This document shows, in pieces, positions 1 to 64,000 of a stretch of 64,000 bases of DNA; the stretch's first letter is position 1, and each line of letters opens with the position of its first letter. The stretch comes from an uncultured Alphaproteobacteria bacterium. Lineage in GTDB: Bacteria > Pseudomonadota > Alphaproteobacteria > CAAHEQ01 > UBA3637. The notes under the pieces were generated by a model, which saw nothing but the letters and a program-made list of their open reading frames with translations, was not told where the DNA came from and searched no databases. The stretch covers positions 2,884 to 66,883 of the forward strand of contig CALARE010000005.1 of the NCBI GenBank assembly GCA_937888725.1. The letters are read 5' to 3'. The position numbers and the translations under genes were made by a program.

Positions 1-1481
1 TGTTTTTGTCCGCCAGAAAGGAGGACGCCTCTTTCTCCAATATTGGTTTTTAATCCTTTATCAAGTGAGGCAATAAATTCATCTAAACACGCCATTTTAA
101 CAGCTTTGTCAATTTCTGCCTGTGTTGCATCAGCTTTTCCAAGTAGGATATTGTCTAAAATTGTGCCTGTAAATAAGAAATTGTCTTGAAAAACAACAGC
201 GATTTTGTCCCGCAAAGATGTCAAATTAATGTCTTTAATATTTACACCATCAATTTCAATACTCCCTTCGGTAACATCATAAAAACGAGGAATAAGGCTA
301 ACAACTGTTGTTTTTCCGCCTCCAGAATTACCAACAAGAGCAATGGTTTTACCTTTTTCAATTGTCAAATTAATATTTTTTAAAACCTGCTTTTCCTCAG
401 TATATGAAAAACTGACATTGTTAAATGTAATTTCATTTTTAAGTGAGTCGATAGTATGTGCGTTTTCTTCTTCTTTTATTTGAACAGGCATATCTATCAT
501 TTCAAAAACACGCTCAATTGCCATAAGTGATAATTGAACGGCATTAAAGTTTTTGCCAATATTTTTAATAGGGGTATATAGCATAAGCATAGCAGTAATA
601 AATGCAACAAAATCACCAGCGGTGATTGCTTTTGTTTTAATTAAATAACTACCATACCAAATTGCACCAGCCATACCAATAGCAATGATGATATGCATAA
701 CAGGTGACAACCAAGCTGTTCTTTGTGTGTTTTTTATTGTGAGTTTAAAGCTTTGTGTTAAAATATCAAAAAACTTTTTACGTTGATAATTGTGTAAATT
801 ATAAGATTTAATGGTTTTGCTTCCTGCAAAAGTTTCATTAAACGCTGTTAAAACTTGTCCATTTACCACGACGCTTTGGGCAACAATTTGTTTGATACGT
901 TTTCTAATTTTTGTAACGGGATAGAGTGCTGAGCCAAGAACAACAATAGCAATGATTGCTAATTGCCAAGAAGTATATAATAAAACACCAATCAATGTTA
1001 AGGATGAGAAGATGCGGGTTGTAAATGTTTTAACATTATTTAACAATCCTGAGCATGCCGTATTTGCATCTGAATCAAATCGTGTGACAATAAGTCCCGA
1101 TGAGGCATTATCTAAAAAAGATGCATCAAGAACAAGTAACTTTTCATATAATTTTTTTTTCATTCCTTGAGTGATCTTTCCACCTGTCCAAGTGCTTAAA
1201 TATGCTGAAGCATACTCAAGTGCTGATTGAAAGAGTGTGAAGATAATGATAAATAAAGGAATAGCATAAAGCGGTAAATTAAAAGGTGTTGCACCGTTTT
1301 GTTCAATAACAACAGTATCCATAAAAGGTTTTAATGCAAGAGCGATAACAGCATCTAATGCACCAATAGGAAGAGTGATAAGTGTTGCCAACAAACAACG
1401 AAACCAATACGGTTTTACAAATGGCCACATACGTTTATATGCTTGAGCAATGTTGACTTTTTTTATCTCTTGTTTTGCCAT
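1..1481 (-). CDS. ABC transporter permease/ATP-binding protein, MsbA/ABCB-like; the 3' end runs off the window start
   Basis: Absent from the ORF track because it is open at the window edge. My minus-strand translation from the ATG at 1481 gives MAKQEIKKVNIAQAYKRMWPFVKPYWFRCLLATLITLPIGALDAV... Walker A is ALVGNSGGGKTTV (about 300-340). The frame at the edge reads KGLKTNIGERGVLLSGGQK (ABC signature). It is a close paralog of the ORF at 53869..55659. Confidence 0.85.
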   Translation of the reverse strand, partial: MAKQEIKKVNIAQAYKRMWPFVKPYWFRCLLATLITLPIGALDAVIALALKPFMDTVVIEQNGATPFNLPLYAIPLFIIIFTLFQSALEYASAYLSTWTGGKITQGMKKKLYEKLLVLDASFLDNASSGLIVTRFDSDANTACSGLLNNVKTFTTRIFSSLTLIGVLLYTSWQLAIIAIVVLGSALYPVTKIRKRIKQIVAQSVVVNGQVLTAFNETFAGSKTIKSYNLHNYQRKKFFDILTQSFKLTIKNTQRTAWLSPVMHIIIAIGMAGAIWYGSYLIKTKAITAGDFVAFITAMLMLYTPIKNIGKNFNAVQLSLMAIERVFEMIDMPVQIKEEENAHTIDSLKNEITFNNVSFSYTEEKQVLKNINLTIEKGKTIALVGNSGGGKTTVVSLIPRFYDVTEGSIEIDGVNIKDINLTSLRDKIAVVFQDNFLFTGTILDNILLGKADATQAEIDKAVKMACLDEFIASLDKGLKTNIGERGVLLSGGQK

Positions 1482-1497
1482 AATTTACTCCAATAAT

Positions 1498-2145
1498 TTA
1501 TTTTATATTTTGACGGATAAAAGTAATTAAACTGTTAAAATGTTGGGTGCTGATTCCATGAGCCATAAAAGGATCAATATCTTCATTAACTAAAAAACCA
1601 GCATCTTCAAGCGTCGGCTTTGTTAATAGGGCGGCTTGAGGTGGAATAACTGTATCTTGTAGTCCTCTTGTAAGTAAAACTGGTATTTTCTTTGCGGTTG
1701 ATGGGATGGTTGCCATTGGAACGGGTGACATTAAAATAAGTCCACTAAATGCATCCTTTGATGAAAAAGCAATTTGTGATGCAATAAGGCCGCCTTGTGA
1801 AAAACCGCCAATAAAAATGTTTTCTTTTTGAATACCTGTTTGAGATACAATCTGTTCAATATAAGCATCAATTGTTGGTATAATTTTATAAGATCGTGTT
1901 TCAAGTTCTTTTAAGTAATCTATATTTAAATTTGGCTTTGTAAAATAATCATCTAATGAAAACCATTCATATCCACCACCAATTGTGGTATTAACACCAT
2001 TTGGTGTAAAAAAAGCCATATTTTTAAATATGTTTCTCAACTCAATTGAAAGAGAAAATAAATCATCGCCATCAGCACCATATCCATGAAAAAGAATAAG
2101 AGCATTTTTGGGATTTTTAGGAATGTATGATGGACCATTAAGCAT
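1498..2145 (-). CDS. Alpha/beta hydrolase, phospholipase/carboxylesterase family
   Basis: Motifs ILFHGYGADGDD and the nucleophile elbow GGFSQGG. The track ORF extends to 2289, but that start is a TTG and it overlaps the divergent gene at 2232. The ATG at 2145 (MLNGPSYIPKNPK...) has an AAGGGAAA RBS-like sequence upstream. Confidence 0.7.
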   Translation of the reverse strand: MLNGPSYIPKNPKNALILFHGYGADGDDLFSLSIELRNIFKNMAFFTPNGVNTTIGGGYEWFSLDDYFTKPNLNIDYLKELETRSYKIIPTIDAYIEQIVSQTGIQKENIFIGGFSQGGLIASQIAFSSKDAFSGLILMSPVPMATIPSTAKKIPVLLTRGLQDTVIPPQAALLTKPTLEDAGFLVNEDIDPFMAHGISTQHFNSLITFIRQNIK

Positions 2146-2231
2146 TAATTTTCCCTTGAAAAGCGGTTGAAAGTATGTTAAAAATACAACAATAAACAAA
2201 TGTATTATAGAATTATTGAGGGTGAAAAGCA

Positions 2232-2687
2232 ATGAAAAAAAAATTAATATGGCTTTTTTATGTTGGGACACTATTTTTGATGGCACCAATTGCTCAGGCG
2301 GATAGTAGGACTGCTAAAGGTGTGTCTGTGGTTGAACAATTGGGTATTACAGCGGGTGTTGCACTTGCTTGTAAAGTTGATACGGAGCAACTTAAAAATT
2401 ATGAAATGATTGCTAGCCGTATCATTGCTAATCCGATTAAAACTGAAAAAGAAGAAAAACAAGCATTGCACAAGTATGCACAAGCTAAATTAAAGGCATT
2501 TACAGAACAAAAGCAAAAATCAGTCATGCATTGTAAAGATGTTTTAAAACGTTTTGAAAAACAGGATATTTTTAAGTCAGTTGTTTATCGTGACGGAACG
2601 ATAAAAATGCCAGATGGACGAGTTATTAAACCAGCTCGACCAATTAAAACTGAAAAAAAGAAAAGTCGAAATAAAAAGAAAAAATAA
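2232..2687 (+). CDS. Hypothetical secreted protein with a Lys-rich C-terminal tail
   Basis: Signal-peptide-like N-terminus MKKKLIWLFYVGTLFLMAPIAQA|DS. GAGGGTGA lies upstream of the ATG. No recognisable domain. Confidence 0.55.
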   Translation: MKKKLIWLFYVGTLFLMAPIAQADSRTAKGVSVVEQLGITAGVALACKVDTEQLKNYEMIASRIIANPIKTEKEEKQALHKYAQAKLKAFTEQKQKSVMHCKDVLKRFEKQDIFKSVVYRDGTIKMPDGRVIKPARPIKTEKKKSRNKKKK

Positions 2688-2695
2688 GGTTTTTT

Positions 2696-4780
2696 ATGCG
2701 TCCTGAATGCTTAAATGGTTTGTTTTGTCAGGTATCTCAAATAAGTGGGATCGGGCCAAAGACATCTAAATTGATAGAAAATCTATGTGGCCCATATATT
2801 TTAAATGTACTATTTTCACTTCCTGTTGGTGTTCACTATCGGCCTAATTATGAATATCCCTCTCAAATTAAAGAAGGGCAATTGGGGACGATATTGTTTG
2901 AGGTTGAAAAACACATAAAGCCAGCAAAAAAGAGTATCCCATACAAAATAAAGGGAAATTTTAAAGGCACTGCTGTTGAGTTAGTTTTTTTTAATTACCA
3001 CTCAGATTATTTGCAAAAAAAATTACAAGAAGGGCAATCTTATTTTATTTCTGGTAAGATAGAAAAATTTTTAGGGAAATGGGGTATTTTGCACCCTGAT
3101 TATATTGTAAAGCAATTAAATGAGATACCTGAATATGAGGCGATATATCCTTTAACAGCGGGTTTGTCGGGTAAAGTTCTTTCAAAAGCGATTATGTATG
3201 CTAAAAATTGCCTGCCTAATTTACCAGAATGGCAAGATAGTGCGTTTATGAAAGAACAAGGTTTTTTTGATTGGAAAACATCTGTCATAAAAGCACACCA
3301 ACCACAAAAAAGTCAGGATTTAGAACCAGGTAATGTGATTCGAAAAAGATTGGCATATGATGAGTTGTTGGCAAATCAATTAGCTTTATTTTTGGCAAGA
3401 GCACACCATAAACGTCAAAAGGGTATTTCATTTGTTAAAGAAAAAAATTATGAAGAATGTGTTTTAACAAATTTACCGTTTGAATTAACGACAGCACAAC
3501 ATCGAGTTATTGAAGAGATAAGGTCAGATTTATTATCTTCTGATAAAATGATAAGATTACTACAAGGTGATGTTGGTAGTGGAAAAACAGTTGTTGCCTT
3601 GGCAAGTTTGTTGATGGCGGTTGATGCAGGATATCAAGGTGTTATTATGGCACCAACGGATATTTTAGCAGGACAACATTTGGCATCATTTGAAAAAATG
3701 TTAAAAGGTACAGACGTTTCAATCGCTTTGTTGACTGGTCGCGAAAAAGGTAAAAAAAGAGAGCTTATTCTCGAAAAATTAGCCATGGGTGAAATCGATA
3801 TTTTAATCGGGACTCATGCTGTTTTTACACAAGATGTTTCTTTTAAAAAATTAGGTTTGGTTGTTATTGACGAACAACATAAATTCGGTGTTCAACAGCG
3901 TTTAGCTTTAACAAAAAAGCAAAAAGGTGTTAACTTGCTTGTTATGACAGCGACACCAATTCCGCGTACACTAGCTTTAACAACGTATGGTGATATGGAT
4001 ATTTCATTGCTTGATGAAAAACCTAAAAACAGAATTCCAATTGAAACAAAAGTTATTTCAAGTGAAAAAGTACAAGAAGTAATTGAAAAACTTTTTCAAA
4101 AAATAAAGACAGCTGAAGAAAAAATGCAGGTTTATTGGGTTTGTCCTTTGGTTCAAGAATCAGAAAAATCAGATTTGATTGCTGCAGAAAAAAGATATGA
4201 AACTTTATCTTCTGTTTTTAAAGATAAGGTTGGCCTTGTTCATGGTAAAATGAAAGGTTGTGATAAAGATGCTGTGATGGAAAAATTTAAATCAGGCGAG
4301 CTTGATGTTCTAGTTTCAACAACTGTCATCGAAGTTGGTGTTGATGTTCCAAGTGCATCCGTTATTGTAATTGAAGGAGCTGAGCGATTTGGTCTTGCAG
4401 GGTTACATCAATTAAGGGGTCGTGTTGGCCGAGGTGGCGGTAAATCTATCTGTCTATTATTACATGGGAAAAACTTATCACAAACGGCAATTGCAAGATT
4501 AAAAGTTATGAGGGAAAGTGAAAATGGATTTGTTATTGCAGAAGAAGATTTGCGTTTGAGGGGTGCTGGTGAATTATTAGGCGTTCGTCAAAGTGGTTTG
4601 CCTGTATTTAAGATGGCTGATTTGCAAATTCATTATCATTTGCTTACAACAGCTGCACAAGATGCCAAAACGATTTTAACATTGGATCCAAATTTGCAAA
4701 CAGAAAGAGGAAAAGCATTGCGAATTTTGTTGTATTTATTTCAAAAAGAAACTGAAATTTTAACATTGAAAGCGGGGTAA
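2696..4780 (+). CDS. recG: ATP-dependent DNA helicase RecG
   Basis: 694 aa. Helicase motifs LLQGDVGSGKTVVA (Walker A), VIDEQHKFGV (DEQH box), MTATPIPRTLA and QLRGRVGRG. The size and domain order are typical of RecG. Confidence 0.95.
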   Translation: MRPECLNGLFCQVSQISGIGPKTSKLIENLCGPYILNVLFSLPVGVHYRPNYEYPSQIKEGQLGTILFEVEKHIKPAKKSIPYKIKGNFKGTAVELVFFNYHSDYLQKKLQEGQSYFISGKIEKFLGKWGILHPDYIVKQLNEIPEYEAIYPLTAGLSGKVLSKAIMYAKNCLPNLPEWQDSAFMKEQGFFDWKTSVIKAHQPQKSQDLEPGNVIRKRLAYDELLANQLALFLARAHHKRQKGISFVKEKNYEECVLTNLPFELTTAQHRVIEEIRSDLLSSDKMIRLLQGDVGSGKTVVALASLLMAVDAGYQGVIMAPTDILAGQHLASFEKMLKGTDVSIALLTGREKGKKRELILEKLAMGEIDILIGTHAVFTQDVSFKKLGLVVIDEQHKFGVQQRLALTKKQKGVNLLVMTATPIPRTLALTTYGDMDISLLDEKPKNRIPIETKVISSEKVQEVIEKLFQKIKTAEEKMQVYWVCPLVQESEKSDLIAAEKRYETLSSVFKDKVGLVHGKMKGCDKDAVMEKFKSGELDVLVSTTVIEVGVDVPSASVIVIEGAERFGLAGLHQLRGRVGRGGGKSICLLLHGKNLSQTAIARLKVMRESENGFVIAEEDLRLRGAGELLGVRQSGLPVFKMADLQIHYHLLTTAAQDAKTILTLDPNLQTERGKALRILLYLFQKETEILTLKAG

Positions 4781-4781
4781 T

Positions 4782-5240
4782 ATGGCACTTCAATTTACAC
4801 TACAACCACCTGAGGTTACAAAAGCACTTCGAAAAGAATTTGATAGACGTAATATGAATCAAAAATTTGTTAAATGGTTGTATAGAAAGGGGTATTTAGA
4901 ACAATATAAAGATGTGATAAATCTTGAACGGGCAAAACGTGGTAAAATACCACACGGGTTTGATGTTCATCATATTTTGCCATTATCAGGTGGTGGAACG
5001 AATCATGTATCAAATTTTTGTTTAATCGAACGGTCGCTTCATAAATTTATTAACAAAAAATGCTTTGAGCCAGCTCTTCGTCGGATAAAAATAGGTGAAA
5101 CAGTCGAAATTGAGATTCCTGATTTCCCAAAAGTTGCTTTAAGACGCCACTATAATGGGTTTATTGATTCGAAATTAAAACATTCTCGTGATAGGCAAAA
5201 ATTTTATCAATATTTAAAACGTTGGCAAAAAGGTAAATAA
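4782..5240 (+). CDS. HNH endonuclease domain protein
   Basis: HNH-type motif HGFDVHHILPLSGGGTNHVSNFCLIERSLH. The start codon is 1 nt after the recG stop. Confidence 0.7.
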   Translation: MALQFTLQPPEVTKALRKEFDRRNMNQKFVKWLYRKGYLEQYKDVINLERAKRGKIPHGFDVHHILPLSGGGTNHVSNFCLIERSLHKFINKKCFEPALRRIKIGETVEIEIPDFPKVALRRHYNGFIDSKLKHSRDRQKFYQYLKRWQKGK

Positions 5241-5247
5241 AAATTTA

Positions 5248-5649
5248 TCACTTAAGGCGTGTTATTAAATATCGTTTTATTTTAAGATAAGTTTGTTGGT
5301 TAAGATACCGATATGATCTGTAATTAAAGCGTGATCTTAATTCCGCATGGATTGTATTTGTGTGTTTATTTTCCTTTTGTGCAATTTTACGCACAAGTTT
5401 TTTAAATGTACGTTTTTCTTGTTTTGAAATCGTAATATCTGAGATGATTTGCTTTGTATTTGCATGTGGATAACTGTTTGATGGTAGGTAATTATTATAA
5501 AACAGAGAACCTACAGCAAAAAAGCTACATAATATAAGTGTAAAAACACCAGCAAAAAGAATATTCTTTTTGCATTTAAATGGTTTTTTGTTCGAATTTG
5601 CTATATTTGCTTTTTGAAATAGCAATCTGATTTCTTCATCGGTACTCAT
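5248..5649 (-). CDS. Hypothetical single-pass membrane protein with a basic C-terminal domain
   Basis: TM segment ILFAGVFTLILCSFFAVGSLF. It lies 10 bp downstream of the XRE regulator on the same strand. No domain recognised. Confidence 0.5.
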   Translation of the reverse strand: MSTDEEIRLLFQKANIANSNKKPFKCKKNILFAGVFTLILCSFFAVGSLFYNNYLPSNSYPHANTKQIISDITISKQEKRTFKKLVRKIAQKENKHTNTIHAELRSRFNYRSYRYLNQQTYLKIKRYLITRLK

Positions 5650-5659
5650 GGTAAAACTC

Positions 5660-6097
5660 TTAAGCAGATTTTTCTAACATAAAATTGACAAGTAATGTGC
5701 GAATATTTTGTTGGATATTATCATTAGATGGATTTTTTACAAGTCTTTCATAAAGTAATGTAATTAAACGGGCTTTATCATTTGGTGCAAAATTAAGTTT
5801 TTTTTCAATAATAAGGCGTTCAACCGAAATTATAATTTCAATTAATAAGGTTTTATTGAAATAATGTGTGTTTTCTGGTGTAAATTCGGGAGGCAAAAGA
5901 TCCCATTTTGAAATATTTAAGATATTAGAAAGTAACAAAACTTTATCCAAAGGAAGCGGATGTCCTTTTTCATATCTATCCATATGCTGTTGGCTCACAT
6001 TAATTTTTTTTGCTAAAGCAGATTGAGAAAGGCCTAGTTCCAGTCTTTTTTTGCGTAATAATTCAAACTGATGTCGTGCATTTTTTGTCATAACCAT
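5660..6097 (-). CDS. XRE-family helix-turn-helix transcriptional regulator
   Basis: HTH motif LGLSQSALAKKINVSQQHMDRYEKG near the N-terminus, followed by an extra ~80 aa C-terminal domain. Confidence 0.75.
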   Translation of the reverse strand: MVMTKNARHQFELLRKKRLELGLSQSALAKKINVSQQHMDRYEKGHPLPLDKVLLLSNILNISKWDLLPPEFTPENTHYFNKTLLIEIIISVERLIIEKKLNFAPNDKARLITLLYERLVKNPSNDNIQQNIRTLLVNFMLEKSA

Positions 6098-6139
6098 ATT
6101 ATAGCAAAAAAAAACTTTTTGTAAACTTGATTTTTATTA

Positions 6140-6168
6140 TTGACATTACACATTTTATGTGTTACATA
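6140..6168 (+). promoter_or_regulatory. Putative sigma-70 promoter overlapped by a 6-3-6 palindrome (candidate XRE operator)
   Basis: TTGACA at 6140-6145. ACACAT-ttt-ATGTGT palindrome at 6148-6162. TACATA-like -10 after a 17-nt spacer. Located in the divergent intergenic region between 6097 and 6233. Confidence 0.35.
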
Positions 6169-6232
6169 AATGTATATGTAAAAAATTGAAGTTTAATTTT
6201 AATTTATCCACAAAAATAGAAAGGGAATTACA

Positions 6233-6448
6233 ATGTCAAAAATTACAGATTTTAATATATTAACAGCTCTTAAATCAGGTCAAACAGTTAGTTTAAACGG
6301 AGATGTTTTTTTAAGAGAGTTGTTAAATGGTGGGGATGGTGTTATATATGCATTATATCAAGAAAAAAAATTTTGGAAGCCGTATTCACCAACTGTTTGG
6401 GAGTTGGAGCAATGTAATTGGGAAATTGAAAATAAAGATGAAAAATAG
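6233..6448 (+). CDS. Small hypothetical protein, possibly DUF2829-like
   Basis: 71 aa with AAAGGGAA upstream. N-terminal FNILTALKSGQTV and C-terminal W-ELEQCNWEIE resemble, from memory, the ALxxGxxV ... DWEI pattern of DUF2829 proteins. This is a weak assignment. Confidence 0.45.
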   Translation: MSKITDFNILTALKSGQTVSLNGDVFLRELLNGGDGVIYALYQEKKFWKPYSPTVWELEQCNWEIENKDEK

Positions 6449-6507
6449 ATACTTTATATTGCAAAAATTGATAAATATATGCAATATAAATAGGGAGGTT
6501 CCATATT

Positions 6508-7803
6508 ATGAAAATAATAGGTGTTATGACTGGAAATTCGTTAGATGGGTGCGATCTCATTTTGACAGAATTTTTAAATGGGGAAATGAAAGATCTTTCT
6601 TTTTTTAGTCAAAATATCCCCGAAACATTACAAAAAAAAATAACAATTTTAAAAAAACAAATTAAGAAACGAAAAATTTTATCAAAAAATTTATTAACGG
6701 ATTCGTTTTTTCTTGATGTTCATGATGTTTATATTCGATGGGTTGCATCTGTAATTAATGAATTTTTAAAAAAAGAAAATGTGAAGATTTCGGAAATAGA
6801 TTTAATTGGATTTCATGGGCAAACGCTTGACCATAATCCGCCGAGTGTTGCAACAGATCGATTGCCATATACGCTTCAAATGGGATCGGGACAAATGCTT
6901 TCAAATTTGTTGTCTATTCCTGTTGTTTATGATTTTAGGTCTGATGATATTTTTTTTAATGGGGAGGGGGCTCCTCTAATGCCCCCACATAATGCACATT
7001 TTGCAAAAAGTTTAGGTTTAAAAAATGCTTTTTTTTATAATGCAGGAAATACATCTAATTTAGCACTTGTTGTAAATGGTGAGGTTGTGCTCGGTTTTGA
7101 TGCTGGTCCTTTTAATGAGTTTACAGATTATCTTGTTAGAAAGTATAAAAAAGAGCCTTTTGATAAAGATGCTTTTTGGGCAAAACAAGGGACTTTGTTG
7201 CCGTTCTTATTTGAAAAGCTATTTCATCAATCTGTTAAAACAAGTGGGGGCGAAAATTATTTAGAATTTTCACCACCTAAATCTGCAGACCCAACATTGT
7301 ATCATTTAGACAATCTGTTAGAGATTAAGACAGAACAAGATTTTATTGATACACTTCATACGGTTGCATATTTTTCTGGTTATATTGCTGCATATGCATT
7401 AAAGCATATTGATGATAAATATGAATTTCCAGATACGTTTATTTTATTTGGAGGTGGTTGGTATAATCCAATTTCATACCAAGCTTTTGTAAATACACTT
7501 AATGGGAGTGGGTATATTTTAGAGGAGCATAAAAAAATTTTTGAAAAAATAGTGACTCGCTTTAAAAATTTTCCACACTTTATTTTGCCAACATCAGCAA
7601 AATATATGGAAGCAAGATTAATGGCTGATTTAGCATATCATTTTGAGAAAAAATTACCTTGGACAAATAAAGAATTAACGGGCGTAGAAAAACCTGTTGT
7701 TCTAGGGATAAAGGCTACTCCAAACAGAACAACAAAATATACTGACTATATTAATAGAGCAAGTGAGGGTTGGCAATTAGTTAAAGAAGCAAACCCGCAA
7801 TAG
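6508..7803 (+). CDS. anmK: Anhydro-N-acetylmuramic acid kinase
   Basis: N-terminal IGVMTGNSLDGCDL matches the AnmK G(L/V)MSGTSxDGxD signature. GGGAGG RBS. 431 aa, longer than I remember typical AnmK proteins being. Confidence 0.8.
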   Translation: MKIIGVMTGNSLDGCDLILTEFLNGEMKDLSFFSQNIPETLQKKITILKKQIKKRKILSKNLLTDSFFLDVHDVYIRWVASVINEFLKKENVKISEIDLIGFHGQTLDHNPPSVATDRLPYTLQMGSGQMLSNLLSIPVVYDFRSDDIFFNGEGAPLMPPHNAHFAKSLGLKNAFFYNAGNTSNLALVVNGEVVLGFDAGPFNEFTDYLVRKYKKEPFDKDAFWAKQGTLLPFLFEKLFHQSVKTSGGENYLEFSPPKSADPTLYHLDNLLEIKTEQDFIDTLHTVAYFSGYIAAYALKHIDDKYEFPDTFILFGGGWYNPISYQAFVNTLNGSGYILEEHKKIFEKIVTRFKNFPHFILPTSAKYMEARLMADLAYHFEKKLPWTNKELTGVEKPVVLGIKATPNRTTKYTDYINRASEGWQLVKEANPQ

Positions 7804-9049
7804 CAGCTGAAATATAAGATGTTAGTGTTCCACAGATAAGAGCTTTATATCCTAATTTAGCAAGGTCTTTTCTTCTTTCAGGAGCGAGTTCTCCAATTCC
7901 ACCTATCTGCATGGCAATTGAACCAAAATTTGCAAAACCGCATAATGCAAATGAGGCGATAATCAGTGCTTTTGGAGATAAAGCTGTTTCAAGTGATGTC
8001 ATGTGAAAATATGCAATAAACTCATTAAAAACAAGTTTTTCACCCATTAAGGACCCAACGGTGAATATTTCATTAAGTGGAACGCCTAGTATAAAAGCAA
8101 ACCCAGAAAAACAAATCCCCAAAAGTCCACTTAAAGATAAATTTTGAATGTTCAGTGGACCTAATTGACTTGGACAGTGAAAAATAGTTACAAGAGCCGA
8201 ACCTAACAACCCAAGACAGTAATCAAAAAAAGCAATGAGAGCAATTAATCCGATAATCATTGCGATGATATTTGCTCCAACTTTTAAACCTGTTGAGGCA
8301 CCTTGTGCAATGGCATCAATTAAATTGACAGTATTTGTTTCTTTTTTTAATGAAACATCTTGATTAAGTGGCGTGCTTTTTTCTTCAGGAAAAACGATTT
8401 TTGAAACAACCAATGCACCAGGGGCTGCCATAAAACTAGCAGCAAGTAGATATTCTGCAGGAACTCCCATTCCAATATATACCGCCATAATGCTACCAGA
8501 AATACAAGCAAGTGAACCAGTCATTGATGCCAATAATTGTGACATTGTCATTTTTTTTAAATGTGGTTGTATGAGCATTTGGGCTTCAACTTGTCCAATA
8601 AAAGCACTTGCAATATTTGAGATTGCTTCAACACCTGTGATATTCATAAGTTTGTACATTGCTTTTCCAAAAACAAGGATAATTTTTTGCATGATCCCCC
8701 AATAATAGAGAATATTAACCAAAACCATCACAAAAATAAGAACAGGAATTAACGTTAGTGCAAAAATAAAATTAGCACCATCGCCTAATACTTCAACGAG
8801 TTTTTCTGGTCTATCGGTTAAGAATCCAAAAACAAAATTTCCGCCTTCTATTGCAAAATTTAATATTTTTTGTATGCCATTGCCTAGCATTTTAAATATT
8901 GATTGTCCAACGGTTGTTTTTAAAATAAAAAAGGCAATACAAAATTGTAAAATTAAACCAACACAAATAGTCCTGTAATTAATGTTTTTACGATTATTTG
9001 AAATTAAAAAACAAAGACTTAAAATAAGAATAATACCTAAAATACCCAT
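7781..9049 (-). CDS. NupC/concentrative nucleoside transporter family protein
   Basis: 422-aa polytopic membrane protein. The N-terminus GILGIILILSLCFLISNNRKNINYRTI and the overall layout are typical of NupC-family permeases. Confidence 0.8.
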   Translation of the reverse strand: MGILGIILILSLCFLISNNRKNINYRTICVGLILQFCIAFFILKTTVGQSIFKMLGNGIQKILNFAIEGGNFVFGFLTDRPEKLVEVLGDGANFIFALTLIPVLIFVMVLVNILYYWGIMQKIILVFGKAMYKLMNITGVEAISNIASAFIGQVEAQMLIQPHLKKMTMSQLLASMTGSLACISGSIMAVYIGMGVPAEYLLAASFMAAPGALVVSKIVFPEEKSTPLNQDVSLKKETNTVNLIDAIAQGASTGLKVGANIIAMIIGLIALIAFFDYCLGLLGSALVTIFHCPSQLGPLNIQNLSLSGLLGICFSGFAFILGVPLNEIFTVGSLMGEKLVFNEFIAYFHMTSLETALSPKALIIASFALCGFANFGSIAMQIGGIGELAPERRKDLAKLGYKALICGTLTSYISAAIAGLLL

Positions 9050-9062
9050 ATTGAGATACGCC

Positions 9063-9965
9063 CTAAAATTTTCTAACTGTTATTTTTTTTATGTCGCTAT
9101 ACCAATTATTTTTTTCTTTTGTAGAAAGCTTTTTCTTATACATAAATTGAGCGATACAAAAGCCCTTATTTACAGGGAAAATATATCCAATTATGTTGAC
9201 TTTTTTATCGTATATGGCACTTTCATATAATCTTGTTGTATTTGTTTTTGAAATGGTGTCCATATCAGCATTGCTTCTACGATAGGTGGATGCCATCCAT
9301 TCATTTATTTTGTTAAAATGTGCAGAATCTTGTTTTTCTGTATATGTACATGTTAAATCAAGTGTTTTAGACCACTTTCCAGAACGATAATTTTCATTTT
9401 TTAATGCATAAGCGACATGAATTGCAGATTCTTTTTTTTCTACTAATGCTACTCTCCAAAGATTTTTATCAATTGGGGTAATAATATTTGAAAGGATATT
9501 TTCTTTTTCAGTTTCAGACACAACCCATTCACTTTCTTGCTCAGATTTTAAAGCATCGATTTTTTTTTGATAATTTTTACTTTCTTTTTTAGGCATCAAG
9601 TCGAGGCCTTTTTGATGATACAATAATGCTTTTTCAGAATTGTTTTGCATTTTATAAAATTCGGCGAGTAAGGTATAAGCTTTCCATTCATTTGGAAAAT
9701 TTTCAATCGCTTTTAGATATGTTTCCTCGCCCTTTTGTGGCTCATCATTTAAGACATATGCTAAACCAAGCATGCACCATGAATTGTATAATTTGGGATC
9801 AAAATTAATTGAATGTTCAAAAGCATATACAGCATTTTGATATTCTTTTTTCTTATAGGCTGCCATACCCGCATTGTATGCCTTCATTCCCTCTGGATTT
9901 GCATGGCATGGGAGTGAGAGAAGAAAAAAAGCACCTAAAAATAATGCGAGGGATGTTCTTTTCAT
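9063..9965 (-). CDS. Tetratricopeptide-repeat protein, secreted/periplasmic
   Basis: Signal peptide MKRTSLALFLGAFFLLSLPCHA. TPR-like repeats (YQNAVYAFEHSINFDP, WCMLGLAYVL, AYTLLAEFYKMQNNSEKALLYHQKGLDL). Confidence 0.65.
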   Translation of the reverse strand: MKRTSLALFLGAFFLLSLPCHANPEGMKAYNAGMAAYKKKEYQNAVYAFEHSINFDPKLYNSWCMLGLAYVLNDEPQKGEETYLKAIENFPNEWKAYTLLAEFYKMQNNSEKALLYHQKGLDLMPKKESKNYQKKIDALKSEQESEWVVSETEKENILSNIITPIDKNLWRVALVEKKESAIHVAYALKNENYRSGKWSKTLDLTCTYTEKQDSAHFNKINEWMASTYRRSNADMDTISKTNTTRLYESAIYDKKVNIIGYIFPVNKGFCIAQFMYKKKLSTKEKNNWYSDIKKITVRKF

Positions 9966-9968
9966 GGA

Positions 9969-10580
9969 TTACCTCTTTTTAGTTTGTTTACCCTTTTTAG
10001 TTGTTGCATCAAGTCGATTTTGAACTTTTTCGATAACCTCAAAAAGTTCCTCTGGCGAATTTGCAAAGCCAATAAAATCAACCTTATCTTGATTAAGAGT
10101 CCCCTCTTGAAGCATATTAAAAATCAATTCACCAAATGGTGCCCAAAAATTATTAAAATTTAAGAAAATAAGAGGTTTTTTCTTGATTTCACCTGTTTGA
10201 ATTAAAACTGAAAAATTTGAAAATTCATCAAGTGTGCCCCATCCACCAGGACCAACTAAAATGACTTCTCCCAAATCCATCATTTTAAATTTTCGTTCAT
10301 TTAATGAATCAACAACTTCAATTTCACCCTTTGAAAACAAAGCAGGATCTTTGCACTGTAAATCAAGTAATTTTTGTGTCGTGATGCCTTTTACTTTTCC
10401 ATTTTTATTTCTAATGCCTTGAAAAGCAGCACCCATCATTCCTTCATCACCGATGCCATAAACCATCGTTATTTTATTTTCAGCAAGTATCTCGCCGATT
10501 CTTCTCATTGGCTCTCTATAAACAGCAGAAATGCTTGGTGCAGCACCAGCCCAAACAGTTATATATTTGTATTTTTTCAT
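9969..10580 (-). CDS. LOG-family (TIGR00730-type) Rossmann-fold nucleotide-binding protein
   Basis: PGGWGTLDEF motif (LOG family PGGxGTxxE), with a GGG-type N-terminal region VYGIGDEGMMGA. Confidence 0.75.
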   Translation of the reverse strand: MKKYKYITVWAGAAPSISAVYREPMRRIGEILAENKITMVYGIGDEGMMGAAFQGIRNKNGKVKGITTQKLLDLQCKDPALFSKGEIEVVDSLNERKFKMMDLGEVILVGPGGWGTLDEFSNFSVLIQTGEIKKKPLIFLNFNNFWAPFGELIFNMLQEGTLNQDKVDFIGFANSPEELFEVIEKVQNRLDATTKKGKQTKKR

Positions 10581-10642
10581 AACTCACCTATTTTTTTGTC
10601 CCAATATATAAATCTATTATACTTGCTTTTTTGGAAACTGCA

Positions 10643-10679
10643 ATAAAAAAAACAGATAGAAAATTCTATCTGTTTTTGT
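10643..10679 (-). terminator. Rho-independent terminator after the pilin-like gene
   Basis: Hairpin ACAGATAG-aaaatt-CTATCTGT flanked by A and T runs. Confidence 0.6.
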
Positions 10680-10683
10680 AAGG

Positions 10684-11085
10684 TTATTTTAAAGCTTTCC
10701 CAAATTTTAAGACGATATCGCATTTGTACCCCGTCCCATCAATCGTAACAGATGTTTTGTTTTGTTTATATGCTGTTGCTTGTGCTTTAAAGGCGGAGAA
10801 AAAACGAGGCTCATTAAATCCTTGAAGACAGACATTCCCCGCATCATCCATACGCATTTCAATGCCACTTGTCTTATCCATACCAGCGGCAGCCAAATTA
10901 ACAAAAGATCTACCGCCAACCCCCTTGGCTGAAAATTTTGTAGCGTAATCTAAGATATTATTAATACGGATACGTTGGTTTGCCATACTAAAACCCGCAA
11001 CCCCACCAATTGATAAAATACCAATAATTGAAAGTACAGCGAGCATTTCGACCATGGAACGACCTGTTTGTGTATTTTTACTCAT
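10684..11085 (-). CDS. Prepilin-type N-terminal cleavage/methylation domain protein (type IV pilin/pseudopilin-like), paralog 1
   Basis: N-terminus MSKNTQTG|RSMVEMLAVLSIIGILSIGGVAGF: a Gly, Glu at +5, then a hydrophobic helix. C-terminal Cys pair. AGGAGG RBS. Confidence 0.8.
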   Translation of the reverse strand: MSKNTQTGRSMVEMLAVLSIIGILSIGGVAGFSMANQRIRINNILDYATKFSAKGVGGRSFVNLAAAGMDKTSGIEMRMDDAGNVCLQGFNEPRFFSAFKAQATAYKQNKTSVTIDGTGYKCDIVLKFGKALK

Positions 11086-11100
11086 TTTTTAGTCCTCCTT

Positions 11101-13728
11101 TTAATCTTTAATTGCACCACAACAATGTTTATATTTTTTACCTGATCCACAAGGGCAAGGTGCATTGCGTGATATCTGCCCTTCTGGTGTTGAAAAAGGA
11201 TTTTCTGTGGTTGGATTGACAGGATGTGGATGACTTTCTTTAATCTCATCTACAGGTTTTGTCTGTACTTGAAACTGCATTTGACAAATCAGCTCTGTTA
11301 CTTTTTCACGAACCTTATTTAACAATGACTCAAAAAGAATAAAAGCTTCTCTTTTATATTCGTTAAGAGGGTTGCGTTGTCCATAAGCTCTTAAATTGAT
11401 AGCTGTTTTCATAAAATCAAGTGTTTGTAAATGCTCTTTCCAAAGTTGGTCAATTGTTTGAATTAAAATACTTTTTTCCAAATTATTGCGAATATCATCG
11501 GGTAAGATAGCCATTTTTGAATCGATTTCTTTTTGAATAATCGTATTTAATCGTTCAATCATTGTTTCAGGCAAAATACCAAGTTCGTTTACCCAAGAAT
11601 GAAAAGGAACATCAACAGCAAATTTCTTTAAAACTGCTTCATGAAGTTGTGCAGGATTCCAATCTGATGGATTTGAACGCTCAGGAGCTAAATCATAAAT
11701 CAGATTTTGAATAGTGTCCAATCTCATATCACTTAATGTGTCAGAAACTGATTGGGCAAGCATTAATTCACGTCTTTGCTCATAGATAGCTTTTCGTTGA
11801 TCATTCATGACATCGTCAAATTTTAACAAATTTTTACGAATATCAAAATGGTAAGTTTCAACCTTTTTTTGTGCAACCGCAAGTGCTTTAGTGATATAGT
11901 TATGCGTGATTGGTTCGCCCTTCTTTAGTCCTAATCTGGTTAAAATATTTTGAATGCGATTAGCTCCAAAAATACGCATCAAATCATCTTCAAGTGAAAC
12001 ATAGAATTTTGATAACCCAGGGTCGCCTTGTCTACCAGAACGACCACGCAATTGGTTGTCAATTCGGCGACTTTCATGGCGTTCTGAACCGAGGACAAAA
12101 AGGCCACCAGCCGCCAAAACTTGCTCTTTCTTTTTTTGGACATCTTCTTTTATTTGTTTTAAAAGGAGGTCTTTATCTGCTGTTGGATTTTTTTCTAATG
12201 CTTCTTGAAAAAGCATTTCAACATTGCCGCCTAATTGAATATCGGTTCCACGACCAGCCATATTTGTTGCAATGGTAACAGCCCCTGGTGCACCAGCTTG
12301 TGCAATGATTTTTGCCTCTTGTTCGTGGTGACGTGCGTTAAGAACATTAAAAGGGATATCTGTTGCTTTTTTCATTAAATCAGCAAGAATTTCTGATTTT
12401 TCAATTGAGCCTGTCCCGATTAAAATAGGTTGCCCTTTTTTATGAGCTTCCTTCACATCAGCAATGATAGCGTCATATTTTTCTTCAGCTGTACGATAAA
12501 TGAGGTCATTTTCATCTTTTCTTTGAGGCGTTTTATTCGTTGGAATTTCAATAACTTGCAAATGATATATATCATCAAACTCGCCCGCTTCTGTCATTGC
12601 TGTACCTGTCATACCAGCTAATTTAGGGTACATTCTAAAATAGTTTTGGAATGTAATGGAAGCAAGTGTTTGATTTTCAGGTTGAATTTCAACACCCTCT
12701 TTAGCTTCAATTGCTTGATGTAACCCATCAGAATAACGTCGCCCATGCATCATTCGTCCAGTAAACTCATCAATAATAATAACCTGCCCATCTTTTACGA
12801 TATAATCTTTATCTCTTGTAAATAATGTATTCGCACGCAAAGCTTGGTCAATATGGTGGACGAAGGCAATATTATGTGTATCATAGAGTGAGCCTTGAAT
12901 CAAATTAGAATCAGCAAGTAACCCCTCAACATATTCAGAACCAAGTTCAGTTAATGATACGTTTTTATGTTTTTCATCCTTTTCATAGTGTTCTGGCTTG
13001 ATGGATTTCATTAATTTATCAATGGCAATATATCTTTCGGATGAATTTTCGGCTGGACCTGAAATAATAAGAGGTGTTCTGGCCTCATCGATTAAGATAG
13101 AATCGACTTCATCAACAATGGCATAATAAAAAGGACGTTGCACCATTTCTTTGATTTCAAAACGCATATTATCTCTTAAATAATCAAACCCAAGTTCGTT
13201 ATTTGTCGCATAGGTAATATCAGCGTTATAGGCGGCTCTACGGTCAGTTGTTGACATGTCATGCACAATACAACCAACACTTAATCCTAAAAAGCGGTAT
13301 ATTTGTCCCATCCACTCGCTATCACGTTTTGCCAAATAGTCGTTCACCGTTACAACGTGAACGCCTTTGCCTGTTAAAGCATTTAAGTAAACAGGCATTG
13401 TTGCGACCAAAGTTTTCCCTTCACCAGTTCGCATTTCTGCAATTTGGCCATTGTTTAAAATAATACCACCCAATAATTGCACATCGAAAGGGCGTAACCC
13501 TAAAACACGTTTAGAAGCTTCTCTGACGCTTGCAAATGCTTCTGGTAAAATACTTTCTAAGCTTTCTCCATTTTGAATGCGTGTTTTGTATTCATCAGTT
13601 TTACTTTTAAGTTGCTCATCACTTAAAAGTTCATATTGAGCCTCAAGCTCGTTGATTTTATTGATGGTTTTTTTGAATTTTTTTAAATATCTGTCATTGG
13701 CAGAACCGAAAATACTTTTTAAAAACAT
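11101..13728 (-). CDS. secA: Preprotein translocase ATPase SecA
   Basis: Typical SecA N-terminus [29 protein letters not shown] Walker [20 protein letters not shown], and the C-terminal zinc motif [15 protein letters not shown] moved the start to the ATG at 13728 (AGGAAG RBS); the track ORF extends to 13770. Confidence 0.97.
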
Positions 13729-13836
13729 AATCTTCCTTTCATTGCTCTGAATGATTTTTAAATAATCCATTTTTATGCTAAAGTCAAGGATTTCTTATCT
13801 TATTATAATCGATTGATTTTGATGTGTTTGTTTAGA

Positions 13837-14628
13837 TTATTTTTCTTGTGATAAAGCGAATTGGATTTTTAGAATATCCTTACCAATTTGTGGAAGTGGG
13901 TCCATCGCTAAAATGGGTGTTTGCGTACGGATAGCTTCTCTTGCAAAAGAATCTAAATGAAGGATTCCCGCTAAAGCAGGTGTAAGATTTAAGAATGATT
14001 GGCAAGCTTTTGAAAGTGTATAATAAGTGTGTTCTCCTTCTGTTAATGTGTTTGCCATATTTATCAATATTTGAATATTGGGTATAATGGTTCCGCTTGT
14101 CATAATTTTGATAAATGCATATGCATCTGCAAGAGCTGTGGGTGTATCTGTTGTAACAATTAATAAATTATTGGCAATTGATGCCATCATTGATGTTGAT
14201 TTTAATATACCAGATCCAAGATCTATAATAACTCTATCATAATGTTGAGCTAAAATTTTAATGTCATCACATAAAAGTTGTAATCTGCTTTCATCAAGTC
14301 CTGCGAGCGTTTGACTACCCGAATGTCCAGCTAATACATCACAGTGAATAGTTTCATCATGTGTGATTGCATTATTAATAGGTATATTATGGCAAAGAAC
14401 AGTCGCCAAATCTTTTGTTGTTGCAAGTCCGAGTTGGATATCGATATTTGACAACCCTAAATCCCCATCGATAAGGAGAACTTTTTCACCTTTAAGAGCA
14501 AAAGCATGTGCGAGAGAAATAGCGATAAATGTTTTTCCAACGCCTCCTTTGCCTGAAGCGATAGCAATAATATTTTTCCCATTTAAATTGTGTGTCTGGA
14601 TTTGGTTTTGTTTATTTGTTTCAATCAT
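13837..14628 (-). CDS. flhG: MinD/ParA-family ATPase, FlhG (YlxH)-like flagellar number regulator
   Basis: Deviant Walker A SGKGGVGKT followed by LLIDGDLGLSNIDIQLG. Located directly downstream of flhF. Confidence 0.75.
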   Translation of the reverse strand: MIETNKQNQIQTHNLNGKNIIAIASGKGGVGKTFIAISLAHAFALKGEKVLLIDGDLGLSNIDIQLGLATTKDLATVLCHNIPINNAITHDETIHCDVLAGHSGSQTLAGLDESRLQLLCDDIKILAQHYDRVIIDLGSGILKSTSMMASIANNLLIVTTDTPTALADAYAFIKIMTSGTIIPNIQILINMANTLTEGEHTYYTLSKACQSFLNLTPALAGILHLDSFAREAIRTQTPILAMDPLPQIGKDILKIQFALSQEK

Positions 14629-14643
14629 TATAGACGGTGCTCC

Positions 14644-15597
14644 TTAAAAAATGGGTGAGGTAAAAAGTTTTGTTAAATTTTCAGCGGTTGCTTCAATAGG
14701 CGGTTCAACAATTTTGTCAGACAAACAAAAACCAGCACAATAAAGTTGGTTGAATAATAATGTTTGTAATAGATTATAATATTTGATTGAACAATCAAGT
14801 TGTGTTGCAATTAACAAGTTGCAACCACTTTTTGTGAATAATGCACCTTGAGCAACCGATTCTTGTGGATCAAGACCAGCAGGCATGGTTAAAACAAATT
14901 CTGCATCGCTGAGCTGTTGTCTCATGTTTTTTAATAGATCTAATTCTTTTTCTTTATAAGGGTTGATACTGGGTGTATCAACTAGAATATAGTCGGCAGA
15001 TAACCTTAATAATGTAAGTGTTTCATTGAGATCTTTTGTGTTTTTGACAACGGTACATGGAACTTTTAATATATCAGCAAATGTTTGCATATCTGAAAGA
15101 GCACCACTTTTTTTTGTGTCAAGTGTTACAAGAGCTAATTTTAAACCTTCTTTTTTTGCTTGTAATGCCATTTTTTTGAGAGTAAGTGTTTTGCCAGACC
15201 CCGCATTTCCAATAAAAACATAAATGGTGTTAGAAATAATGGGGTATATTGGTTTAAAATGGAACAATTCTGCAAAGACAAAATCCAATAATTTGCTGTC
15301 GGGTATTTTTGTTGTTTTTTTTAATGATGTTTGAACAATTCGTTCAATAAAAGAATCGGGTAATTCGTGTGTTTTTAAAAGCGTTTGAAAATAAAGTTTT
15401 CTTGATTTTTTTCTTTCATCGTTTAAGGTGTTGAATAAATCATCTTCTGAAATATTTTCTTCTGTTGCAACGATAAGTTTTACACCATTTGATGATGTGC
15501 GAGTTGTTGATATAATAACAGCATTGTCACCATAAATTGAACGAATTTCTTCAATTGCTTGTGGTATATTGGGTGCAAAAAATGTTTTTAGTTTCAC
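14644..15597 (-). CDS. flhF: Flagellar biosynthesis GTPase FlhF (short form)
   Basis: N-terminus MKLKTFFAPNIPQAIEEIRSIYGDNAVIIS matches the conserved FlhF start. SRP-type G domain GNAGSGKTLT ... DTPSINP. GTG start overlapping the upstream stop (GTGA). Confidence 0.8.
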   Translation of the reverse strand: MKLKTFFAPNIPQAIEEIRSIYGDNAVIISTTRTSSNGVKLIVATEENISEDDLFNTLNDERKKSRKLYFQTLLKTHELPDSFIERIVQTSLKKTTKIPDSKLLDFVFAELFHFKPIYPIISNTIYVFIGNAGSGKTLTLKKMALQAKKEGLKLALVTLDTKKSGALSDMQTFADILKVPCTVVKNTKDLNETLTLLRLSADYILVDTPSINPYKEKELDLLKNMRQQLSDAEFVLTMPAGLDPQESVAQGALFTKSGCNLLIATQLDCSIKYYNLLQTLLFNQLYCAGFCLSDKIVEPPIEATAENLTKLFTSPIF

Positions 15598-16916
15598 TTT
15601 TTCCTCTTATATTTTTTATCAATTAAGATACGTGCCTTTTTTAATATAAAAAATTGTGCTTGGTCAATTTCTTTTATTTTTTTTGTTTGAGCTAGGTCGA
15701 GCATTTTTAAGAAATTTCCCCATTGTTTGGGATGCATATTTTTTGCAAAAATAGAACGTGTGTCATTATTTGCACCCAAAAGTGCTTTTGTTAAAATATG
15801 CTCGGGTGTTTTTTTGATTATATAACAAATATCACTATCATTCCAATAGGCAAAATCATCAAAACAAACAATTTGCCTTGATAGGACTTCAGCTGTTTTT
15901 TGTGAGTGGTTTTCAAGAGCTGATATAAGTTTTTTTCTTTCAATGCTTGGCATTAAGCTTAAAATGGCTGAAGCTTTTTGCCACCCGTAATAAAAAATTT
16001 GAGGTTGAATATTTAAAAAATGATTTTCCAATTTTGTTTCAATTGTTTTAATGCGTGTTCTTGAAAGAGATTTTAAGGCTGTTAGGCGAAAAAGTGTTAA
16101 TCCTGAGAGATTTTCTGGCAATAAATTAAGTATTTCAGCTGATTTTTCTTCCGATAAATTATAAAGAATAATGGCGATAGATTGGGGAGATTGTGTTTTT
16201 AAATATGATACAATTATATCAGCGGGTATTTGATTGAGTGTTTTCCAAATATCTTTTTGATATGATGTTAAATTTTGATTTTTCAGAATTTGAATTGCTT
16301 GTTGATGTGGCAGTGTTGGTTGCAAGGGATAATTATCAAATGGACTTAAGGCAGGAGCTGTAACTTCATTTAAAAAATTAGATAACGCATTTTTTTTATC
16401 TTCATTTGAAATCTCACCCAAACAAGAAATGAGTTGATGCAACAAAGTAACTTCTTTTGCGGTAAAGCGTTTAAACAATTTTTTTATAGATCGTGCATTC
16501 AAACAAGTGAGAATAATAGCCGCTTGTTGTGGCGGGGAAAAGAGGTTTTTTTCGCTATCCGAAGGTGGCATTGATAAATATCGTCTAATTATTTTTAATG
16601 TCAATTCGGGGGTTGTATTTGTCAACTGTTGTGCTTTTTTTAAAAATTGATGTAATTCTTCTCTTGTATTTTGATTTTCGCAAAGCAAATCAGCCTGTTG
16701 AAATAGCTCGTCATAAATCTGTTTTAGCTTAATGTTTCCTAACTGTTTTGAAATAAAAAAAACAATTAAAACAAATATAGGAACAAGACATATCGCATAA
16801 TTAAAAGGCATAATATCAACATTTAGGATGACATGAGATACTGTAAAGTAAAACATCCCTGTGATTGCCACAAGAAAAGGTATGAAAAAAACAATCTGTG
16901 ACCAAACTTTTACCAT
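15594..16916 (-). CDS. Membrane-anchored FliG-like protein
   Basis: Two N-terminal TM helices within aa 1-56. FliG-like segments follow: QQAAIILTCLNARSIKKLFKRFTAKEV (FliG-N-like), SPQSIAIILYNLSEEKSAEILNLLPENL (EHPQ-region-like) and IVCFDDFAYWNDSDICYIIKKTPEHILTKALLGANNDTRSIFAKNM (FliG-C MFxF / ALKGA-like). Confidence 0.6.
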   Translation of the reverse strand: MVKVWSQIVFFIPFLVAITGMFYFTVSHVILNVDIMPFNYAICLVPIFVLIVFFISKQLGNIKLKQIYDELFQQADLLCENQNTREELHQFLKKAQQLTNTTPELTLKIIRRYLSMPPSDSEKNLFSPPQQAAIILTCLNARSIKKLFKRFTAKEVTLLHQLISCLGEISNEDKKNALSNFLNEVTAPALSPFDNYPLQPTLPHQQAIQILKNQNLTSYQKDIWKTLNQIPADIIVSYLKTQSPQSIAIILYNLSEEKSAEILNLLPENLSGLTLFRLTALKSLSRTRIKTIETKLENHFLNIQPQIFYYGWQKASAILSLMPSIERKKLISALENHSQKTAEVLSRQIVCFDDFAYWNDSDICYIIKKTPEHILTKALLGANNDTRSIFAKNMHPKQWGNFLKMLDLAQTKKIKEIDQAQFFILKKARILIDKKYKRKK

Positions 16917-17008
16917 TTTTTTTGATATACCCAGCTGTTTTTATATAAGTATAAGTTTGCCACAAAAAAGTGAAAAAAAAGTTAATAAAACAGGTTTTTT
17001 ATTGAAAA

Positions 17009-17317
17009 TCACTCTCTTTTGAGCGTGATTGTTTGAATAATTTGACCACTTTGCGGTTCAATGACTAAAATTTTATTTTTCTGATTATCTTGGTTTGTTG
17101 ATATGCAAATGTATTGATGGCAAGAAAAAATATTTGAGATGGTTTCATTTTTATCTAATTGAAGGGTTGTATTTTTTGACTCAGCAAGCACGATTTTATT
17201 TTTATGGTTGCTTTTAAGATGGGTATCTGTTATTTTTGAAATAACAAGGCAAAAACAAGCAATCAAAAGGATTGAAAAAATAAAAACAACAAATTTAGCA
17301 ATTTTAAGAGCGGACAT
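17009..17317 (-). CDS. Small N-terminally anchored hypothetical protein
   Basis: 102 aa from the ATG at 17317 (AAGGAAA RBS). TM segment IAKFVVFIFSILLIACFCLVI. The longer track ORF (to 17698) is antisense to rluD. Confidence 0.45.
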   Translation of the reverse strand: MSALKIAKFVVFIFSILLIACFCLVISKITDTHLKSNHKNKIVLAESKNTTLQLDKNETISNIFSCHQYICISTNQDNQKNKILVIEPQSGQIIQTITLKRE

Positions 17318-17345
17318 AACATTTCCTTTTGCTGAAAGATTAAAA

Positions 17346-18368
17346 ATGAGTGATGAACAATATAACGATGATTTTTTTGTAATGGATGAGATTAAGTATA
17401 CCCAAAATGAGCCTCTTGTCACGAAAAAAGTGGCTAGTGATGAAAAAAATATGCGTTTGGATAAATTTTTGGTTCTTTGTTTTCCAACATATTCACGTGC
17501 AAGGATGATTAAATTTATTGAAACAGATTGTGTTAAGTTTGTTGGGCAAGATAAATATGCAGATAAGGCTGATTTAAAGGTTAAAGAAGGGGATGCATTT
17601 ATCATAACAATGCCTGAAAGTGTGCCCGCAACACCACAGCCTGAAAAAATTGATATTGATATTTTATATGAAGATGCAGATTTGATTGTCGTGAACAAAC
17701 CAGCTGGAATGGTGGTTCATCCAGGTGCGGGTAATTACACGGGTACGCTTGTGAATGCTCTTTTATATCATTGTCGGGAATCGTTATCAGGAATTGGTGG
17801 TGTTTTAAGGCCTGGCATTGTGCATCGAATTGATAAGGATACAAGCGGTGTTCTTGTTGTGGCAAAAAATGATTTTGCTCATACGCATTTGGCTGAGCAA
17901 TTTTCAAAACATACCATTGAGCGTGTCTATCATGCCTTTGTTTGGAATGTGTTAAAAAAGAAGGATGGTATTGTGTCATCATTGATTGGGCGGAGTTCTT
18001 CTAACCGTCAAAAAATGGCAATTGTAACTCAAAATGGGAAACATGCTGTAACGCATTATGAATGTTTGGCAAGCTATCCAAAAGCTCCTGCTTCATATGT
18101 GAAATGCGTTTTAGAAACGGGTAGAACCCATCAAATTAGGGTTCATATGTCTTCATTAGGACATTCCTTAATAGGGGATAGTGTTTATGGAACTGTGCCA
18201 AAAATGGCTGATTCTCGTTTGAGATTTTTCAATCGTCAAGCTTTGCATGCTGGTTTTTTAAGTTTTGTTCATCCAAAAACAAATGAAAGGATATCCTTTT
18301 CAGCTCCATTACCAACAGATATGCAAGCGTTAAAAGATCTTCTTGAAGACGAATTTGTTATAAAATAA
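17346..18368 (+). CDS. rluD: 23S rRNA pseudouridine synthase, RluD/RluA family
   Basis: S4-like MRLDKFLV, catalytic HRIDKDTSGVLVVAK, and GRTHQIRVH. The start is set at MSDEQYN (17346) rather than the track start at 17208. Confidence 0.9.
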   Translation: MSDEQYNDDFFVMDEIKYTQNEPLVTKKVASDEKNMRLDKFLVLCFPTYSRARMIKFIETDCVKFVGQDKYADKADLKVKEGDAFIITMPESVPATPQPEKIDIDILYEDADLIVVNKPAGMVVHPGAGNYTGTLVNALLYHCRESLSGIGGVLRPGIVHRIDKDTSGVLVVAKNDFAHTHLAEQFSKHTIERVYHAFVWNVLKKKDGIVSSLIGRSSSNRQKMAIVTQNGKHAVTHYECLASYPKAPASYVKCVLETGRTHQIRVHMSSLGHSLIGDSVYGTVPKMADSRLRFFNRQALHAGFLSFVHPKTNERISFSAPLPTDMQALKDLLEDEFVIK

Positions 18369-18371
18369 ATG

Positions 18372-18411
18372 CGTGGTGCCAAGGAAGAAACACCACGCAC
18401 GTTTATTTTTA
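18372..18411. terminator. Bidirectional rho-independent terminator
   Basis: GCGTGGTG-ccaaggaagaaa-CACCACGC followed by a T-rich run, between the convergent genes rluD and the OMP gene. Confidence 0.6.
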
Positions 18412-18421
18412 AGTGGGAGTC

Positions 18422-19009
18422 TTAAAAATAATATCTTGCGGTTAATTTAACATCGTGAGAACGCATGTCTTCTTTGCTTTTTCCTGTGAAGCCTGCACGG
18501 GATTTGATGCGTGCTTCTCCAAGATCGGTATATCTATACCCAATATCTAAAGACATACAATCTGTGAACATATGTTCGATACCAGCCCCAACATTCCAAG
18601 CAAAATTGCTCTTTGTTGCACCTTTTGCATCTGGCATATTGTCTGTTTTGTTCCATGCCATACCAAGACCAGCCATACCATAGATATTAAAATTATGATT
18701 CATTGGATATGTTAAGTAGAAGTTAGCAAGAACAGGAATTGACCAAACATCTGTTTTTTTGCTTCTATTAGAACGCATATCAACATTACCCCAGCCACGA
18801 TATCCGACTGTCAAATCTGTACGGAAATAATGATTGATATGATAACCCATACCAACACCTAAGATGCCAGCATCACCATTTGCCTTTTGACCAAAGGAAT
18901 AACCGCCTTCTGCCAAAACATAAGGTTTGCTAAAATCATAAGCGGAGGCGGATGTAGCTGCAAAAAGCATTAATGCTGCGGCAAAGCCTGATAATAAATG
19001 TTTCTTCAT
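18422..19009 (-). CDS. Outer-membrane beta-barrel protein (OmpA-beta/OmpW-like porin family)
   Basis: Signal peptide MKKHLLSGFAAALMLFAATSASA|YD from the ATG at 19009. Alternating amphipathic strands. C-terminal ...KLTARYYF (aromatic terminal residue). Confidence 0.75.
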   Translation of the reverse strand: MKKHLLSGFAAALMLFAATSASAYDFSKPYVLAEGGYSFGQKANGDAGILGVGMGYHINHYFRTDLTVGYRGWGNVDMRSNRSKKTDVWSIPVLANFYLTYPMNHNFNIYGMAGLGMAWNKTDNMPDAKGATKSNFAWNVGAGIEHMFTDCMSLDIGYRYTDLGEARIKSRAGFTGKSKEDMRSHDVKLTARYYF

Positions 19010-19221
19010 TTTAATCTCCTTTCTTAAAATAAACTGAAGCAATTTTACATTAGGTATGAAATAAGGGGTTGTCTAGGTAACTAATTGAATTTTTGTCAAA
19101 AAAAATATATTGATATGTTTATAATTGTTGTTTTTATATGAGAGTATGATGCATTAATTGCTTGTATTTTTAATTATAATATGCTAGCCTTTACCTAGTA
19201 AAATAAAAAAGGAGAGTTTTA

Positions 19222-19677
19222 ATGAGTTTAAACGATAGAATAATTCAAAGCATTATTGATAAGGATGAAACCTTTATTTGGGAGGTAACGGGTTCTATTC
19301 GTGATGTTAAATTTAACCCTTTTTATTTGATTTTGACGATTTTAACGTGTGGTATTTTTTTAATCGCACTTCATTACAATCGCATTTATCATAGTTATGT
19401 GCTTACATCACAACGTTTGGTGATTATTTCGGGCATTTTTTCAAAAGATGTGGATGAAATTGAGCTATTCCGTATTGTGGATAGTTCTGCCTCTCAATCG
19501 ATGATTGACGTATGGGCGGATCTTGGTGATATTTATATTAATTCAACGGACAAGACGGGGCTTTTGAAAATGCATAAGATAAAAGATCCACATAAAGTGA
19601 GAGATTCTCTACGCAAACAATATATGGCGGCTCGTCAGAAAAAGGGAACCGTTATTTTAGAAAGTTTAAGTTCTTAA
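19222..19677 (+). CDS. Membrane protein with a bacterial PH (bPH_2/DUF304-like) domain
   Basis: TM hairpin FYLILTILTCGIFLIALHY followed by YVLTSQRLVIISGIFSKDVDEIELFRIVD, a pattern typical of YdbS/YdbT-like PH domains. AAGGAG RBS. Confidence 0.5.
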   Translation: MSLNDRIIQSIIDKDETFIWEVTGSIRDVKFNPFYLILTILTCGIFLIALHYNRIYHSYVLTSQRLVIISGIFSKDVDEIELFRIVDSSASQSMIDVWADLGDIYINSTDKTGLLKMHKIKDPHKVRDSLRKQYMAARQKKGTVILESLSS

Positions 19678-19765
19678 TTTTTTTATTCTCAACATAATAG
19701 TATTGACAACATATTTCTTTATGTTGTATCCTTTAAATTGTTAATAAAAATGAAAGGATAGTAAA

Positions 19766-19927
19766 ATGAAAAAATTATTAATGGTTGCAGCTCTTGTATT
19801 GGCTGTTTCAACATTATCAGGTTGTATGGGTGAACGTGGACGTATTGGTGGTCAAAAAGTTTGCACAAACCAATATTTACTCGGTGTGTTATCTGTTTCA
19901 GAACTTTTTTCTCCTTGTGGAAAATAA
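19766..19927 (+). CDS. Small lipoprotein (53 aa); not in the ORF track
   Basis: My translation is MKKLLMVAALVLAVSTLSGCMGERGRIGGQKVCTNQYLLGVLSVSELFSPCGK, with lipobox LSGC. AGGA RBS. Followed by a GCGGG/CCCGC hairpin plus T-run at about 19937-19966. Confidence 0.5.
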   Translation: MKKLLMVAALVLAVSTLSGCMGERGRIGGQKVCTNQYLLGVLSVSELFSPCGK

Positions 19928-19998
19928 TGTTAAAATGGGCGGGTGTAAAATCCCGCTCTTTTTTTATTAAAATATTTTTAAAACAGAATAAAAAAGCC

Positions 19999-20027
19999 TT
20001 GCATTTTAAAAAAAAGTTGTTTATAAT
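19999..20027 (+). promoter_or_regulatory. Sigma-70 promoter for tRNA-Leu
   Basis: TTGCAT (19999-20004), a 17-nt spacer, then TATAAT (20022-20027), 14 nt upstream of the tRNA 5' end. Confidence 0.5.
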
Positions 20028-20040
20028 ACATCTACATTTT

Positions 20041-20125
20041 GCGGTTATGGCGGAATTGGTAGACGCGCAGCGTTGAGGTCGCTGTGGAGAGATCCGTGGA
20101 AGTTCGAGTCTTCTTAACCGCACCA
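20041..20125 (+). tRNA. tRNA-Leu (anticodon GAG), CCA encoded
   Basis: Hand-folded cloverleaf. Acceptor GCGGTTA/TAACCGC. Anticodon stem CAGCG/CGCTG with loop TTGAGGT. Long variable arm GGA-gaga-TCC. T-loop TTCGAGT. 3' CCA. Confidence 0.9.
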
Positions 20126-20151
20126 AAAAGCTCCTTTGGGAGCTTTTTTTT
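20126..20151 (+). terminator. Rho-independent terminator after tRNA-Leu
   Basis: AGCTCC-tttg-GGAGCT followed by T8. Confidence 0.65.
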
Positions 20152-20245
20152 ATATCAATTAAAAATAAGAGGATTTGCTGTATATTGTGTTAAATAAGGT
20201 AGGGTTTTGTGTTTTTTTTGAGATGTTTTTTTATGGATTAGATAA

Positions 20246-20282
20246 GAAAAAAGAGTGACGGATGCCGTGTCACTCTTTTTTC
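20246..20282. terminator. Bidirectional terminator downstream of pilin-like gene 2
   Basis: AGAGTGAC-ggatgccgt-GTCACTCT flanked by an A-run and a T-run. Confidence 0.6.
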
Positions 20283-20304
20283 CCAACTAATATCCAAAAG
20301 GATA

Positions 20305-20766
20305 TTAGTTTTGTTTGATGCTGAAACTAACCTTGTTGTTTGAAGCACAATCATTTGTTCCACCAACAATTGAACCAAATGCATTACAAAGTTTATTATC
20401 ATTGAATGTTACACTAATTGTAACTTCGTCTGCAGCTAGACTTCCACCAGCACTGATACCTGTAACTTTCATCTCTGTGACGCCACTTGGAGGGTTGCCC
20501 AAACCTGCACTTGATGGTGTCATATTTTTTGTAGCAGAAGAACAAACTGATGAATCAGCATTGTCTGAGCCACTATTTAACATTTCATTTTGACAAGCTG
20601 AATATGCAACGAGAGCCAATTTTGCAGCTGTATCAGCAACGCCGTTTGCACGGTGACGACGCATTGAAAGTGTGTAACCAGCGATACCGCCGACTGATAA
20701 AACACCGATAATAGCTAAAACGCCAAGCATTTCAACCATTGAACGACCAGATTCCAATTTTTTCAT
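20305..20766 (-). CDS. Prepilin-type N-terminal domain protein (type IV pilin-like), paralog 2
   Basis: MKKLESG|RSMVEMLGVLAIIGVLSVGGIAGY. Several Cys residues in the C-terminal half could form disulfide pairs. Confidence 0.8.
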   Translation of the reverse strand: MKKLESGRSMVEMLGVLAIIGVLSVGGIAGYTLSMRRHRANGVADTAAKLALVAYSACQNEMLNSGSDNADSSVCSSATKNMTPSSAGLGNPPSGVTEMKVTGISAGGSLAADEVTISVTFNDNKLCNAFGSIVGGTNDCASNNKVSFSIKQN

Positions 20767-20956
20767 TTTAAAAATTCCTTTTTTATTGTAATTACAAAAT
20801 CGAGGTTAAAATCCTTTAATCCCCACTCGAAACCATATAATCACACCTAAAAAGAAAAATCAATACTTTTTTTATTCTTTTTTTGAAAAAAAATAATTTT
20901 TTGAATAGAGGAAATCACTTTATCCCAAAATACCCGTTGCCAATAGCATCTTTTTC

Positions 20957-21008
20957 ATTTTAGATTTTGTGGAAAAGTTTGCATTTTCTAAAATGAAAGC
21001 CAGTGTTT
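20957..21008. repeat. 52-bp direct repeat, copy 1 (right after the ATPase stop codon)
   Basis: ATTTTAGATTTTGTGGAAAAGTTTGCATTTTCTAAAATGAAAGCCAGTGTTT. Contains an 8-bp inverted repeat, ATTTTAGA ... TCTAAAAT. Differs at one position from the copy at 22342-22393. Confidence 0.85.
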
Positions 21009-22261
21009 TAGAAATCTAAACTTTCAGGAGATAAAAGAAAATCTTTTAATCCAACTGTTAAAATACCGTTTTCATTATAGTATGGTTTTTTGCTACCGCC
21101 AATAATAATGATTTTTTTAAATCCATCGGGTATGTTAAGAAGTGATTTTTCCTCTTGTTTTTGTTTTTCTATTGTTGATAGCTGATATGCAGATTGAATA
21201 TAATATCGTTTACTACCAAAATTAACAACAAAATCAACCTCTACTTTTTTTGATTGTTTTGTTCCGAGTTTATTTTTCTCAACAATTGAAACCTCGCCAA
21301 CATCTACTTGATAATCTCGGATAATAAGTTCATTGTAAATCACATTTTCCATTAAATGGGTTTCTTCTTGTTGCCTAAAATTGATTTCAGCATTTCTTAA
21401 CCCAATGTCTGTAAAGTAATATTTTGCAGGTGTATTAATATATTTTTTCCCTTTTATGTCATATCGTAACACTTTGTTTATTAAAAAGGCATCTTCAAAA
21501 AATGATAAATAATTTTTAATAGTTGGTGCGGATAATTCCAACTTTTTATTACTTTTGAATGTGTCGGAGAGTTTTTGTGGGTTTGTTAATGATCCAATAT
21601 TGGATGCTATTATTGCAAGCAATTCTTCTAATTCTTCAGAGTTTTGGATTTTATTTCGTGCAATAATATCTTTTAAATATGTTTCTTTGAATAAGGTTTG
21701 TAGATATTTTGCTTTTTCAACCTCAGTATTAAATTTAAATAATGCGGGCATGCCACCATATACACTATATTCACTCCACGCTTCATCCCAATCCACATTT
21801 TTGTGTGCATAATATTCAGCAAAGCTTAATGGATGAATTCGAATTTCATCTCCTCGACCTCTAAATTCTGTTACGATGTCAGTAGATAAAAATTTAGAAT
21901 TACTGCCTGTAACGTAAACATCTAAATTTTTAACATGTAAAAATCCGTTTAAAACACTTTCAAAATCTTCCATCATTTGTACTTCGTCAAGAAGGAGGTA
22001 ATACATATCCTTGTCAAGCATTTGTTCTTTGACATATTTAATACATTCGTCTGGATTTCGATATTTTTCTTGCTCTCTCGTATCTAATTGGATGCAAATA
22101 ATATGATCATTTTTTGTGCCTGTTTCTAACAAATGGTTTTTAAATAATTCAAATAACATATATGATTTTCCACAACGGCGAATCCCGCTAATAATCTTAA
22201 TAAAGCCATTATGTTTATGACTGATAAGTTTATTTAAATAATAATCTCTTTTTATTTCCAT
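21008..22261 (-). CDS. AAA+ ATPase, COG1373/DUF4143-like
   Basis: Walker A GIRRCGKSYML and Walker B YYLLLDEVQ. The MEIKRDYYLNKL start is typical of this family. I placed the start at 22261 (GGAGG RBS 5 nt upstream). The track start at 22336 reads through repeat copy 2. Confidence 0.8.
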   Translation of the reverse strand: MEIKRDYYLNKLISHKHNGFIKIISGIRRCGKSYMLFELFKNHLLETGTKNDHIICIQLDTREQEKYRNPDECIKYVKEQMLDKDMYYLLLDEVQMMEDFESVLNGFLHVKNLDVYVTGSNSKFLSTDIVTEFRGRGDEIRIHPLSFAEYYAHKNVDWDEAWSEYSVYGGMPALFKFNTEVEKAKYLQTLFKETYLKDIIARNKIQNSEELEELLAIIASNIGSLTNPQKLSDTFKSNKKLELSAPTIKNYLSFFEDAFLINKVLRYDIKGKKYINTPAKYYFTDIGLRNAEINFRQQEETHLMENVIYNELIIRDYQVDVGEVSIVEKNKLGTKQSKKVEVDFVVNFGSKRYYIQSAYQLSTIEKQKQEEKSLLNIPDGFKKIIIIGGSKKPYYNENGILTVGLKDFLLSPESLDF

Positions 22262-22270
22262 AATCGCCTC

Positions 22271-22312
22271 CATTTTAGATTTTGTAGAAAAGTTGTCATT
22301 TTCTAAAATGAT
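22271..22312. repeat. Degenerate partial repeat copy 2, immediately upstream of the ATPase RBS
   Basis: CATTTTAGATTTTGTAGAAAAGTTGTCATTTTCTAAAATGA. Keeps the ATTTTAGA/TCTAAAAT inverted arms. Confidence 0.75.
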
Positions 22313-22341
22313 AAAACGAATATGACCTTTTGTCAAGATGT

Positions 22342-22393
22342 ATTTTAGATTTTGTGGAAAAGTTTGTATTTTCTAAAATGAAAGCCAGTGTTT
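22342..22393. repeat. 52-bp direct repeat, copy 3
   Basis: ATTTTAGATTTTGTGGAAAAGTTTGTATTTTCTAAAATGAAAGCCAGTGTTT. One mismatch relative to copy 1. Confidence 0.85.
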
Positions 22394-22490
22394 ATCTGGT
22401 TTTTTATTTCTTTATATCAGCCATCAAACCATGAATATCATATTCATCAGAATAATAAAATAACATACAAAGCGTTTTAAAAAGGAAATA

Positions 22491-22536
22491 AAAAATTACC
22501 CTCAAAAATTATCATAATTTTGAGAGTAATTTTTTA
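22491..22536 (-). terminator. Terminator downstream of pgk
   Basis: TTACCCTCAAAA ... TTTTGAGAGTAA hairpin with one mismatch, flanked by A and T runs. Confidence 0.5.
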
Positions 22537-22554
22537 AGCTATTTATTTTAGAAA

Positions 22555-23742
22555 TTATTTTTCTAAAATGGCAACGCCTGGGAGGGATTTACCTTCCATC
22601 CATTCAAGGAAAGCACCACCAGCGGCTGAAACATATGTTAAATTAGGTTCAACACCTGCTTTTTTAAGTGCTGAAACAGTATCACCACCACCAGCAACAG
22701 ATGTAAGTTTCCCTTCTTTTGTGAGTTTTGCAACCTCAACGGCAATTTCATTTGTTCCTTTATCAAAAGGTTTTAATTCAAAAGCACCGACAGGACCATT
22801 CCAAATGAGCGTTTTTGATTGTTTAATTACATCAACAAATGCTTGTACCGATTTTTCACCAATGTCAAGTAAAACTTTCCCAGCTGGAACAGCATCAGCG
22901 TCTGATGTGTGCGGTGTTTGCCCTTCACCAAATTGGTCTGCCCAAACAAGGTCAACAGGAAGAACGATTTTGCAATTTCCAGCATTATCCATAATTTCTT
23001 TAGCAGTTGAAATCATGCCTGTTTCAACAAGGGAGCCTTCACCCATTGGAATGCCCTTGGCAGCCAAGAATGTGTGAGCCATACCTCCACCAATGCAAAG
23101 GTAATCAACTTTTTTAACAAGGTTGCCGAGTAAATCAAGTTTTGTTGAAACTTTTGAACCACCAACAACAGCAACAGCTGGGCGTTCTGGATTGCCAAGT
23201 GCTTTATCAAGAGCTTCTAATTCTTCTTGCATCAGGCGACCAGCTGCTCTTGGTAATAAGTGAGCCATGCCTTCTGTTGATGCGTGAGCACGGTGTGCTG
23301 TTGAAAAGGCGTCATCAACATAAATATCGATACCACTTGCGAGTTGTTCTGCAAAAGTTTTATCATTTTTTTCTTCTCCAGCGTAGTAGCGTAGGTTTTC
23401 AAGTAAAACGACGTCCCCTGTGTTCATGTTGCGAATAATGGTATCTCTTTCATTGCCGATACAATCGTTCACAAATGTTACTTTTAAACCACTTGCTTGT
23501 TCTAAAGCAGGAGCTAAAAATGCCATTGAAAATTCAGGATTTTTTTCACCTTTTGGACGACCAAAGTGAGAAGCAACAACAACCTTTGCACCTTTTTCAA
23601 CAAGTTCTTTCAGAGTTGGAACAAAGCGGTCAATGCGTGTTGTGTCTGTGATTTTACCTTCTTTTGCAGGGACGTTTAAGTCTGCACGAACAAAAACAGT
23701 CTTTCCGTTAAAGTCAAAATCATTTAATGTTTTGTATGTCAT
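22555..23742 (-). CDS. pgk: Phosphoglycerate kinase
   Basis: 395 aa. Contains RADLNVP, ASHFGRPKG, GGGDT and GGGAFLEW, all classic Pgk motifs. Confidence 0.97.
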   Translation of the reverse strand: MTYKTLNDFDFNGKTVFVRADLNVPAKEGKITDTTRIDRFVPTLKELVEKGAKVVVASHFGRPKGEKNPEFSMAFLAPALEQASGLKVTFVNDCIGNERDTIIRNMNTGDVVLLENLRYYAGEEKNDKTFAEQLASGIDIYVDDAFSTAHRAHASTEGMAHLLPRAAGRLMQEELEALDKALGNPERPAVAVVGGSKVSTKLDLLGNLVKKVDYLCIGGGMAHTFLAAKGIPMGEGSLVETGMISTAKEIMDNAGNCKIVLPVDLVWADQFGEGQTPHTSDADAVPAGKVLLDIGEKSVQAFVDVIKQSKTLIWNGPVGAFELKPFDKGTNEIAVEVAKLTKEGKLTSVAGGGDTVSALKKAGVEPNLTYVSAAGGAFLEWMEGKSLPGVAILEK

Positions 23743-23852
23743 TTGATTTCCTTTATGTGTTATTAAATAAAAAAGAGGGAATTGTAAAAATCATTACAAA
23801 TCCCTCCTTTTAAGGTATTCCTTTTTAAAGGAGGCATTGCCTCTTTTAAAAA

Positions 23853-24863
23853 TTATTTGATTAAATTGCCCATGTAAGCAGCTGTGTCAAGCATGCGGTT
23901 TGAGAAACCCCATTCATTGTCATACCAGCTCATTACACGCAATTGTGTGCCACCCATAACCTTTGTGCCGTTTGCATCAAATGTTGATGAATGTGCATTG
24001 TGTGTAAAGTCAACAGAAACAAGAGGTAATTCATTGTAACCTAATACACCTTTTAATTCTGTTTCAGCGTATTTTTTCATTACAGCATTGACTTCTTCTT
24101 TTGTGACAGCTTTTTTCAAAATAAGATTCGCATCAACAATTGAAACGTCAGGTGTTGGAACACGGATTGAAACACCGTCTAATTTGCCAGCTAATTGTGG
24201 TAAAACCAAACCAACAGCTTTTGCGGCACCTGTTGATGTTGGAATCATGCTCATAGCAGCAGCACGAGAACGGTACAAGTCTTTATGAACTTGGTCCAAA
24301 ATCTTTTGATCGTTTGTGTATGAGTGAATTGTTGTCATGAAACCTTGTTCAATGCCAAATTCTTTGTCTAATACATATGCAACTGGAGCTAAGCAGTTTG
24401 TTGTACAAGAAGCATTTGAAACAACTAAATCATCAGCTGTTAATGTGTCTTGGTTAACACCAAAAACGATTGTTTTGTCAGCACCTTGTGATGGAGCAGA
24501 AACAAGTACACGTTTTGCACCAGCATTGATATGAACCATTGCTTTTTCTTTAGCTGTAAAGATACCTGTGCATTCCATCACGATATCAATATCCATTTCT
24601 TTCCAAGGCAGTTGTGTAGGATCACGTTGTGCGATAACTTTTGTTTTATAATCGCCAGCGATGATGTATTCACCTTCTGCACGAACATCAAATGGTGTTG
24701 CACGGTGAACTGAATCATATTTTAAAAGATAAGCATTTGCATTTGCATCACCTAAGTCGTTGATAGCGACGATGTCGATATCTTTACGGCCAGATTCTAA
24801 AAATGCACGGTAGACCAAACGTCCAATACGGCCAAAGCCGTTAATAGCAACACGAACTGTCAT
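23853..24863 (-). CDS. gap: Glyceraldehyde-3-phosphate dehydrogenase (type I)
   Basis: INGFGRIGR NAD-binding motif, the active-site motif SNASCTTNCLAP, and WYDNEWGFS. Confidence 0.97.
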   Translation of the reverse strand: MTVRVAINGFGRIGRLVYRAFLESGRKDIDIVAINDLGDANANAYLLKYDSVHRATPFDVRAEGEYIIAGDYKTKVIAQRDPTQLPWKEMDIDIVMECTGIFTAKEKAMVHINAGAKRVLVSAPSQGADKTIVFGVNQDTLTADDLVVSNASCTTNCLAPVAYVLDKEFGIEQGFMTTIHSYTNDQKILDQVHKDLYRSRAAAMSMIPTSTGAAKAVGLVLPQLAGKLDGVSIRVPTPDVSIVDANLILKKAVTKEEVNAVMKKYAETELKGVLGYNELPLVSVDFTHNAHSSTFDANGTKVMGGTQLRVMSWYDNEWGFSNRMLDTAAYMGNLIK

Positions 24864-25040
24864 ATATTATTCTCCTTTATTCTAGTTCATTTTTCAGCAC
24901 TTGGCTGGATTTTTAATCGATAATCATTTAGGCACAAAATGAAGTAAAAATCAAGAATATTTTGTTAAATACGTTTTTTATTGCTAAAAAAATGAATATT
25001 TGATATAATAATAAAAGAATTTTTAGAGTGTGGAGGGTGT

Positions 25041-26540
25041 ATGAATAGTGATTTTAAGGATAATCAAGAGGATTTAAAAGAAGAAAAGACCGTTCTTTCT
25101 TCTCCTGAATATTTAGACCCTTTTTATAAGTCTTCTGATAAAAAGAAGAAAAAAAAGAAAAAGCCCTTTCCAACAGACCCAGATGATCCTGAAACGGATG
25201 ATTTTGATGAAGAAGATGACGACGATGATGATACGGAAACATCTAGTACATCAGATGATGGGGAAGATGAAAATGAATTAAAACAAGAAGAAAAGAAACA
25301 AGAAACAACATTTAAAGACCCTTTTTTAATTGCAAAACAAATGCAAAATGGGCCTTTAAAACAGCAACCTAATAATCCAGAAAAACGCCAAAGAAGTCCG
25401 CTTCAAAAGTTTTTTGATGTACTTCTTTATGGTGTTGAAGGGGCTAAACTTAGAAATGGTGATTTGCAAGTTAAAAATTCAATGTTTGATGAATTGTTAT
25501 TAGGTCTTGGCTTTAAGGCATATCTAAAAGATGTTCTTTTAAATAATCAATTGATTAAGCATTTGAAACAAAAGGCAAATAATCAAGATAATCCCTCATT
25601 TATTAAGCGAATTTTTAAGAATTTAAAGAAAAAAATATTTAAAGATTCAGAATTAAAATCTACGTTATCCCAAGTGAAAAAAAAGCTTGAAACAGCTGAG
25701 AAAAAAACAACACTTATTTCAACTATTCAAGAAAAAAGTGATATTTCAATGCAACAGGTTAAAAAAGAAGATGTTTTACAACGTTTAAAAACACCACAAC
25801 GTCCCGCACCTGTTGGGAAAAAAGCCCCTGAGAAAGATAAGGTTGTATTAACAAAAGAAGAAGCAAAAAAAATTTTGTTGGCTGTTGAGGAAGAAGAAAA
25901 ACGCTTAAAAGATCAAGAACGTCGTTTGGTCATTAATCAAGAAAAAGAAAACACGGCACTTCAATTAAAATTACAAGAAAATATTAAGGAACAAAGGCAA
26001 ATCAAAGCTCGTACAGCACACGAAGCAACTGTGTCAGCACAAAAAGATGTAGCAATGGCCGAGCGTGCTCAAATGATGGCAAACAAAGATATAGCTCAAG
26101 CACAAAAAGCTGCTCTTTTATCAATGCAAAGAGATGTGGCAACTAATCAAGCTGAAAAAGATTATGCGATGCAAGCTCAAATGCAAAAAAATCAAGTGCA
26201 AGAAAAAGAGATGAAAATAGACACAGAACAACTTGGTCAAGCAATGGCTCAAATTGCATCTGTGGCCCTAGGTTCTAAGATGGGAAAGCCAAATCCACCC
26301 AAGTTGCCACAAGCACTGGATGCTTTGTTGTCACAGGGGAATGTGCAATCCAAAGAAGCTTCTGACAAACAGACGGTTGCTGAAACGGTCCGTTTGGATG
26401 AAAAGGGACGCACGGAACCTGTGCCTTCTCAACAAAATGAGGTGCATCAAAGTGCGTTGGCTAAGGCTGCTCAGACATATAATGATAAATCTGATATGCA
26501 ATCTATGCAAAATCAAAATAACAAACAAGATGGCAAATAA
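25041..26540 (+). CDS. Hypothetical low-complexity protein with an acidic/poly-Lys N-terminus and a Q/A/M-rich coiled-coil C-terminus
   Basis: DKKKKKKKKPFPTDPDDPETDDFDEEDDDDDD. Later repeats of the type KDVAMAERAQMMANKDIAQAQKAALLSMQRDVATNQAEKDYAMQAQMQ. No signal peptide or enzymatic motif seen. Confidence 0.5.
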   Translation: MNSDFKDNQEDLKEEKTVLSSPEYLDPFYKSSDKKKKKKKKPFPTDPDDPETDDFDEEDDDDDDTETSSTSDDGEDENELKQEEKKQETTFKDPFLIAKQMQNGPLKQQPNNPEKRQRSPLQKFFDVLLYGVEGAKLRNGDLQVKNSMFDELLLGLGFKAYLKDVLLNNQLIKHLKQKANNQDNPSFIKRIFKNLKKKIFKDSELKSTLSQVKKKLETAEKKTTLISTIQEKSDISMQQVKKEDVLQRLKTPQRPAPVGKKAPEKDKVVLTKEEAKKILLAVEEEEKRLKDQERRLVINQEKENTALQLKLQENIKEQRQIKARTAHEATVSAQKDVAMAERAQMMANKDIAQAQKAALLSMQRDVATNQAEKDYAMQAQMQKNQVQEKEMKIDTEQLGQAMAQIASVALGSKMGKPNPPKLPQALDALLSQGNVQSKEASDKQTVAETVRLDEKGRTEPVPSQQNEVHQSALAKAAQTYNDKSDMQSMQNQNNKQDGK

Positions 26541-28235
26541 TTATTTTTTGTAAATGGGCCATTGTCCGTGAATGACGTTTTCAAGTGATTCTAAAGATGA
26601 TTTTGTAAGAGAATTATAAATCCAATAATTAACCATAATTCTTTCAACAAATCCGCGTGTTTCTTTTGATGGGATGCTTTCGATAAATAAAAGAGGATCA
26701 TCTTGATAAATCATTTGTTTTTTCCACTTAATTAAATTGCCAGGACCAGCATTATAGGCAACAGCGGTGAATATGAGATTGTAATTAATGGCGGGTAATT
26801 CCATCAGATAAAGCAAATAATTTTGACCCAGTGCTAGATTGTAGGATTCGTTTTCCATTTTTGTAAGGTTAAATTTGATATCACTCATTTTGGCAATAAC
26901 TTTTGCAGTTTGAGGCATAATTTGCATCAATCCTCTTGCACCAACAATGCTTTTTGCACGTTTGTTAAAACAAGATTCTTGTCTAACAAAGGCATAAACA
27001 AGTTCTTTTTTGACTTGCCAGTTGTTTAATGGTGTCCAATTTGGTAAAGGGAATCTTTCTTTCGTGTCTAATGAAACACCCGCCAATGACGTGAGTTCTT
27101 TATAAAATCCTTTTTTTCGAGCCAAATTGATAAGTTTTTCTTTTTTTTGTTTGTCTAAACTTAAATAAAGAGCGGTTAGTTCTTTTTCAGCTAATAGTGT
27201 TTTGCCAACTTGTTTTAAGGCATAAAAACGATTAAGGGCAGGGTGTGAGAATGATGTTTTTTCGATTACTTCTGGATGTGCTTCTTCATCTAATATATTT
27301 TCTAAATGATCGCCCATCATATAAAGAGCCATTAGACCATAAAAAGTTCTTGGTTGGCCTGCTGCTAGCTCAAGGTAATCCCCCACTTTTTGAAATTCAC
27401 CTTGTTTTAGATAGGCTCTTGCTGCCCAAAATCCAGCACTAGATCTTAATAAAGGATATCCTTCATCATGTTGGGCGGCTGTTGAAAAATAAGAGGCGGC
27501 ATCATCGTAATCTTGTTTCCGCCAAGAAGAAAGACCCGCTGTCCAATGAGCAAGTGGTAGTGTATCACCAGAGCCAGAGATGGCTTTTTTTGCGTACTTG
27601 AGAGCATCATCGTCATTGCCATCTAGAAAAAATGAAAAAGCAATGGCGGTATAAACAATATCGATATCTTTTTGATTAAATAATTTTTGTGTTTTTGTAT
27701 TCTCAAGTAATTTAATAGCTTTATCGAGTCGTTTGCTCTCAATGTAGCCTTTTAAATGTTTTGAAATGTTTTGGGCTTGTTTTTTTTGGTTGGTGCCTAA
27801 ATATGAAAATTTTTGTCTGGCAACCAGATTAATCGGTTCGTCCCGTCTAACATAGGAGCAAGAACCTGCTTGACTGCCATAAACGGGATCTTTTGGGGCT
27901 TTTGAAGATATGTGGAATTTTTTTCTTTTTCCAAGGGAGTAAACGTCATTTGCGATAGGCAGGTGTTTATATTTTTGTAAAAAAGAATTTACTTCTTGAG
28001 AAGACGTTTTATACTTTGGTGAAAAATACTTGTCATATAACACATAACCTTTTAATACGTTGTTTGAAAGCTTATTCTCCAAACTTTTTGCTGTAATGTA
28101 ATGTCCCCTTTGGTGTGCAGCAAAAATTTGTTTGTAAAGCTTTACGTCCGCTTTGTTAAGAACGGACGCGTTAGCAATAGTTGTGGTAAAAACAATAAAA
28201 GCAAGTGCTAATGAACGTAAAAACAGTTTTTTCAT
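26541..28235 (-). CDS. slt: Soluble lytic murein transglycosylase (Slt70-like)
   Basis: Signal peptide. A long helical, superhelix-like N-terminal region. C-terminal SLT domain with the catalytic motif RQESCFNKRAKSIVGARGLMQIMPQTA and AYNAGPGN. Confidence 0.85.
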   Translation of the reverse strand: MKKLFLRSLALAFIVFTTTIANASVLNKADVKLYKQIFAAHQRGHYITAKSLENKLSNNVLKGYVLYDKYFSPKYKTSSQEVNSFLQKYKHLPIANDVYSLGKRKKFHISSKAPKDPVYGSQAGSCSYVRRDEPINLVARQKFSYLGTNQKKQAQNISKHLKGYIESKRLDKAIKLLENTKTQKLFNQKDIDIVYTAIAFSFFLDGNDDDALKYAKKAISGSGDTLPLAHWTAGLSSWRKQDYDDAASYFSTAAQHDEGYPLLRSSAGFWAARAYLKQGEFQKVGDYLELAAGQPRTFYGLMALYMMGDHLENILDEEAHPEVIEKTSFSHPALNRFYALKQVGKTLLAEKELTALYLSLDKQKKEKLINLARKKGFYKELTSLAGVSLDTKERFPLPNWTPLNNWQVKKELVYAFVRQESCFNKRAKSIVGARGLMQIMPQTAKVIAKMSDIKFNLTKMENESYNLALGQNYLLYLMELPAINYNLIFTAVAYNAGPGNLIKWKKQMIYQDDPLLFIESIPSKETRGFVERIMVNYWIYNSLTKSSLESLENVIHGQWPIYKK

Positions 28236-28841
28236 CTACTTTACAATATATTTCACAAGCTGTTTACATTCTGCATTGCTAATACCTTCAGCAACACATT
28301 TTTTCACTTCTACACCAGCGGTTTGAGCAAGGTTTTGACAGCTTTTCCCTAGTAAAAAGATGTTGCCAGTTACTGAATTTCCGCTTGCAACAGGGACAAA
28401 GGCATAATTGATTTTTACTTCTCCATATTGAAGACGTAACTCAATTGTTTTTAAGTTATATTTTGTTTGATTTTCAAGTGTCAAAGAACCTTTGCAAAAT
28501 TGATCTGATGGTGATGTTGGAGGGGTGATTATCGTTATATCATGAGGATGGATTTCAAAAAAACCATTTTTAGCTTCTTCTTTTTTTTCATTCTTTTCTG
28601 TTTTTTTGGGTTCTTCAATTGGTTTTTTAATCGTTTCAACTTCTTTAAAGCCATCGTCTTCTTTTACAATTGGTTGATTGATATTAACCTCTGTATCAAA
28701 TAGTTTGGCAGGTTGGGTTGCTTTTTCTTCCTTTGGGGCATTTCTTTTGGCTAAATCAGGAAAAAGTGCTTCAGTTGCATAGGTATTCGTTGTCCCTAAT
28801 AAAGTTAAAATACAAGCAGTTAATAAAAAATATTTTCTCAT
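28236..28841 (-). CDS. Hypothetical secreted protein
   Basis: Signal peptide MRKYFLLTACILTLLGTTNTYA. The stop abuts the slt start with no gap, which suggests an operon. Confidence 0.5.
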   Translation of the reverse strand: MRKYFLLTACILTLLGTTNTYATEALFPDLAKRNAPKEEKATQPAKLFDTEVNINQPIVKEDDGFKEVETIKKPIEEPKKTEKNEKKEEAKNGFFEIHPHDITIITPPTSPSDQFCKGSLTLENQTKYNLKTIELRLQYGEVKINYAFVPVASGNSVTGNIFLLGKSCQNLAQTAGVEVKKCVAEGISNAECKQLVKYIVK

Positions 28842-28928
28842 CTTTAACCTCTCTTTACATTTTGTTGTTTTTAAGGTATGCTAGTTGCTAATTAGTGTTC
28901 TATTAAATATTAAAGGAAACAATTTTAA

Positions 28929-30308
28929 ATGGCAAGATTTTTTTTCTGTGGGATTGGTGGCATTGGTATGAGTGCAATTGCACTTTATCTTAAAAAGTTG
29001 GGACATGACGTCTTGGGATCAGATAGATCGTTTGATATGGGTAAAAATTATCAAATGAGAGATCGGTTGTTGTCAAATGGGATTGTGTTATTTCCGCAAG
29101 ATGGTAGTGGTATTAATCAACAAATAGACGTATTTGTCGTTTCTTCAGCAGTTGAATCTTCAATTATAGATGTGAAAAAAGCACTTGATTTTGATTTGAA
29201 AATTAAAAAACGTGCCGAAGTATTGGCTGATATTTTTCATACTTTTTCAAAACGTATTGCAGTTGCAGGAACAAGCGGAAAAACAACGGTGACGGCAATG
29301 ACGGCTCATATTTTGTATCAGTTGGATAAATCGCCCGTGATGATAAATGGTGGAATTAGTCTTAATTCATATCACAATGAGCCATTGTCTAACTTGATTT
29401 TTGATACAAAAGATACCTGTGTGATTGAAGCTGATGAATCCGATGGATCCATTAATCTTTATACGCCCTATATTTCTGTTTTAACAAATGTGTCGCTGGA
29501 CCATAAGCCGTTGGATGAAATCAAGCCTTTGTTTGAGGCGTTTTTAGCTCGTTCACAAAAAGGTTGTGTGATTAACAATGATTGTAAAGAAACAAAAAAT
29601 CTTGTGTTGCCTAAAAGTGATATTGTTTCATTTTCGATTGAAAAAGAGCCGTCATCGACGTTGTTTGCCTCGTGTGTGCGTCAAACAAGCGAGGGGATTT
29701 TGTTTTACCTAAATGGTAGGGAATATTGTTTACCCTTTATCGGTGTGCATAATTTGGCAAATGCGTTGGCTGCTGTGGGGGCTTGTATGTTGATGGGGCT
29801 CAATATAGATGATGCTTTGAATGCACTTAAAACATTTAAAGGAACAATGAGACGCCTTGAAAAAGTGGGTGTTACAAATGGAATGACCGTCATTGATGAT
29901 TATGCACATAATGAAGAAAAAATTAAAGCCTCTTTGCGTGCATTAAAAGAAATGGCATCAAATTTATTTATTGTGTATCAACCACATGGTTTTGCCCCGC
30001 TTAAATTGATGAAAGATGGATTGATACAAATGCTTCAAAATGAGTTAAAAGATAATATTCATTGGTTGCAGTTGCCTGTTTATTATGTAGGGGGGACGGT
30101 TGAAAAAACGATTTCATCACAGGATATTGTTTTTCCTTTACAAAAACAGGGTAAAAAAGCATTTTGTTTTGAAACAAGAAATGAAGTGATAGATTACCTT
30201 TTAAAAAATGTGAAAAGTCAAGATGTTGTTGCCGTGATGGGGGCAAGAGATGACACATTATCACTTTTTGCAAAAGAAATTTTTAATCAAATGGGAGAAA
30301 TAAAATGA
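28929..30308 (+). CDS. Mur ligase, MurC/Mpl family; genomic context suggests the Mpl-type recycling ligase
   Basis: GIGGIGMSAIA N-terminal Rossmann motif, AGTSGKTT P-loop, EADESDGS and DDYAHN. The stop overlaps the ldcA start (ATGA). Confidence 0.8.
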   Translation: MARFFFCGIGGIGMSAIALYLKKLGHDVLGSDRSFDMGKNYQMRDRLLSNGIVLFPQDGSGINQQIDVFVVSSAVESSIIDVKKALDFDLKIKKRAEVLADIFHTFSKRIAVAGTSGKTTVTAMTAHILYQLDKSPVMINGGISLNSYHNEPLSNLIFDTKDTCVIEADESDGSINLYTPYISVLTNVSLDHKPLDEIKPLFEAFLARSQKGCVINNDCKETKNLVLPKSDIVSFSIEKEPSSTLFASCVRQTSEGILFYLNGREYCLPFIGVHNLANALAAVGACMLMGLNIDDALNALKTFKGTMRRLEKVGVTNGMTVIDDYAHNEEKIKASLRALKEMASNLFIVYQPHGFAPLKLMKDGLIQMLQNELKDNIHWLQLPVYYVGGTVEKTISSQDIVFPLQKQGKKAFCFETRNEVIDYLLKNVKSQDVVAVMGARDDTLSLFAKEIFNQMGEIK

Positions 30309-31174
30309 CAGTTGTAACCATTGTCGCACCTGCTTCGCCAGCACCAAGCACTCAAAAAAAAATAATTGAAAAATTTTTTAAAGATGAAGGATTTGAAGTT
30401 CAGTTTGCACCGCATGTGTTTGATAATGAACGTTATTTAGCTGGTTCTGATATGGATAGGGCTCAAGATTTGAATTGGGCATTAACAGATGAAAAAACGG
30501 ATATTGTTATAGCTTTGCGAGGGGGATATGGTTCTCCAAGGTTGTTGGACAAATTAGATTATGAAAAGATTAAAAAAGCTAATAAACCTTTTTTTGGGTT
30601 CAGTGATAATACAGCATTGCAATTAGCACTTTATAAAAAATGTAAAATGGTAACTTTTACAGGCTTTAATGCAGATTGTGCTGTAAAGGGTGTTGGGGAT
30701 ATGTTGTTATCTACTTTTCGAGGAGCTATCCAAAAAAAAAGGATGAAAATTGAAAATTTAACAACGCTTGTTTCGGGGCAATCTTCGGGCGTTGTTTTGG
30801 GTGGAACGTTAACAATGCTTGTTGGTTTAATGGGGACACCCTATATGCCAAAATTGGATAATGTGTTGCTTGTGGTGGAGGAGGTTCACGAATCCCCGTA
30901 CCGTATTGATAGGATGCTTAATCAATTGCGATTAGGTGGATATTTGGATAACCTTGCAGGGGTTATATTATCTTCATGTGCAGACTGTACCCCAAAAGAT
31001 GTAGCTGATGGCGATGTTTTAACAGTGTTTAAGGATTATTTTGCTCATTTAGGTGTGCCAGTGGTAACTAATTTCCCTTATGGACATATACCCGACAGAA
31101 TTGTCTTTCCAATGGGACAAAAAGCCGTTTTAGATGCCGATAATGGTCGATTAATTTTTGATAAATATAAATAA
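30305..31174 (+). CDS. ldcA: Muramoyltetrapeptide LD-carboxypeptidase (peptidase S66)
   Basis: RGGYGSPRLL, nucleophile motif FGFSDNTAL, EEVHESPYRIDRMLNQL, and a distal GH. Confidence 0.85.
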   Translation: MTVVTIVAPASPAPSTQKKIIEKFFKDEGFEVQFAPHVFDNERYLAGSDMDRAQDLNWALTDEKTDIVIALRGGYGSPRLLDKLDYEKIKKANKPFFGFSDNTALQLALYKKCKMVTFTGFNADCAVKGVGDMLLSTFRGAIQKKRMKIENLTTLVSGQSSGVVLGGTLTMLVGLMGTPYMPKLDNVLLVVEEVHESPYRIDRMLNQLRLGGYLDNLAGVILSSCADCTPKDVADGDVLTVFKDYFAHLGVPVVTNFPYGHIPDRIVFPMGQKAVLDADNGRLIFDKYK

Positions 31175-31185
31175 AAGGATAAAAA

Positions 31186-33447
31186 ATGCAAACAGAGCTT
31201 TTAGCACCAGCGGGGGATAAAGAAGCAGCATATAGTGCTTTGTATTTTGGAGCAGATGCTATCTATTTGGGATTAAAACATTTTTCTGCTCGGGCGGAAG
31301 CGGTTAATTTTGTTCGGTCTGATTTAGATGAAATAACAGCTTACGCACATCATTTAGGGAAAAAGGTTTATGTTGCGATTAATACCCTTATGCAAGAAGA
31401 CGAGTTACCCCAATTAATGGAAAGTTTGCACATGTGTTCTGATTGTCATGTTGATGCGGTTATTGTGCAAGATTTAGGGGTTGCCAGATTGGTAAAAAGA
31501 TGTTTCCCTTCACTTGCATTACATGCTAGTACACAAATGGCCGTTCATAACTTGGCAGGAGCCTTGGCACTTAAAAAACAAGGTTTTGAGCGTGTGGTTT
31601 TGGCTCGTGAGCTTTCTTTAAATGAAATTTTGCATATTAAAGAAAAAGCAGGCGTTGAAATAGAGGTTTTTATCCATGGTGCCTTGTGTTATTCATATAG
31701 TGGATTATGTCTTTTTTCATCTTTGACAACAGCACGGAGTGCAAATCGAGGTAAATGTGTTTATTCTTGTAGAGGATTGTTCGAAAGAGATGGTGAAAAA
31801 TCACACCTTTTTTCAATGAAAGATTTGGCCCTTGAAAAAGAAGTTCTAAAATTAAAAGGGATTTCACTTAAAATTGAAGGACGCAAAAAAACAGCATTAT
31901 ACGTTGGTGCGGTGACAGATTATTATCGTCGTATTTTGGATACAGGTAAGGTCGATTTAAAATTAACGGATAATTTGAAACAAATCTTTGCCCGTCCTTG
32001 GACAAAACTTCACTTTCAAGGGAAAAACAAATCAGTTATTGATGAAACATTTGTAGGGCATCGTGGTCTTTTAATCGGTTCGGTTGAAAGTGTTGTGAAT
32101 AAAGATTTAACCTTTCGTACAGCTCATTCGATAGAAAGGTATGATGGCATACAAATTGATATTCAAGGTGTAGAACGACCTTTTGGTTTTTCAGCTGAAA
32201 AGTTGATTGTTAATAAAAAAAGTGTTTTTGAGGTGCAAAAAGGGCAAAAGGTGACAATTAAATTGCCACAAAATACACCCTTTATCAAAAAAGGCAGTGC
32301 TGTTTATTTGGCCTCATCAACGAAGGTAAAAGGGGCATATTCATATTCAAAACCAAAGCCAAAAGAATTTATCAATCAAGTGGGAATAGATGTTTCTGTG
32401 TTTATTGAAAAAGACGGGATAACAGCTTGTGCTCAGGATAAAACGGTAACCATTAATGAGGTGTTTTCTCCTGCAAAACAACCAGAAAAAGTATATGAAA
32501 ATGTTAATGCTAGCTTTTCAAAAACAGCTGATTTACCCTTTAAATTAAATAATCTTTATCTTGAAAATGAAAAGAAATTATTTGTTCCGCTCTCTATTTT
32601 AAATGAATTAAGACGGCAACTTTATACACAAATTAATGTATTTACAAAAATGCCTAAGATGCCGATTTACACATTCAAAAAAACGAAAAACGGCAAACAA
32701 AAATGGAGTCTTAAAACAGATCAAATTCATTTGTTTAAAGATATTGATTTGTCAATATTTGATCAGATTATTATTGATGTAAATTCTCAATTAAAGGAAT
32801 CTGATTTTAATTTTGTACCAAAAGAGAAAATCGTTTTGGCATTACCAGCAATTATGCGACCACAAGAAAAGTGGCAAAAATTAGCTCAAACCTTTTTTGA
32901 TAAGGGATATCATACTTGGTTGATTGGTAATATTTCAGGGCTTTCAATTTTGCCAACAAAAGCTGAGATTTATTTTGATAACACCATTGGTGTTTTAAAT
33001 ACGCAAACGGCAGCCTATCTTTTTGAACAAAAAATAAAAGGATTTACCTTTAGCGTTGAAGATTGTGCTCAAAATATTCAAAAATTGGCAAAGGAAATAC
33101 CAAATACAACATTGGTTGTTTATCAAGATATTCCTTTGTTTATTTCGGCAAATTGTGTGCGTAAAAATAGTTGTGAGATGTGTTCTCATCAAATACAAGT
33201 AGACACCATCAAAAATGGGAAAGATGCATTTTTAATGATTTCAAAAGAGTGTCAAACAATTGTTATGCGGCAAACGCCTTTTTACATTGCACCTGAAGCA
33301 AAACAAATCGACGCAGATTTTTATCGTTTAGATTTTTGTAACCGATTATACAAAAAAGATGAAATTTTATCAATTATACAAAAAGCACTGGACCATGAAC
33401 CGCTTAAAAATGTTTTTACCGCTAATTTTAAGAAGAATTTTGCTTAA
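31186..33447 (+). CDS. U32-family peptidase with a long C-terminal extension
   Basis: N-terminus ELLAPAGDKEAAYSALYFGADAIYLGLKHFSARA and motifs typical of peptidase U32: EVFIHGALCYSYSGLC and SANRGKC. Confidence 0.8.
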   Translation: MQTELLAPAGDKEAAYSALYFGADAIYLGLKHFSARAEAVNFVRSDLDEITAYAHHLGKKVYVAINTLMQEDELPQLMESLHMCSDCHVDAVIVQDLGVARLVKRCFPSLALHASTQMAVHNLAGALALKKQGFERVVLARELSLNEILHIKEKAGVEIEVFIHGALCYSYSGLCLFSSLTTARSANRGKCVYSCRGLFERDGEKSHLFSMKDLALEKEVLKLKGISLKIEGRKKTALYVGAVTDYYRRILDTGKVDLKLTDNLKQIFARPWTKLHFQGKNKSVIDETFVGHRGLLIGSVESVVNKDLTFRTAHSIERYDGIQIDIQGVERPFGFSAEKLIVNKKSVFEVQKGQKVTIKLPQNTPFIKKGSAVYLASSTKVKGAYSYSKPKPKEFINQVGIDVSVFIEKDGITACAQDKTVTINEVFSPAKQPEKVYENVNASFSKTADLPFKLNNLYLENEKKLFVPLSILNELRRQLYTQINVFTKMPKMPIYTFKKTKNGKQKWSLKTDQIHLFKDIDLSIFDQIIIDVNSQLKESDFNFVPKEKIVLALPAIMRPQEKWQKLAQTFFDKGYHTWLIGNISGLSILPTKAEIYFDNTIGVLNTQTAAYLFEQKIKGFTFSVEDCAQNIQKLAKEIPNTTLVVYQDIPLFISANCVRKNSCEMCSHQIQVDTIKNGKDAFLMISKECQTIVMRQTPFYIAPEAKQIDADFYRLDFCNRLYKKDEILSIIQKALDHEPLKNVFTANFKKNFA

Positions 33448-33512
33448 CTATTGATTTTTTAAGATAAAATATGCATAGTATAATTTGTCGGATATGAGAA
33501 GGAGAAAATAAG

Positions 33513-34319
33513 ATGATTAAATTTATTTTAAAAACAATTTTGATTTTGTTGCTATTAATAATTATGGCTTTAATTGGTGTGTATTTTTATGCGGGTGAGA
33601 TTGTGAAAAAAGCAGTCGAAACATATGTGCCACAGGTAACTCAAACATCAGCAGAGCTAAAAGGAATGGATTTATCTTTATTTAAAGGCGAAGTTTCTTT
33701 AAATGGATTGACAATTGGGAATGTCAAAGGTTATCAATCGCCTGATGTATTTTCTGTAAAAAAGATTTATGTTAAATTTGATCCGAAATCAGTTTTAACA
33801 GAAAAAATTGTTATTAATCAAATTTTGATTGATGGAACGCATGTTTCTGCTGAGGCAACTTATAAAGATGGTCAAATAACATCAAACTTAACAACGCTTA
33901 AAAATAATGTTGATACATTTATCAAAAAATCATCAAATCAATCAACGGCACCTAAAAAAGAGGTGAAAAAAGAAAGTACTGTGAAATCTTCATCACCATC
34001 TAAAACAGTTGTGATTAAAGATTTGCAGATTAATAATTCAAATGTAACGGTTGGTTTACTTAATCAAGCAATGGATATTCCTTTGCCAAATATTCAACAA
34101 AAAAATATTGGTGAAAAAGGTCAAAAAACAACCTTAAAAGATGTTGCTGTGATGGTGTTTGATATGATTTCTGTTGAAAGCATTAAAGCCACAGCAAAAG
34201 GCGTACAAGAACTTTTGAAAAAAAGTGCTGAGGAAGCATTAAGTGGTGCAAAAGGCTTGGTTGATGATGCTAAAGAAAGCTCTAAAAATCTGATTGACAA
34301 AGTAAAGGGAATTTTTTAA
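33513..34319 (+). CDS. N-terminally anchored hypothetical protein, AsmA/DUF748-like
   Basis: TM ILKTILILLLLIIMALIGVYFY, followed by repeated G-x-hydrophobic-x-hydrophobic-x-G-hydrophobic-x-I beta-rich segments (GEVSLNGLTIGNVKGY..., IVINQILIDG). Weak assignment. Confidence 0.4.
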   Translation: MIKFILKTILILLLLIIMALIGVYFYAGEIVKKAVETYVPQVTQTSAELKGMDLSLFKGEVSLNGLTIGNVKGYQSPDVFSVKKIYVKFDPKSVLTEKIVINQILIDGTHVSAEATYKDGQITSNLTTLKNNVDTFIKKSSNQSTAPKKEVKKESTVKSSSPSKTVVIKDLQINNSNVTVGLLNQAMDIPLPNIQQKNIGEKGQKTTLKDVAVMVFDMISVESIKATAKGVQELLKKSAEEALSGAKGLVDDAKESSKNLIDKVKGIF

Positions 34320-34335
34320 ATTTGCTTATAGAAAA

Positions 34336-34369
34336 TAAAAATCGCCATTTTTTAATGGCGATTTTTTTT
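34336..34369. terminator. Bidirectional rho-independent terminator
   Basis: AAATCGCCATT-ttttt-AATGGCGATTT flanked by an A-run and a T-run. Confidence 0.6.
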
Positions 34370-34388
34370 ATGGCGTATAAGGGAAAAA

Positions 34389-34613
34389 TTATCTATTCCT
34401 ATCATTGTTATGAACGGGTATATTTTCGCGTTCTTCTGTGATGTTTTGACCATTAGAGGCAAGTGCTGACATCAAACCAGATTTTTCTAGTTCTTCATTT
34501 TCGATTTCTTTTTCAGCTTCTACTGTGTTTTTCATATCTGTTTCAGCTTGTGTTGAACCTAAGAGGCCATCAACGAAATCACTAGCGGCTCTTTTTACAT
34601 CTTCATTTGTCAT
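34389..34613 (-). CDS. Small acidic hypothetical protein
   Basis: 74 aa, rich in Glu and Asp. Located 64 bp downstream of hipA on the same strand. GGGGG upstream of the ATG. Confidence 0.4.
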   Translation of the reverse strand: MTNEDVKRAASDFVDGLLGSTQAETDMKNTVEAEKEIENEELEKSGLMSALASNGQNITEERENIPVHNNDRNR

Positions 34614-34676
34614 GCTACCCCCTTATACTTTTGTTTACTATAAATATTATACACCATTTTTTAAAAAAGTGCAACA

Positions 34677-35870
34677 TTAATCGATAGGACCCAAGTTTGT
34701 ATGAATTTGAAATTCTTTTAAATACATTGGGAATCGTGAAAGTGCCCCTTCTACTTGATCGATAATTTCTTTAATTTTTGAAATTGAAAGACCTGATAAT
34801 TTAGCCGTTTGAATAAGATCTTCATTTAAAATATGCCGTCCTTTGCCGTTGACCATGGCGGTTTGTTCGCCATTAATACCTGCAGAGGGAGTAATGTCAA
34901 AAGCAGGTGTCATTTTCCATTGATAATTTTTTGTCATCATAAAAGCAAAGTTTTTTGTGTGGTCGTCTTTGTTGCCAGATTTAACGTTAAAAATCATTAA
35001 ACGCACCATTTTTTCAACTTCACGTTCATCATGTGTTAAATGACTGGTTAGACGTATTAAATTTTCATAATCAAGTGTTGGTATCCTATGGGATGCATGT
35101 AATAATCCGCAGGCACTGTGAACATGGATTTTGTTAATTCCATCTCTATCAAAGCGTTCAGTTGCAAAATGGCCTGCACAATGTTTGGAAGGGAAAAGGT
35201 GTGTTTTTGGCATTTCAACACCAGCTTCTTTTGCCATCAAAGAATAAATATATTCAAGAGCACCCAAATTCCGTTCATCAGAATCAGATGAAAACTTAAT
35301 AATCCAAGGAGAAAATCCATTTATAGCTTCTCGCCCGCTTTTAATTGTTTTAAAATCATCAGAAACAAGGGCTGTAATTTTGGGTCTAGCACCAGCAGTT
35401 GAACCATTAAGGGTACGCAAATGCTCTAAAAGTTCAGAGCTTTCACCTTGTAAGATTTGATCAGCTCCTTCAGAAAGTGTATCTAGTTGCAACTCTGAAA
35501 AATGGGGCTCATCGGGTGTGCTTTCTGGTTCATATTCAAGAGCACCTAATGCTTGTGTCCCAATGATTGAAAGACGATGAAGGGGTGTGATTTCATAATA
35601 AGAAAGGCCCTGTTTTTGCAAGTATCTATCAAGCAACAAACAACCCCAACCATCAGGGAGAGAGTCATTAAAAAGGCCAAACAATCCATCAAAAGTTTGT
35701 TTTTTATCTTCAAAAATTCCAGTTTGTAGAGGAAGCATAAAAGGTGAAAGATTAATCCCTGTTTTTAAAAAAGAAGGTGCATATTCAAATAAAATGGTAT
35801 CTCGCTGTTCTAAAATACCAACAAAAATTCTTTTTTGATAAGCATTTAAAAAAACTTTTAATTTTAGCAT
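34677..35870 (-). CDS. hipA: Type II toxin-antitoxin system HipA-family serine/threonine kinase toxin
   Basis: N-terminal HipA coupling-domain-like region. Catalytic loop GNKDDHTKNFAFM (DDHxKN). AGARPK motif. Confidence 0.85.
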   Translation of the reverse strand: MLKLKVFLNAYQKRIFVGILEQRDTILFEYAPSFLKTGINLSPFMLPLQTGIFEDKKQTFDGLFGLFNDSLPDGWGCLLLDRYLQKQGLSYYEITPLHRLSIIGTQALGALEYEPESTPDEPHFSELQLDTLSEGADQILQGESSELLEHLRTLNGSTAGARPKITALVSDDFKTIKSGREAINGFSPWIIKFSSDSDERNLGALEYIYSLMAKEAGVEMPKTHLFPSKHCAGHFATERFDRDGINKIHVHSACGLLHASHRIPTLDYENLIRLTSHLTHDEREVEKMVRLMIFNVKSGNKDDHTKNFAFMMTKNYQWKMTPAFDITPSAGINGEQTAMVNGKGRHILNEDLIQTAKLSGLSISKIKEIIDQVEGALSRFPMYLKEFQIHTNLGPID

Positions 35871-35880
35871 GCTTTTCCTC

Positions 35881-36183
35881 TTATTTTAATTTGCCACGTT
35901 GTCTTTTTTTGTCATTTAACGCACTTGCGAATAACGAAGATCGATTTGGGGTTGTTTTAAAAAGTGTGTCAAATTCAGAAAGTGCCCCAACTGCATGAGC
36001 TAACTTTAAAAGTGATTCAAGAGAAATTTGCCCAGTAGATTCAAACCGTTTAAGTGACCCTAAACTAACACCAGAGCGAGAGCAAATCCCTTCTTGTGTT
36101 AAATTAAGCTCTAAACGTTTTGTTTTTATGCGATAGGCTAAATCTGTCATAATTTCTGTTGGTGTTTTTAAAATAAAAGTCAT
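35881..36183 (-). CDS. hipB: HTH (XRE-type) antitoxin, HipB-like
   Basis: LNLTQEGICSRSGVSLGSLKRFESTGQISLESLLKLAHAVG. Located 10 bp upstream of hipA. Confidence 0.7.
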   Translation of the reverse strand: MTFILKTPTEIMTDLAYRIKTKRLELNLTQEGICSRSGVSLGSLKRFESTGQISLESLLKLAHAVGALSEFDTLFKTTPNRSSLFASALNDKKRQRGKLK

Positions 36184-36220
36184 TATATTATCCGTTAAAG
36201 TTGTTTGTGCTACTCTATAT

Positions 36221-36249
36221 ATAATATATTATCTTTTAGTTTTTGTCAA
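36221..36249 (-). promoter_or_regulatory. Putative sigma-70 promoter of hipBA
   Basis: On the minus strand: TTGACA (36249-36244), a 17-nt spacer, then TATTAT (36226-36221). Confidence 0.4.
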
Positions 36250-36327
36250 GAAAAATCGTATCATAAAGCTATAAGCAAATTAAAATGCTAAGCAAAGAGC
36301 GTATCAGAGATATAAATATCGTAATTA

Positions 36328-37380
36328 TTATTTAATTTCTCTTGATTTAAATTTATCCACATCAGGAGAGAATAAAAATCCATCAAACCAAAGTTTTTTA
36401 TCTTTCCAATAATCATTATTAGGTTGACTATCTACATAGCGTTTAAATTTTAACAATTCGGAATAAAATTTATATTTGCGTTCTGTTGTTAAGTGATTCC
36501 ATCTCGTTGGAATATTAGAAATATAAGCATTACTAACAGCTGTTGCTTTTTCATCATGTTGTGGGAACAAATGTGTCCTATCCCAGATATATTCACAAAT
36601 TCGCACAAATGAGTCAAAATGTTTGCTTTTGTCAGATGTAACAGCTTTCGCATGTAAGCGTTTATAGTATAAAATGTTTGGAATGGCTGAAATTTTTGCC
36701 TCTGCGAAAATGGTGTGCAAAAAGAAAATATCATCTTCGAACAATGTACGAGCTGGAAAGTCAATTTTATTTTTTTGGATAAATTCACGCCGATAAATCT
36801 GTTTGCCCGACGTGACAGGATAAGTTAAAATATCACTAACTGTTAATCTGTTAATTGAATAGATGCTATTTGGTGAAAGTTCAAGAGGATAGGGTAATCT
36901 GTCATATGGGTTTAATCCTAAAAAAGTTCCATTCGCAGAAACCATAGAGGTATAAAAAGAGACCATGTCTAACTCTGTATCCTTTGTTTTTTTATAAAGA
37001 GCTGAAAGAGCTTTTTTATCAATCCAATCATCTGCATCAACAAACCAAAAATATTTTCCTTTAGCAAGTTGCATCGCCTTATTGCGTGAAAGAGAAAGCC
37101 CCATATTCTTATGCTCAATAATTGTGATTTTAGGATGATTTTGATATTTTTTCAAAATCTCAGAGGTGTTATCTGTTGAACCATCATTAACGATAATCAA
37201 TTCATAATTTTTAAAGGTAGAATTTAAAACAGACTCAACTGTTTGTTCCAAAAAATGCCCATAGTTATAAGAGCAAACAATAATTGAAAAATAGGGCTTT
37301 TTCAAAAAATAATATGTGGAAACACAGCAAGTAATAGCTACAATGAATATTGAAATAGTACGGAACAATTTTATTGACAT
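36328..37380 (-). CDS. Family 2 glycosyltransferase
   Basis: FSIIVCSYNYGHFLEQTVESVLNSTFKNYELIIVNDGSTDNT and a DADD (DxD) motif at FWFVDADDWI. Preceded by an N-terminal TM helix. Confidence 0.8.
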   Translation of the reverse strand: MSIKLFRTISIFIVAITCCVSTYYFLKKPYFSIIVCSYNYGHFLEQTVESVLNSTFKNYELIIVNDGSTDNTSEILKKYQNHPKITIIEHKNMGLSLSRNKAMQLAKGKYFWFVDADDWIDKKALSALYKKTKDTELDMVSFYTSMVSANGTFLGLNPYDRLPYPLELSPNSIYSINRLTVSDILTYPVTSGKQIYRREFIQKNKIDFPARTLFEDDIFFLHTIFAEAKISAIPNILYYKRLHAKAVTSDKSKHFDSFVRICEYIWDRTHLFPQHDEKATAVSNAYISNIPTRWNHLTTERKYKFYSELLKFKRYVDSQPNNDYWKDKKLWFDGFLFSPDVDKFKSREIK

Positions 37381-37521
37381 ATAACTCCTCTTTTTTATGG
37401 TATATCTTTAATCTTTTAACTTAAAAGAGAATAAAAAGCAATGATATTTTATGTTTTAAAATGGTGAGTTGTAAAAAATGGGAATTGATTTTATTTTTCA
37501 ACTCATTATTCAAAATAAAAA

Positions 37522-37791
37522 GTGTGCAAAAAAAGGGGCGTTTTTTGCATGGGGGATAATGATGCGGTATCCACGAACAACGCTAAAGGAATTAAAAAGG
37601 CGTTATGCACTTATTTTGAAAAAATGTTTTCTTTTGAAAGCGAGCAAATTGATAAGTTTGGTATTGAAATTGGAGCTCGTATGGGACTCGATTTGAATAG
37701 AAAAACGGAGCTATCTCTTGAATATAAAGGTGTATTTAAAGGAGATTATACAAATCACACAGGTTTAGCTACTGTAAAGTATAAATTCTAG
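37522..37791 (+). pseudogene. Remnant of an autotransporter/OMP beta-barrel C-terminus
   Basis: The last ~45 aa, FGIEIGARMGLDLNRKTELSLEYKGVFKGDYTNHTGLATVKYKF, mirror the terminal strands of the autotransporter in this window (...ELELKYDYDFSSSMTGHTINMGYKYLF). There is no signal peptide or passenger, and the upstream sequence is in other frames. Confidence 0.4.
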
Positions 37792-37826
37792 AAAAATACA
37801 TTGTTTTTTTATTTATAAATCAATTT

Positions 37827-38048
37827 TTAAAAGTTGGAAAAGTTTTCTTCATCAAATGAAAACATAAGTTCATCAAAAGAGGGATTAGAGGGCGTTGTAT
37901 TTTTTTGATTTTTTAGGATAAAATCTTGTCGATTACCAAGAATTTTTGCATATTTAGAAAGTAAAGAATGCTCATACTGTCGTATTTCAGGCGAATCTGA
38001 AATACGTGTTAAAGAGGATAACAAATTGTTTGTTTTTTCTTCATTCAT
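37827..38048 (-). CDS. Hypothetical protein
   Basis: 73-aa ORF with no recognisable motif. Confidence 0.3.
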   Translation of the reverse strand: MNEEKTNNLLSSLTRISDSPEIRQYEHSLLSKYAKILGNRQDFILKNQKNTTPSNPSFDELMFSFDEENFSNF

Positions 38049-38188
38049 ATTGATATCCTTTAAAACGCTTACCTTCTAATGATATCAAAAACGAATCTGT
38101 TTGTCAATAATGTTGGTAATTGAGATGTTTATTTTTTCTTGAAAATTTTGCATCTTATTGTATGAGGGGCAGAGAAAGGAGTGATAAA

Positions 38189-38386
38189 ATGATTTTACTT
38201 TTTTTAAGATTTGTAATTATCATATATTTGTTGGGATTATTTATGTTGTTGTTTATGAAATTATCTCATGCAAGTAAGAAAAATAAAGGGATTTCATCGC
38301 TTTTTTTATTTCCTCTTTTGGTTTGTACTAAAAAGGGGCGAAAGGCATTGGCTGAAGAAATTAAAAATACGGGAGATAAGGAATGA
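38189..38386 (+). CDS. Small membrane protein overlapping the start of the SPFH gene
   Basis: ATG at 38189 preceded by AAGGAG. TM ILLFLRFVIIIYLLGLFMLLF. The stop overlaps the next start by 4 nt. Confidence 0.45.
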   Translation: MILLFLRFVIIIYLLGLFMLLFMKLSHASKKNKGISSLFLFPLLVCTKKGRKALAEEIKNTGDKE

Positions 38387-39165
38387 CAAATTTAATTAAG
38401 ATAAGTATTGGATTAATTGCGGTGGCGGTTTTTGTTGTTGCGTTTACATGTGTAAAGCAAATTGATGCGGGGTATAGAGGTATCAAAACTGTATGGGGTA
38501 AGGTGATTGGTGAAAGTTTATCCGAAGACCTTTATTTTTACAATGCCATTAGTTCAGAAATTTATGCAATGGACTGCAAAACACGCAAAGCAACGGTAAA
38601 AACAAACGCTTATACAAAGGATGTTCAACAATCAACAGTTCAAGTTGCTGTGAATTACAATCTAAATCCTGCCTTTGCACATGTTATGTTTAAAGAAGTG
38701 GGGCAAGATTATGAACAAAAGATTTTGTACCCCAAAATTATTTCCGTGATTAAAGATACTTTTGGTGGATGGGAAGCAGATAAATTAATTGCAAATCGTG
38801 AAACGGCGATACAATCAATTTTTGAAAAATTACAAGCAGTGATGGTGCCTGATCATATTGATGTAACGGGTGTTGCACTTGAAAATATTGATTTTTCGGA
38901 TCAATATGAACGTGCGATTGAAGAAAAACAAATTGCAACGCAAAATGCCATCAAAGCAATGAATAAAACAAAACAAATTGAGGAGGAGGCTAAGCAAAAA
39001 GTTTTGACAGCTCAAGCGGCAGCAGAAAGTATGCGTATTCGGTCACAGGCAATTAGTCAAAATCAAAATTTGATTCAATATGAGGCAGTTCAACGCTGGG
39101 ATGGTAAATTACCTGTGAATATGTATGGTTCAGCGCCGATTCCATTTATTAATGCACTAAAATAA
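38383..39165 (+). CDS. SPFH/band 7 (prohibitin-like) family protein
   Basis: N-terminal anchor, then IDAGYRGIKTVWGKV ... typical of SPFH domains, with a C-terminal coiled coil. Confidence 0.8.
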   Translation: MTNLIKISIGLIAVAVFVVAFTCVKQIDAGYRGIKTVWGKVIGESLSEDLYFYNAISSEIYAMDCKTRKATVKTNAYTKDVQQSTVQVAVNYNLNPAFAHVMFKEVGQDYEQKILYPKIISVIKDTFGGWEADKLIANRETAIQSIFEKLQAVMVPDHIDVTGVALENIDFSDQYERAIEEKQIATQNAIKAMNKTKQIEEEAKQKVLTAQAAAESMRIRSQAISQNQNLIQYEAVQRWDGKLPVNMYGSAPIPFINALK

Positions 39166-39197
39166 AAATCATTTATTATTCTAATAAATAATTTTAT

Positions 39198-39231
39198 AAA
39201 AAACGTTGTTTTTAGAAACAGCGTTTTTTTA
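39198..39231 (+). terminator. Rho-independent terminator
   Basis: AAACGTTGTTT-ttag-AAACAGCGTTT (one G-U pair) followed by T7. Confidence 0.5.
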
Positions 39232-39322
39232 TGCTTTATTTTTTGTTTAAAATATGCTATAACCCTCTCAAAGCATACTCTTTTTTGTGTGTATAAGTTA
39301 AAATAAAATTAAAAGGTGCCTT

Positions 39323-40414
39323 ATGGAACAAAAAATAAATCAAATGCGTGAAGAAATAATAAGTGCGATTCAAAGTGCTGATACATTGATTGTGCTTGAT
39401 GAAATACGAGTTAAAACATTGGGTAAAAGTGGTTCAATTACAGCTCAGATGAAAGAACTGGGTGCTTTGCCTGTTGAAGAAAGAAAAACGGCAGGTCAGT
39501 TGCTTAATGTTTTTAAAACAGAAATTGCTGGGGCAATTGAGGTTAAAAAAGCTGAATTGGAAGAAAAAGAACTTAATGAACGTTTAAAATCTGAAATGGT
39601 TGATGTGACACTTCCTGTCAGACCTCAGGTAAATATGGGCCGTATTCACCCTGTTTCTCAAGTGATGGAAGAAATGCTTTCCATTTTTGCACAAATGGGG
39701 TTTGATTTGGCCGAAGGACCAGATATTGAAGATGACTTCCATAATTTTGAAGCTTTGAATATTCCGCCATCACACCCTGCTCGTCAAATGCAAGCAACTT
39801 TCTTTATGGAAAATACGGTTGATAAAGTTTTAAGAACACAAACATCAGGGGTTCAAATCCGTACAATGGAAAATAAAAAGCCTCCTATCAAAATTGTGGC
39901 TCCTGGGCGGACATATCGTAGGGATTATGATATGACTCATACGCCAATGTTCCATCAAATTGAAGGGCTTGTGATTGATACAGAAACAAACCTTGCACAT
40001 CTTAAAACCACATTGGTTGAGTTTATGAAACTCTTTTTTGAAACAGATGATGTCGCACTTCGTTTTAGACCTTCATATTTCCCATTCACAGAGCCATCGT
40101 ATGAGGCTGATGTTGGTTGTTCACGTGAAAATGGTGAATTTAAAATTAAATCAGGTGCTGGTTGGTGTGAGTTACTTGGTTGCGGTATGGTGCATCCAAA
40201 TGTGCTTAAAAATTGTGGGCTAGATCCTGATGTTTATCAAGGTTTTGCCTTTGGGTGCGGGATTGATAGATTTGCAATGTTAAAGTACGGAATTCCCGAT
40301 TTAAGAAGTTTCTTTGATGCTGATATGAGATGGATTAAGCATTATGGTTTCTTACCACTTGATATGCCAACAAATACAAGTGGTTTAAGTTTGAATGGAG
40401 GATTAAAACGATGA
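39323..40414 (+). CDS. pheS: Phenylalanine--tRNA ligase alpha subunit
   Basis: HPVSQV, class II synthetase motifs (FRPSYFPFTEPS, GFAFGCGIDRFAML). Confidence 0.95.
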   Translation: MEQKINQMREEIISAIQSADTLIVLDEIRVKTLGKSGSITAQMKELGALPVEERKTAGQLLNVFKTEIAGAIEVKKAELEEKELNERLKSEMVDVTLPVRPQVNMGRIHPVSQVMEEMLSIFAQMGFDLAEGPDIEDDFHNFEALNIPPSHPARQMQATFFMENTVDKVLRTQTSGVQIRTMENKKPPIKIVAPGRTYRRDYDMTHTPMFHQIEGLVIDTETNLAHLKTTLVEFMKLFFETDDVALRFRPSYFPFTEPSYEADVGCSRENGEFKIKSGAGWCELLGCGMVHPNVLKNCGLDPDVYQGFAFGCGIDRFAMLKYGIPDLRSFFDADMRWIKHYGFLPLDMPTNTSGLSLNGGLKR

Positions 40415-42771
40415 AAGTTTCATTAACAGCATTAAAAAGATATTTTGATACAACAGCATCTGTGCAAGAAATTTCTGATAAGTTGACATCTATTGGTTTA
40501 GAGGTTGAAGAAGTTGTGGATAAGGGTGCTGATTTAGAAGGGTTTATTATTGGTGAAATTAAAGCAGTTGAAAATCACCCCAATGCGGATAAACTCCATA
40601 TTTTACGTGTTTCAACTGGGGATGAAATGATCCAAGTCGTATGTGGCGCACCCAATGTTTATGAAGGGATGAAATCCATTTTGGCTCGACCTGGGGTCAT
40701 GATTCCATCTTATGGCGAACGTTTGGAAAAAGGCGTTATCCGTGGTGTTGAAAGTATGGGTATGATGTGTTCTGAAAAAGAACTTAATCTTGGGACAGAT
40801 CATTCTGGAATCATTGATTTGAAAACAGATTTGCCAGCTGGGACACCAGCAAGTGAGGTTTTCCCATCCGATGTTATTTTTGATGTGAATGTAACACCAA
40901 ATCGAGGCGATTGCTTTGGCGTGAAAGGAATTGCAAGAGATTTAAATGCAACAGGAATTGGTACGCTGATTGAACAAAATGTTGAGCCTGTTAAAGGAAG
41001 TTTCAAATCTCCAATTCAAATTCATATGCAAGATGAAAATTGCCCAGAGTTTGTTGGCCGTTATATTCGCAATGTTAAAAATGGTCAAAGCCCAAAATGG
41101 ATGCAAGATTTCTTAATTTCAATGGGTTTAAGACCAATTTCAGCTTTGGTTGACATCACAAATTATATGAATATTGCAGAATGTAGACCGCTTCATGTTT
41201 TTGACGCTGATAAATTGACGGGTGATATTTATGTCCGCTCAGCTAAAGAAGGTGAAAAACTTAAGGCCCTAGATGAAAAAGAATATACACTGCAAGACGG
41301 AATGACGGTTATCGCTGATGCTCAAAAGGCACAAAGTATTGCAGGTATTATGGGTGGAGAGGAAACGGGATGTACTGAAAATACAGTCAATGTCTTTTTA
41401 GAAGCAGCCTATTTTAACCCTATTTCAATTGCGTCAACAGGGCGTATTTTAAATGCTGAATCTGATTCAAGAACACGTTTTGAGCGGGGGATTGATCCTC
41501 TTTCTCAAATTGAGGCAAATGAAAAAGCAACGAGACTTATTTTAGATATTTGTGGTGGTGAAGCATCTGAGATTATTATAGCAGGAAACGGTGTGACGAA
41601 CAAAAATATCATCGATTTCGATTTTAATGAAGTAAAACGTTTATGTGGTTTTGATGTTTCAAGAGAAAAATCAGTTGAAATATTAGAAAAACTTGGTTTT
41701 AAAGTTGATGGTAATCGAATTGAAGTTCCTTCATGGCGGTCAAATGATGTTAAATTAAAAGCTGATATTGTGGAAGAAATTGTCCGCATTTATGGGCTTG
41801 ATGAATTACCTAATTCACCATTAAGACCAACCAATTTAACAACAAGTATTTTGTTGCCACATCAAAAGCGTGAGGTTGCTATTCGAAGATCACTTGCTAA
41901 CCGTGGGTTAAATCAAGCAATTACATGGTCCTTTATGGATTCGAAATTAGCCAAACATTTTGATTCAAAAGGGATTAAAATTGCGAATCCAATCGCATCA
42001 GATTTAGATGAAATGCGTCCATCATTGATACCTAATTTGCTCTCTGCGGTTAAACGTAATCAAGATAGAGGGATAAAGGATGTTCAATTATTCGAAGTTG
42101 GACCAGAGTTTTATTCGACTGTACCAAATGAACAACGCATGGTTGCGGCAGGTGTGCGGGCTGGTAATTTTTATCCACGTCATTTCTTGGCCGAACAAAG
42201 GGGTGTTGATGTTTTTGATGCGAAAGCTGATGCATTGGATGCACTTGCTTCAATTGATGCACCACAAAATTTACAAATTGCAAGGAAAGCCCCTTCTTGG
42301 TATCATCCAGGGCGTTCTGGGTCAGTTGTACTTGGTAAAAATGTGATTGCTCATTTTGGTGAAATTCATCCAGCAATATTAAAAGTATTTGATATTAAAA
42401 CGCCTGTATCAGCATTTGAGGTTTATATGGATAATGTGCCACAACCTCGTCAAAAAACAAAAGCTCAAAAACTGTTAAAAATGTCTAATTTAATGCCATT
42501 AACACGTGATTTTGCTTTTGTGGCAGATAAGGGGGTTGAGGCATCTAAAATTATGTCTGTTATTGCTAATGTGGATAAAGAAAAAATTACGAATGTGGCG
42601 ATTTTTGATATTTATGAAGGGGATAAGCTCCCGCAAGATAAGAAATCGCTTGCCATTCAGGTAACAATTTCTCCAATGGATAAAACAATGACAGATAAAG
42701 AAATTGAAATTTTAAGTGTTCAAATTATTAATGCTGTTCAAAAAGCAACAGGAGCAGAACTAAGAGCTTAA
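40411..42771 (+). CDS. pheT: Phenylalanine--tRNA ligase beta subunit
   Basis: 786 aa. tRNA-binding domain with HPNADKL. B3/4, B5 and C-terminal FDX-ACB-like regions. ATGA overlap with pheS. Confidence 0.95.
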   Translation: MKVSLTALKRYFDTTASVQEISDKLTSIGLEVEEVVDKGADLEGFIIGEIKAVENHPNADKLHILRVSTGDEMIQVVCGAPNVYEGMKSILARPGVMIPSYGERLEKGVIRGVESMGMMCSEKELNLGTDHSGIIDLKTDLPAGTPASEVFPSDVIFDVNVTPNRGDCFGVKGIARDLNATGIGTLIEQNVEPVKGSFKSPIQIHMQDENCPEFVGRYIRNVKNGQSPKWMQDFLISMGLRPISALVDITNYMNIAECRPLHVFDADKLTGDIYVRSAKEGEKLKALDEKEYTLQDGMTVIADAQKAQSIAGIMGGEETGCTENTVNVFLEAAYFNPISIASTGRILNAESDSRTRFERGIDPLSQIEANEKATRLILDICGGEASEIIIAGNGVTNKNIIDFDFNEVKRLCGFDVSREKSVEILEKLGFKVDGNRIEVPSWRSNDVKLKADIVEEIVRIYGLDELPNSPLRPTNLTTSILLPHQKREVAIRRSLANRGLNQAITWSFMDSKLAKHFDSKGIKIANPIASDLDEMRPSLIPNLLSAVKRNQDRGIKDVQLFEVGPEFYSTVPNEQRMVAAGVRAGNFYPRHFLAEQRGVDVFDAKADALDALASIDAPQNLQIARKAPSWYHPGRSGSVVLGKNVIAHFGEIHPAILKVFDIKTPVSAFEVYMDNVPQPRQKTKAQKLLKMSNLMPLTRDFAFVADKGVEASKIMSVIANVDKEKITNVAIFDIYEGDKLPQDKKSLAIQVTISPMDKTMTDKEIEILSVQIINAVQKATGAELRA

Positions 42772-42789
42772 AATTAATTTTCTTAAAAG

Positions 42790-42822
42790 AAAAAACGGGC
42801 AATTTTATTGCTCGTTTTTTTG
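42790..42822 (+). terminator. Rho-independent terminator after pheT
   Basis: AACGGGCAAT-ttt-ATTGCTCGTT followed by T7. Confidence 0.55.
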
Positions 42823-42957
42823 TGAAAGATTTATGAAGGAATCATTTCAAAAATATTAAAAAAATAAAAAATATTACATAAAGATCTTTTTATTTGAAAT
42901 TTTTATAACTATATTTTAAAAGCGATTATTATACAACTATTACATAGGAGAATCATA

Positions 42958-43341
42958 ATGAAAAAATTAGTTTATACATCCCTTTTTGCAATGAGTGTTG
43001 CTTTTTCAGGTATTGCGATGGCAGGCTTTCACGCTGATACACCAACGCCAGCTGTAAAAGGTGGTTTTAAAGGTCCAACTACAGGAATAACAACAGTTGC
43101 TGAAGCTTTGAAAGCAAAGGATGATTCGCTTGTTGTTTTAACAGGGAAAATTGAAAAAGAAACAGGTAAAGAAAAATATCTTTTTCGTGATTCAACAGGA
43201 GCAATAATAGTTGAAATTGATAATGATGATTGGCATGGTCAAGACGTAACACCAAATGATACGGTAGTTATCCATGGTGAAGTTGATAAGGAAATTTTGC
43301 ATGCTCCTGAAATTGATGTAGATAAGATTATCAAACAATAA
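42958..43341 (+). CDS. YgiW/YdeI-family periplasmic OB-fold (BOF) stress protein
   Basis: Signal peptide, then GGFKGPTTGITTVAEALKAKDDSLVVLTGKIEKETGKEKYLFRDSTGAIIVEIDNDDW, a close match to the YgiW pattern. Confidence 0.8.
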   Translation: MKKLVYTSLFAMSVAFSGIAMAGFHADTPTPAVKGGFKGPTTGITTVAEALKAKDDSLVVLTGKIEKETGKEKYLFRDSTGAIIVEIDNDDWHGQDVTPNDTVVIHGEVDKEILHAPEIDVDKIIKQ

Positions 43342-43481
43342 TAATTAAAAAACATTAAAACGAACTGTTCTTAAAAAATTGGACAGAACGAAAAGCCTCT
43401 TGAAGATTGAAGTAGCAATATTCGAGAGGCTTTTATATAATAAAAAAAGAAATACCAGTTTAATTTGAAACAGTTTTTAGC

Positions 43482-43510
43482 TTGACAAAAAATGTTTTTT
43501 GTTGTAATAT
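43482..43510 (+). promoter_or_regulatory. Near-consensus sigma-70 promoter of the orphan operon
   Basis: TTGACA (43482-43487), a 17-nt spacer, then TAATAT (43505-43510). A GGGAG RBS precedes the ATG at 43542. Confidence 0.5.
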
Positions 43511-43541
43511 CTAAAAATATAGACAAATATCGGGAGTGTGA

Positions 43542-44348
43542 ATGAATAACGAAGATAACATCGAAAAATTTATAAATTATATTAAATATATACAAAGAAA
43601 TTTTTGTTCTGAATCTATTTCAAAAAAGTTTTTGGATTCTCCATTTTCTAAAAAGTTGAAAGAATATTCTGTGAAAGATAAAGAAAGATGTTGCATAAAA
43701 TTTGTTGAATATTTATTTCTTTTTATTCGGCGTGAATGTCCGAGTTATTATAAGCACTTGCGGATAAATAGTTTCTATCTTGATGAAAAAAAAATAAAAA
43801 ATATGTTGTTGTTGCTGAAAAAACATATTGGAGATAAATCCGAAACATTTACTGAGGCTGTTGACCTTTTCAATGGGTATATATCTTCTGATAATATAAT
43901 TTCAAAAAAAGCGATTTTAGATTGTGTTCGATCCTTTTACCCAAAGGATAAAAAACCTTCTAGATGTGCTGATTTTATTGTGTTAAATGAAATGAATAAG
44001 CGGATGAATTATATATTGACTTCTAGCGAGTTAAAAGATGTGTTGTATACTTTAAATTCTGAGTGCTTTTTTTCTGAACAAGATCTCTTATGTGATAAAA
44101 GCTCTTGTTCATATAATATACCAAATGAAAAATATTCTTTTTTAATAGTAAAAAATGGAATTTTTAATTTTTTGTATAAAAGGAAAAAACAGACTGATAC
44201 TAAAATGGGCGTATGTTCTTTTTCGGATAAAACATTTGCTTCTTTTTATGCAGAGCTTAAGAAAAATCATATTGAACTAAGTGGTGAACAATCAGATACA
44301 CCATTTTTAAAGGTGCATTTATCCAGTATAAAAGATAATCAAAGATAA
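43542..44348 (+). CDS. Hypothetical protein (orphan island gene A)
   Basis: 268 aa, rich in Cys, Lys and Asn. I recognise no motif. Confidence 0.5.
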   Translation: MNNEDNIEKFINYIKYIQRNFCSESISKKFLDSPFSKKLKEYSVKDKERCCIKFVEYLFLFIRRECPSYYKHLRINSFYLDEKKIKNMLLLLKKHIGDKSETFTEAVDLFNGYISSDNIISKKAILDCVRSFYPKDKKPSRCADFIVLNEMNKRMNYILTSSELKDVLYTLNSECFFSEQDLLCDKSSCSYNIPNEKYSFLIVKNGIFNFLYKRKKQTDTKMGVCSFSDKTFASFYAELKKNHIELSGEQSDTPFLKVHLSSIKDNQR

Positions 44349-44355
44349 ATTTTTT

Positions 44356-45762
44356 ATGGATTTTCTAATGGATAAAAAAAAGAACAAAACTTTAAAATCA
44401 ATCGAAACAATTAATCAACAGCCTATTTTCTTTTTAGTATCCAAGGGTGATCTTGAGATTGTTAATGACTGTATTGTGACTGCGGGCTCCAGTTTGAGTG
44501 AGCGGATTGATGATATTTTAAAAATCAGAAAATTAGTGCTTGGTAATGATGGTAAAGAATATGTTTTTTTAGATTCTTCAGGAAACTCAATTTCTCCTTT
44601 GAATCCACATATGAAAACATCAATTGTACTTTGCCCAGATGGACAGCGTATTGGAACTGCAAAACGGGTTGTTTTTCGTGTGGATACACAAAGCGATCCA
44701 CATGCTAGTTTTATTGCTTTTCTTGAGTCTTTTGAACAGCATTTAGGGAGTATGGCGTATAAAAGTGCTTATGGTGATCAAAAACCAGTTGAATGGCGTA
44801 ATTTGTTAGAAAAAGAATATATTGCTATTCAATTAGAAGGGGATTTTATTCCATTAAAGGAAAGACAAAAAATAAAAGATGACACGCCTGAAGGTGTTTT
44901 TTTTACTTTGCAGAGTGAGTACAATTCTTGTGATAATGCCACCATTGTTGAAACAAAAATTTCGGTAGCTGAAAATTTTGCAAATTTAACACAGTTAAAT
45001 GAAGAAATTTTTGATGAAATTATTGGGATTGCTAACTTCGAAGAATTGGATAGATATTTTGAAAAATTTTCTTCTTTCACATATGAAAATAAATGCACAT
45101 TTTATGAGTGGATTGATGAGTGGGTTGATAAAAATGCGGAAATTCCTATTTTGGATAAGGTTGTTTATCTTTGTTGGCGTGGATTTAATGCAGATGCAGA
45201 TATTAAAACAAAAAAAAATCAGTTAAACAGGTATCATTTTTTAAATAAGGAATCTCTGCAACAAGAGTTGAGAACTTTGCGAAGTGAACAGATTTCAAAA
45301 AATAAAATATATACGTTATTTAATGCTCTTTTGACTGTTGTTAACTCAGTCCAAGAAAAAGATACTTGTGATGAAGATGAAAAAAATGCAAATCAGTTTT
45401 ATGCTATTCTTGAGGTGAAAGATTCTTATGCTAAAAATACGCTATTATCAGAAGATGCAAATAAAAAATTAACAAAACAATTGCTTCATTTTTTATTAAA
45501 AAACGGATTTGTTGTGCGTTCTCAGGGAGATATAGTACGAAGCCTTTGTGTTGTTGCTTGTCTTGCAAGTGATGCGAATACAGAAAATGTCAGTAAATGT
45601 TATCAAAATATTGCATCTGAAGTTCAAAAAACTTATCCTAGTTCTGACGAGTTGCAAAGAATTGTGGTGAGAAATTCAAATACAGAAATAGGTGTGGTGA
45701 GAAAGTTAGATGTAGAAATAGGTTCACTTTTGAAACAGTTTTTACAAAAATTTAGATCATAA
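44356..45762 (+). CDS. Hypothetical protein (orphan island gene B)
   Basis: 468 aa, starting 7 bp after gene A. No P-loop, nuclease or HTH motif recognised. Confidence 0.5.
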   Translation: MDFLMDKKKNKTLKSIETINQQPIFFLVSKGDLEIVNDCIVTAGSSLSERIDDILKIRKLVLGNDGKEYVFLDSSGNSISPLNPHMKTSIVLCPDGQRIGTAKRVVFRVDTQSDPHASFIAFLESFEQHLGSMAYKSAYGDQKPVEWRNLLEKEYIAIQLEGDFIPLKERQKIKDDTPEGVFFTLQSEYNSCDNATIVETKISVAENFANLTQLNEEIFDEIIGIANFEELDRYFEKFSSFTYENKCTFYEWIDEWVDKNAEIPILDKVVYLCWRGFNADADIKTKKNQLNRYHFLNKESLQQELRTLRSEQISKNKIYTLFNALLTVVNSVQEKDTCDEDEKNANQFYAILEVKDSYAKNTLLSEDANKKLTKQLLHFLLKNGFVVRSQGDIVRSLCVVACLASDANTENVSKCYQNIASEVQKTYPSSDELQRIVVRNSNTEIGVVRKLDVEIGSLLKQFLQKFRS

Positions 45763-45855
45763 TTCAACATGCTCTTTTTTTAGGATTTTTGAAACATTTT
45801 TTCTGTTGTCAAAATCTTTAAAGAATGTTATCCTATATATAGGAGGGGATATATT

Positions 45856-46665
45856 ATGGTAAAAGTCACATTGTTGCGAGAAGAACAAATTTGGGGCCCT
45901 GACGCTTTAGATGTAATTAAAATTTATGGCACTAAGGTGGCTCAAAGTGATTTGGCAATTGTTCTTGGAGGATGGCTTGGTAGCGATGGCGTTACGATGG
46001 AAGGGGATAGATCTGGATATATGTGGACAGCCTCTGGTTTGTTGGATTTAGGTCTTGTTCGAACCATTACGCATGCAGGTGATAAATGCTATTATTATCC
46101 AAATCGTAGACGTGATGGTGTGCGTCCTGTGTTGTTAAAAGATGAAACCGCTAAAATTACACCTGATTCAATTAGGGAAATGGTATTGACGGATGGTCAA
46201 ATTGTGAAATTAGCGATGTATGGGGAATATCCACAAAAATCTGTTAAAATAAAGTTAAGCGAATTATTAGAAAAAATGTATCATAATAAAGAATTGAAAA
46301 AGACAAAACGTTATTTTACATTTGATACGGCGGGTTTGACTGATTATGAAACAGGGTTGAAGCCAAAGCAATATTTTGTTTATATTCACGATGGTAAGAG
46401 CTATGTTCGATTGGAGGGACGCCCAGCTGATAGCGATTCAATTTTATCGAATGGAAAAGATGTGCAAATTGGTGAACCGTATTGGATTGAAGTGTTGCCA
46501 ATTAAATGGCTTGTAGATGAAAAAACGGGGATTTGGATTTCTAAAAAAGCACTGGTAAGTGGGATTCGTTTTGGTGCAGATGATACTTATAATGGTAAAT
46601 TTGAAGAAACGGATATGCACCATTATTTAAATACATATTTTGCCAACGAGATGTTGAATAAATAG
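45856..46665 (+). CDS. Hypothetical protein, DUF6273-like (orphan island gene C)
   Basis: GYMWTAS ... DGVRPVLL and PIKWLVDEKTGIWISKKAL ... HHYLNTYFANE resemble, from memory, the WWLRS / GVRPAL / IeWrVL / LRkWLN motifs of DUF6273 proteins, but in a different order. AGGAGGGG RBS. Confidence 0.5.
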   Translation: MVKVTLLREEQIWGPDALDVIKIYGTKVAQSDLAIVLGGWLGSDGVTMEGDRSGYMWTASGLLDLGLVRTITHAGDKCYYYPNRRRDGVRPVLLKDETAKITPDSIREMVLTDGQIVKLAMYGEYPQKSVKIKLSELLEKMYHNKELKKTKRYFTFDTAGLTDYETGLKPKQYFVYIHDGKSYVRLEGRPADSDSILSNGKDVQIGEPYWIEVLPIKWLVDEKTGIWISKKALVSGIRFGADDTYNGKFEETDMHHYLNTYFANEMLNK

Positions 46666-46743
46666 AATATATGAAATACAGCTCTCATGGTAAGGAAAGC
46701 GTATATCAAAAATGATTTTCTTTAATATTAGGACTTGAATTTT

Positions 46744-46760
46744 ATACCATATGATGGTAT
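46744..46760. promoter_or_regulatory. Perfect 17-bp palindrome upstream of the lipoprotein gene
   Basis: ATACCAT-ATG-ATGGTAT. A TATAAT hexamer lies at 46775-46780. Confidence 0.3.
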
Positions 46761-46823
46761 GAAAAATAATAACATATAATACGCATAATATTTTGTGTTA
46801 GAGGTGAGGGAGTCATTTTTGTA

Positions 46824-47297
46824 ATGAAGAAAATTTTAACCTTGTTTTTGATTGTTTTTATGGCGGGATGCAGTACGCTGACTCAAGAAGAAAAAAATGC
46901 TATCGATGATTTAAGACGTATTCGTATTACGGTTAAACGTCCTGTGTCAAAGTGGAAAGCTCCTGTGGATACGAAAAAAGCAACTATTCTTAGTATATTG
47001 CCAGGTGGCGGAAATTTTTATCTAGCAAGCACTGGTGCTGCAGGTAAAGAGCAATATCTTTATGGTGCACTTAATTTGATAACATGGCCTTTTTCGCTTT
47101 CTTGGGCAATACCGACTGTATATCATGAAGCAGACAATATTAACAAAAAAGATTTAATATATTATTATACTTATAATCCAGAGGGTGTAAATTTATTGCA
47201 TTATAACGGATATCATCTAACACCAGAAGGGTATTTGCAAAGACTTTATCGTCGGGTTTATCAATATACAGATGCTACTCCTTGGGGTTATTATTAA
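46824..47297 (+). CDS. Lipoprotein, hypothetical
   Basis: Lipobox FMAGC|S. Internal hydrophobic PGGGNFY ... WPFSLSW segment. Confidence 0.55.
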   Translation: MKKILTLFLIVFMAGCSTLTQEEKNAIDDLRRIRITVKRPVSKWKAPVDTKKATILSILPGGGNFYLASTGAAGKEQYLYGALNLITWPFSLSWAIPTVYHEADNINKKDLIYYYTYNPEGVNLLHYNGYHLTPEGYLQRLYRRVYQYTDATPWGYY

Positions 47298-47373
47298 TAA
47301 ATTCAAAGTGATTATTTTAAGTTAAAAGTTATTTATGTGAAATAAATTATCCCAAAGATATCTTTTAATGCTA

Positions 47374-47408
47374 TAAAAAAAACAGGCGAGAATACCGCCT
47401 GTTTTTTA
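47374..47408. terminator. Bidirectional terminator
   Basis: AACAGGCG-agaatac-CGCCTGTT flanked by A8 and T6, between convergent genes. Confidence 0.65.
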
Positions 47409-47418
47409 TATTTTATTT

Positions 47419-48783
47419 TTAAATAAAATATTCTTTTAATATTTGGGGCAATTCATCTAATGAAACACGTTTCTGTTCCATTGTATCTCTATCACGAATG
47501 GTAACAGTTGTTGGTTGTTGTTCAATACTTTCAAAGTCAACCGTAATACAAAATGGTGTACCAATTTCATCATGACGACGATATGCTTTACCAATGTTCC
47601 CTGAGTCTTCAAGCATCACACGGCCAATACCTGTTTTTAAGAGTTGATTCTTAATGTTGCGAGCCATTTCCATAATTTGAGGGTTGTTACGTTTAAGGGG
47701 AATAACAGCCGCTTTAACTGGAGCAAGATGTTTTTTCAGTTTTAAAACAGTTCTCACTTCACCATTTGGTAATGTTTCTTCTGTATATGCTTCAGTTAAA
47801 ACCGCAAGAACGCCACGTTCGACTCCTGCTGATGGTTCGATAACAAAAGGAACATACCACTTTTTTGACTCATCATCAAAAAGGGCAAGTTTTGTAGCAC
47901 TTTCTTTGTTTTCATGTGGTGTTGATGTGAGATTTAACTCTGATTGATAACGTGTGTGGTTGCCAAGATCATAATCCGTTCTATCAGCAATTCCTTCTAG
48001 TTCTTCCAATCCATGTGGAAATTCATATTCTAAATCATATGTTGCTTTTGAATAATGAGCAAGTTCTTCTTTTTCAATGGTGTGGACTTTTAGTTTGTCT
48101 TTATTAAGACCTTGATCTAGCCACCAATTGATGCGATTATCCTTCCAAGTTTCAAGCCATTCTTCATCAGTCCCTGGTTTAACAAAATATTCAAGCTCCA
48201 TCTGTTCAAACTCACGCACACGGAAAATAAAGTTACGAGGCGTGATTTCATTGCGGAAAGATTTCCCAATTTGTGCAATACCAAAGGGGGCTTTGCGTGA
48301 AGTAGAATCAACGACATTTTTAAATTGAGTAAAAATTGCTTGAGCTGTTTCTGGGCGAAGATAGGCATAATTTTCACTATTTTCAACAGGGCCAACTGTT
48401 GTTTTAAACATTAGATTAAACATCCGTGGTTCAGTTAATTCTGTGCTACCACAATTTGGACATTTTCCATCTTTGATGTGATCAGCTCTAAAGCGATTTT
48501 TACATTTTTTACAATCTGTCAATGGATCGGTAAAAGTTGCTTCATGCCCGCTGTAATGTAAAACTTTTTGATGTGTTAAAATAGAGGCATCTAAACCCTC
48601 AACATCGTCACGTTCATAAATCATAGAACGCCACCATGCTGCTTTCAAGTTGTTTTTAAGTTCAACACCTAAGGGGCCAAAGTCATAAACACCTTGCAAA
48701 CCGCCATAAATATCAGCGTTTTGAAAGATAAATCCACGTCTTTTACAAAGTGAAACCAATTGATCCATAGATGTTGCTGGCAT
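47419..48783 (-). CDS. glyQS: Glycine--tRNA ligase, homodimeric (alpha2, GlyQS) type
   Basis: 454 aa. N-terminus [37 protein letters not shown]. Class II motifs [25 protein letters not shown] and PSAGVERG. Confidence 0.93.
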
Positions 48784-48938
48784 ATGAGAATACTCCTATA
48801 AAATTATATAATTTAACAAAACTAAATCATTATATATTAAAAAGCAAAAAAATTCAATCTCTTTATCATAATTTTGTAGTGATTTAAAAATAAAAAAAAG
48901 CGGAACAAAAATGTCCCGCTTAAAAAATTAAATAAAAT

Positions 48939-49286
48939 TTATTTTGCAGCTGGTTTTTGTTGTGGTTTTTTTCTTTTATCAACTAAATGATAAATGCCAG
49001 TTTTTGGGTTTTTCTTATATACTTCAATATCCCATTTATCCCAAACAATTTCAAATGAATCAGCTGTAATGTTTTGTAAGTTACCAGCATCGCTTGATAA
49101 TTTGCGTTGAGCACGACCCTGTCCTAAATTAACAATTGTGCCAGACCAAGCTGGATGTTGAACTTGAACTTGACTTGGTAAAGTGTATTTCACTTCATTT
49201 GATGTGGTTTGTTCTCCGCCTGTATAATAAACAACCCCGACAGCCAATGCACCTAAAACGACTAAAAACGGTATAATTTTTTTCAT
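48939..49286 (-). CDS. Hypothetical N-terminally anchored or secreted protein
   Basis: MKKIIPFLVVLGALAVGVVYY followed by a soluble domain with a Lys/Pro-rich tail. Confidence 0.5.
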   Translation of the reverse strand: MKKIIPFLVVLGALAVGVVYYTGGEQTTSNEVKYTLPSQVQVQHPAWSGTIVNLGQGRAQRKLSSDAGNLQNITADSFEIVWDKWDIEVYKKNPKTGIYHLVDKRKKPQQKPAAK

Positions 49287-49383
49287 ATTTTTCTCCTTTA
49301 AAACAATCCAATCCTACCTAAATCTACTCTTAGCAAAAAAATAATTAAAATACAACAAAAAAAATACATGAAAACAAAAAAAA

Positions 49384-49794
49384 TTAAAAGGATAGAGGGA
49401 TAATTGTTTGAATAAGACCGCAGTCAAATTTTTCAAATAATGAAGATTTGTTTTCTATTTGTTGGTTTGTTTGATTTTTATTGAATTTTTTGGATAAAGA
49501 ATCTGGTTTTCTGACAAATGTGCCACAGTGTGATATTGAGAAAAATGATTTTTTTTCTGGTATGTTGGTTGTTGCGTCTTCCAAAAAGATTTTTTTTACC
49601 TTTTGTGAGTTTGATTTCTGAAACGGTAGCGAAAAATCAAAATGCGTTGTTTGCGTTTTAAAAGGAATATACTGTACTAAAAACAGATGTGTGAAAAGAT
49701 TGTCTTTGCTGTTTTTGTAACTATTAAACAAGTAAAATAGTGAAATAAAAGCCAAGGATATGATAAAAAGCAATATAAAGTGTTTCTTTTTCAT
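49384..49794 (-). CDS. Hypothetical N-terminally anchored protein
   Basis: MKKKHFILLFIISLAFISLFYLF anchor. No motif recognised. Confidence 0.45.
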   Translation of the reverse strand: MKKKHFILLFIISLAFISLFYLFNSYKNSKDNLFTHLFLVQYIPFKTQTTHFDFSLPFQKSNSQKVKKIFLEDATTNIPEKKSFFSISHCGTFVRKPDSLSKKFNKNQTNQQIENKSSLFEKFDCGLIQTIIPLSF

Positions 49795-49830
49795 ATGATG
49801 ACTATAGCGGTTTTTATAAATATTGTAAAT

Positions 49831-49859
49831 AAAAAAAGCACACAGGATGTGTGCTTTTT
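49831..49859 (-). terminator. Rho-independent terminator closing the paralog array
   Basis: GCACACA-gga-TGTGTGC flanked by A and T runs, immediately downstream of the ORF at 49898..50374. Confidence 0.6.
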
Positions 49860-49897
49860 GTCATATCTAAAGTTCAATATATGATAAATGCTACAGA

Positions 49898-50374
49898 TTA
49901 TGCCCTTGTAAGAATTTTTTCTTCCTTTTTTGAGGTTGAGGCAACATTTTGAGAGTGGCTTGAAATTCTGCGTGGTTGTCTAATCTCTTTTTCATAAACA
50001 GCAAAAACATTAGAACCTTTTTCATTTTTAAAATAATCAATAAACATTTTGGGTTGTTCAATACTTTCCGAAGATATTTTTCCTGGGTTTGTTGTGGCAA
50101 CGCCAATATCTCTATAATGTGAAAACATTTTAGAAAAATGTTTTTGAGTGTCTTTTGGCATACAAACATGGCTATCATATTCCCCCCATGACCAATCAAT
50201 CATACTCGTAGCCCATTTAGTGCACTCTTTTAATGCCTTGTTCGTTGGCGATTCGTTTTTTTCTTCTTCAGATAAGCTATCTAAATAACAGCCAACAGTG
50301 TTTAATTTTTTTATAATTTCATTTAATTCTAGATTTTCTTGTTTTCTTGACGAAAATATATTAAAAATACTCAT
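49898..50374 (-). CDS. Paralog-array protein P1 (hypothetical)
   Basis: Starts MSIFNIFS; its first 23 nt are identical to those of P2. Shared motifs HFSKMFSHY and PKMFIDYFKNEKGSNVF. Confidence 0.6.
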   Translation of the reverse strand: MSIFNIFSSRKQENLELNEIIKKLNTVGCYLDSLSEEEKNESPTNKALKECTKWATSMIDWSWGEYDSHVCMPKDTQKHFSKMFSHYRDIGVATTNPGKISSESIEQPKMFIDYFKNEKGSNVFAVYEKEIRQPRRISSHSQNVASTSKKEEKILTRA

Positions 50375-50473
50375 GTTAAAACTCCTTTACACAATATAAC
50401 ATTGTTCGTGTTATAATTTATAAAGATATTTTTGTTAATACTTTTTTTGTTTTTATTATTTTTGTTGTGTTAT

Positions 50474-50926
50474 TTATTCATTTGAATGATAGTTTTTATT
50501 TTTTATTATGGATTTTATAACCCAATTTCCTCTCTCGTCAGTAGAAATTCTAAATGGTTTTTCCCAGTTTGCAATAAGTTCAGCACCTTCTTCTTTTGTA
50601 AAAAAATCAATGAACAGTTGAGGGTGGCGAACGGTTGCGGCTGAGAAACTTTGAGGATAAGAAATCGCATCCATAATAGCATCATAATGCTCAGACATGG
50701 TTTTAAAATGATCTTCTACACTTTTTGTCGGGTAGCGAAAAAAATTATAGTGGCTTTTTAGAATTGTGCGTTTGTGGTTTATCAATTCCTTACATTCATC
50801 TATAGATATTCTCATTAGGGAATGAGGGTCATTTGATACGGATCTTCCTATTTTATCTAATTTATCAACAATAATTTCTAATTCCTTTTTTTCTTTGTTT
50901 TTTGAAAATATATTAAAAATACTCAT
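50474..50926 (-). CDS. Paralog-array protein P2 (hypothetical)
   Basis: MSIFNIFS..., HFKTMSEHY, PQLFIDFFTKEEGAELI. AAGGAG RBS. Confidence 0.6.
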   Translation of the reverse strand: MSIFNIFSKNKEKKELEIIVDKLDKIGRSVSNDPHSLMRISIDECKELINHKRTILKSHYNFFRYPTKSVEDHFKTMSEHYDAIMDAISYPQSFSAATVRHPQLFIDFFTKEEGAELIANWEKPFRISTDERGNWVIKSIIKNKNYHSNE

Positions 50927-50936
50927 GGTGTTCTCC

Positions 50937-51485
50937 TTATAATATTCTTTGATTATTTTTTCCTTGAAGTTGCTTGATATTTCTTTTTGCTAAAACAACA
51001 GTTTTTATTCCTACTCCAAGTATAACTCCAGCAACAACAGCAGAAAAAGTTAACAATTTTTTTGTGGTTGAGCTTATCCCTTTTTGAGGGGTATTTGGCT
51101 CGATAAGATGATGAATGTGTACCTTTTCTTGATTCCAAGCTTTAAGAATAGATGAGCCGTTTCCCCTTGTAAAATAATTGATAAACCGTTTGCGTTCAGT
51201 TGAATTTAAATTGTAACTATTTAACTTACCACTTAATGAAAGTTTTATTATATCCCAAAACTTTAATATTTCAACCTGCGAATTATTGATAGAAAGCGTA
51301 TAATTTTGATCTTTTTCTAATGTTGTAATGGCGTTATCAGCTTGTTTTTTGCAATAGTCAATGTATTTTGATGTATTAAAAAGCTGTTTATTTGATTTAG
51401 ATAAATTTTCAAGCTCTGAAACGATTGTTTCTAACTCCATATTGATATCTCGAGCTTTTTCAATGTTTGATGTAAATAATGCCAT
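50937..51485 (-). CDS. Paralog-array protein P3 with a C-terminal TM helix (hypothetical)
   Basis: RKRFINYFTRGNGSSIL motif, plus the C-terminal hydrophobic segment LLTFSAVVAGVILGVGIKTVVLA. Confidence 0.6.
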   Translation of the reverse strand: MALFTSNIEKARDINMELETIVSELENLSKSNKQLFNTSKYIDYCKKQADNAITTLEKDQNYTLSINNSQVEILKFWDIIKLSLSGKLNSYNLNSTERKRFINYFTRGNGSSILKAWNQEKVHIHHLIEPNTPQKGISSTTKKLLTFSAVVAGVILGVGIKTVVLAKRNIKQLQGKNNQRIL

Positions 51486-51552
51486 TTATTTATCCTTTCT
51501 TATTATTTTTTTGGCAGTTATGTTTTTGACGAAATAATAAAACAAAAACGAC

Positions 51553-51969
51553 CTATTTTGTGTTTAAAAATTTTTGTTGAATCAAATGCGGTAAGACAGT
51601 CTGAAAATTTCTCTTTTCTACTTCTTTATAATAATGTTCACCTAAAAAGTGATACAAAATAGCATGTTGCTGTTTTTTTGTCAAAATTCCCTCATGCATG
51701 TGACGTATCACTTTTTGTGGAAAATTATACGAATCATAAATAGCCTTCCACTTTAAATATGTTGTTTGCATATCAGAGTTGTTTGAAACACTTGGATTCG
51801 CATATTGTTCATAAAAACGCAGTTGGTCAAAGACTTTCTCTCTATTTTTTGAAATACTTTTCGCAATTTGTGCATTTTGCTGATTTGGCGAATCTTCTGA
51901 TGTTGTTTTTATAAGGCGTTCCAGCGTAACTAAAATTAGCTGAATAAGTTCTTTTTTTTCTTTTGACAT
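51553..51969 (-). CDS. Paralog-array protein P4 (hypothetical)
   Basis: KWKAIYDSYNFP (compare P5 KIRAIYDSYNDP) and QQHAILYHFLGEH. Confidence 0.6.
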   Translation of the reverse strand: MSKEKKELIQLILVTLERLIKTTSEDSPNQQNAQIAKSISKNREKVFDQLRFYEQYANPSVSNNSDMQTTYLKWKAIYDSYNFPQKVIRHMHEGILTKKQQHAILYHFLGEHYYKEVEKRNFQTVLPHLIQQKFLNTK

Positions 51970-51979
51970 AATCGCACTC

Positions 51980-52126
51980 TTAGTTGTTAGCTTTTAATAA
52001 GTTCTGCGTAATAGCTTTTACTTCAATGGGACTAAGTGCTGGTTTCCCATTGAGAAAAATCTTGTAATGTGGCATCAATACGGGATAATAATTTGATAAG
52101 TTGTTTTTTTTATATTTAGCAAGCAT
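51980..52126 (-). CDS. Possible 48-aa sORF inside the array; not in the ORF track
   Basis: My translation is MLAKYKKNNLSNYYPVLMPHYKIFLNGKPALSPIEVKAITQNLLKANN. AAGGAAA RBS. Located 10 bp upstream of P4 and 19 bp downstream of P5. Confidence 0.3.
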   Translation of the reverse strand: MLAKYKKNNLSNYYPVLMPHYKIFLNGKPALSPIEVKAITQNLLKANN

Positions 52127-52145
52127 GTTATTTCCTTTTGTTGGG

Positions 52146-52658
52146 TTATTTAATTCGTTCTTTAAAAGCTTTAAAAAAAACTTTTTGTAGATTTAACGGT
52201 AATCTTTGAACCCCTTTTTGGATTTCGTGCGGCGTTAAGATGCAAGAAAGAGCAATCCATTTGTTTAAATTATCAGATTTATCCTGTGGAATGAGAGATT
52301 GAAGTTCTTCTTTTGTAAATAATTCCTTTCCCTCTCCTTTGGTAAAATGCTGAATAATAGCTCGCTTTTGTTCAGCACCATAACTGTTTAAATTTTTAAG
52401 GGTATTGATTGGGTCATTATATGAATCATAAATGGCTCGAATTTTTGCAACTTCACCTCTTTTTTTTGTGCAAATTCTAGGATTAAAAGCGTTTAATGAG
52501 TCAGCTTTTATGTGGTAATTATTCAAGTGTTGTAGATAATACTCTGCAGCACTTGTTTTTGCAAGGGCGGTGTTGCCGTTTTCATAAAACAAAATATCAT
52601 TCTTGATGTTTGAAAGAAGGAAAAGTATCTTTTCGATTATGCTTATATTTTTTGTCAT
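52146..52658 (-). CDS. Paralog-array protein P5 (hypothetical)
   Basis: KIRAIYDSYNDP and QKRAIIQHFTKGEGKELF. Confidence 0.6.
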   Translation of the reverse strand: MTKNISIIEKILFLLSNIKNDILFYENGNTALAKTSAAEYYLQHLNNYHIKADSLNAFNPRICTKKRGEVAKIRAIYDSYNDPINTLKNLNSYGAEQKRAIIQHFTKGEGKELFTKEELQSLIPQDKSDNLNKWIALSCILTPHEIQKGVQRLPLNLQKVFFKAFKERIK

Positions 52659-52669
52659 TAGAATTCAAC

Positions 52670-53143
52670 TTAACAATTTGAAAGAGCTTGTCTTTTTTGT
52701 TCATATAAAAATTTTTTTTCATAGGGTTTTCCAATAATCGAATGAGGGAACCCTTTTCTTTGCGTTTTAAGTGCTTGTTCGAAGCTTAATTGGCAAATAA
52801 ATTGACGACAAATTGGCGTTAGTGTATCGATAATGTCTTGTCTTTCCTCAGAGGTTAAATTTACTAATGTTGATACAAGATAAGATGGACAATGATAGAT
52901 TTTGGTGATGTTTTTCCATTTATTTAGTTGTCTAGCAAGTTCAGGTGTTTCACCTTCATTGACACGAATAGAAAGTTCTGTCATTCGCCAATTGTGAAAA
53001 GCTGTTTGTTGAAAATCAATAATAGGCAGATCTCTTTGAACACTTTTTTTTGATTTTGATAAGTATTTATGTGCTTGGTCAATTGTTTTTACAATACATT
53101 TGATTTTTGAAATTTCAATTTCATCTTGACTTTTTGTACCCAT
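52670..53143 (-). CDS. Paralog-array protein P6 (hypothetical, most divergent)
   Basis: KWKNITKIYHCP and TSEERQDIIDTL align with the P4/P5 motifs. Confidence 0.55.
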   Translation of the reverse strand: MGTKSQDEIEISKIKCIVKTIDQAHKYLSKSKKSVQRDLPIIDFQQTAFHNWRMTELSIRVNEGETPELARQLNKWKNITKIYHCPSYLVSTLVNLTSEERQDIIDTLTPICRQFICQLSFEQALKTQRKGFPHSIIGKPYEKKFLYEQKRQALSNC

Positions 53144-53233
53144 CTTTTACCCTTTCTGTAGCAAAAAAACACTTTTATTTTAGCATGAATGGAGTTATTT
53201 GTCAAATGTTTTATTTAAAATGATTATTTTGCT

Positions 53234-53276
53234 AAAAAATAACCACCCTTAAATTTTTATGGGTGGTTATTTATCT
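53234..53276 (-). terminator. Terminator after hsp20
   Basis: ATAACCACCC-(12 nt)-GGGTGGTTAT flanked by A and T runs. Confidence 0.6.
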
Positions 53277-53301
53277 TATTTTTTATAGATTTTATATGCT
53301 A

Positions 53302-53781
53302 TTATTTTTCTTTAATTTTGATTTTTTTTAGATTAGGTGTTTCTGTTTTTGTTTTGGGTATGTTAATTTTAAGCAATCCTTTGTCAAAGGAGGCAGAGAC
53401 ATTTTCATCATCAATATCTGTGGGTAGAGCAATGGTGCGATTGATGAAACCGTAAGAGCGTTCTGAAAAATAGAATCCCTCATCATCTTTTTGTTCATGA
53501 GAATCTGTTTTTTCACCACTAATTGTTAAATAACCATCTTTTGAAATGTGTAAATTAATATCATCTGCACTCATGCCAGGAAGTTCAGCTGTTATTTGTA
53601 CATTTTTAGCGGTTTCAGAAATTTCAATATCTGGTTCTAAAAGATTTTCCATTTGCCCGAATTTTTCAAAAGGGGCTATATGTTTATCAAAAATGCGATT
53701 AATTTCATTTTGAATGGAATTAACTTCTTTGTGTCTCGCTTTTAGGTATTTTTTGTTATAAGGTGCTACTTTTTGTGACAT
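53302..53781 (-). CDS. Small heat-shock protein (Hsp20/alpha-crystallin family)
   Basis: Alpha-crystallin domain: DIEISETAKNVQITAELPGMSADDINLHISKDGYLTISGEK ... GFINRTIALPTDIDDENVSASFDKGLLKINIPK. Start at MSQKV (53781) with an AAGGAG RBS. Confidence 0.85.
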   Translation of the reverse strand: MSQKVAPYNKKYLKARHKEVNSIQNEINRIFDKHIAPFEKFGQMENLLEPDIEISETAKNVQITAELPGMSADDINLHISKDGYLTISGEKTDSHEQKDDEGFYFSERSYGFINRTIALPTDIDDENVSASFDKGLLKINIPKTKTETPNLKKIKIKEK

Positions 53782-53824
53782 AATTTTCTCCTTTAATTTA
53801 TAAAAAAACACTTATCAAAATTGT

Positions 53825-53852
53825 AGATAAGCATTTTTTATTTTTCTGCAAG
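53825..53852 (-). promoter_or_regulatory. Sigma-32 (RpoH)-type heat-shock promoter upstream of hsp20
   Basis: The minus strand reads CTTG (53852-53849), a 17-nt spacer, then CTTATCT (53831-53825). This matches the CTTG-N17-CYTATNT consensus I recall for alphaproteobacterial RpoH promoters. Confidence 0.45.
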
Positions 53853-53868
53853 GAAGGATAAACTTTAG

Positions 53869-55659
53869 TTATGTTTCTTTTTTTGATTTAAATTGAGCCA
53901 TATAAAGTGCATGATAGGCTCCTTTTAATTCAAGAAGTTCAGTATGAGTGCCTTGTTCGATAAGGTTTCCCTCATTCACAACAATGATTTTATCGGCATT
54001 TTGAATTGTGGAAAGTCTGTGTGCAATGACAAAGACCGTTCTGTCATTCATTAAATTATCAATAGCTTGTTGAACAATCGCTTCTGATTTATTGTCAAGT
54101 GCTGATGTTGCCTCATCTAAGATAACAATGGGTGCATTTTTAACAAAGGCTCTTGCGATGGCAACGCGTTGTTTTTGTCCGCCAGAAAGAAGGACGCCTC
54201 TTTCCCCGATTTCTGTATCCAATCCTTTAGGTAGTGTTGTGATAAATTCATCTAAACAGGCAGATTTTAGGGCTTGATTAATTTCATGATCCGTTGCCTC
54301 TGGCTTGCCAAGTAAAATATTATCCCGAATAGTGCCTGCAAATAAGAAATTATCTTGAAAAACAATAGCAATTTGAGAACGTAGTGATTTAAGAGAAACA
54401 TCTTTGATGCTGATGCCATCAATTAAAATTTCACCTTGTGTGAGTTCGTAAAATCTAGGTAATAGATTGACGAGTGTTGTTTTGCCACCACCAGAGTTGC
54501 CGACAAGGGCGATCTTTTCCCCTTTATGAACAGTTAAATTTATATTGTTTAAAATGGTCTTTTTCCCATCATAGCTAAAAACAACATTTTTGTATTCAAT
54601 TTTATGTTGAATTGGCTGTAGTTCGGGAGCATCTTTTTTTTCAGAAACACTCATTTTCATTTCTAAAAAGTCAAAAACCCGTTCAATTGCCATAAATGAC
54701 ATTTGTACTGATGTGAAGTTTTTCCCAATATTTTTAACGGGTGTATAAAGCATTAAAAGAGCGGTCATAAATGCAACAAAGTCACCACTTGTGATTTGAT
54801 TGGACTTGATAAGATAGCTCCCATACCAAATCGTGCCTGCAATCCCAATAGAAATAATAATATGCATCATCGGTGAAAGCCAAGCGGTTCTTTGTGTATA
54901 TTTGATTTGCAATTTAAACATTTGCTTAAGAACATTTGAAAATTTTGAGCTTTGATGTTCTTCTAAATTGTAAGATGCAATCGTTTTAAGTCCTGCAAAT
55001 GTTTCATTAAATGCTGTTAGAACAGCACCACCAGCAATAACAGTATTGCTCATAACTTCTTTAATTTTCTTGCGAATTTTTGTGAGTGGATATAAGGCTG
55101 AGCCAAGGACAATAATAGCAATAATAGCAAGTTGCCAAGATGTATAAAACAAAACACAAATAAGTGAGAGAGAGGAGAATATTCTTGTTGTAAATACTTT
55201 TAAATTATTTAGTAATCCAGAACAGGCAAGACTTGGGTCGCTATCGCATCTAAAAACGACAAACCCAGATGTATTTTTGTCAACAAAAGCAGATTCACAA
55301 GTGACAAGTTTTTGATAAACTTTTTGCTTGACGTGACTTGTGATTTTTCCGCCAACCCATGTGTTTAAATAAGAGGCGCCATATTCAAGTGCACTTTGAA
55401 TAACTGTAAAGACAACAATAAAAACAGGGATGGTAAAAAGTGGAAGATTGAAAGGCGTTTCCCCACCTTTTTCCATAATCACCGTATCCATAAATGGCTT
55501 GAGAGAAAGGGCAATAACCGCATCCAATGACCCGATCGGAATGGTGATTAATGTTGCCATAAGAGCCCTAATCCAATAGGGTTTGATAAAGGGCCACATG
55601 CGAGAATAGTTTAATACAAATAAGTTATTTTTAAATTTATTTTTGAGCTGTGTTTGCAT
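53869..55659 (-). CDS. ABC transporter permease/ATP-binding protein, MsbA/ABCB-like
   Basis: 596 aa. A six-TM N-terminal half, Walker A GNSGGGKTT, signature LSGGQKQR and Walker B IVILDEATSALD. Confidence 0.9.
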   Translation of the reverse strand: MQTQLKNKFKNNLFVLNYSRMWPFIKPYWIRALMATLITIPIGSLDAVIALSLKPFMDTVIMEKGGETPFNLPLFTIPVFIVVFTVIQSALEYGASYLNTWVGGKITSHVKQKVYQKLVTCESAFVDKNTSGFVVFRCDSDPSLACSGLLNNLKVFTTRIFSSLSLICVLFYTSWQLAIIAIIVLGSALYPLTKIRKKIKEVMSNTVIAGGAVLTAFNETFAGLKTIASYNLEEHQSSKFSNVLKQMFKLQIKYTQRTAWLSPMMHIIISIGIAGTIWYGSYLIKSNQITSGDFVAFMTALLMLYTPVKNIGKNFTSVQMSFMAIERVFDFLEMKMSVSEKKDAPELQPIQHKIEYKNVVFSYDGKKTILNNINLTVHKGEKIALVGNSGGGKTTLVNLLPRFYELTQGEILIDGISIKDVSLKSLRSQIAIVFQDNFLFAGTIRDNILLGKPEATDHEINQALKSACLDEFITTLPKGLDTEIGERGVLLSGGQKQRVAIARAFVKNAPIVILDEATSALDNKSEAIVQQAIDNLMNDRTVFVIAHRLSTIQNADKIIVVNEGNLIEQGTHTELLELKGAYHALYMAQFKSKKET

Positions 55660-55811
55660 AATACCTCTTTTGTTCTTTTATAGTTTAGTTAAAAGGAGTA
55701 TTTTTGTCAATGTTCGGGCATTTTTAAATGAAGTTTTACATATCTTTTTGCTTGTAAATAAAAAAAAAGTGTGTTAGAAAAAATATAAAAGGGTCGTTTA
55801 AGAGGTGCGGG

Positions 55812-58800
55812 GTGCAAAAAGTTTATTTTTCATTACCTGTTTTTGCGGTGACAATGTTGGCTTTTGTGGCAAATGCAACAGAGGTTAATCTGCCAACGGC
55901 TGTCGTGTTAGATAAAACAAGCTCTTATTATGATTCTGTATCCAATAAAATTACCTATGAAAATTCAAGTGATATCGTTGCAGGATCGGGTGGAAATACG
56001 GTTTTTGTGAATGCAAAAGATATTCCAGTTGATATTAAAAATACGGGGAATATATCAGCCCCAACAGGTGGTTTTGGTATTTATGGTCATACAACCCCAA
56101 CAGTGGGTGCACCGATTTATATTGATAACCAAGGAACGATTGAAAGAATTCAATTGCAAGAGTTTGATGGTGTCACCATTTTTAACCAGTCAGAACAAGA
56201 AACGTCTGATGATTCTGAAACAGATACGGGAACTGATACTGGAACGGACACAGGAACAGATACACAAGCTGATGAAGAAAATACTGCTACTCAAGTTACG
56301 CCTGTTATAAAAGGGAGTATGTTGCTTGGAACAAATGCAATGGTTTCAAATTTTGGCGGTAGATTTGAAAATTTTGATGGAGATGATAAAAATAATACAA
56401 TTGCATTTGCAAGTAATGGTACGTTGCATAACGGTGCACAACCTATTGTTTCATCAATTAAGGATGAAGATGGGCATGAAACACTTGTTCAAACAGGGTT
56501 AAATATATTTGATTCTTCTATTACAACCGATAATATTATCTTTCTTGGAAATGGTTTTTTCTCTAATGCTTCAAAGGTTGACGTTCAATCTGTTAATATG
56601 GGGAATAATGCAACAATTCGAAATGTGGTTGATCCCTATATTTCGAATGTTGGTGATGAAAATCTAGCTGGAAAGGTATTGCCAGATGGTGCAAATTTTA
56701 AAGCTGTCGATATTGAGGTTGGCAATAATTCAAATATTTTTAATGAAATGGGTGCGACGTTTGAAGCTGACCGCATTATAACTGGTGTAAATACAGTTAT
56801 TACAAATGGAGCAAGTTATTATTTTGATTATCTAAATCAGGTTGGAGTAACAACTGTTACAATTGATGGTGAATTAAATGATATACTTGAGGGGATAGAA
56901 GGTGTTTTGGGCGGTGTATTGGGTGATTTAATATCATCACCAACAACTGAAACAACACCTAATTTAGGTATAACAACGAATACGACTTATTTCCCTGTTC
57001 CAAAAATTCCACATGCATCGCAAATGAATGTTGAACAGCTTGTTATGGGTGAAAATTCAAGCTTGATTAATAATGGAAATAGCGTCTATCAAGGTAATAC
57101 AATTGATTTTAAAGATTCGGGGCAATTAACTATACAAGCTGGTAGTGTTAATTTAACGGGCGATTTAACTTTTGAAAATAATGGTTCAATTCTTGTTTCA
57201 ACAATTTATCAACCTTCCGTATATGTTCCACAACTAAAAGATTCAGCAGAGGATGAGAGTGGGACAGATGATACGACAGGTACCTTACCTGATGAAAATG
57301 GAACAGCTCAATCAAATATAATGACAATTGATGAAATAGATGATACGTTGGAAACAATTACGCCAGTCGCAGGGACATTAACACCTGAAGCAATTGATGT
57401 TTTGATGGGTGTACTAAGAGATGGGAGTGATTTATCTGAAGCTGAATTGGCACGTATTGAAGCTGAATTAAAAGCGGATAGTGAATTGAATCCTGATAAA
57501 CAATATACAGCTGAAGAAATACAAAATATTATTAATGATGCAATTAATGGTGTTGGTGGTGGCACATCAGGAGGGGGATCTTCTGGTGGTTCAGATAGTG
57601 ATACATCAGATGATGGAGATGGGGATGGCTCAGGCGGTGGGTCACAAATACCTGATGATAATCCGTCAGCAGGCACAGGTGCTCCAACTGTTCCAGATGA
57701 ATTAAAAGATTATGTTGAATATAAAGAAGTTTTGTCTGGAACCTTTTATGATGCAAGTCTTAAAGCTGAAAATATAAAAATGGGAGATAATGGCAATATT
57801 ACTGTAACAGGGGGTACACTCAATACAAAACGAATTGATATGGGTGATAATGCCGTTCTTACCATTCAATCAGCAGCCTATTCTTTAGGTGAAGGTGGCA
57901 TGACAGATGGATCGGGTTCTGATTTGACGGATGGCGAGAAAGCTGATTTTATACTACCTAGTGTTTCTGTATCAGAAGGCATTTATTTGGGGAATTCTTC
58001 AACATTGAATCTTGATGATAGGGCTTATCAAGATGGTGATGAAAAAATGGCCGTTATTTTAACTCCTTCAATTAATTTTAAAGCTGATGGTCGCATTGCG
58101 TTGAATGGTGATTTTACACTCTATGCCGATAGTGAAAAACAAACACTAGGACAAATTAATATGGCTGAACGAGGCTTTATTCAAGCCCTTGCAAAATTAA
58201 AAGCTGATATTACTTTAGGTTCGGATTCAAATGTATTATTGTCTAATCAGCAAGAAGAAGATGAAGACGGAGAAGATTCTTCTGCTGCTATTTGTAATCA
58301 TTGTTATCAAGCTGGGACGATTTTAGGTTCACTTAAAAAAGCTGAAGGAGCCAAAAATGTACACATTACTGTGGATGTGGATGAAGCTCATTTTGCAAAA
58401 TTAGATGGTGATATTAATGTTGATTCGATTTTGGTTGATGTTGGTTTGTTAGAAGCAGCTGGTGAGGTGAAAGGCAATATCTATTTAAATACGGATACAA
58501 CATTCAGAGTAACAAGTTCATCCATTAAAGATGGTCCATTAATTATTTATGATCCAATTACTCGTCTTGATAATACAACAAATACAACTTTAGAAGTCTT
58601 GTTGAATAATAATGAATTTTACAAGACAACCAATACAATTAATGTTGAAAATTTGATTGTTCATCAAGGCGGGATTGAAGTTAATAAACCTGTTTGGATT
58701 GATAATGTCAAATTGAATGATAACACAACTATTCGTTTGACGGATAATTTTAAAATTGGGGAAATTAAAGAGTTTGATGGAGATGCGGTTAATACGACAC

Positions 58801-60881
58801 TTGAAATTGATGCAAATGGAAAAAGTGTAAATTCATCTGGTGATGTTTATGTTGATAGAATTTTAGTTTCAAGTGGTAATTATAATGCATTGCATGAAAT
58901 TAATATAGCCTCCACATCGGCAAATGCTGTTTATCCAACCTCATTTGAAGAGGGGGTTGAACTTGGTTCAGGTGCTTCATTAACAGCATATGCGGATATC
59001 TCTGTGCCACGAATTGTACGAGATCAAACAAAATTATCCAATGGGGAAGAAGTTTTAAACACGACATTGAATGTGAACTCAAATCATTTTGAAGTCCGTG
59101 GGAATGTTGATGTTGATAATTTAAATATGAATGGTGGTGTGTTTGAGTTCTTAAATGAAGCTGGGTCAAATGCGGTCAATGTGACTAACAATATTCATTT
59201 AAAACCCTATGCTGCGTTGGCAGGAAGTGGTATTTTAAATGTCAAAAGTGGTCTATTGACTATTGATGAAAATTCAAGACTTGCCGTTTCAAATAAAAGT
59301 GTTGATGAAACGCCTTTATCTGAGTTAAAAATTGTGTCCTCTAATGATACAATTATTAATTCAGCAGCTTCATATACAACGAAAGATTTGACAGTTAAAA
59401 CAGATTCGAGTGGTTATATTGATGTCCGTGCAAAAGGAGCCAATAGTGATAAGATAACGGTTGAAGGAACTTTTGATTTAGCTGATGGCACACGAATAAT
59501 TGTGCGTGATATTGAGGCAAATCAATCCTATGAAATTTTGTCTGCAAATGAGTTAAATGCAAATGCAGATAAATTAAGGACGACATTTTTATGGAAAGGG
59601 ACAAAGCTTTCTACGAACAATAATACATTATCAGTTCAAATAGATGGTGTTCAAACGTTAAAAGAAGGTTTAGAACCCACAAAACGTTCTAAAAATGTGG
59701 ACGAGCTGACAAATCTTTTAACCAGCTTAAGAGAAAGTGAAGGGGCTTATACAATCGATCCTTTTATTGACAATGTTTATTTTGCATCATCAGCAGATGA
59801 AGCGGTTGAAATATTAGATGAATATTCACCAGAAGGTTACCTAAATACATTACATGCAGCGAATCGGATGCAAAGCGTATTTAAGGATAGTGTAATGTCT
59901 GAAATGAATGCTATGCGTAATTATCGTGTTAAACATGACATGGCAAGAGGATATTATGTCAGACAGCCGTATTATTATGGTCGCCCAGGATATGAACGCT
60001 ATTATCAAGGATTTAGATATGTAAGACAAAATCCTTATGGACAAAGACGAACAGATAGAGGTGGTTTATGGGCAAAACCTTTTGCTGTATCCGTTAGTCA
60101 GGATAATAAAGATAATCAATCAGGATATGATTTTGATGCGTATGGGTTTACCGCAGGTATTGACCGTAAAGTTGGTGTTTTAACTCTTGGGTTGGCAGCA
60201 ATGTATGCAACTGGTGATATGGAACAAAAAAATAAAAAATTTGAATCTGATATGACAACATACGGTTTGGGTGTTTATGCGAGTGTTAATCCACATTATT
60301 CACGTACATTTATGGATTTTTATGCATTGTGGAGTGAAACATCTAATTCAACAAGTCGAAAGATTACTTCGTTAGCTGAAACAGCCAAAGCTGATTTTGA
60401 TGTATCTGCTTTTTCAATTGGAGCTGACTTGGGATATGAAATCATGGTAACACGCAACTTTATCATTACACCAAAAATTGGTTTAGATTATACCTCAATA
60501 GAAATGGATGATGTAATGGAAAAAGGAACAGGTTACGCATTAACGAATTTGAAAGGCTCTGATTTACAATCTATTCAAACACCAATTGAATTAAAAGCCG
60601 CTCTTGATTTTGGCAATCCTTTCTTTCGATTTAAACCAGAGGCTCATATCAGATGGACGCATGAATTTGGTGATACGGCCTCAAAATCAACTGCAACATT
60701 TGTTAAATATGCCTCTCCATTTGCTGTTGAAGGGTTAAATGTTGATACAGATACGTTTACAGTGGGTGGATCGCTTTTATGGCTTTATGGCATGTCAGAA
60801 TTAGAGTTGAAATATGATTATGATTTCTCATCATCAATGACGGGACACACCATCAATATGGGATACAAATATTTATTCTAG
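55812..60881 (+). CDS. Large autotransporter (type Va) with a ~1400-aa passenger
   Basis: GTG start with an AAGAGG RBS. Signal peptide MQKVYFSLPVFAVTMLAFVANA. Asn/Gly/Thr-rich, beta-helix-like passenger. C-terminal beta-domain from about 60040 (GGLWAKPFAVSVSQDNKDNQSGYDFDAYGFTAGIDRK ...) ending in ...MGYKYLF. Confidence 0.85.
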   Translation: MQKVYFSLPVFAVTMLAFVANATEVNLPTAVVLDKTSSYYDSVSNKITYENSSDIVAGSGGNTVFVNAKDIPVDIKNTGNISAPTGGFGIYGHTTPTVGAPIYIDNQGTIERIQLQEFDGVTIFNQSEQETSDDSETDTGTDTGTDTGTDTQADEENTATQVTPVIKGSMLLGTNAMVSNFGGRFENFDGDDKNNTIAFASNGTLHNGAQPIVSSIKDEDGHETLVQTGLNIFDSSITTDNIIFLGNGFFSNASKVDVQSVNMGNNATIRNVVDPYISNVGDENLAGKVLPDGANFKAVDIEVGNNSNIFNEMGATFEADRIITGVNTVITNGASYYFDYLNQVGVTTVTIDGELNDILEGIEGVLGGVLGDLISSPTTETTPNLGITTNTTYFPVPKIPHASQMNVEQLVMGENSSLINNGNSVYQGNTIDFKDSGQLTIQAGSVNLTGDLTFENNGSILVSTIYQPSVYVPQLKDSAEDESGTDDTTGTLPDENGTAQSNIMTIDEIDDTLETITPVAGTLTPEAIDVLMGVLRDGSDLSEAELARIEAELKADSELNPDKQYTAEEIQNIINDAINGVGGGTSGGGSSGGSDSDTSDDGDGDGSGGGSQIPDDNPSAGTGAPTVPDELKDYVEYKEVLSGTFYDASLKAENIKMGDNGNITVTGGTLNTKRIDMGDNAVLTIQSAAYSLGEGGMTDGSGSDLTDGEKADFILPSVSVSEGIYLGNSSTLNLDDRAYQDGDEKMAVILTPSINFKADGRIALNGDFTLYADSEKQTLGQINMAERGFIQALAKLKADITLGSDSNVLLSNQQEEDEDGEDSSAAICNHCYQAGTILGSLKKAEGAKNVHITVDVDEAHFAKLDGDINVDSILVDVGLLEAAGEVKGNIYLNTDTTFRVTSSSIKDGPLIIYDPITRLDNTTNTTLEVLLNNNEFYKTTNTINVENLIVHQGGIEVNKPVWIDNVKLNDNTTIRLTDNFKIGEIKEFDGDAVNTTLEIDANGKSVNSSGDVYVDRILVSSGNYNALHEINIASTSANAVYPTSFEEGVELGSGASLTAYADISVPRIVRDQTKLSNGEEVLNTTLNVNSNHFEVRGNVDVDNLNMNGGVFEFLNEAGSNAVNVTNNIHLKPYAALAGSGILNVKSGLLTIDENSRLAVSNKSVDETPLSELKIVSSNDTIINSAASYTTKDLTVKTDSSGYIDVRAKGANSDKITVEGTFDLADGTRIIVRDIEANQSYEILSANELNANADKLRTTFLWKGTKLSTNNNTLSVQIDGVQTLKEGLEPTKRSKNVDELTNLLTSLRESEGAYTIDPFIDNVYFASSADEAVEILDEYSPEGYLNTLHAANRMQSVFKDSVMSEMNAMRNYRVKHDMARGYYVRQPYYYGRPGYERYYQGFRYVRQNPYGQRRTDRGGLWAKPFAVSVSQDNKDNQSGYDFDAYGFTAGIDRKVGVLTLGLAAMYATGDMEQKNKKFESDMTTYGLGVYASVNPHYSRTFMDFYALWSETSNSTSRKITSLAETAKADFDVSAFSIGADLGYEIMVTRNFIITPKIGLDYTSIEMDDVMEKGTGYALTNLKGSDLQSIQTPIELKAALDFGNPFFRFKPEAHIRWTHEFGDTASKSTATFVKYASPFAVEGLNVDTDTFTVGGSLLWLYGMSELELKYDYDFSSSMTGHTINMGYKYLF
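56217..56270 (+). repeat. In-frame 12-nt tandem repeat encoding (TDTG)n within the autotransporter
   Basis: GATACGGGAACT GATACTGGAACG GACACAGGAACA GATACACAA encodes ETDTGTDTGTDTGTDTQ. Confidence 0.7.
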
Positions 60882-61000
60882 AATGAGAAGTATTTTTAGT
60901 GCATAAAAAAGCATTTTTTATGTTTTAAGCTTGCTTTTATTTTTTAAACATTTTACATTAAACGTATTGATTAAAAAATAACAATCAAAGGAGACTTTTA

Positions 61001-61921
61001 ATGTATGATAATATAGAATTCATCGTTGCTTGTGCTGGCAAAAGTACCAGAAATTACCCCCATTCAAAAGGGATTGCACATAAATGTTTGATGCCGTTTG
61101 GTGATATTCGTTTAATTGACTGTGTATTGCAAGATATTGTTCGTATGGGAGGTAGACATATCACGCTTGTTGTTTCAGACCAAACGACTATTGATGCTTT
61201 TCAAGAGGCTCTAAAAACAGATATAAAAACAGAAGAAAAATTACGCAAAGGGGGTAGGGAGCGTATCGCTGATGTGTTGCGTGTAACATTCTTACCAGAA
61301 GATGTTGATTTAAAATTTGTTATTCAAGAAACACCTCTTGGAACCGCACAGGTTTTAGGTTTAGCCCATCGTTTATCCCCTAACAGACATGGGGTGCTGA
61401 TTTTCCCAGATGACTTAATTGATTCAACGAAGGCGGACATTCCTTTTGTAAAAAAAATCACAGATTCTTTCTTGCAAAATACAAAACAAATTTTATTGAC
61501 GGGTATTGTAAAAGAAGATGTCAGTAATAATGCAATTATTAGTCAAAAAAGATTAATTGAAAAACCAAAAAATCCAACCAGTAATATCGCTGGTTATTCA
61601 CCTATTGTTTTACCAAAAGAATGTTTAGATGCTATTGAAAAGCAAACAACTGAAATTGAAAAAACGGGTCAGTTGCCTGCGGGATTGGCATTGGGTGAAT
61701 GGGTCTATACTGATGGTATCAATGCCTTTTTAGATAATGGTGGTGAGGAAAATGGTTTCTTTGTTGAAATGGAAATTTTGGTTCCTGAAAAATATGAAAT
61801 GATGGATACGGGAACGCTTCCTCTTTATGAAAAAGCATTGATGAGAGAACTCGTCACTCGCTCATTCTTTGCAAAAGAAAATAGGGAATATATTAGGAAA
61901 ATATTAAGAGATTTAGACTAA
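61001..61921 (+). CDS. Sugar-phosphate nucleotidyltransferase family protein (GalU/GlmU-N-like)
   Basis: N-terminal IVACAGKSTRNYPHSKGIAHKCLMPF resembles the G-x-G-T-R-x-x-P ... K nucleotidyltransferase signature, although the second Gly is replaced by Lys. Confidence 0.6.
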   Translation: MYDNIEFIVACAGKSTRNYPHSKGIAHKCLMPFGDIRLIDCVLQDIVRMGGRHITLVVSDQTTIDAFQEALKTDIKTEEKLRKGGRERIADVLRVTFLPEDVDLKFVIQETPLGTAQVLGLAHRLSPNRHGVLIFPDDLIDSTKADIPFVKKITDSFLQNTKQILLTGIVKEDVSNNAIISQKRLIEKPKNPTSNIAGYSPIVLPKECLDAIEKQTTEIEKTGQLPAGLALGEWVYTDGINAFLDNGGEENGFFVEMEILVPEKYEMMDTGTLPLYEKALMRELVTRSFFAKENREYIRKILRDLD

Positions 61922-61924
61922 TAT

Positions 61925-61960
61925 AAAAAACGGTTCATCAATTTTGATGAACCGTTTTTC
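61925..61960. terminator. Bidirectional terminator
   Basis: AACGGTTCATCA-attt-TGATGAACCGTT flanked by A6 and T5. Confidence 0.65.
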
Positions 61961-61991
61961 TATTTAATTTAAGAACCGATTAAACAATATA

Positions 61992-62456
61992 TTATTTTAA
62001 ATGAAATTCCATAGTCGTATTGTCTGTACATTCTGTAGTTGTTGTAACATAATGAAATTCGTTATTTCTAGAAGAATTTACCAGCTGTTCGCAAGGAATT
62101 TTAGGAACATTTGTATAGGTAATTATAAAACCATTTACAATCCCTTCCTCCGCTTCAGCTTGACTAACAGTAATAGCACCACCCCAACGATTAGATCCTT
62201 TTCCGTCAGTGCATTTGAGAATGCCCTCGCTACAGATAAACGTCATATCTAAGGAGCTAAAATCTCTGCTCCAAGAATATGTATCAAGGACATCTTTGGC
62301 AAGGTTGTCAATCTCAATGACTGTGGCACTGCTTCTAAAATAAGAATCAACATATCCCATTGAAGTAATGCCTGCAACGGTAATTAAACCGATAATGGCA
62401 ATAACACCAAGCATTTCAACCATGCTGCGACCAGATTGTGATGTTTTTTTTCTCAT
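61992..62456 (-). CDS. Prepilin-type N-terminal domain protein (type IV pilin-like), paralog 3
   Basis: From the ATG at 62456 (GAGG RBS): MRKKTSQSG|RSMVEMLGVIAIIGLITVAGITS. Two Cys pairs in the C-terminal half. Confidence 0.8.
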   Translation of the reverse strand: MRKKTSQSGRSMVEMLGVIAIIGLITVAGITSMGYVDSYFRSSATVIEIDNLAKDVLDTYSWSRDFSSLDMTFICSEGILKCTDGKGSNRWGGAITVSQAEAEEGIVNGFIITYTNVPKIPCEQLVNSSRNNEFHYVTTTTECTDNTTMEFHLK

Positions 62457-62587
62457 ATTAAACCTCATTAATATTAATCCCCTACTATTATTATATCTCA
62501 AAAAAATAGTTACGACAAGTACTTTGTTGTAAGATTATTTAAGAAATAAGCTTGATAAAAAAATAAAAAAGATATATAAAGAGTAAA

Positions 62588-63754
62588 ATGATAATTACAA
62601 TAACCGAAGAATTAAAAGAGATTTGTCAGCGTTTTGCGACGTATCCTTTTGTAACAGTTGATACTGAGTTTTTAAGGGAATATACATATTATTCAAAATT
62701 ATGTTTGATACAAATGGCCTCAAAAGACGAAGCTATATGCATTGACCCATTGTCAAAACAGATGGATTTAAGCCCATTGTTTGAACTAATGATGAATAAA
62801 AATGTTGTGAAAGTTTTTCATTCTGCAAGACAGGATATTGAAAATTTTTATTATTTAATGAAAAAAGTTCCAACCCCACTCTTTGATACACAAATTGCTG
62901 CAATGGTTTGCGGTTATGGTGACTGTATTGGATATCAAGAGTTGGTGCATGATCTATTAAACATTCAAATTGATAAAGGAATGCGTTATACAAATTGGGA
63001 GCAAAGGCCTTTAAATGTGGCTCAACTTGAATACGCATTAAATGATGTAACATATTTAAGAGATGTTTATCTGATTTTAAAACAGAAATTAGAAACTTCA
63101 GGCCGTTTAAATTGGATTGATGAAGAAATGGCTCTCTTAATGGATAAAGAAACGTATGACCCAAGTGATGAATCCTTGGCAAAAAAAATTAAGTATAATG
63201 TTAAATCTGAACGTTTAAAATTTTTGTATCAAGATTTATATATTTGGAGAGAGAGACGTGCTCAAAAATATAATCAATCCAAAAAACAGATTCTAAAAGA
63301 TGAATCGTTATTGGATATTACGAAGGCCCATCCTAAAACGGTTGATGAATTAAAAAATTTAAGAGGGATTCCGCAATCATTTTTTAAAAAGAATATTGCT
63401 GATGAACTTATTCGTGTTGTTAATCAATCACTTTTAAAAAATAAGGAAGATTTTTATCCGATATCCTTAATGAAAAATAAGTCTGGAGCGTGTAAGAATT
63501 TAATGATTATGTTGCATTTATTAAGGGAGTTAGTTTCGGTAAAAGAAAAAATAGCCTTTAAAATTATTGCAACAAATGATGAATTAATGGCTTTTGCTTC
63601 GGGTGATGAACGTGTCCGTTTTATGCAAAGCTGGCGTTATGACATATTTGGCAAATATGCACTTGAAATTAAAAATGGAAATTTGCTTTTTTCCTACAAT
63701 CCTAAAACCCATCAAGTTGATTTTTGTACACAAGATAGTCTTTTGGTAAAATAA
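62588..63754 (+). CDS. rnd: Ribonuclease D
   Basis: DEDD exonuclease motifs (VTVDTEFLREYTYYSKLCLIQMA, KVFHSARQDIE, YALNDVTYL) followed by an HRDC-like region. Confidence 0.9.
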   Translation: MIITITEELKEICQRFATYPFVTVDTEFLREYTYYSKLCLIQMASKDEAICIDPLSKQMDLSPLFELMMNKNVVKVFHSARQDIENFYYLMKKVPTPLFDTQIAAMVCGYGDCIGYQELVHDLLNIQIDKGMRYTNWEQRPLNVAQLEYALNDVTYLRDVYLILKQKLETSGRLNWIDEEMALLMDKETYDPSDESLAKKIKYNVKSERLKFLYQDLYIWRERRAQKYNQSKKQILKDESLLDITKAHPKTVDELKNLRGIPQSFFKKNIADELIRVVNQSLLKNKEDFYPISLMKNKSGACKNLMIMLHLLRELVSVKEKIAFKIIATNDELMAFASGDERVRFMQSWRYDIFGKYALEIKNGNLLFSYNPKTHQVDFCTQDSLLVK

Positions 63755-63820
63755 CTAACCCCTAATATAATAAATCAACTGTATAAAAAAATTATTCAAA
63801 ATGAAAAATAAATTTTTATT

Positions 63821-64000
63821 TTAAGCAATTGGTTTAAGTGGATTTCTAAAAGAAAGTGCCTCATGAATATGTTGTGGAAGAATAGCATCTTCTTGTGTTA
63901 AATCAGCAATTGTACGAGCAACTCTGATAATGCGGTGATAACCTCTAGCAGATAAACGCATTTTTTCAGCCGCATTTTGAAGTAATTTTTTTGCATCGAC
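63821..64000 (-). CDS. YifB/ComM-family Mg-chelatase-like ATPase, C-terminal 59 aa only (the gene continues beyond the window)
   Basis: My translation of the minus strand is VDAKKLLQNAAEKMRLSARGYHRIIRVARTIADLTQEDAILPQHIHEALSFRNPLKPIA*. The LSARGYHRI..VARTIADL motif is characteristic of ComM C-termini. Confidence 0.7.
   Translation of the reverse strand, partial: VDAKKLLQNAAEKMRLSARGYHRIIRVARTIADLTQEDAILPQHIHEALSFRNPLKPIA

What the first reader, a model, noticed from the sequence alone, without database searches (positions are those of the whole stretch)
49898..53143. Same-strand tandem array of six divergent paralogs plus a sORF, encoding an unrecognisable ~150-aa protein family
Six consecutive minus-strand ORFs (158, 150, 182, 138, 170 and 157 aa) share a common architecture.
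- Each has an N-terminal helical segment.
- Each has a central motif: HF(S/K)xMxxHY in P1/P2, K(W/I)(K/R)AIYDSYN(F/D)P in P4/P5, and KWKNITKIYHCP in P6.
- Each has a distal motif: PKMFIDYFKNEKGSNVF, PQLFIDFFTKEEGAELI, RKRFINYFTRGNGSSIL, QKRAIIQHFTKGEGKELF, QQHAILYHFLGEH.

Most gaps between genes are tight (10-19 bp), which suggests sub-operons P6-P5-sORF-P4, P3-P2 and P1. The array starts after the hsp20 terminator and ends at its own terminator.

P1 and P2 have identical first 23 nt (ATGAGTATTTTTAATATATTTTC) but are otherwise strongly diverged. That pattern fits gene conversion or a conserved 5' signal. P3 alone carries a C-terminal TM helix.

I recognise no known domain. Arrays of diversified small paralogs are typical of immunity-protein or orphan-immunity clusters, effector families of host-associated bacteria, and anti-defence loci. 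No toxin or secretion gene is adjacent, so the function is open. Two small anchored proteins (48939..49286 and 49384..49794) follow on the same strand.
Basis: partly seen in the sequence, partly recalled or inferred. Interest (0 to 1): 0.75.

Follow-up and report, generated by a model that had tools for sequence, protein, structure and literature searches.

The report
Hypervariable tandem array, unknown helical proteins
Six neighbouring genes in an uncultured gut alphaproteobacterium encode one very divergent, previously undescribed family of small helical proteins that varies from 1 to 6 copies between close relatives and is reshuffled by recombination; what the proteins do is still unknown.

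Summary
All six minus-strand ORFs sit at the stated coordinates. Subfamily profile comparisons link them in one chain, P1/P2–P3–P5–P4–P6 (E 1e-4 to 1e-8; shuffled and reversed controls score far lower).

Nothing known matches them. Pfam, NCBIfam, PADLOC, PHROGs, PDB sequences and Foldseek on two confident AlphaFold models (all-alpha, pLDDT 80-82) gave no significant hit. A profile search of 1.84 billion representative proteins found 18 real clusters. Every one whose context I could inspect lies in the same slot, between hsp20 and two small membrane proteins next to GlyRS, in a few gut alphaproteobacterial assemblies.

New findings:
- Copy number runs from 1 (a P4-like gene) to 6.
- A sigma-70-type promoter heads the array in all 8 genomes compared.
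- dN/dS is 0.15-0.9, against 0.02-0.03 for the flanking genes.
- The locus is a recombination mosaic.
- The "sORF" is a frameshifted relic of a seventh member.
- Only hydrophobic core positions are conserved family-wide, so the proteins are probably not enzymes.

No homologue was found beside a toxin, secretion or phage gene, which weakens the immunity and effector readings. My best guess, at low confidence, is a set of diversified intracellular binding proteins.

The parts
53234..53270 (-). Intrinsic terminator of hsp20 (stem ATAACCACCC / GGGTGGTTAT followed by a T-run). It separates hsp20 from the array.
   Evidence: Sequence. The fold keeps the hairpin in both the MFE and the centroid structure.
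53177..53205 (-). Sigma-70-type promoter of the array (TTGACA, 17 nt, TGcTAAAAT; extended -10).
   Evidence: 11 of 12 consensus matches. The -35 TTGACA and key -10 positions are invariant in 8 of 8 related genomes, in an intergenic region with only 44% mean column identity. This holds whichever family member comes first.
52670..53143 (-). P6, 157 aa. Subfamily G6, central motif KWKNITKIYHCP.
   Evidence: ORF. Orthologues are 26-89% identical. AF2 pLDDT 79.6 and pTM 0.67, five to six helices. G4-G6 hhalign E 3.4e-6.
52146..52658 (-). P5, 170 aa. Subfamily G5: family core plus a C-terminal extension of about 45 aa (NLxKWIALS..LTPHEIxKG..LP..QK). The gene is chimeric: 52300-52658 is L090-like and 52146-52270 is L093-like.
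   Evidence: AF2 pLDDT 82.4. This subfamily bridges the two halves of the family: G5-G4 9e-9, G3-G5 4e-5, G12-G5 9e-5.
51980..52126 (-). The 'sORF'. It is a frameshifted, truncated 5' relic of a seventh, P4-like family member and marks a recombination or deletion scar.
   Evidence: The first ~85 nt are about 93% identical to the 5' end of the third array gene of L093. A 1-nt deletion in an A-run shifts the frame, and similarity ends after about 52035. The ORF is absent from L090, L006 and L094. It gets no family-HMM hit.
51553..51969 (-). P4, 138 aa. Subfamily G4, present in every complete array seen and so the likely ancestral type. Motif KWKAIYDSYNFP.
   Evidence: Allelic classes are only 27-58% identical among genomes whose GlyRS is at least 94% identical.
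50937..51485 (-). P3, 182 aa. Subfamily G3, with a C-terminal transmembrane helix (residues 147-165, about 50991-51047), so predicted to be tail-anchored.
   Evidence: G12-G3 hhalign E 2.6e-7.
50474..50926 (-). P2, 150 aa. Subfamily G12.
   Evidence: 95% aa identity to L090 with dS 0.024. The orthologue is frameshifted in L005-L007.
49898..50374 (-). P1, 158 aa. Subfamily G12, paralogue of P2 (32% identity, E 1e-13).
50300..51330 (-). Recent recombination tract, running from mid-P3 through P2 into the first ~70 nt of P1. It is 97-100% identical to L090, against 85-90% in the flanks.
   Evidence: Sliding identity. dS 0.024-0.078 against 0.6-1.0 in the flanking genes.
49833..49859 (-). Intrinsic terminator that ends the array.
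   Evidence: 12-bp stem plus T-run. Fold z = -5.08, with 0 of 200 shuffles folding as well.

Best explanation
**What it is (well supported).** This is one operon. A conserved sigma-70-type promoter sits at 53177-53205 and a terminator at 49833-49859. It encodes six intact members, plus one frameshifted relic, of a single lineage-restricted family. The proteins are basic, all-alpha and 138-182 aa long.

The organism is an uncultured gut alphaproteobacterium. Its closest matches are MAGs from roe deer colon, buffalo rectum and sheep rumen.

**How it arose (well supported).** The ancestral state is probably a single P4-like gene between hsp20 and the A2-A1-GlyRS block. Tandem duplication and divergence then produced P6, P5 and later P3, P2 and P1. 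Relatives with at least 94% identical GlyRS carry 1, 2, 3 or 6 copies.

Homologous recombination between strains keeps reshuffling cassettes. P3-P2 was exchanged recently. The 3' end of P5 and the relic come from a different haplotype. P4 exists as allelic classes only 27-58% identical to each other.

**How it most likely works (inferred, roughly 0.3).** The proteins are probably non-enzymatic helical-bundle binding modules that act inside the cell. P3 would be tethered to the inner membrane by its tail anchor.

Only the hydrophobic core, an aromatic-basic pair (W/Y-K/R) and a helix-Pro-helix turn are conserved. The rest of each protein varies freely.

On this reading the array is a small library of binding specificities directed at a fast-changing partner. 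The partner could be an incoming foreign protein (from a phage or delivered by a competitor) or a variable protein of the cell's own envelope. Duplication and inter-strain recombination would keep the library diverse.
For: **Family and operon**
- ORFs confirmed; homology chain with controls.
- P0020 combines a P3-like FINYFTKGNG motif with a P5 C-terminus.
- The promoter footprint is invariant in 8 genomes, whatever gene comes first.

**Restricted distribution and fixed location**
- 3, 9 and 14 hits in three searches of 5.8 billion proteins.
- 19 hits, 18 of them real, among 1.84 billion representatives.
- The same hsp20 ... A2-A1-GlyRS slot in every context examined.
- No member elsewhere in the window or in 20 related loci.

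**Copy number** runs from 1 to 6, and a P4-type gene is present in every complete array.

**Evolutionary rate**
- dN/dS is 0.15-0.94 for array genes against 0.02-0.03 for GlyRS, MsbA and hsp20.
- It stays below 1 even where dS is saturating, for example P4 at 0.37 with dS 1.4. The frames are therefore under selection.

**Mosaicism** is shown.

**Fold and chemistry**
- Two confident all-alpha AF2 models.
- Family-wide conserved columns are hydrophobic core positions plus W/Y and K/R. No conserved polar or catalytic set exists.
- No signal peptides.
Against: - No binding partner is identified, and there are no expression or protein data.
- No homologue was found beside a toxin, secretion system, integrase or phage gene. 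That argues against the classical immunity or anti-phage versions of the idea.
- dN/dS never exceeds 1. High divergence could therefore reflect relaxed constraint rather than diversifying selection.
- One copy (P2) is broken in a sister lineage, so single copies are dispensable.
- AF2 models built from alignments of 14-17 sequences may overstate how well the fold is defined.
- A conserved position in the core chromosome beside hsp20 and msbA would also fit a housekeeping-adjacent role.
Confidence: 0.4

Rival explanations
1. This is an orphan immunity-gene cluster. Each paralogue neutralises a different variant of a polymorphic toxin (T6SS, CDI or bacteriocin type) delivered by competitors in the gut.
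For: - The proteins are small, leaderless and alpha-helical, with one membrane-anchored member.
- Tandem copy-number variation runs from 1 to 6.
- dN/dS is elevated and the locus is a recombination mosaic.
- The habitat is the gut, judged from the sources of the closest MAGs.
Against: - Cognate immunity genes should exist next to the toxin genes of attacker strains. A search of 1.84 billion representatives found no homologue outside this family, and every member whose context I could inspect lies in this same slot.
- There is no toxin, Rhs, VgrG, CdiA or recombinase gene in the window or in the related loci I fetched.
- The locus is in the core chromosome, not on an island.
- The adjacent autotransporter is type Va, divergently oriented, and separated from the array by msbA and hsp20.
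Confidence: 0.15
2. These are accessory factors of the neighbouring envelope and stress genes (MsbA-like ABC exporter, Hsp20, the membrane proteins A2 and A1, the autotransporter). They might be adaptors or chaperone-like partners that co-evolve with variable envelope proteins.
For: - Synteny is invariant in every genome that has the family: autotransporter, then msbA, hsp20, the array, A2, A1.
- A2 and the autotransporter passenger domain also evolve fast. A2 dN/dS is 0.25, and passenger identity to L089 is 40-65%.
- P3 is membrane-tethered.
Against: - A terminator and a separate conserved promoter lie between hsp20 and the array.
- hsp20 and msbA are under strong purifying selection (dN/dS 0.03) while the array is not.
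- Relatives L011 and L013 keep A2, A1 and GlyRS without the array or hsp20 at this site.
- Copy number varies while the neighbours stay single-copy.
Confidence: 0.15
3. These are young, weakly constrained lineage-specific genes with little or no function. They would be duplicating, drifting and decaying in a recombination-prone intergenic hot spot.
For: - dN/dS reaches 0.47-0.94 for P3, P2 and P1.
- P2 is frameshifted in three samples of a sister lineage.
- The window itself holds a frameshifted relic.
- The family is confined to a handful of assemblies.
Against: - Frames have stayed open across lineages with dS above 1, with dN/dS of 0.15-0.37 for P6, P5 and P4.
- At least one P4-type gene is retained in every complete array.
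- The strong promoter is invariant.
- The predicted folds are confident and consistent.
- In 32% GC DNA, open frames of 138-182 codons do not persist by chance.
Confidence: 0.15
4. These are exported effectors that act on a eukaryotic host, a protist or other bacteria.
For: - The proteins are fast-evolving, basic, helical and of unknown function.
- A relative encodes an ankyrin-repeat protein.
- The bacterium has an autotransporter and a type IV pilin.
Against: - Five of the six have no signal peptide or hydrophobic segment.
- There are no T3SS, T4SS, T6SS or T1SS genes in the window.
- The adjacent ABC protein matches MsbA best (524 bits) rather than PrtD-type T1SS (209 bits).
- P3's tail anchor implies a cytoplasmic orientation.
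Confidence: 0.08

Closest known systems
Orphan or acquired immunity-gene arrays against polymorphic toxins
   Same: Tandem small leaderless helical proteins, copy-number variation between strains, fast divergence and recombination mosaicism, in a gut setting.
   Different: All members here are homologous to one another. No toxin gene, toxin remnant, recombinase or mobile element is linked. No homologue was seen next to a toxin. The chromosomal position is fixed.
Tandem paralogue families of small-genome alphaproteobacteria that vary by recombination (for example Anaplasma/Ehrlichia msp2/p44 and OMP-1/p28; from general knowledge)
   Same: A lineage-specific tandem array in an AT-rich alphaproteobacterial genome, with cassette-like recombination and pseudogene relics.
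   Different: Those proteins are signal-peptide-bearing beta-barrel outer-membrane antigens. These are leaderless all-alpha proteins with no sequence or fold similarity to them.
Staphylococcal protein A Z/B domain (PDB 5h7b, 5h7a, 5h79)
   Same: A short helix-Pro-helix N-cap motif: LPNLNEEQRNAFIQSL in protein A against the family's P...L(T/S)xE(Q/R)xxAIIxxF.
   Different: Each repeat scores only 7-9 bits (independent E-value 17-41). The summed E of 1e-5 comes from five repeats. Foldseek does not recover it. I treat it as motif-level resemblance, not homology.
Generic four- and five-helix bundles in the PDB (Bcl-2-like proteins, F-BAR, HPt domains, designed bundles)
   Same: All-alpha bundle topology.
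   Different: The best Foldseek E-values are 1.0 for P6 and 3.0 for P5, with TM-scores of 0.2-0.3. None is significant.

Membership tests
Any curated protein family (Pfam-A, NCBIfam) | Score at or above the family's curated cut-off | tested here: not met
   The best hits have E of 0.01-0.2 and lie far below the cut-offs. Scanning 26 family members one by one gave no recurrent family; the most frequent was LPD5, in 3 of 26 members, best E 0.017.
Polymorphic-toxin immunity proteins (orphan immunity cluster) | The gene, or homologues of it, lies immediately downstream of a toxin gene or toxin C-terminal cassette | tested here: not met
   There is no toxin-like gene in the window. In the 10 genome contexts recovered, every member lies in the hsp20-to-A2 slot. 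The exhaustive search found nothing outside this family.
Polymorphic-toxin immunity proteins (orphan immunity cluster) | Small, cytoplasmic or membrane-anchored, non-enzymatic protein | tested here: met
   138-182 aa, no signal peptide, one tail-anchored member, and no conserved polar residue set.
Polymorphic-toxin immunity proteins (orphan immunity cluster) | Neutralises a cognate toxin | not testable with these tools
   This needs co-expression or competition assays.
Known anti-phage defence systems (PADLOC-DB) | Match to a defence-system protein model | tested here: not met
   One weak hit only: P1 against a diadenylate-cyclase model, E 0.004, 15 bits.
Phage or prophage proteins, including anti-defence | Homologues in phage genomes or viral contigs, or phage genes in the neighbourhood | tested here: not met
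   The best PHROGs hit has E 0.014. IMG/VR scans with the P6 and P4 profiles found nothing. The best BFVD fold-search E is 0.7. No phage genes are in the window.
Type I secretion substrates | Linked T1SS ABC exporter with a membrane-fusion protein | tested here: not met
   The upstream ABC protein matches MsbA best (TIGR02203, 524 bits) against PrtD-type T1SS at 209 bits. No membrane-fusion protein gene is adjacent.
hsp20 heat-shock operon partner | Co-transcription with hsp20 | tested here: inconclusive
   A terminator hairpin and a separate conserved promoter lie between hsp20 and P6. Read-through cannot be ruled out without RNA data.

The most novel reading that the evidence does not exclude
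The array is a new kind of intracellular specificity locus. A previously unseen helical fold would be diversified by tandem duplication and cassette-like inter-strain recombination to recognise and neutralise rapidly changing foreign proteins, such as phage products or competitor-delivered toxins. That would make it a new immunity or defence family with no relative among known systems.
Probability: 0.2. Interest if true: 0.7.

Novelty: new variant of a known kind. Interest (0 to 1): 0.45.

Why it matters
**Why it could matter.** The proteins have no detectable relative by sequence or predicted fold. A search of about 1.84 billion representative proteins found only 18 real clusters of them, from a few assemblies of uncultured gut alphaproteobacteria.

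Among the genes compared at this locus, these diverge fastest. P4 is 30-40% identical between genomes whose GlyRS is 94-97% identical. The locus also shows clear cassette exchange between strains.

Hypervariable chromosomal slots of this type often encode conflict systems, such as immunity, defence or surface variation. If the family binds foreign proteins, it would add a new fold to that repertoire. It would also give a handle on the ecology of a poorly known gut lineage.

**If it has no such role.** It would still be a clean example of gene birth, tandem expansion, recombination and decay in a small AT-rich genome.

**Limits.** The function is unknown, there are no expression data, and the taxonomic range is very narrow.

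Tried and rejected
1. **Library scans.** Pfam, NCBIfam, PADLOC and PHROGs scans of all six proteins, and Pfam on 26 family members, gave only noise.
2. **PDB by sequence profile.** The apparent hit to protein A (E 1e-5) is a sum of five repeat matches of 7-9 bits each. I rejected it as homology.
3. **Fold searches.** Foldseek of the P6 and P5 models against the PDB, and of P5 against BFVD, gave no match with E below 0.7.
4. **sORF as a duplicated P5 C-terminal module.** Not significant (E 0.35 in a four-sequence database). It was replaced by the demonstrated relic origin.
5. **GTDB genome scan with the P6 profile.** No hit. The GlyRS scan then identified the clade and supplied syntenic loci.
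6. **JGI metagenome scans with the P4 and P6 profiles.** No hit. The whole-family alignments were too divergent for the tool.
7. **T1SS-substrate idea.** Rejected because the neighbouring ABC protein is MsbA-like.
8. **Co-variation with the autotransporter.** Its passenger domain is variable, as expected for a surface protein, but nothing ties it to the array.
10. **Taxonomy.** A literature search for the gut alphaproteobacterial lineage added nothing beyond the source of the ruminant MAGs.

Full report
**1. The observation**

The interval 49898-53143 holds six minus-strand ORFs of 158, 150, 182, 138, 170 and 157 aa, plus a 48-aa ORF. I call them P1 to P6 in order of increasing coordinate. All quoted motifs are present.

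Spacing and flanking signals:
- Gaps between genes are 11, 19, 10, 67, 10 and 99 nt.
- P1 and P2 share their first 23 nt and an AAGGAG ribosome-binding site.
- hsp20 (53302-53781/53811) is followed by a GC-rich hairpin and a T-run at 53234-53270.
- An 11-of-12 match to the sigma-70 consensus, with an extended -10, lies at 53177-53205.
- A strong terminator follows P1 at 49833-49859 (z = -5.1).
- The 67-nt and 99-nt internal gaps hold no terminator, and the scan puts no minus-strand promoter-like site in them. The P2-P1 gap folds into a hairpin over the P1 ribosome-binding site (z = -3.0).

P3 alone has a C-terminal transmembrane helix. The other five are hydrophilic and basic (pI 7.9-9.8) and have no signal-like segment.

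**2. Are the six homologous?**

Pairwise comparison gives only part of the answer. P1~P2 is clear (E 1e-13). P1/P2~P3 and P4~P5 are marginal (about 1e-4). P6 is not significant on its own.

With orthologues from related contigs added, subfamily profiles link into a chain (hhalign):

| Link | E-value | Probability |
|---|---|---|
| G12 (P1/P2) - G3 (P3) | 2.6e-7 | 93% |
| G3 - G5 (P5) | 4e-5 | 70% |
| G12 - G5 | 9e-5 | 59% |
| G5 - G4 (P4) | 9e-9 | 96% |
| G4 - G6 (P6) | 3.4e-6 | 88% |

Real scores are 34-56. Reversed or column-shuffled versions of the same alignments score 10-20.

A natural hybrid, P0020, joins a P3-like FINYFTKGNG motif to a C-terminus nearly identical to that of the window's P5.

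**3. Whose genome, and where else is the family?**

The closest matches to the window's GlyRS (94% identity) are MAGs labelled 'Alphaproteobacteria bacterium' from roe deer colon and another gut data set. MAGs at 83-87% come from buffalo rectum, roe deer cecum and sheep rumen.

The window is ordinary core chromosome. It carries SecA, PGK, GAPDH, PheRS, RecG, FliG/FlhF/FlhG, Mur ligase and HipA.

Three searches of 5.8 billion proteins returned 3, 9 and 14 hits. An exhaustive profile search of 1.84 billion representatives returned 19 hits at E of 1e-3 or better, and one of those is a spurious repeat protein. Scans of GTDB genomes, JGI metagenomes and IMG/VR with subfamily profiles found nothing.

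Every member whose context I could recover lies in the same slot: autotransporter (divergent), MsbA-like ABC, hsp20, the array, A2, A1, then GlyRS. In L091 an extra hydrolase gene sits between A1 and GlyRS.

A family-HMM scan of all ORFs of at least 45 aa in the window and in 20 related loci found no member outside the array.

A2 and A1 are unrelated to the family. They stay next to GlyRS in more distant relatives (L011, L013) that lack both hsp20 and the array at this site.

**4. Evolutionary dynamics (new)**

*Array content differs between close relatives:*

| Locus | Array content |
|---|---|
| L010 | [P4] |
| L009 | [P4][P5-like, 220 aa] |
| L089 | [P6][P4] |
| L091 | [P6][P5][P4] |
| L093 | [P6][P5/P3 hybrid][P4-like] |
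| L008 | [P2-like][P6][P4] |
| L090, L006, window | [P6][P5][P4][P3][P2][P1] |

A P4-type gene is present in every complete array, so it is the likely ancestor.

*The promoter is conserved.* The -35 TTGACA and the key -10 positions are invariant in all eight genomes compared, whichever gene comes first. The rest of the intergenic region is poorly conserved (44% mean column identity).

*Substitution rates, window against L090 (Nei-Gojobori):*

| Gene | dN/dS | Note |
|---|---|---|
| GlyRS | 0.02 | flank |
| MsbA | 0.03 | flank |
| hsp20 | 0.03 | flank |
| P6 | 0.15 | |
| P5 | 0.26 | |
| P4 | 0.37 | 42% aa identity, dS 1.4 |
| P3 | 0.47 | |
| P2 | 0.94 | few substitutions |
| P1 | 0.48 | |

The genes are therefore coding and constrained, but 5 to 40 times less so than their neighbours.

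*The locus is a mosaic.*
- Flanks are 85-90% identical to L090 at the nucleotide level.
- The stretch 51330-50300 (mid-P3, P2 and the start of P1) is 97-100% identical, with dS of 0.02-0.08. This indicates a recent exchange.
- The stretch 52350-51500 (3' end of P5, the sORF and P4) is only 54-70% identical.
- The window's P5 is chimeric. 52658-52300 is L090-like (78-96%). 52270-52035 is L093-like (90-100% apart from one 78% window).

*P4 alleles are very divergent.* P4 allelic classes are 27-58% identical among genomes with at least 94% identical GlyRS.

*The sORF is a relic.* Its first ~85 nt are about 93% identical to the 5' end of L093's third, P4-like gene. One A is missing from an A-run, which shifts the frame, and similarity stops soon after. 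It is the scar of a seventh member, not a small gene. It is absent from L090, L006 and L094.

*A sister lineage has lost a copy.* In three samples of that lineage, P2 is split by a frameshift.

**5. What the proteins look like**

AlphaFold2 on family alignments gives confident all-alpha models. P6 has pLDDT 79.6 and pTM 0.67, with helices at 6-30, 40-61, 67-84, 86-95 and 98-130. P5 has pLDDT 82.4 and pTM 0.67, with the same core plus three short C-terminal helices.

The conserved central motif (KWKxIYxxYxxP) forms the end of helix 3 and the Pro turn. The distal motif (L-T/S-x-E-Q/R-x-x-I-I-x-x-F) is the N-cap and first turns of the long helix 5.

Columns conserved across the whole family are hydrophobic core positions plus an aromatic (W/Y) and a basic (K/R) residue. 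No conserved polar constellation exists that would suggest catalysis or metal binding.

Foldseek finds nothing significant in the PDB (best E 1.0 and 3.0; TM-score 0.2-0.3) or in BFVD (best E 0.7).

A profile search of PDB sequences picks up protein A Z-domains. That is only a sum of five hits of 7-9 bits each to one helix N-cap motif. I treat it as convergence.

**6. Mechanism**

*Shown:* an operon with a conserved promoter; one divergent family; 1 to 6 copies; recombination mosaicism; relaxed but real constraint; a leaderless helical-bundle prediction; and no conserved catalytic residues.

*Inferred:* the proteins are binding modules whose surfaces are free to vary. The array would be a small library of specificities against a fast-changing partner.

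The classical orphan-immunity version is weakened because no homologue was seen beside a toxin. The secreted-effector version lacks any signal or secretion machinery, and the neighbouring ABC protein is MsbA-like. A role with the neighbouring envelope and stress genes fits the fixed synteny, but not the separate promoter or the variable copy number. Near-neutral young genes remain possible for the peripheral copies (P1-P3), less so for the P4 and P6 types.

I put about 0.9 on the structural and evolutionary description and about 0.3 on the binding-library mechanism.

**7. Comparison and novelty**

The genomic phenomenon is a known kind: lineage-specific tandem expansion in a recombination hot spot. 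The protein family and its predicted fold are undescribed.

Membership in immunity clusters, defence systems, phage proteins, T1SS substrates and every curated family was tested. The defining features were not met.

**Verdict.** Interest is moderate.

Noticed in passing
window 48939-49794 (-); L011:9065-9847; L010:9000-9841: A2 (136 aa) and A1 (115 aa) are small proteins with an N-terminal membrane anchor. They stay next to GlyRS across a wider clade than the array does. A2 evolves fast (67% aa identity to L090, dN/dS 0.25) but keeps an invariant C-terminus (CGLIQTIIPLSF). Neither has a known domain.
   Followed up: partly
window 50378-50432 (-): A hairpin in the P2-P1 gap pairs with the P1 AAGGAG ribosome-binding site (MFE -12.8 kcal/mol, z = -3.0). 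It may act as a translational control element or simply stabilise the mRNA.
   Followed up: partly
L005:10001-10433, L006:5967-6399, L007:596-1028: The P2 orthologue is split by the same frameshift (83 aa plus 65 aa) in three separate sequencing runs of a sister lineage. It is therefore a real pseudogene and not an assembly error.
   Followed up: partly
window 55812-60881 (+): A 1689-aa autotransporter with a TDTG repeat stretch near its N-terminus and no recognisable passenger domain. The N-terminal half of the passenger is much more variable between relatives (40-86% identity) than the beta-barrel (76-97%).
   Followed up: partly
window 43542-47297 (+): Four consecutive plus-strand ORFs (268, 468, 269 and 157 aa) with no Pfam or NCBIfam match. 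The last begins with a lipoprotein-like signal (…FMAGCSTL).
   Followed up: no
window 34677-35870 (-): A HipA-like kinase toxin (HipA_C and Couple_hipA domains) sitting in an otherwise housekeeping region.
   Followed up: no
window 13837-16916 (-): A flagellar regulatory block next to secA: a ParA/MinD-like ATPase (FlhG-like), an SRP54-type GTPase (FlhF-like), and a 440-aa FliG with an N-terminal extension of about 120 aa.
   Followed up: no
window 21008-22336 (-): An AAA_14/DUF4143 ATPase close to the only tRNA gene in the window, tRNA-Leu(GAG) at 20041-20125.
   Followed up: no
L091:12511-13296 and L091:18160-18654: In one relative, an alpha/beta-hydrolase gene is inserted between A1 and GlyRS, and an ankyrin-repeat protein lies about 4 kb further on. 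Ankyrin repeats may hint at interaction with a eukaryote.
   Followed up: no
L009:7351-7611 and L009:8025-8687: In this relative the slot holds an 86-aa ORF with no family signal. It also holds a 220-aa protein that shares only the C-terminal 'LTPHEI..LP..QKAL' module with P5 (phmmer E 9e-8). That module may therefore move between genes independently.
   Followed up: partly
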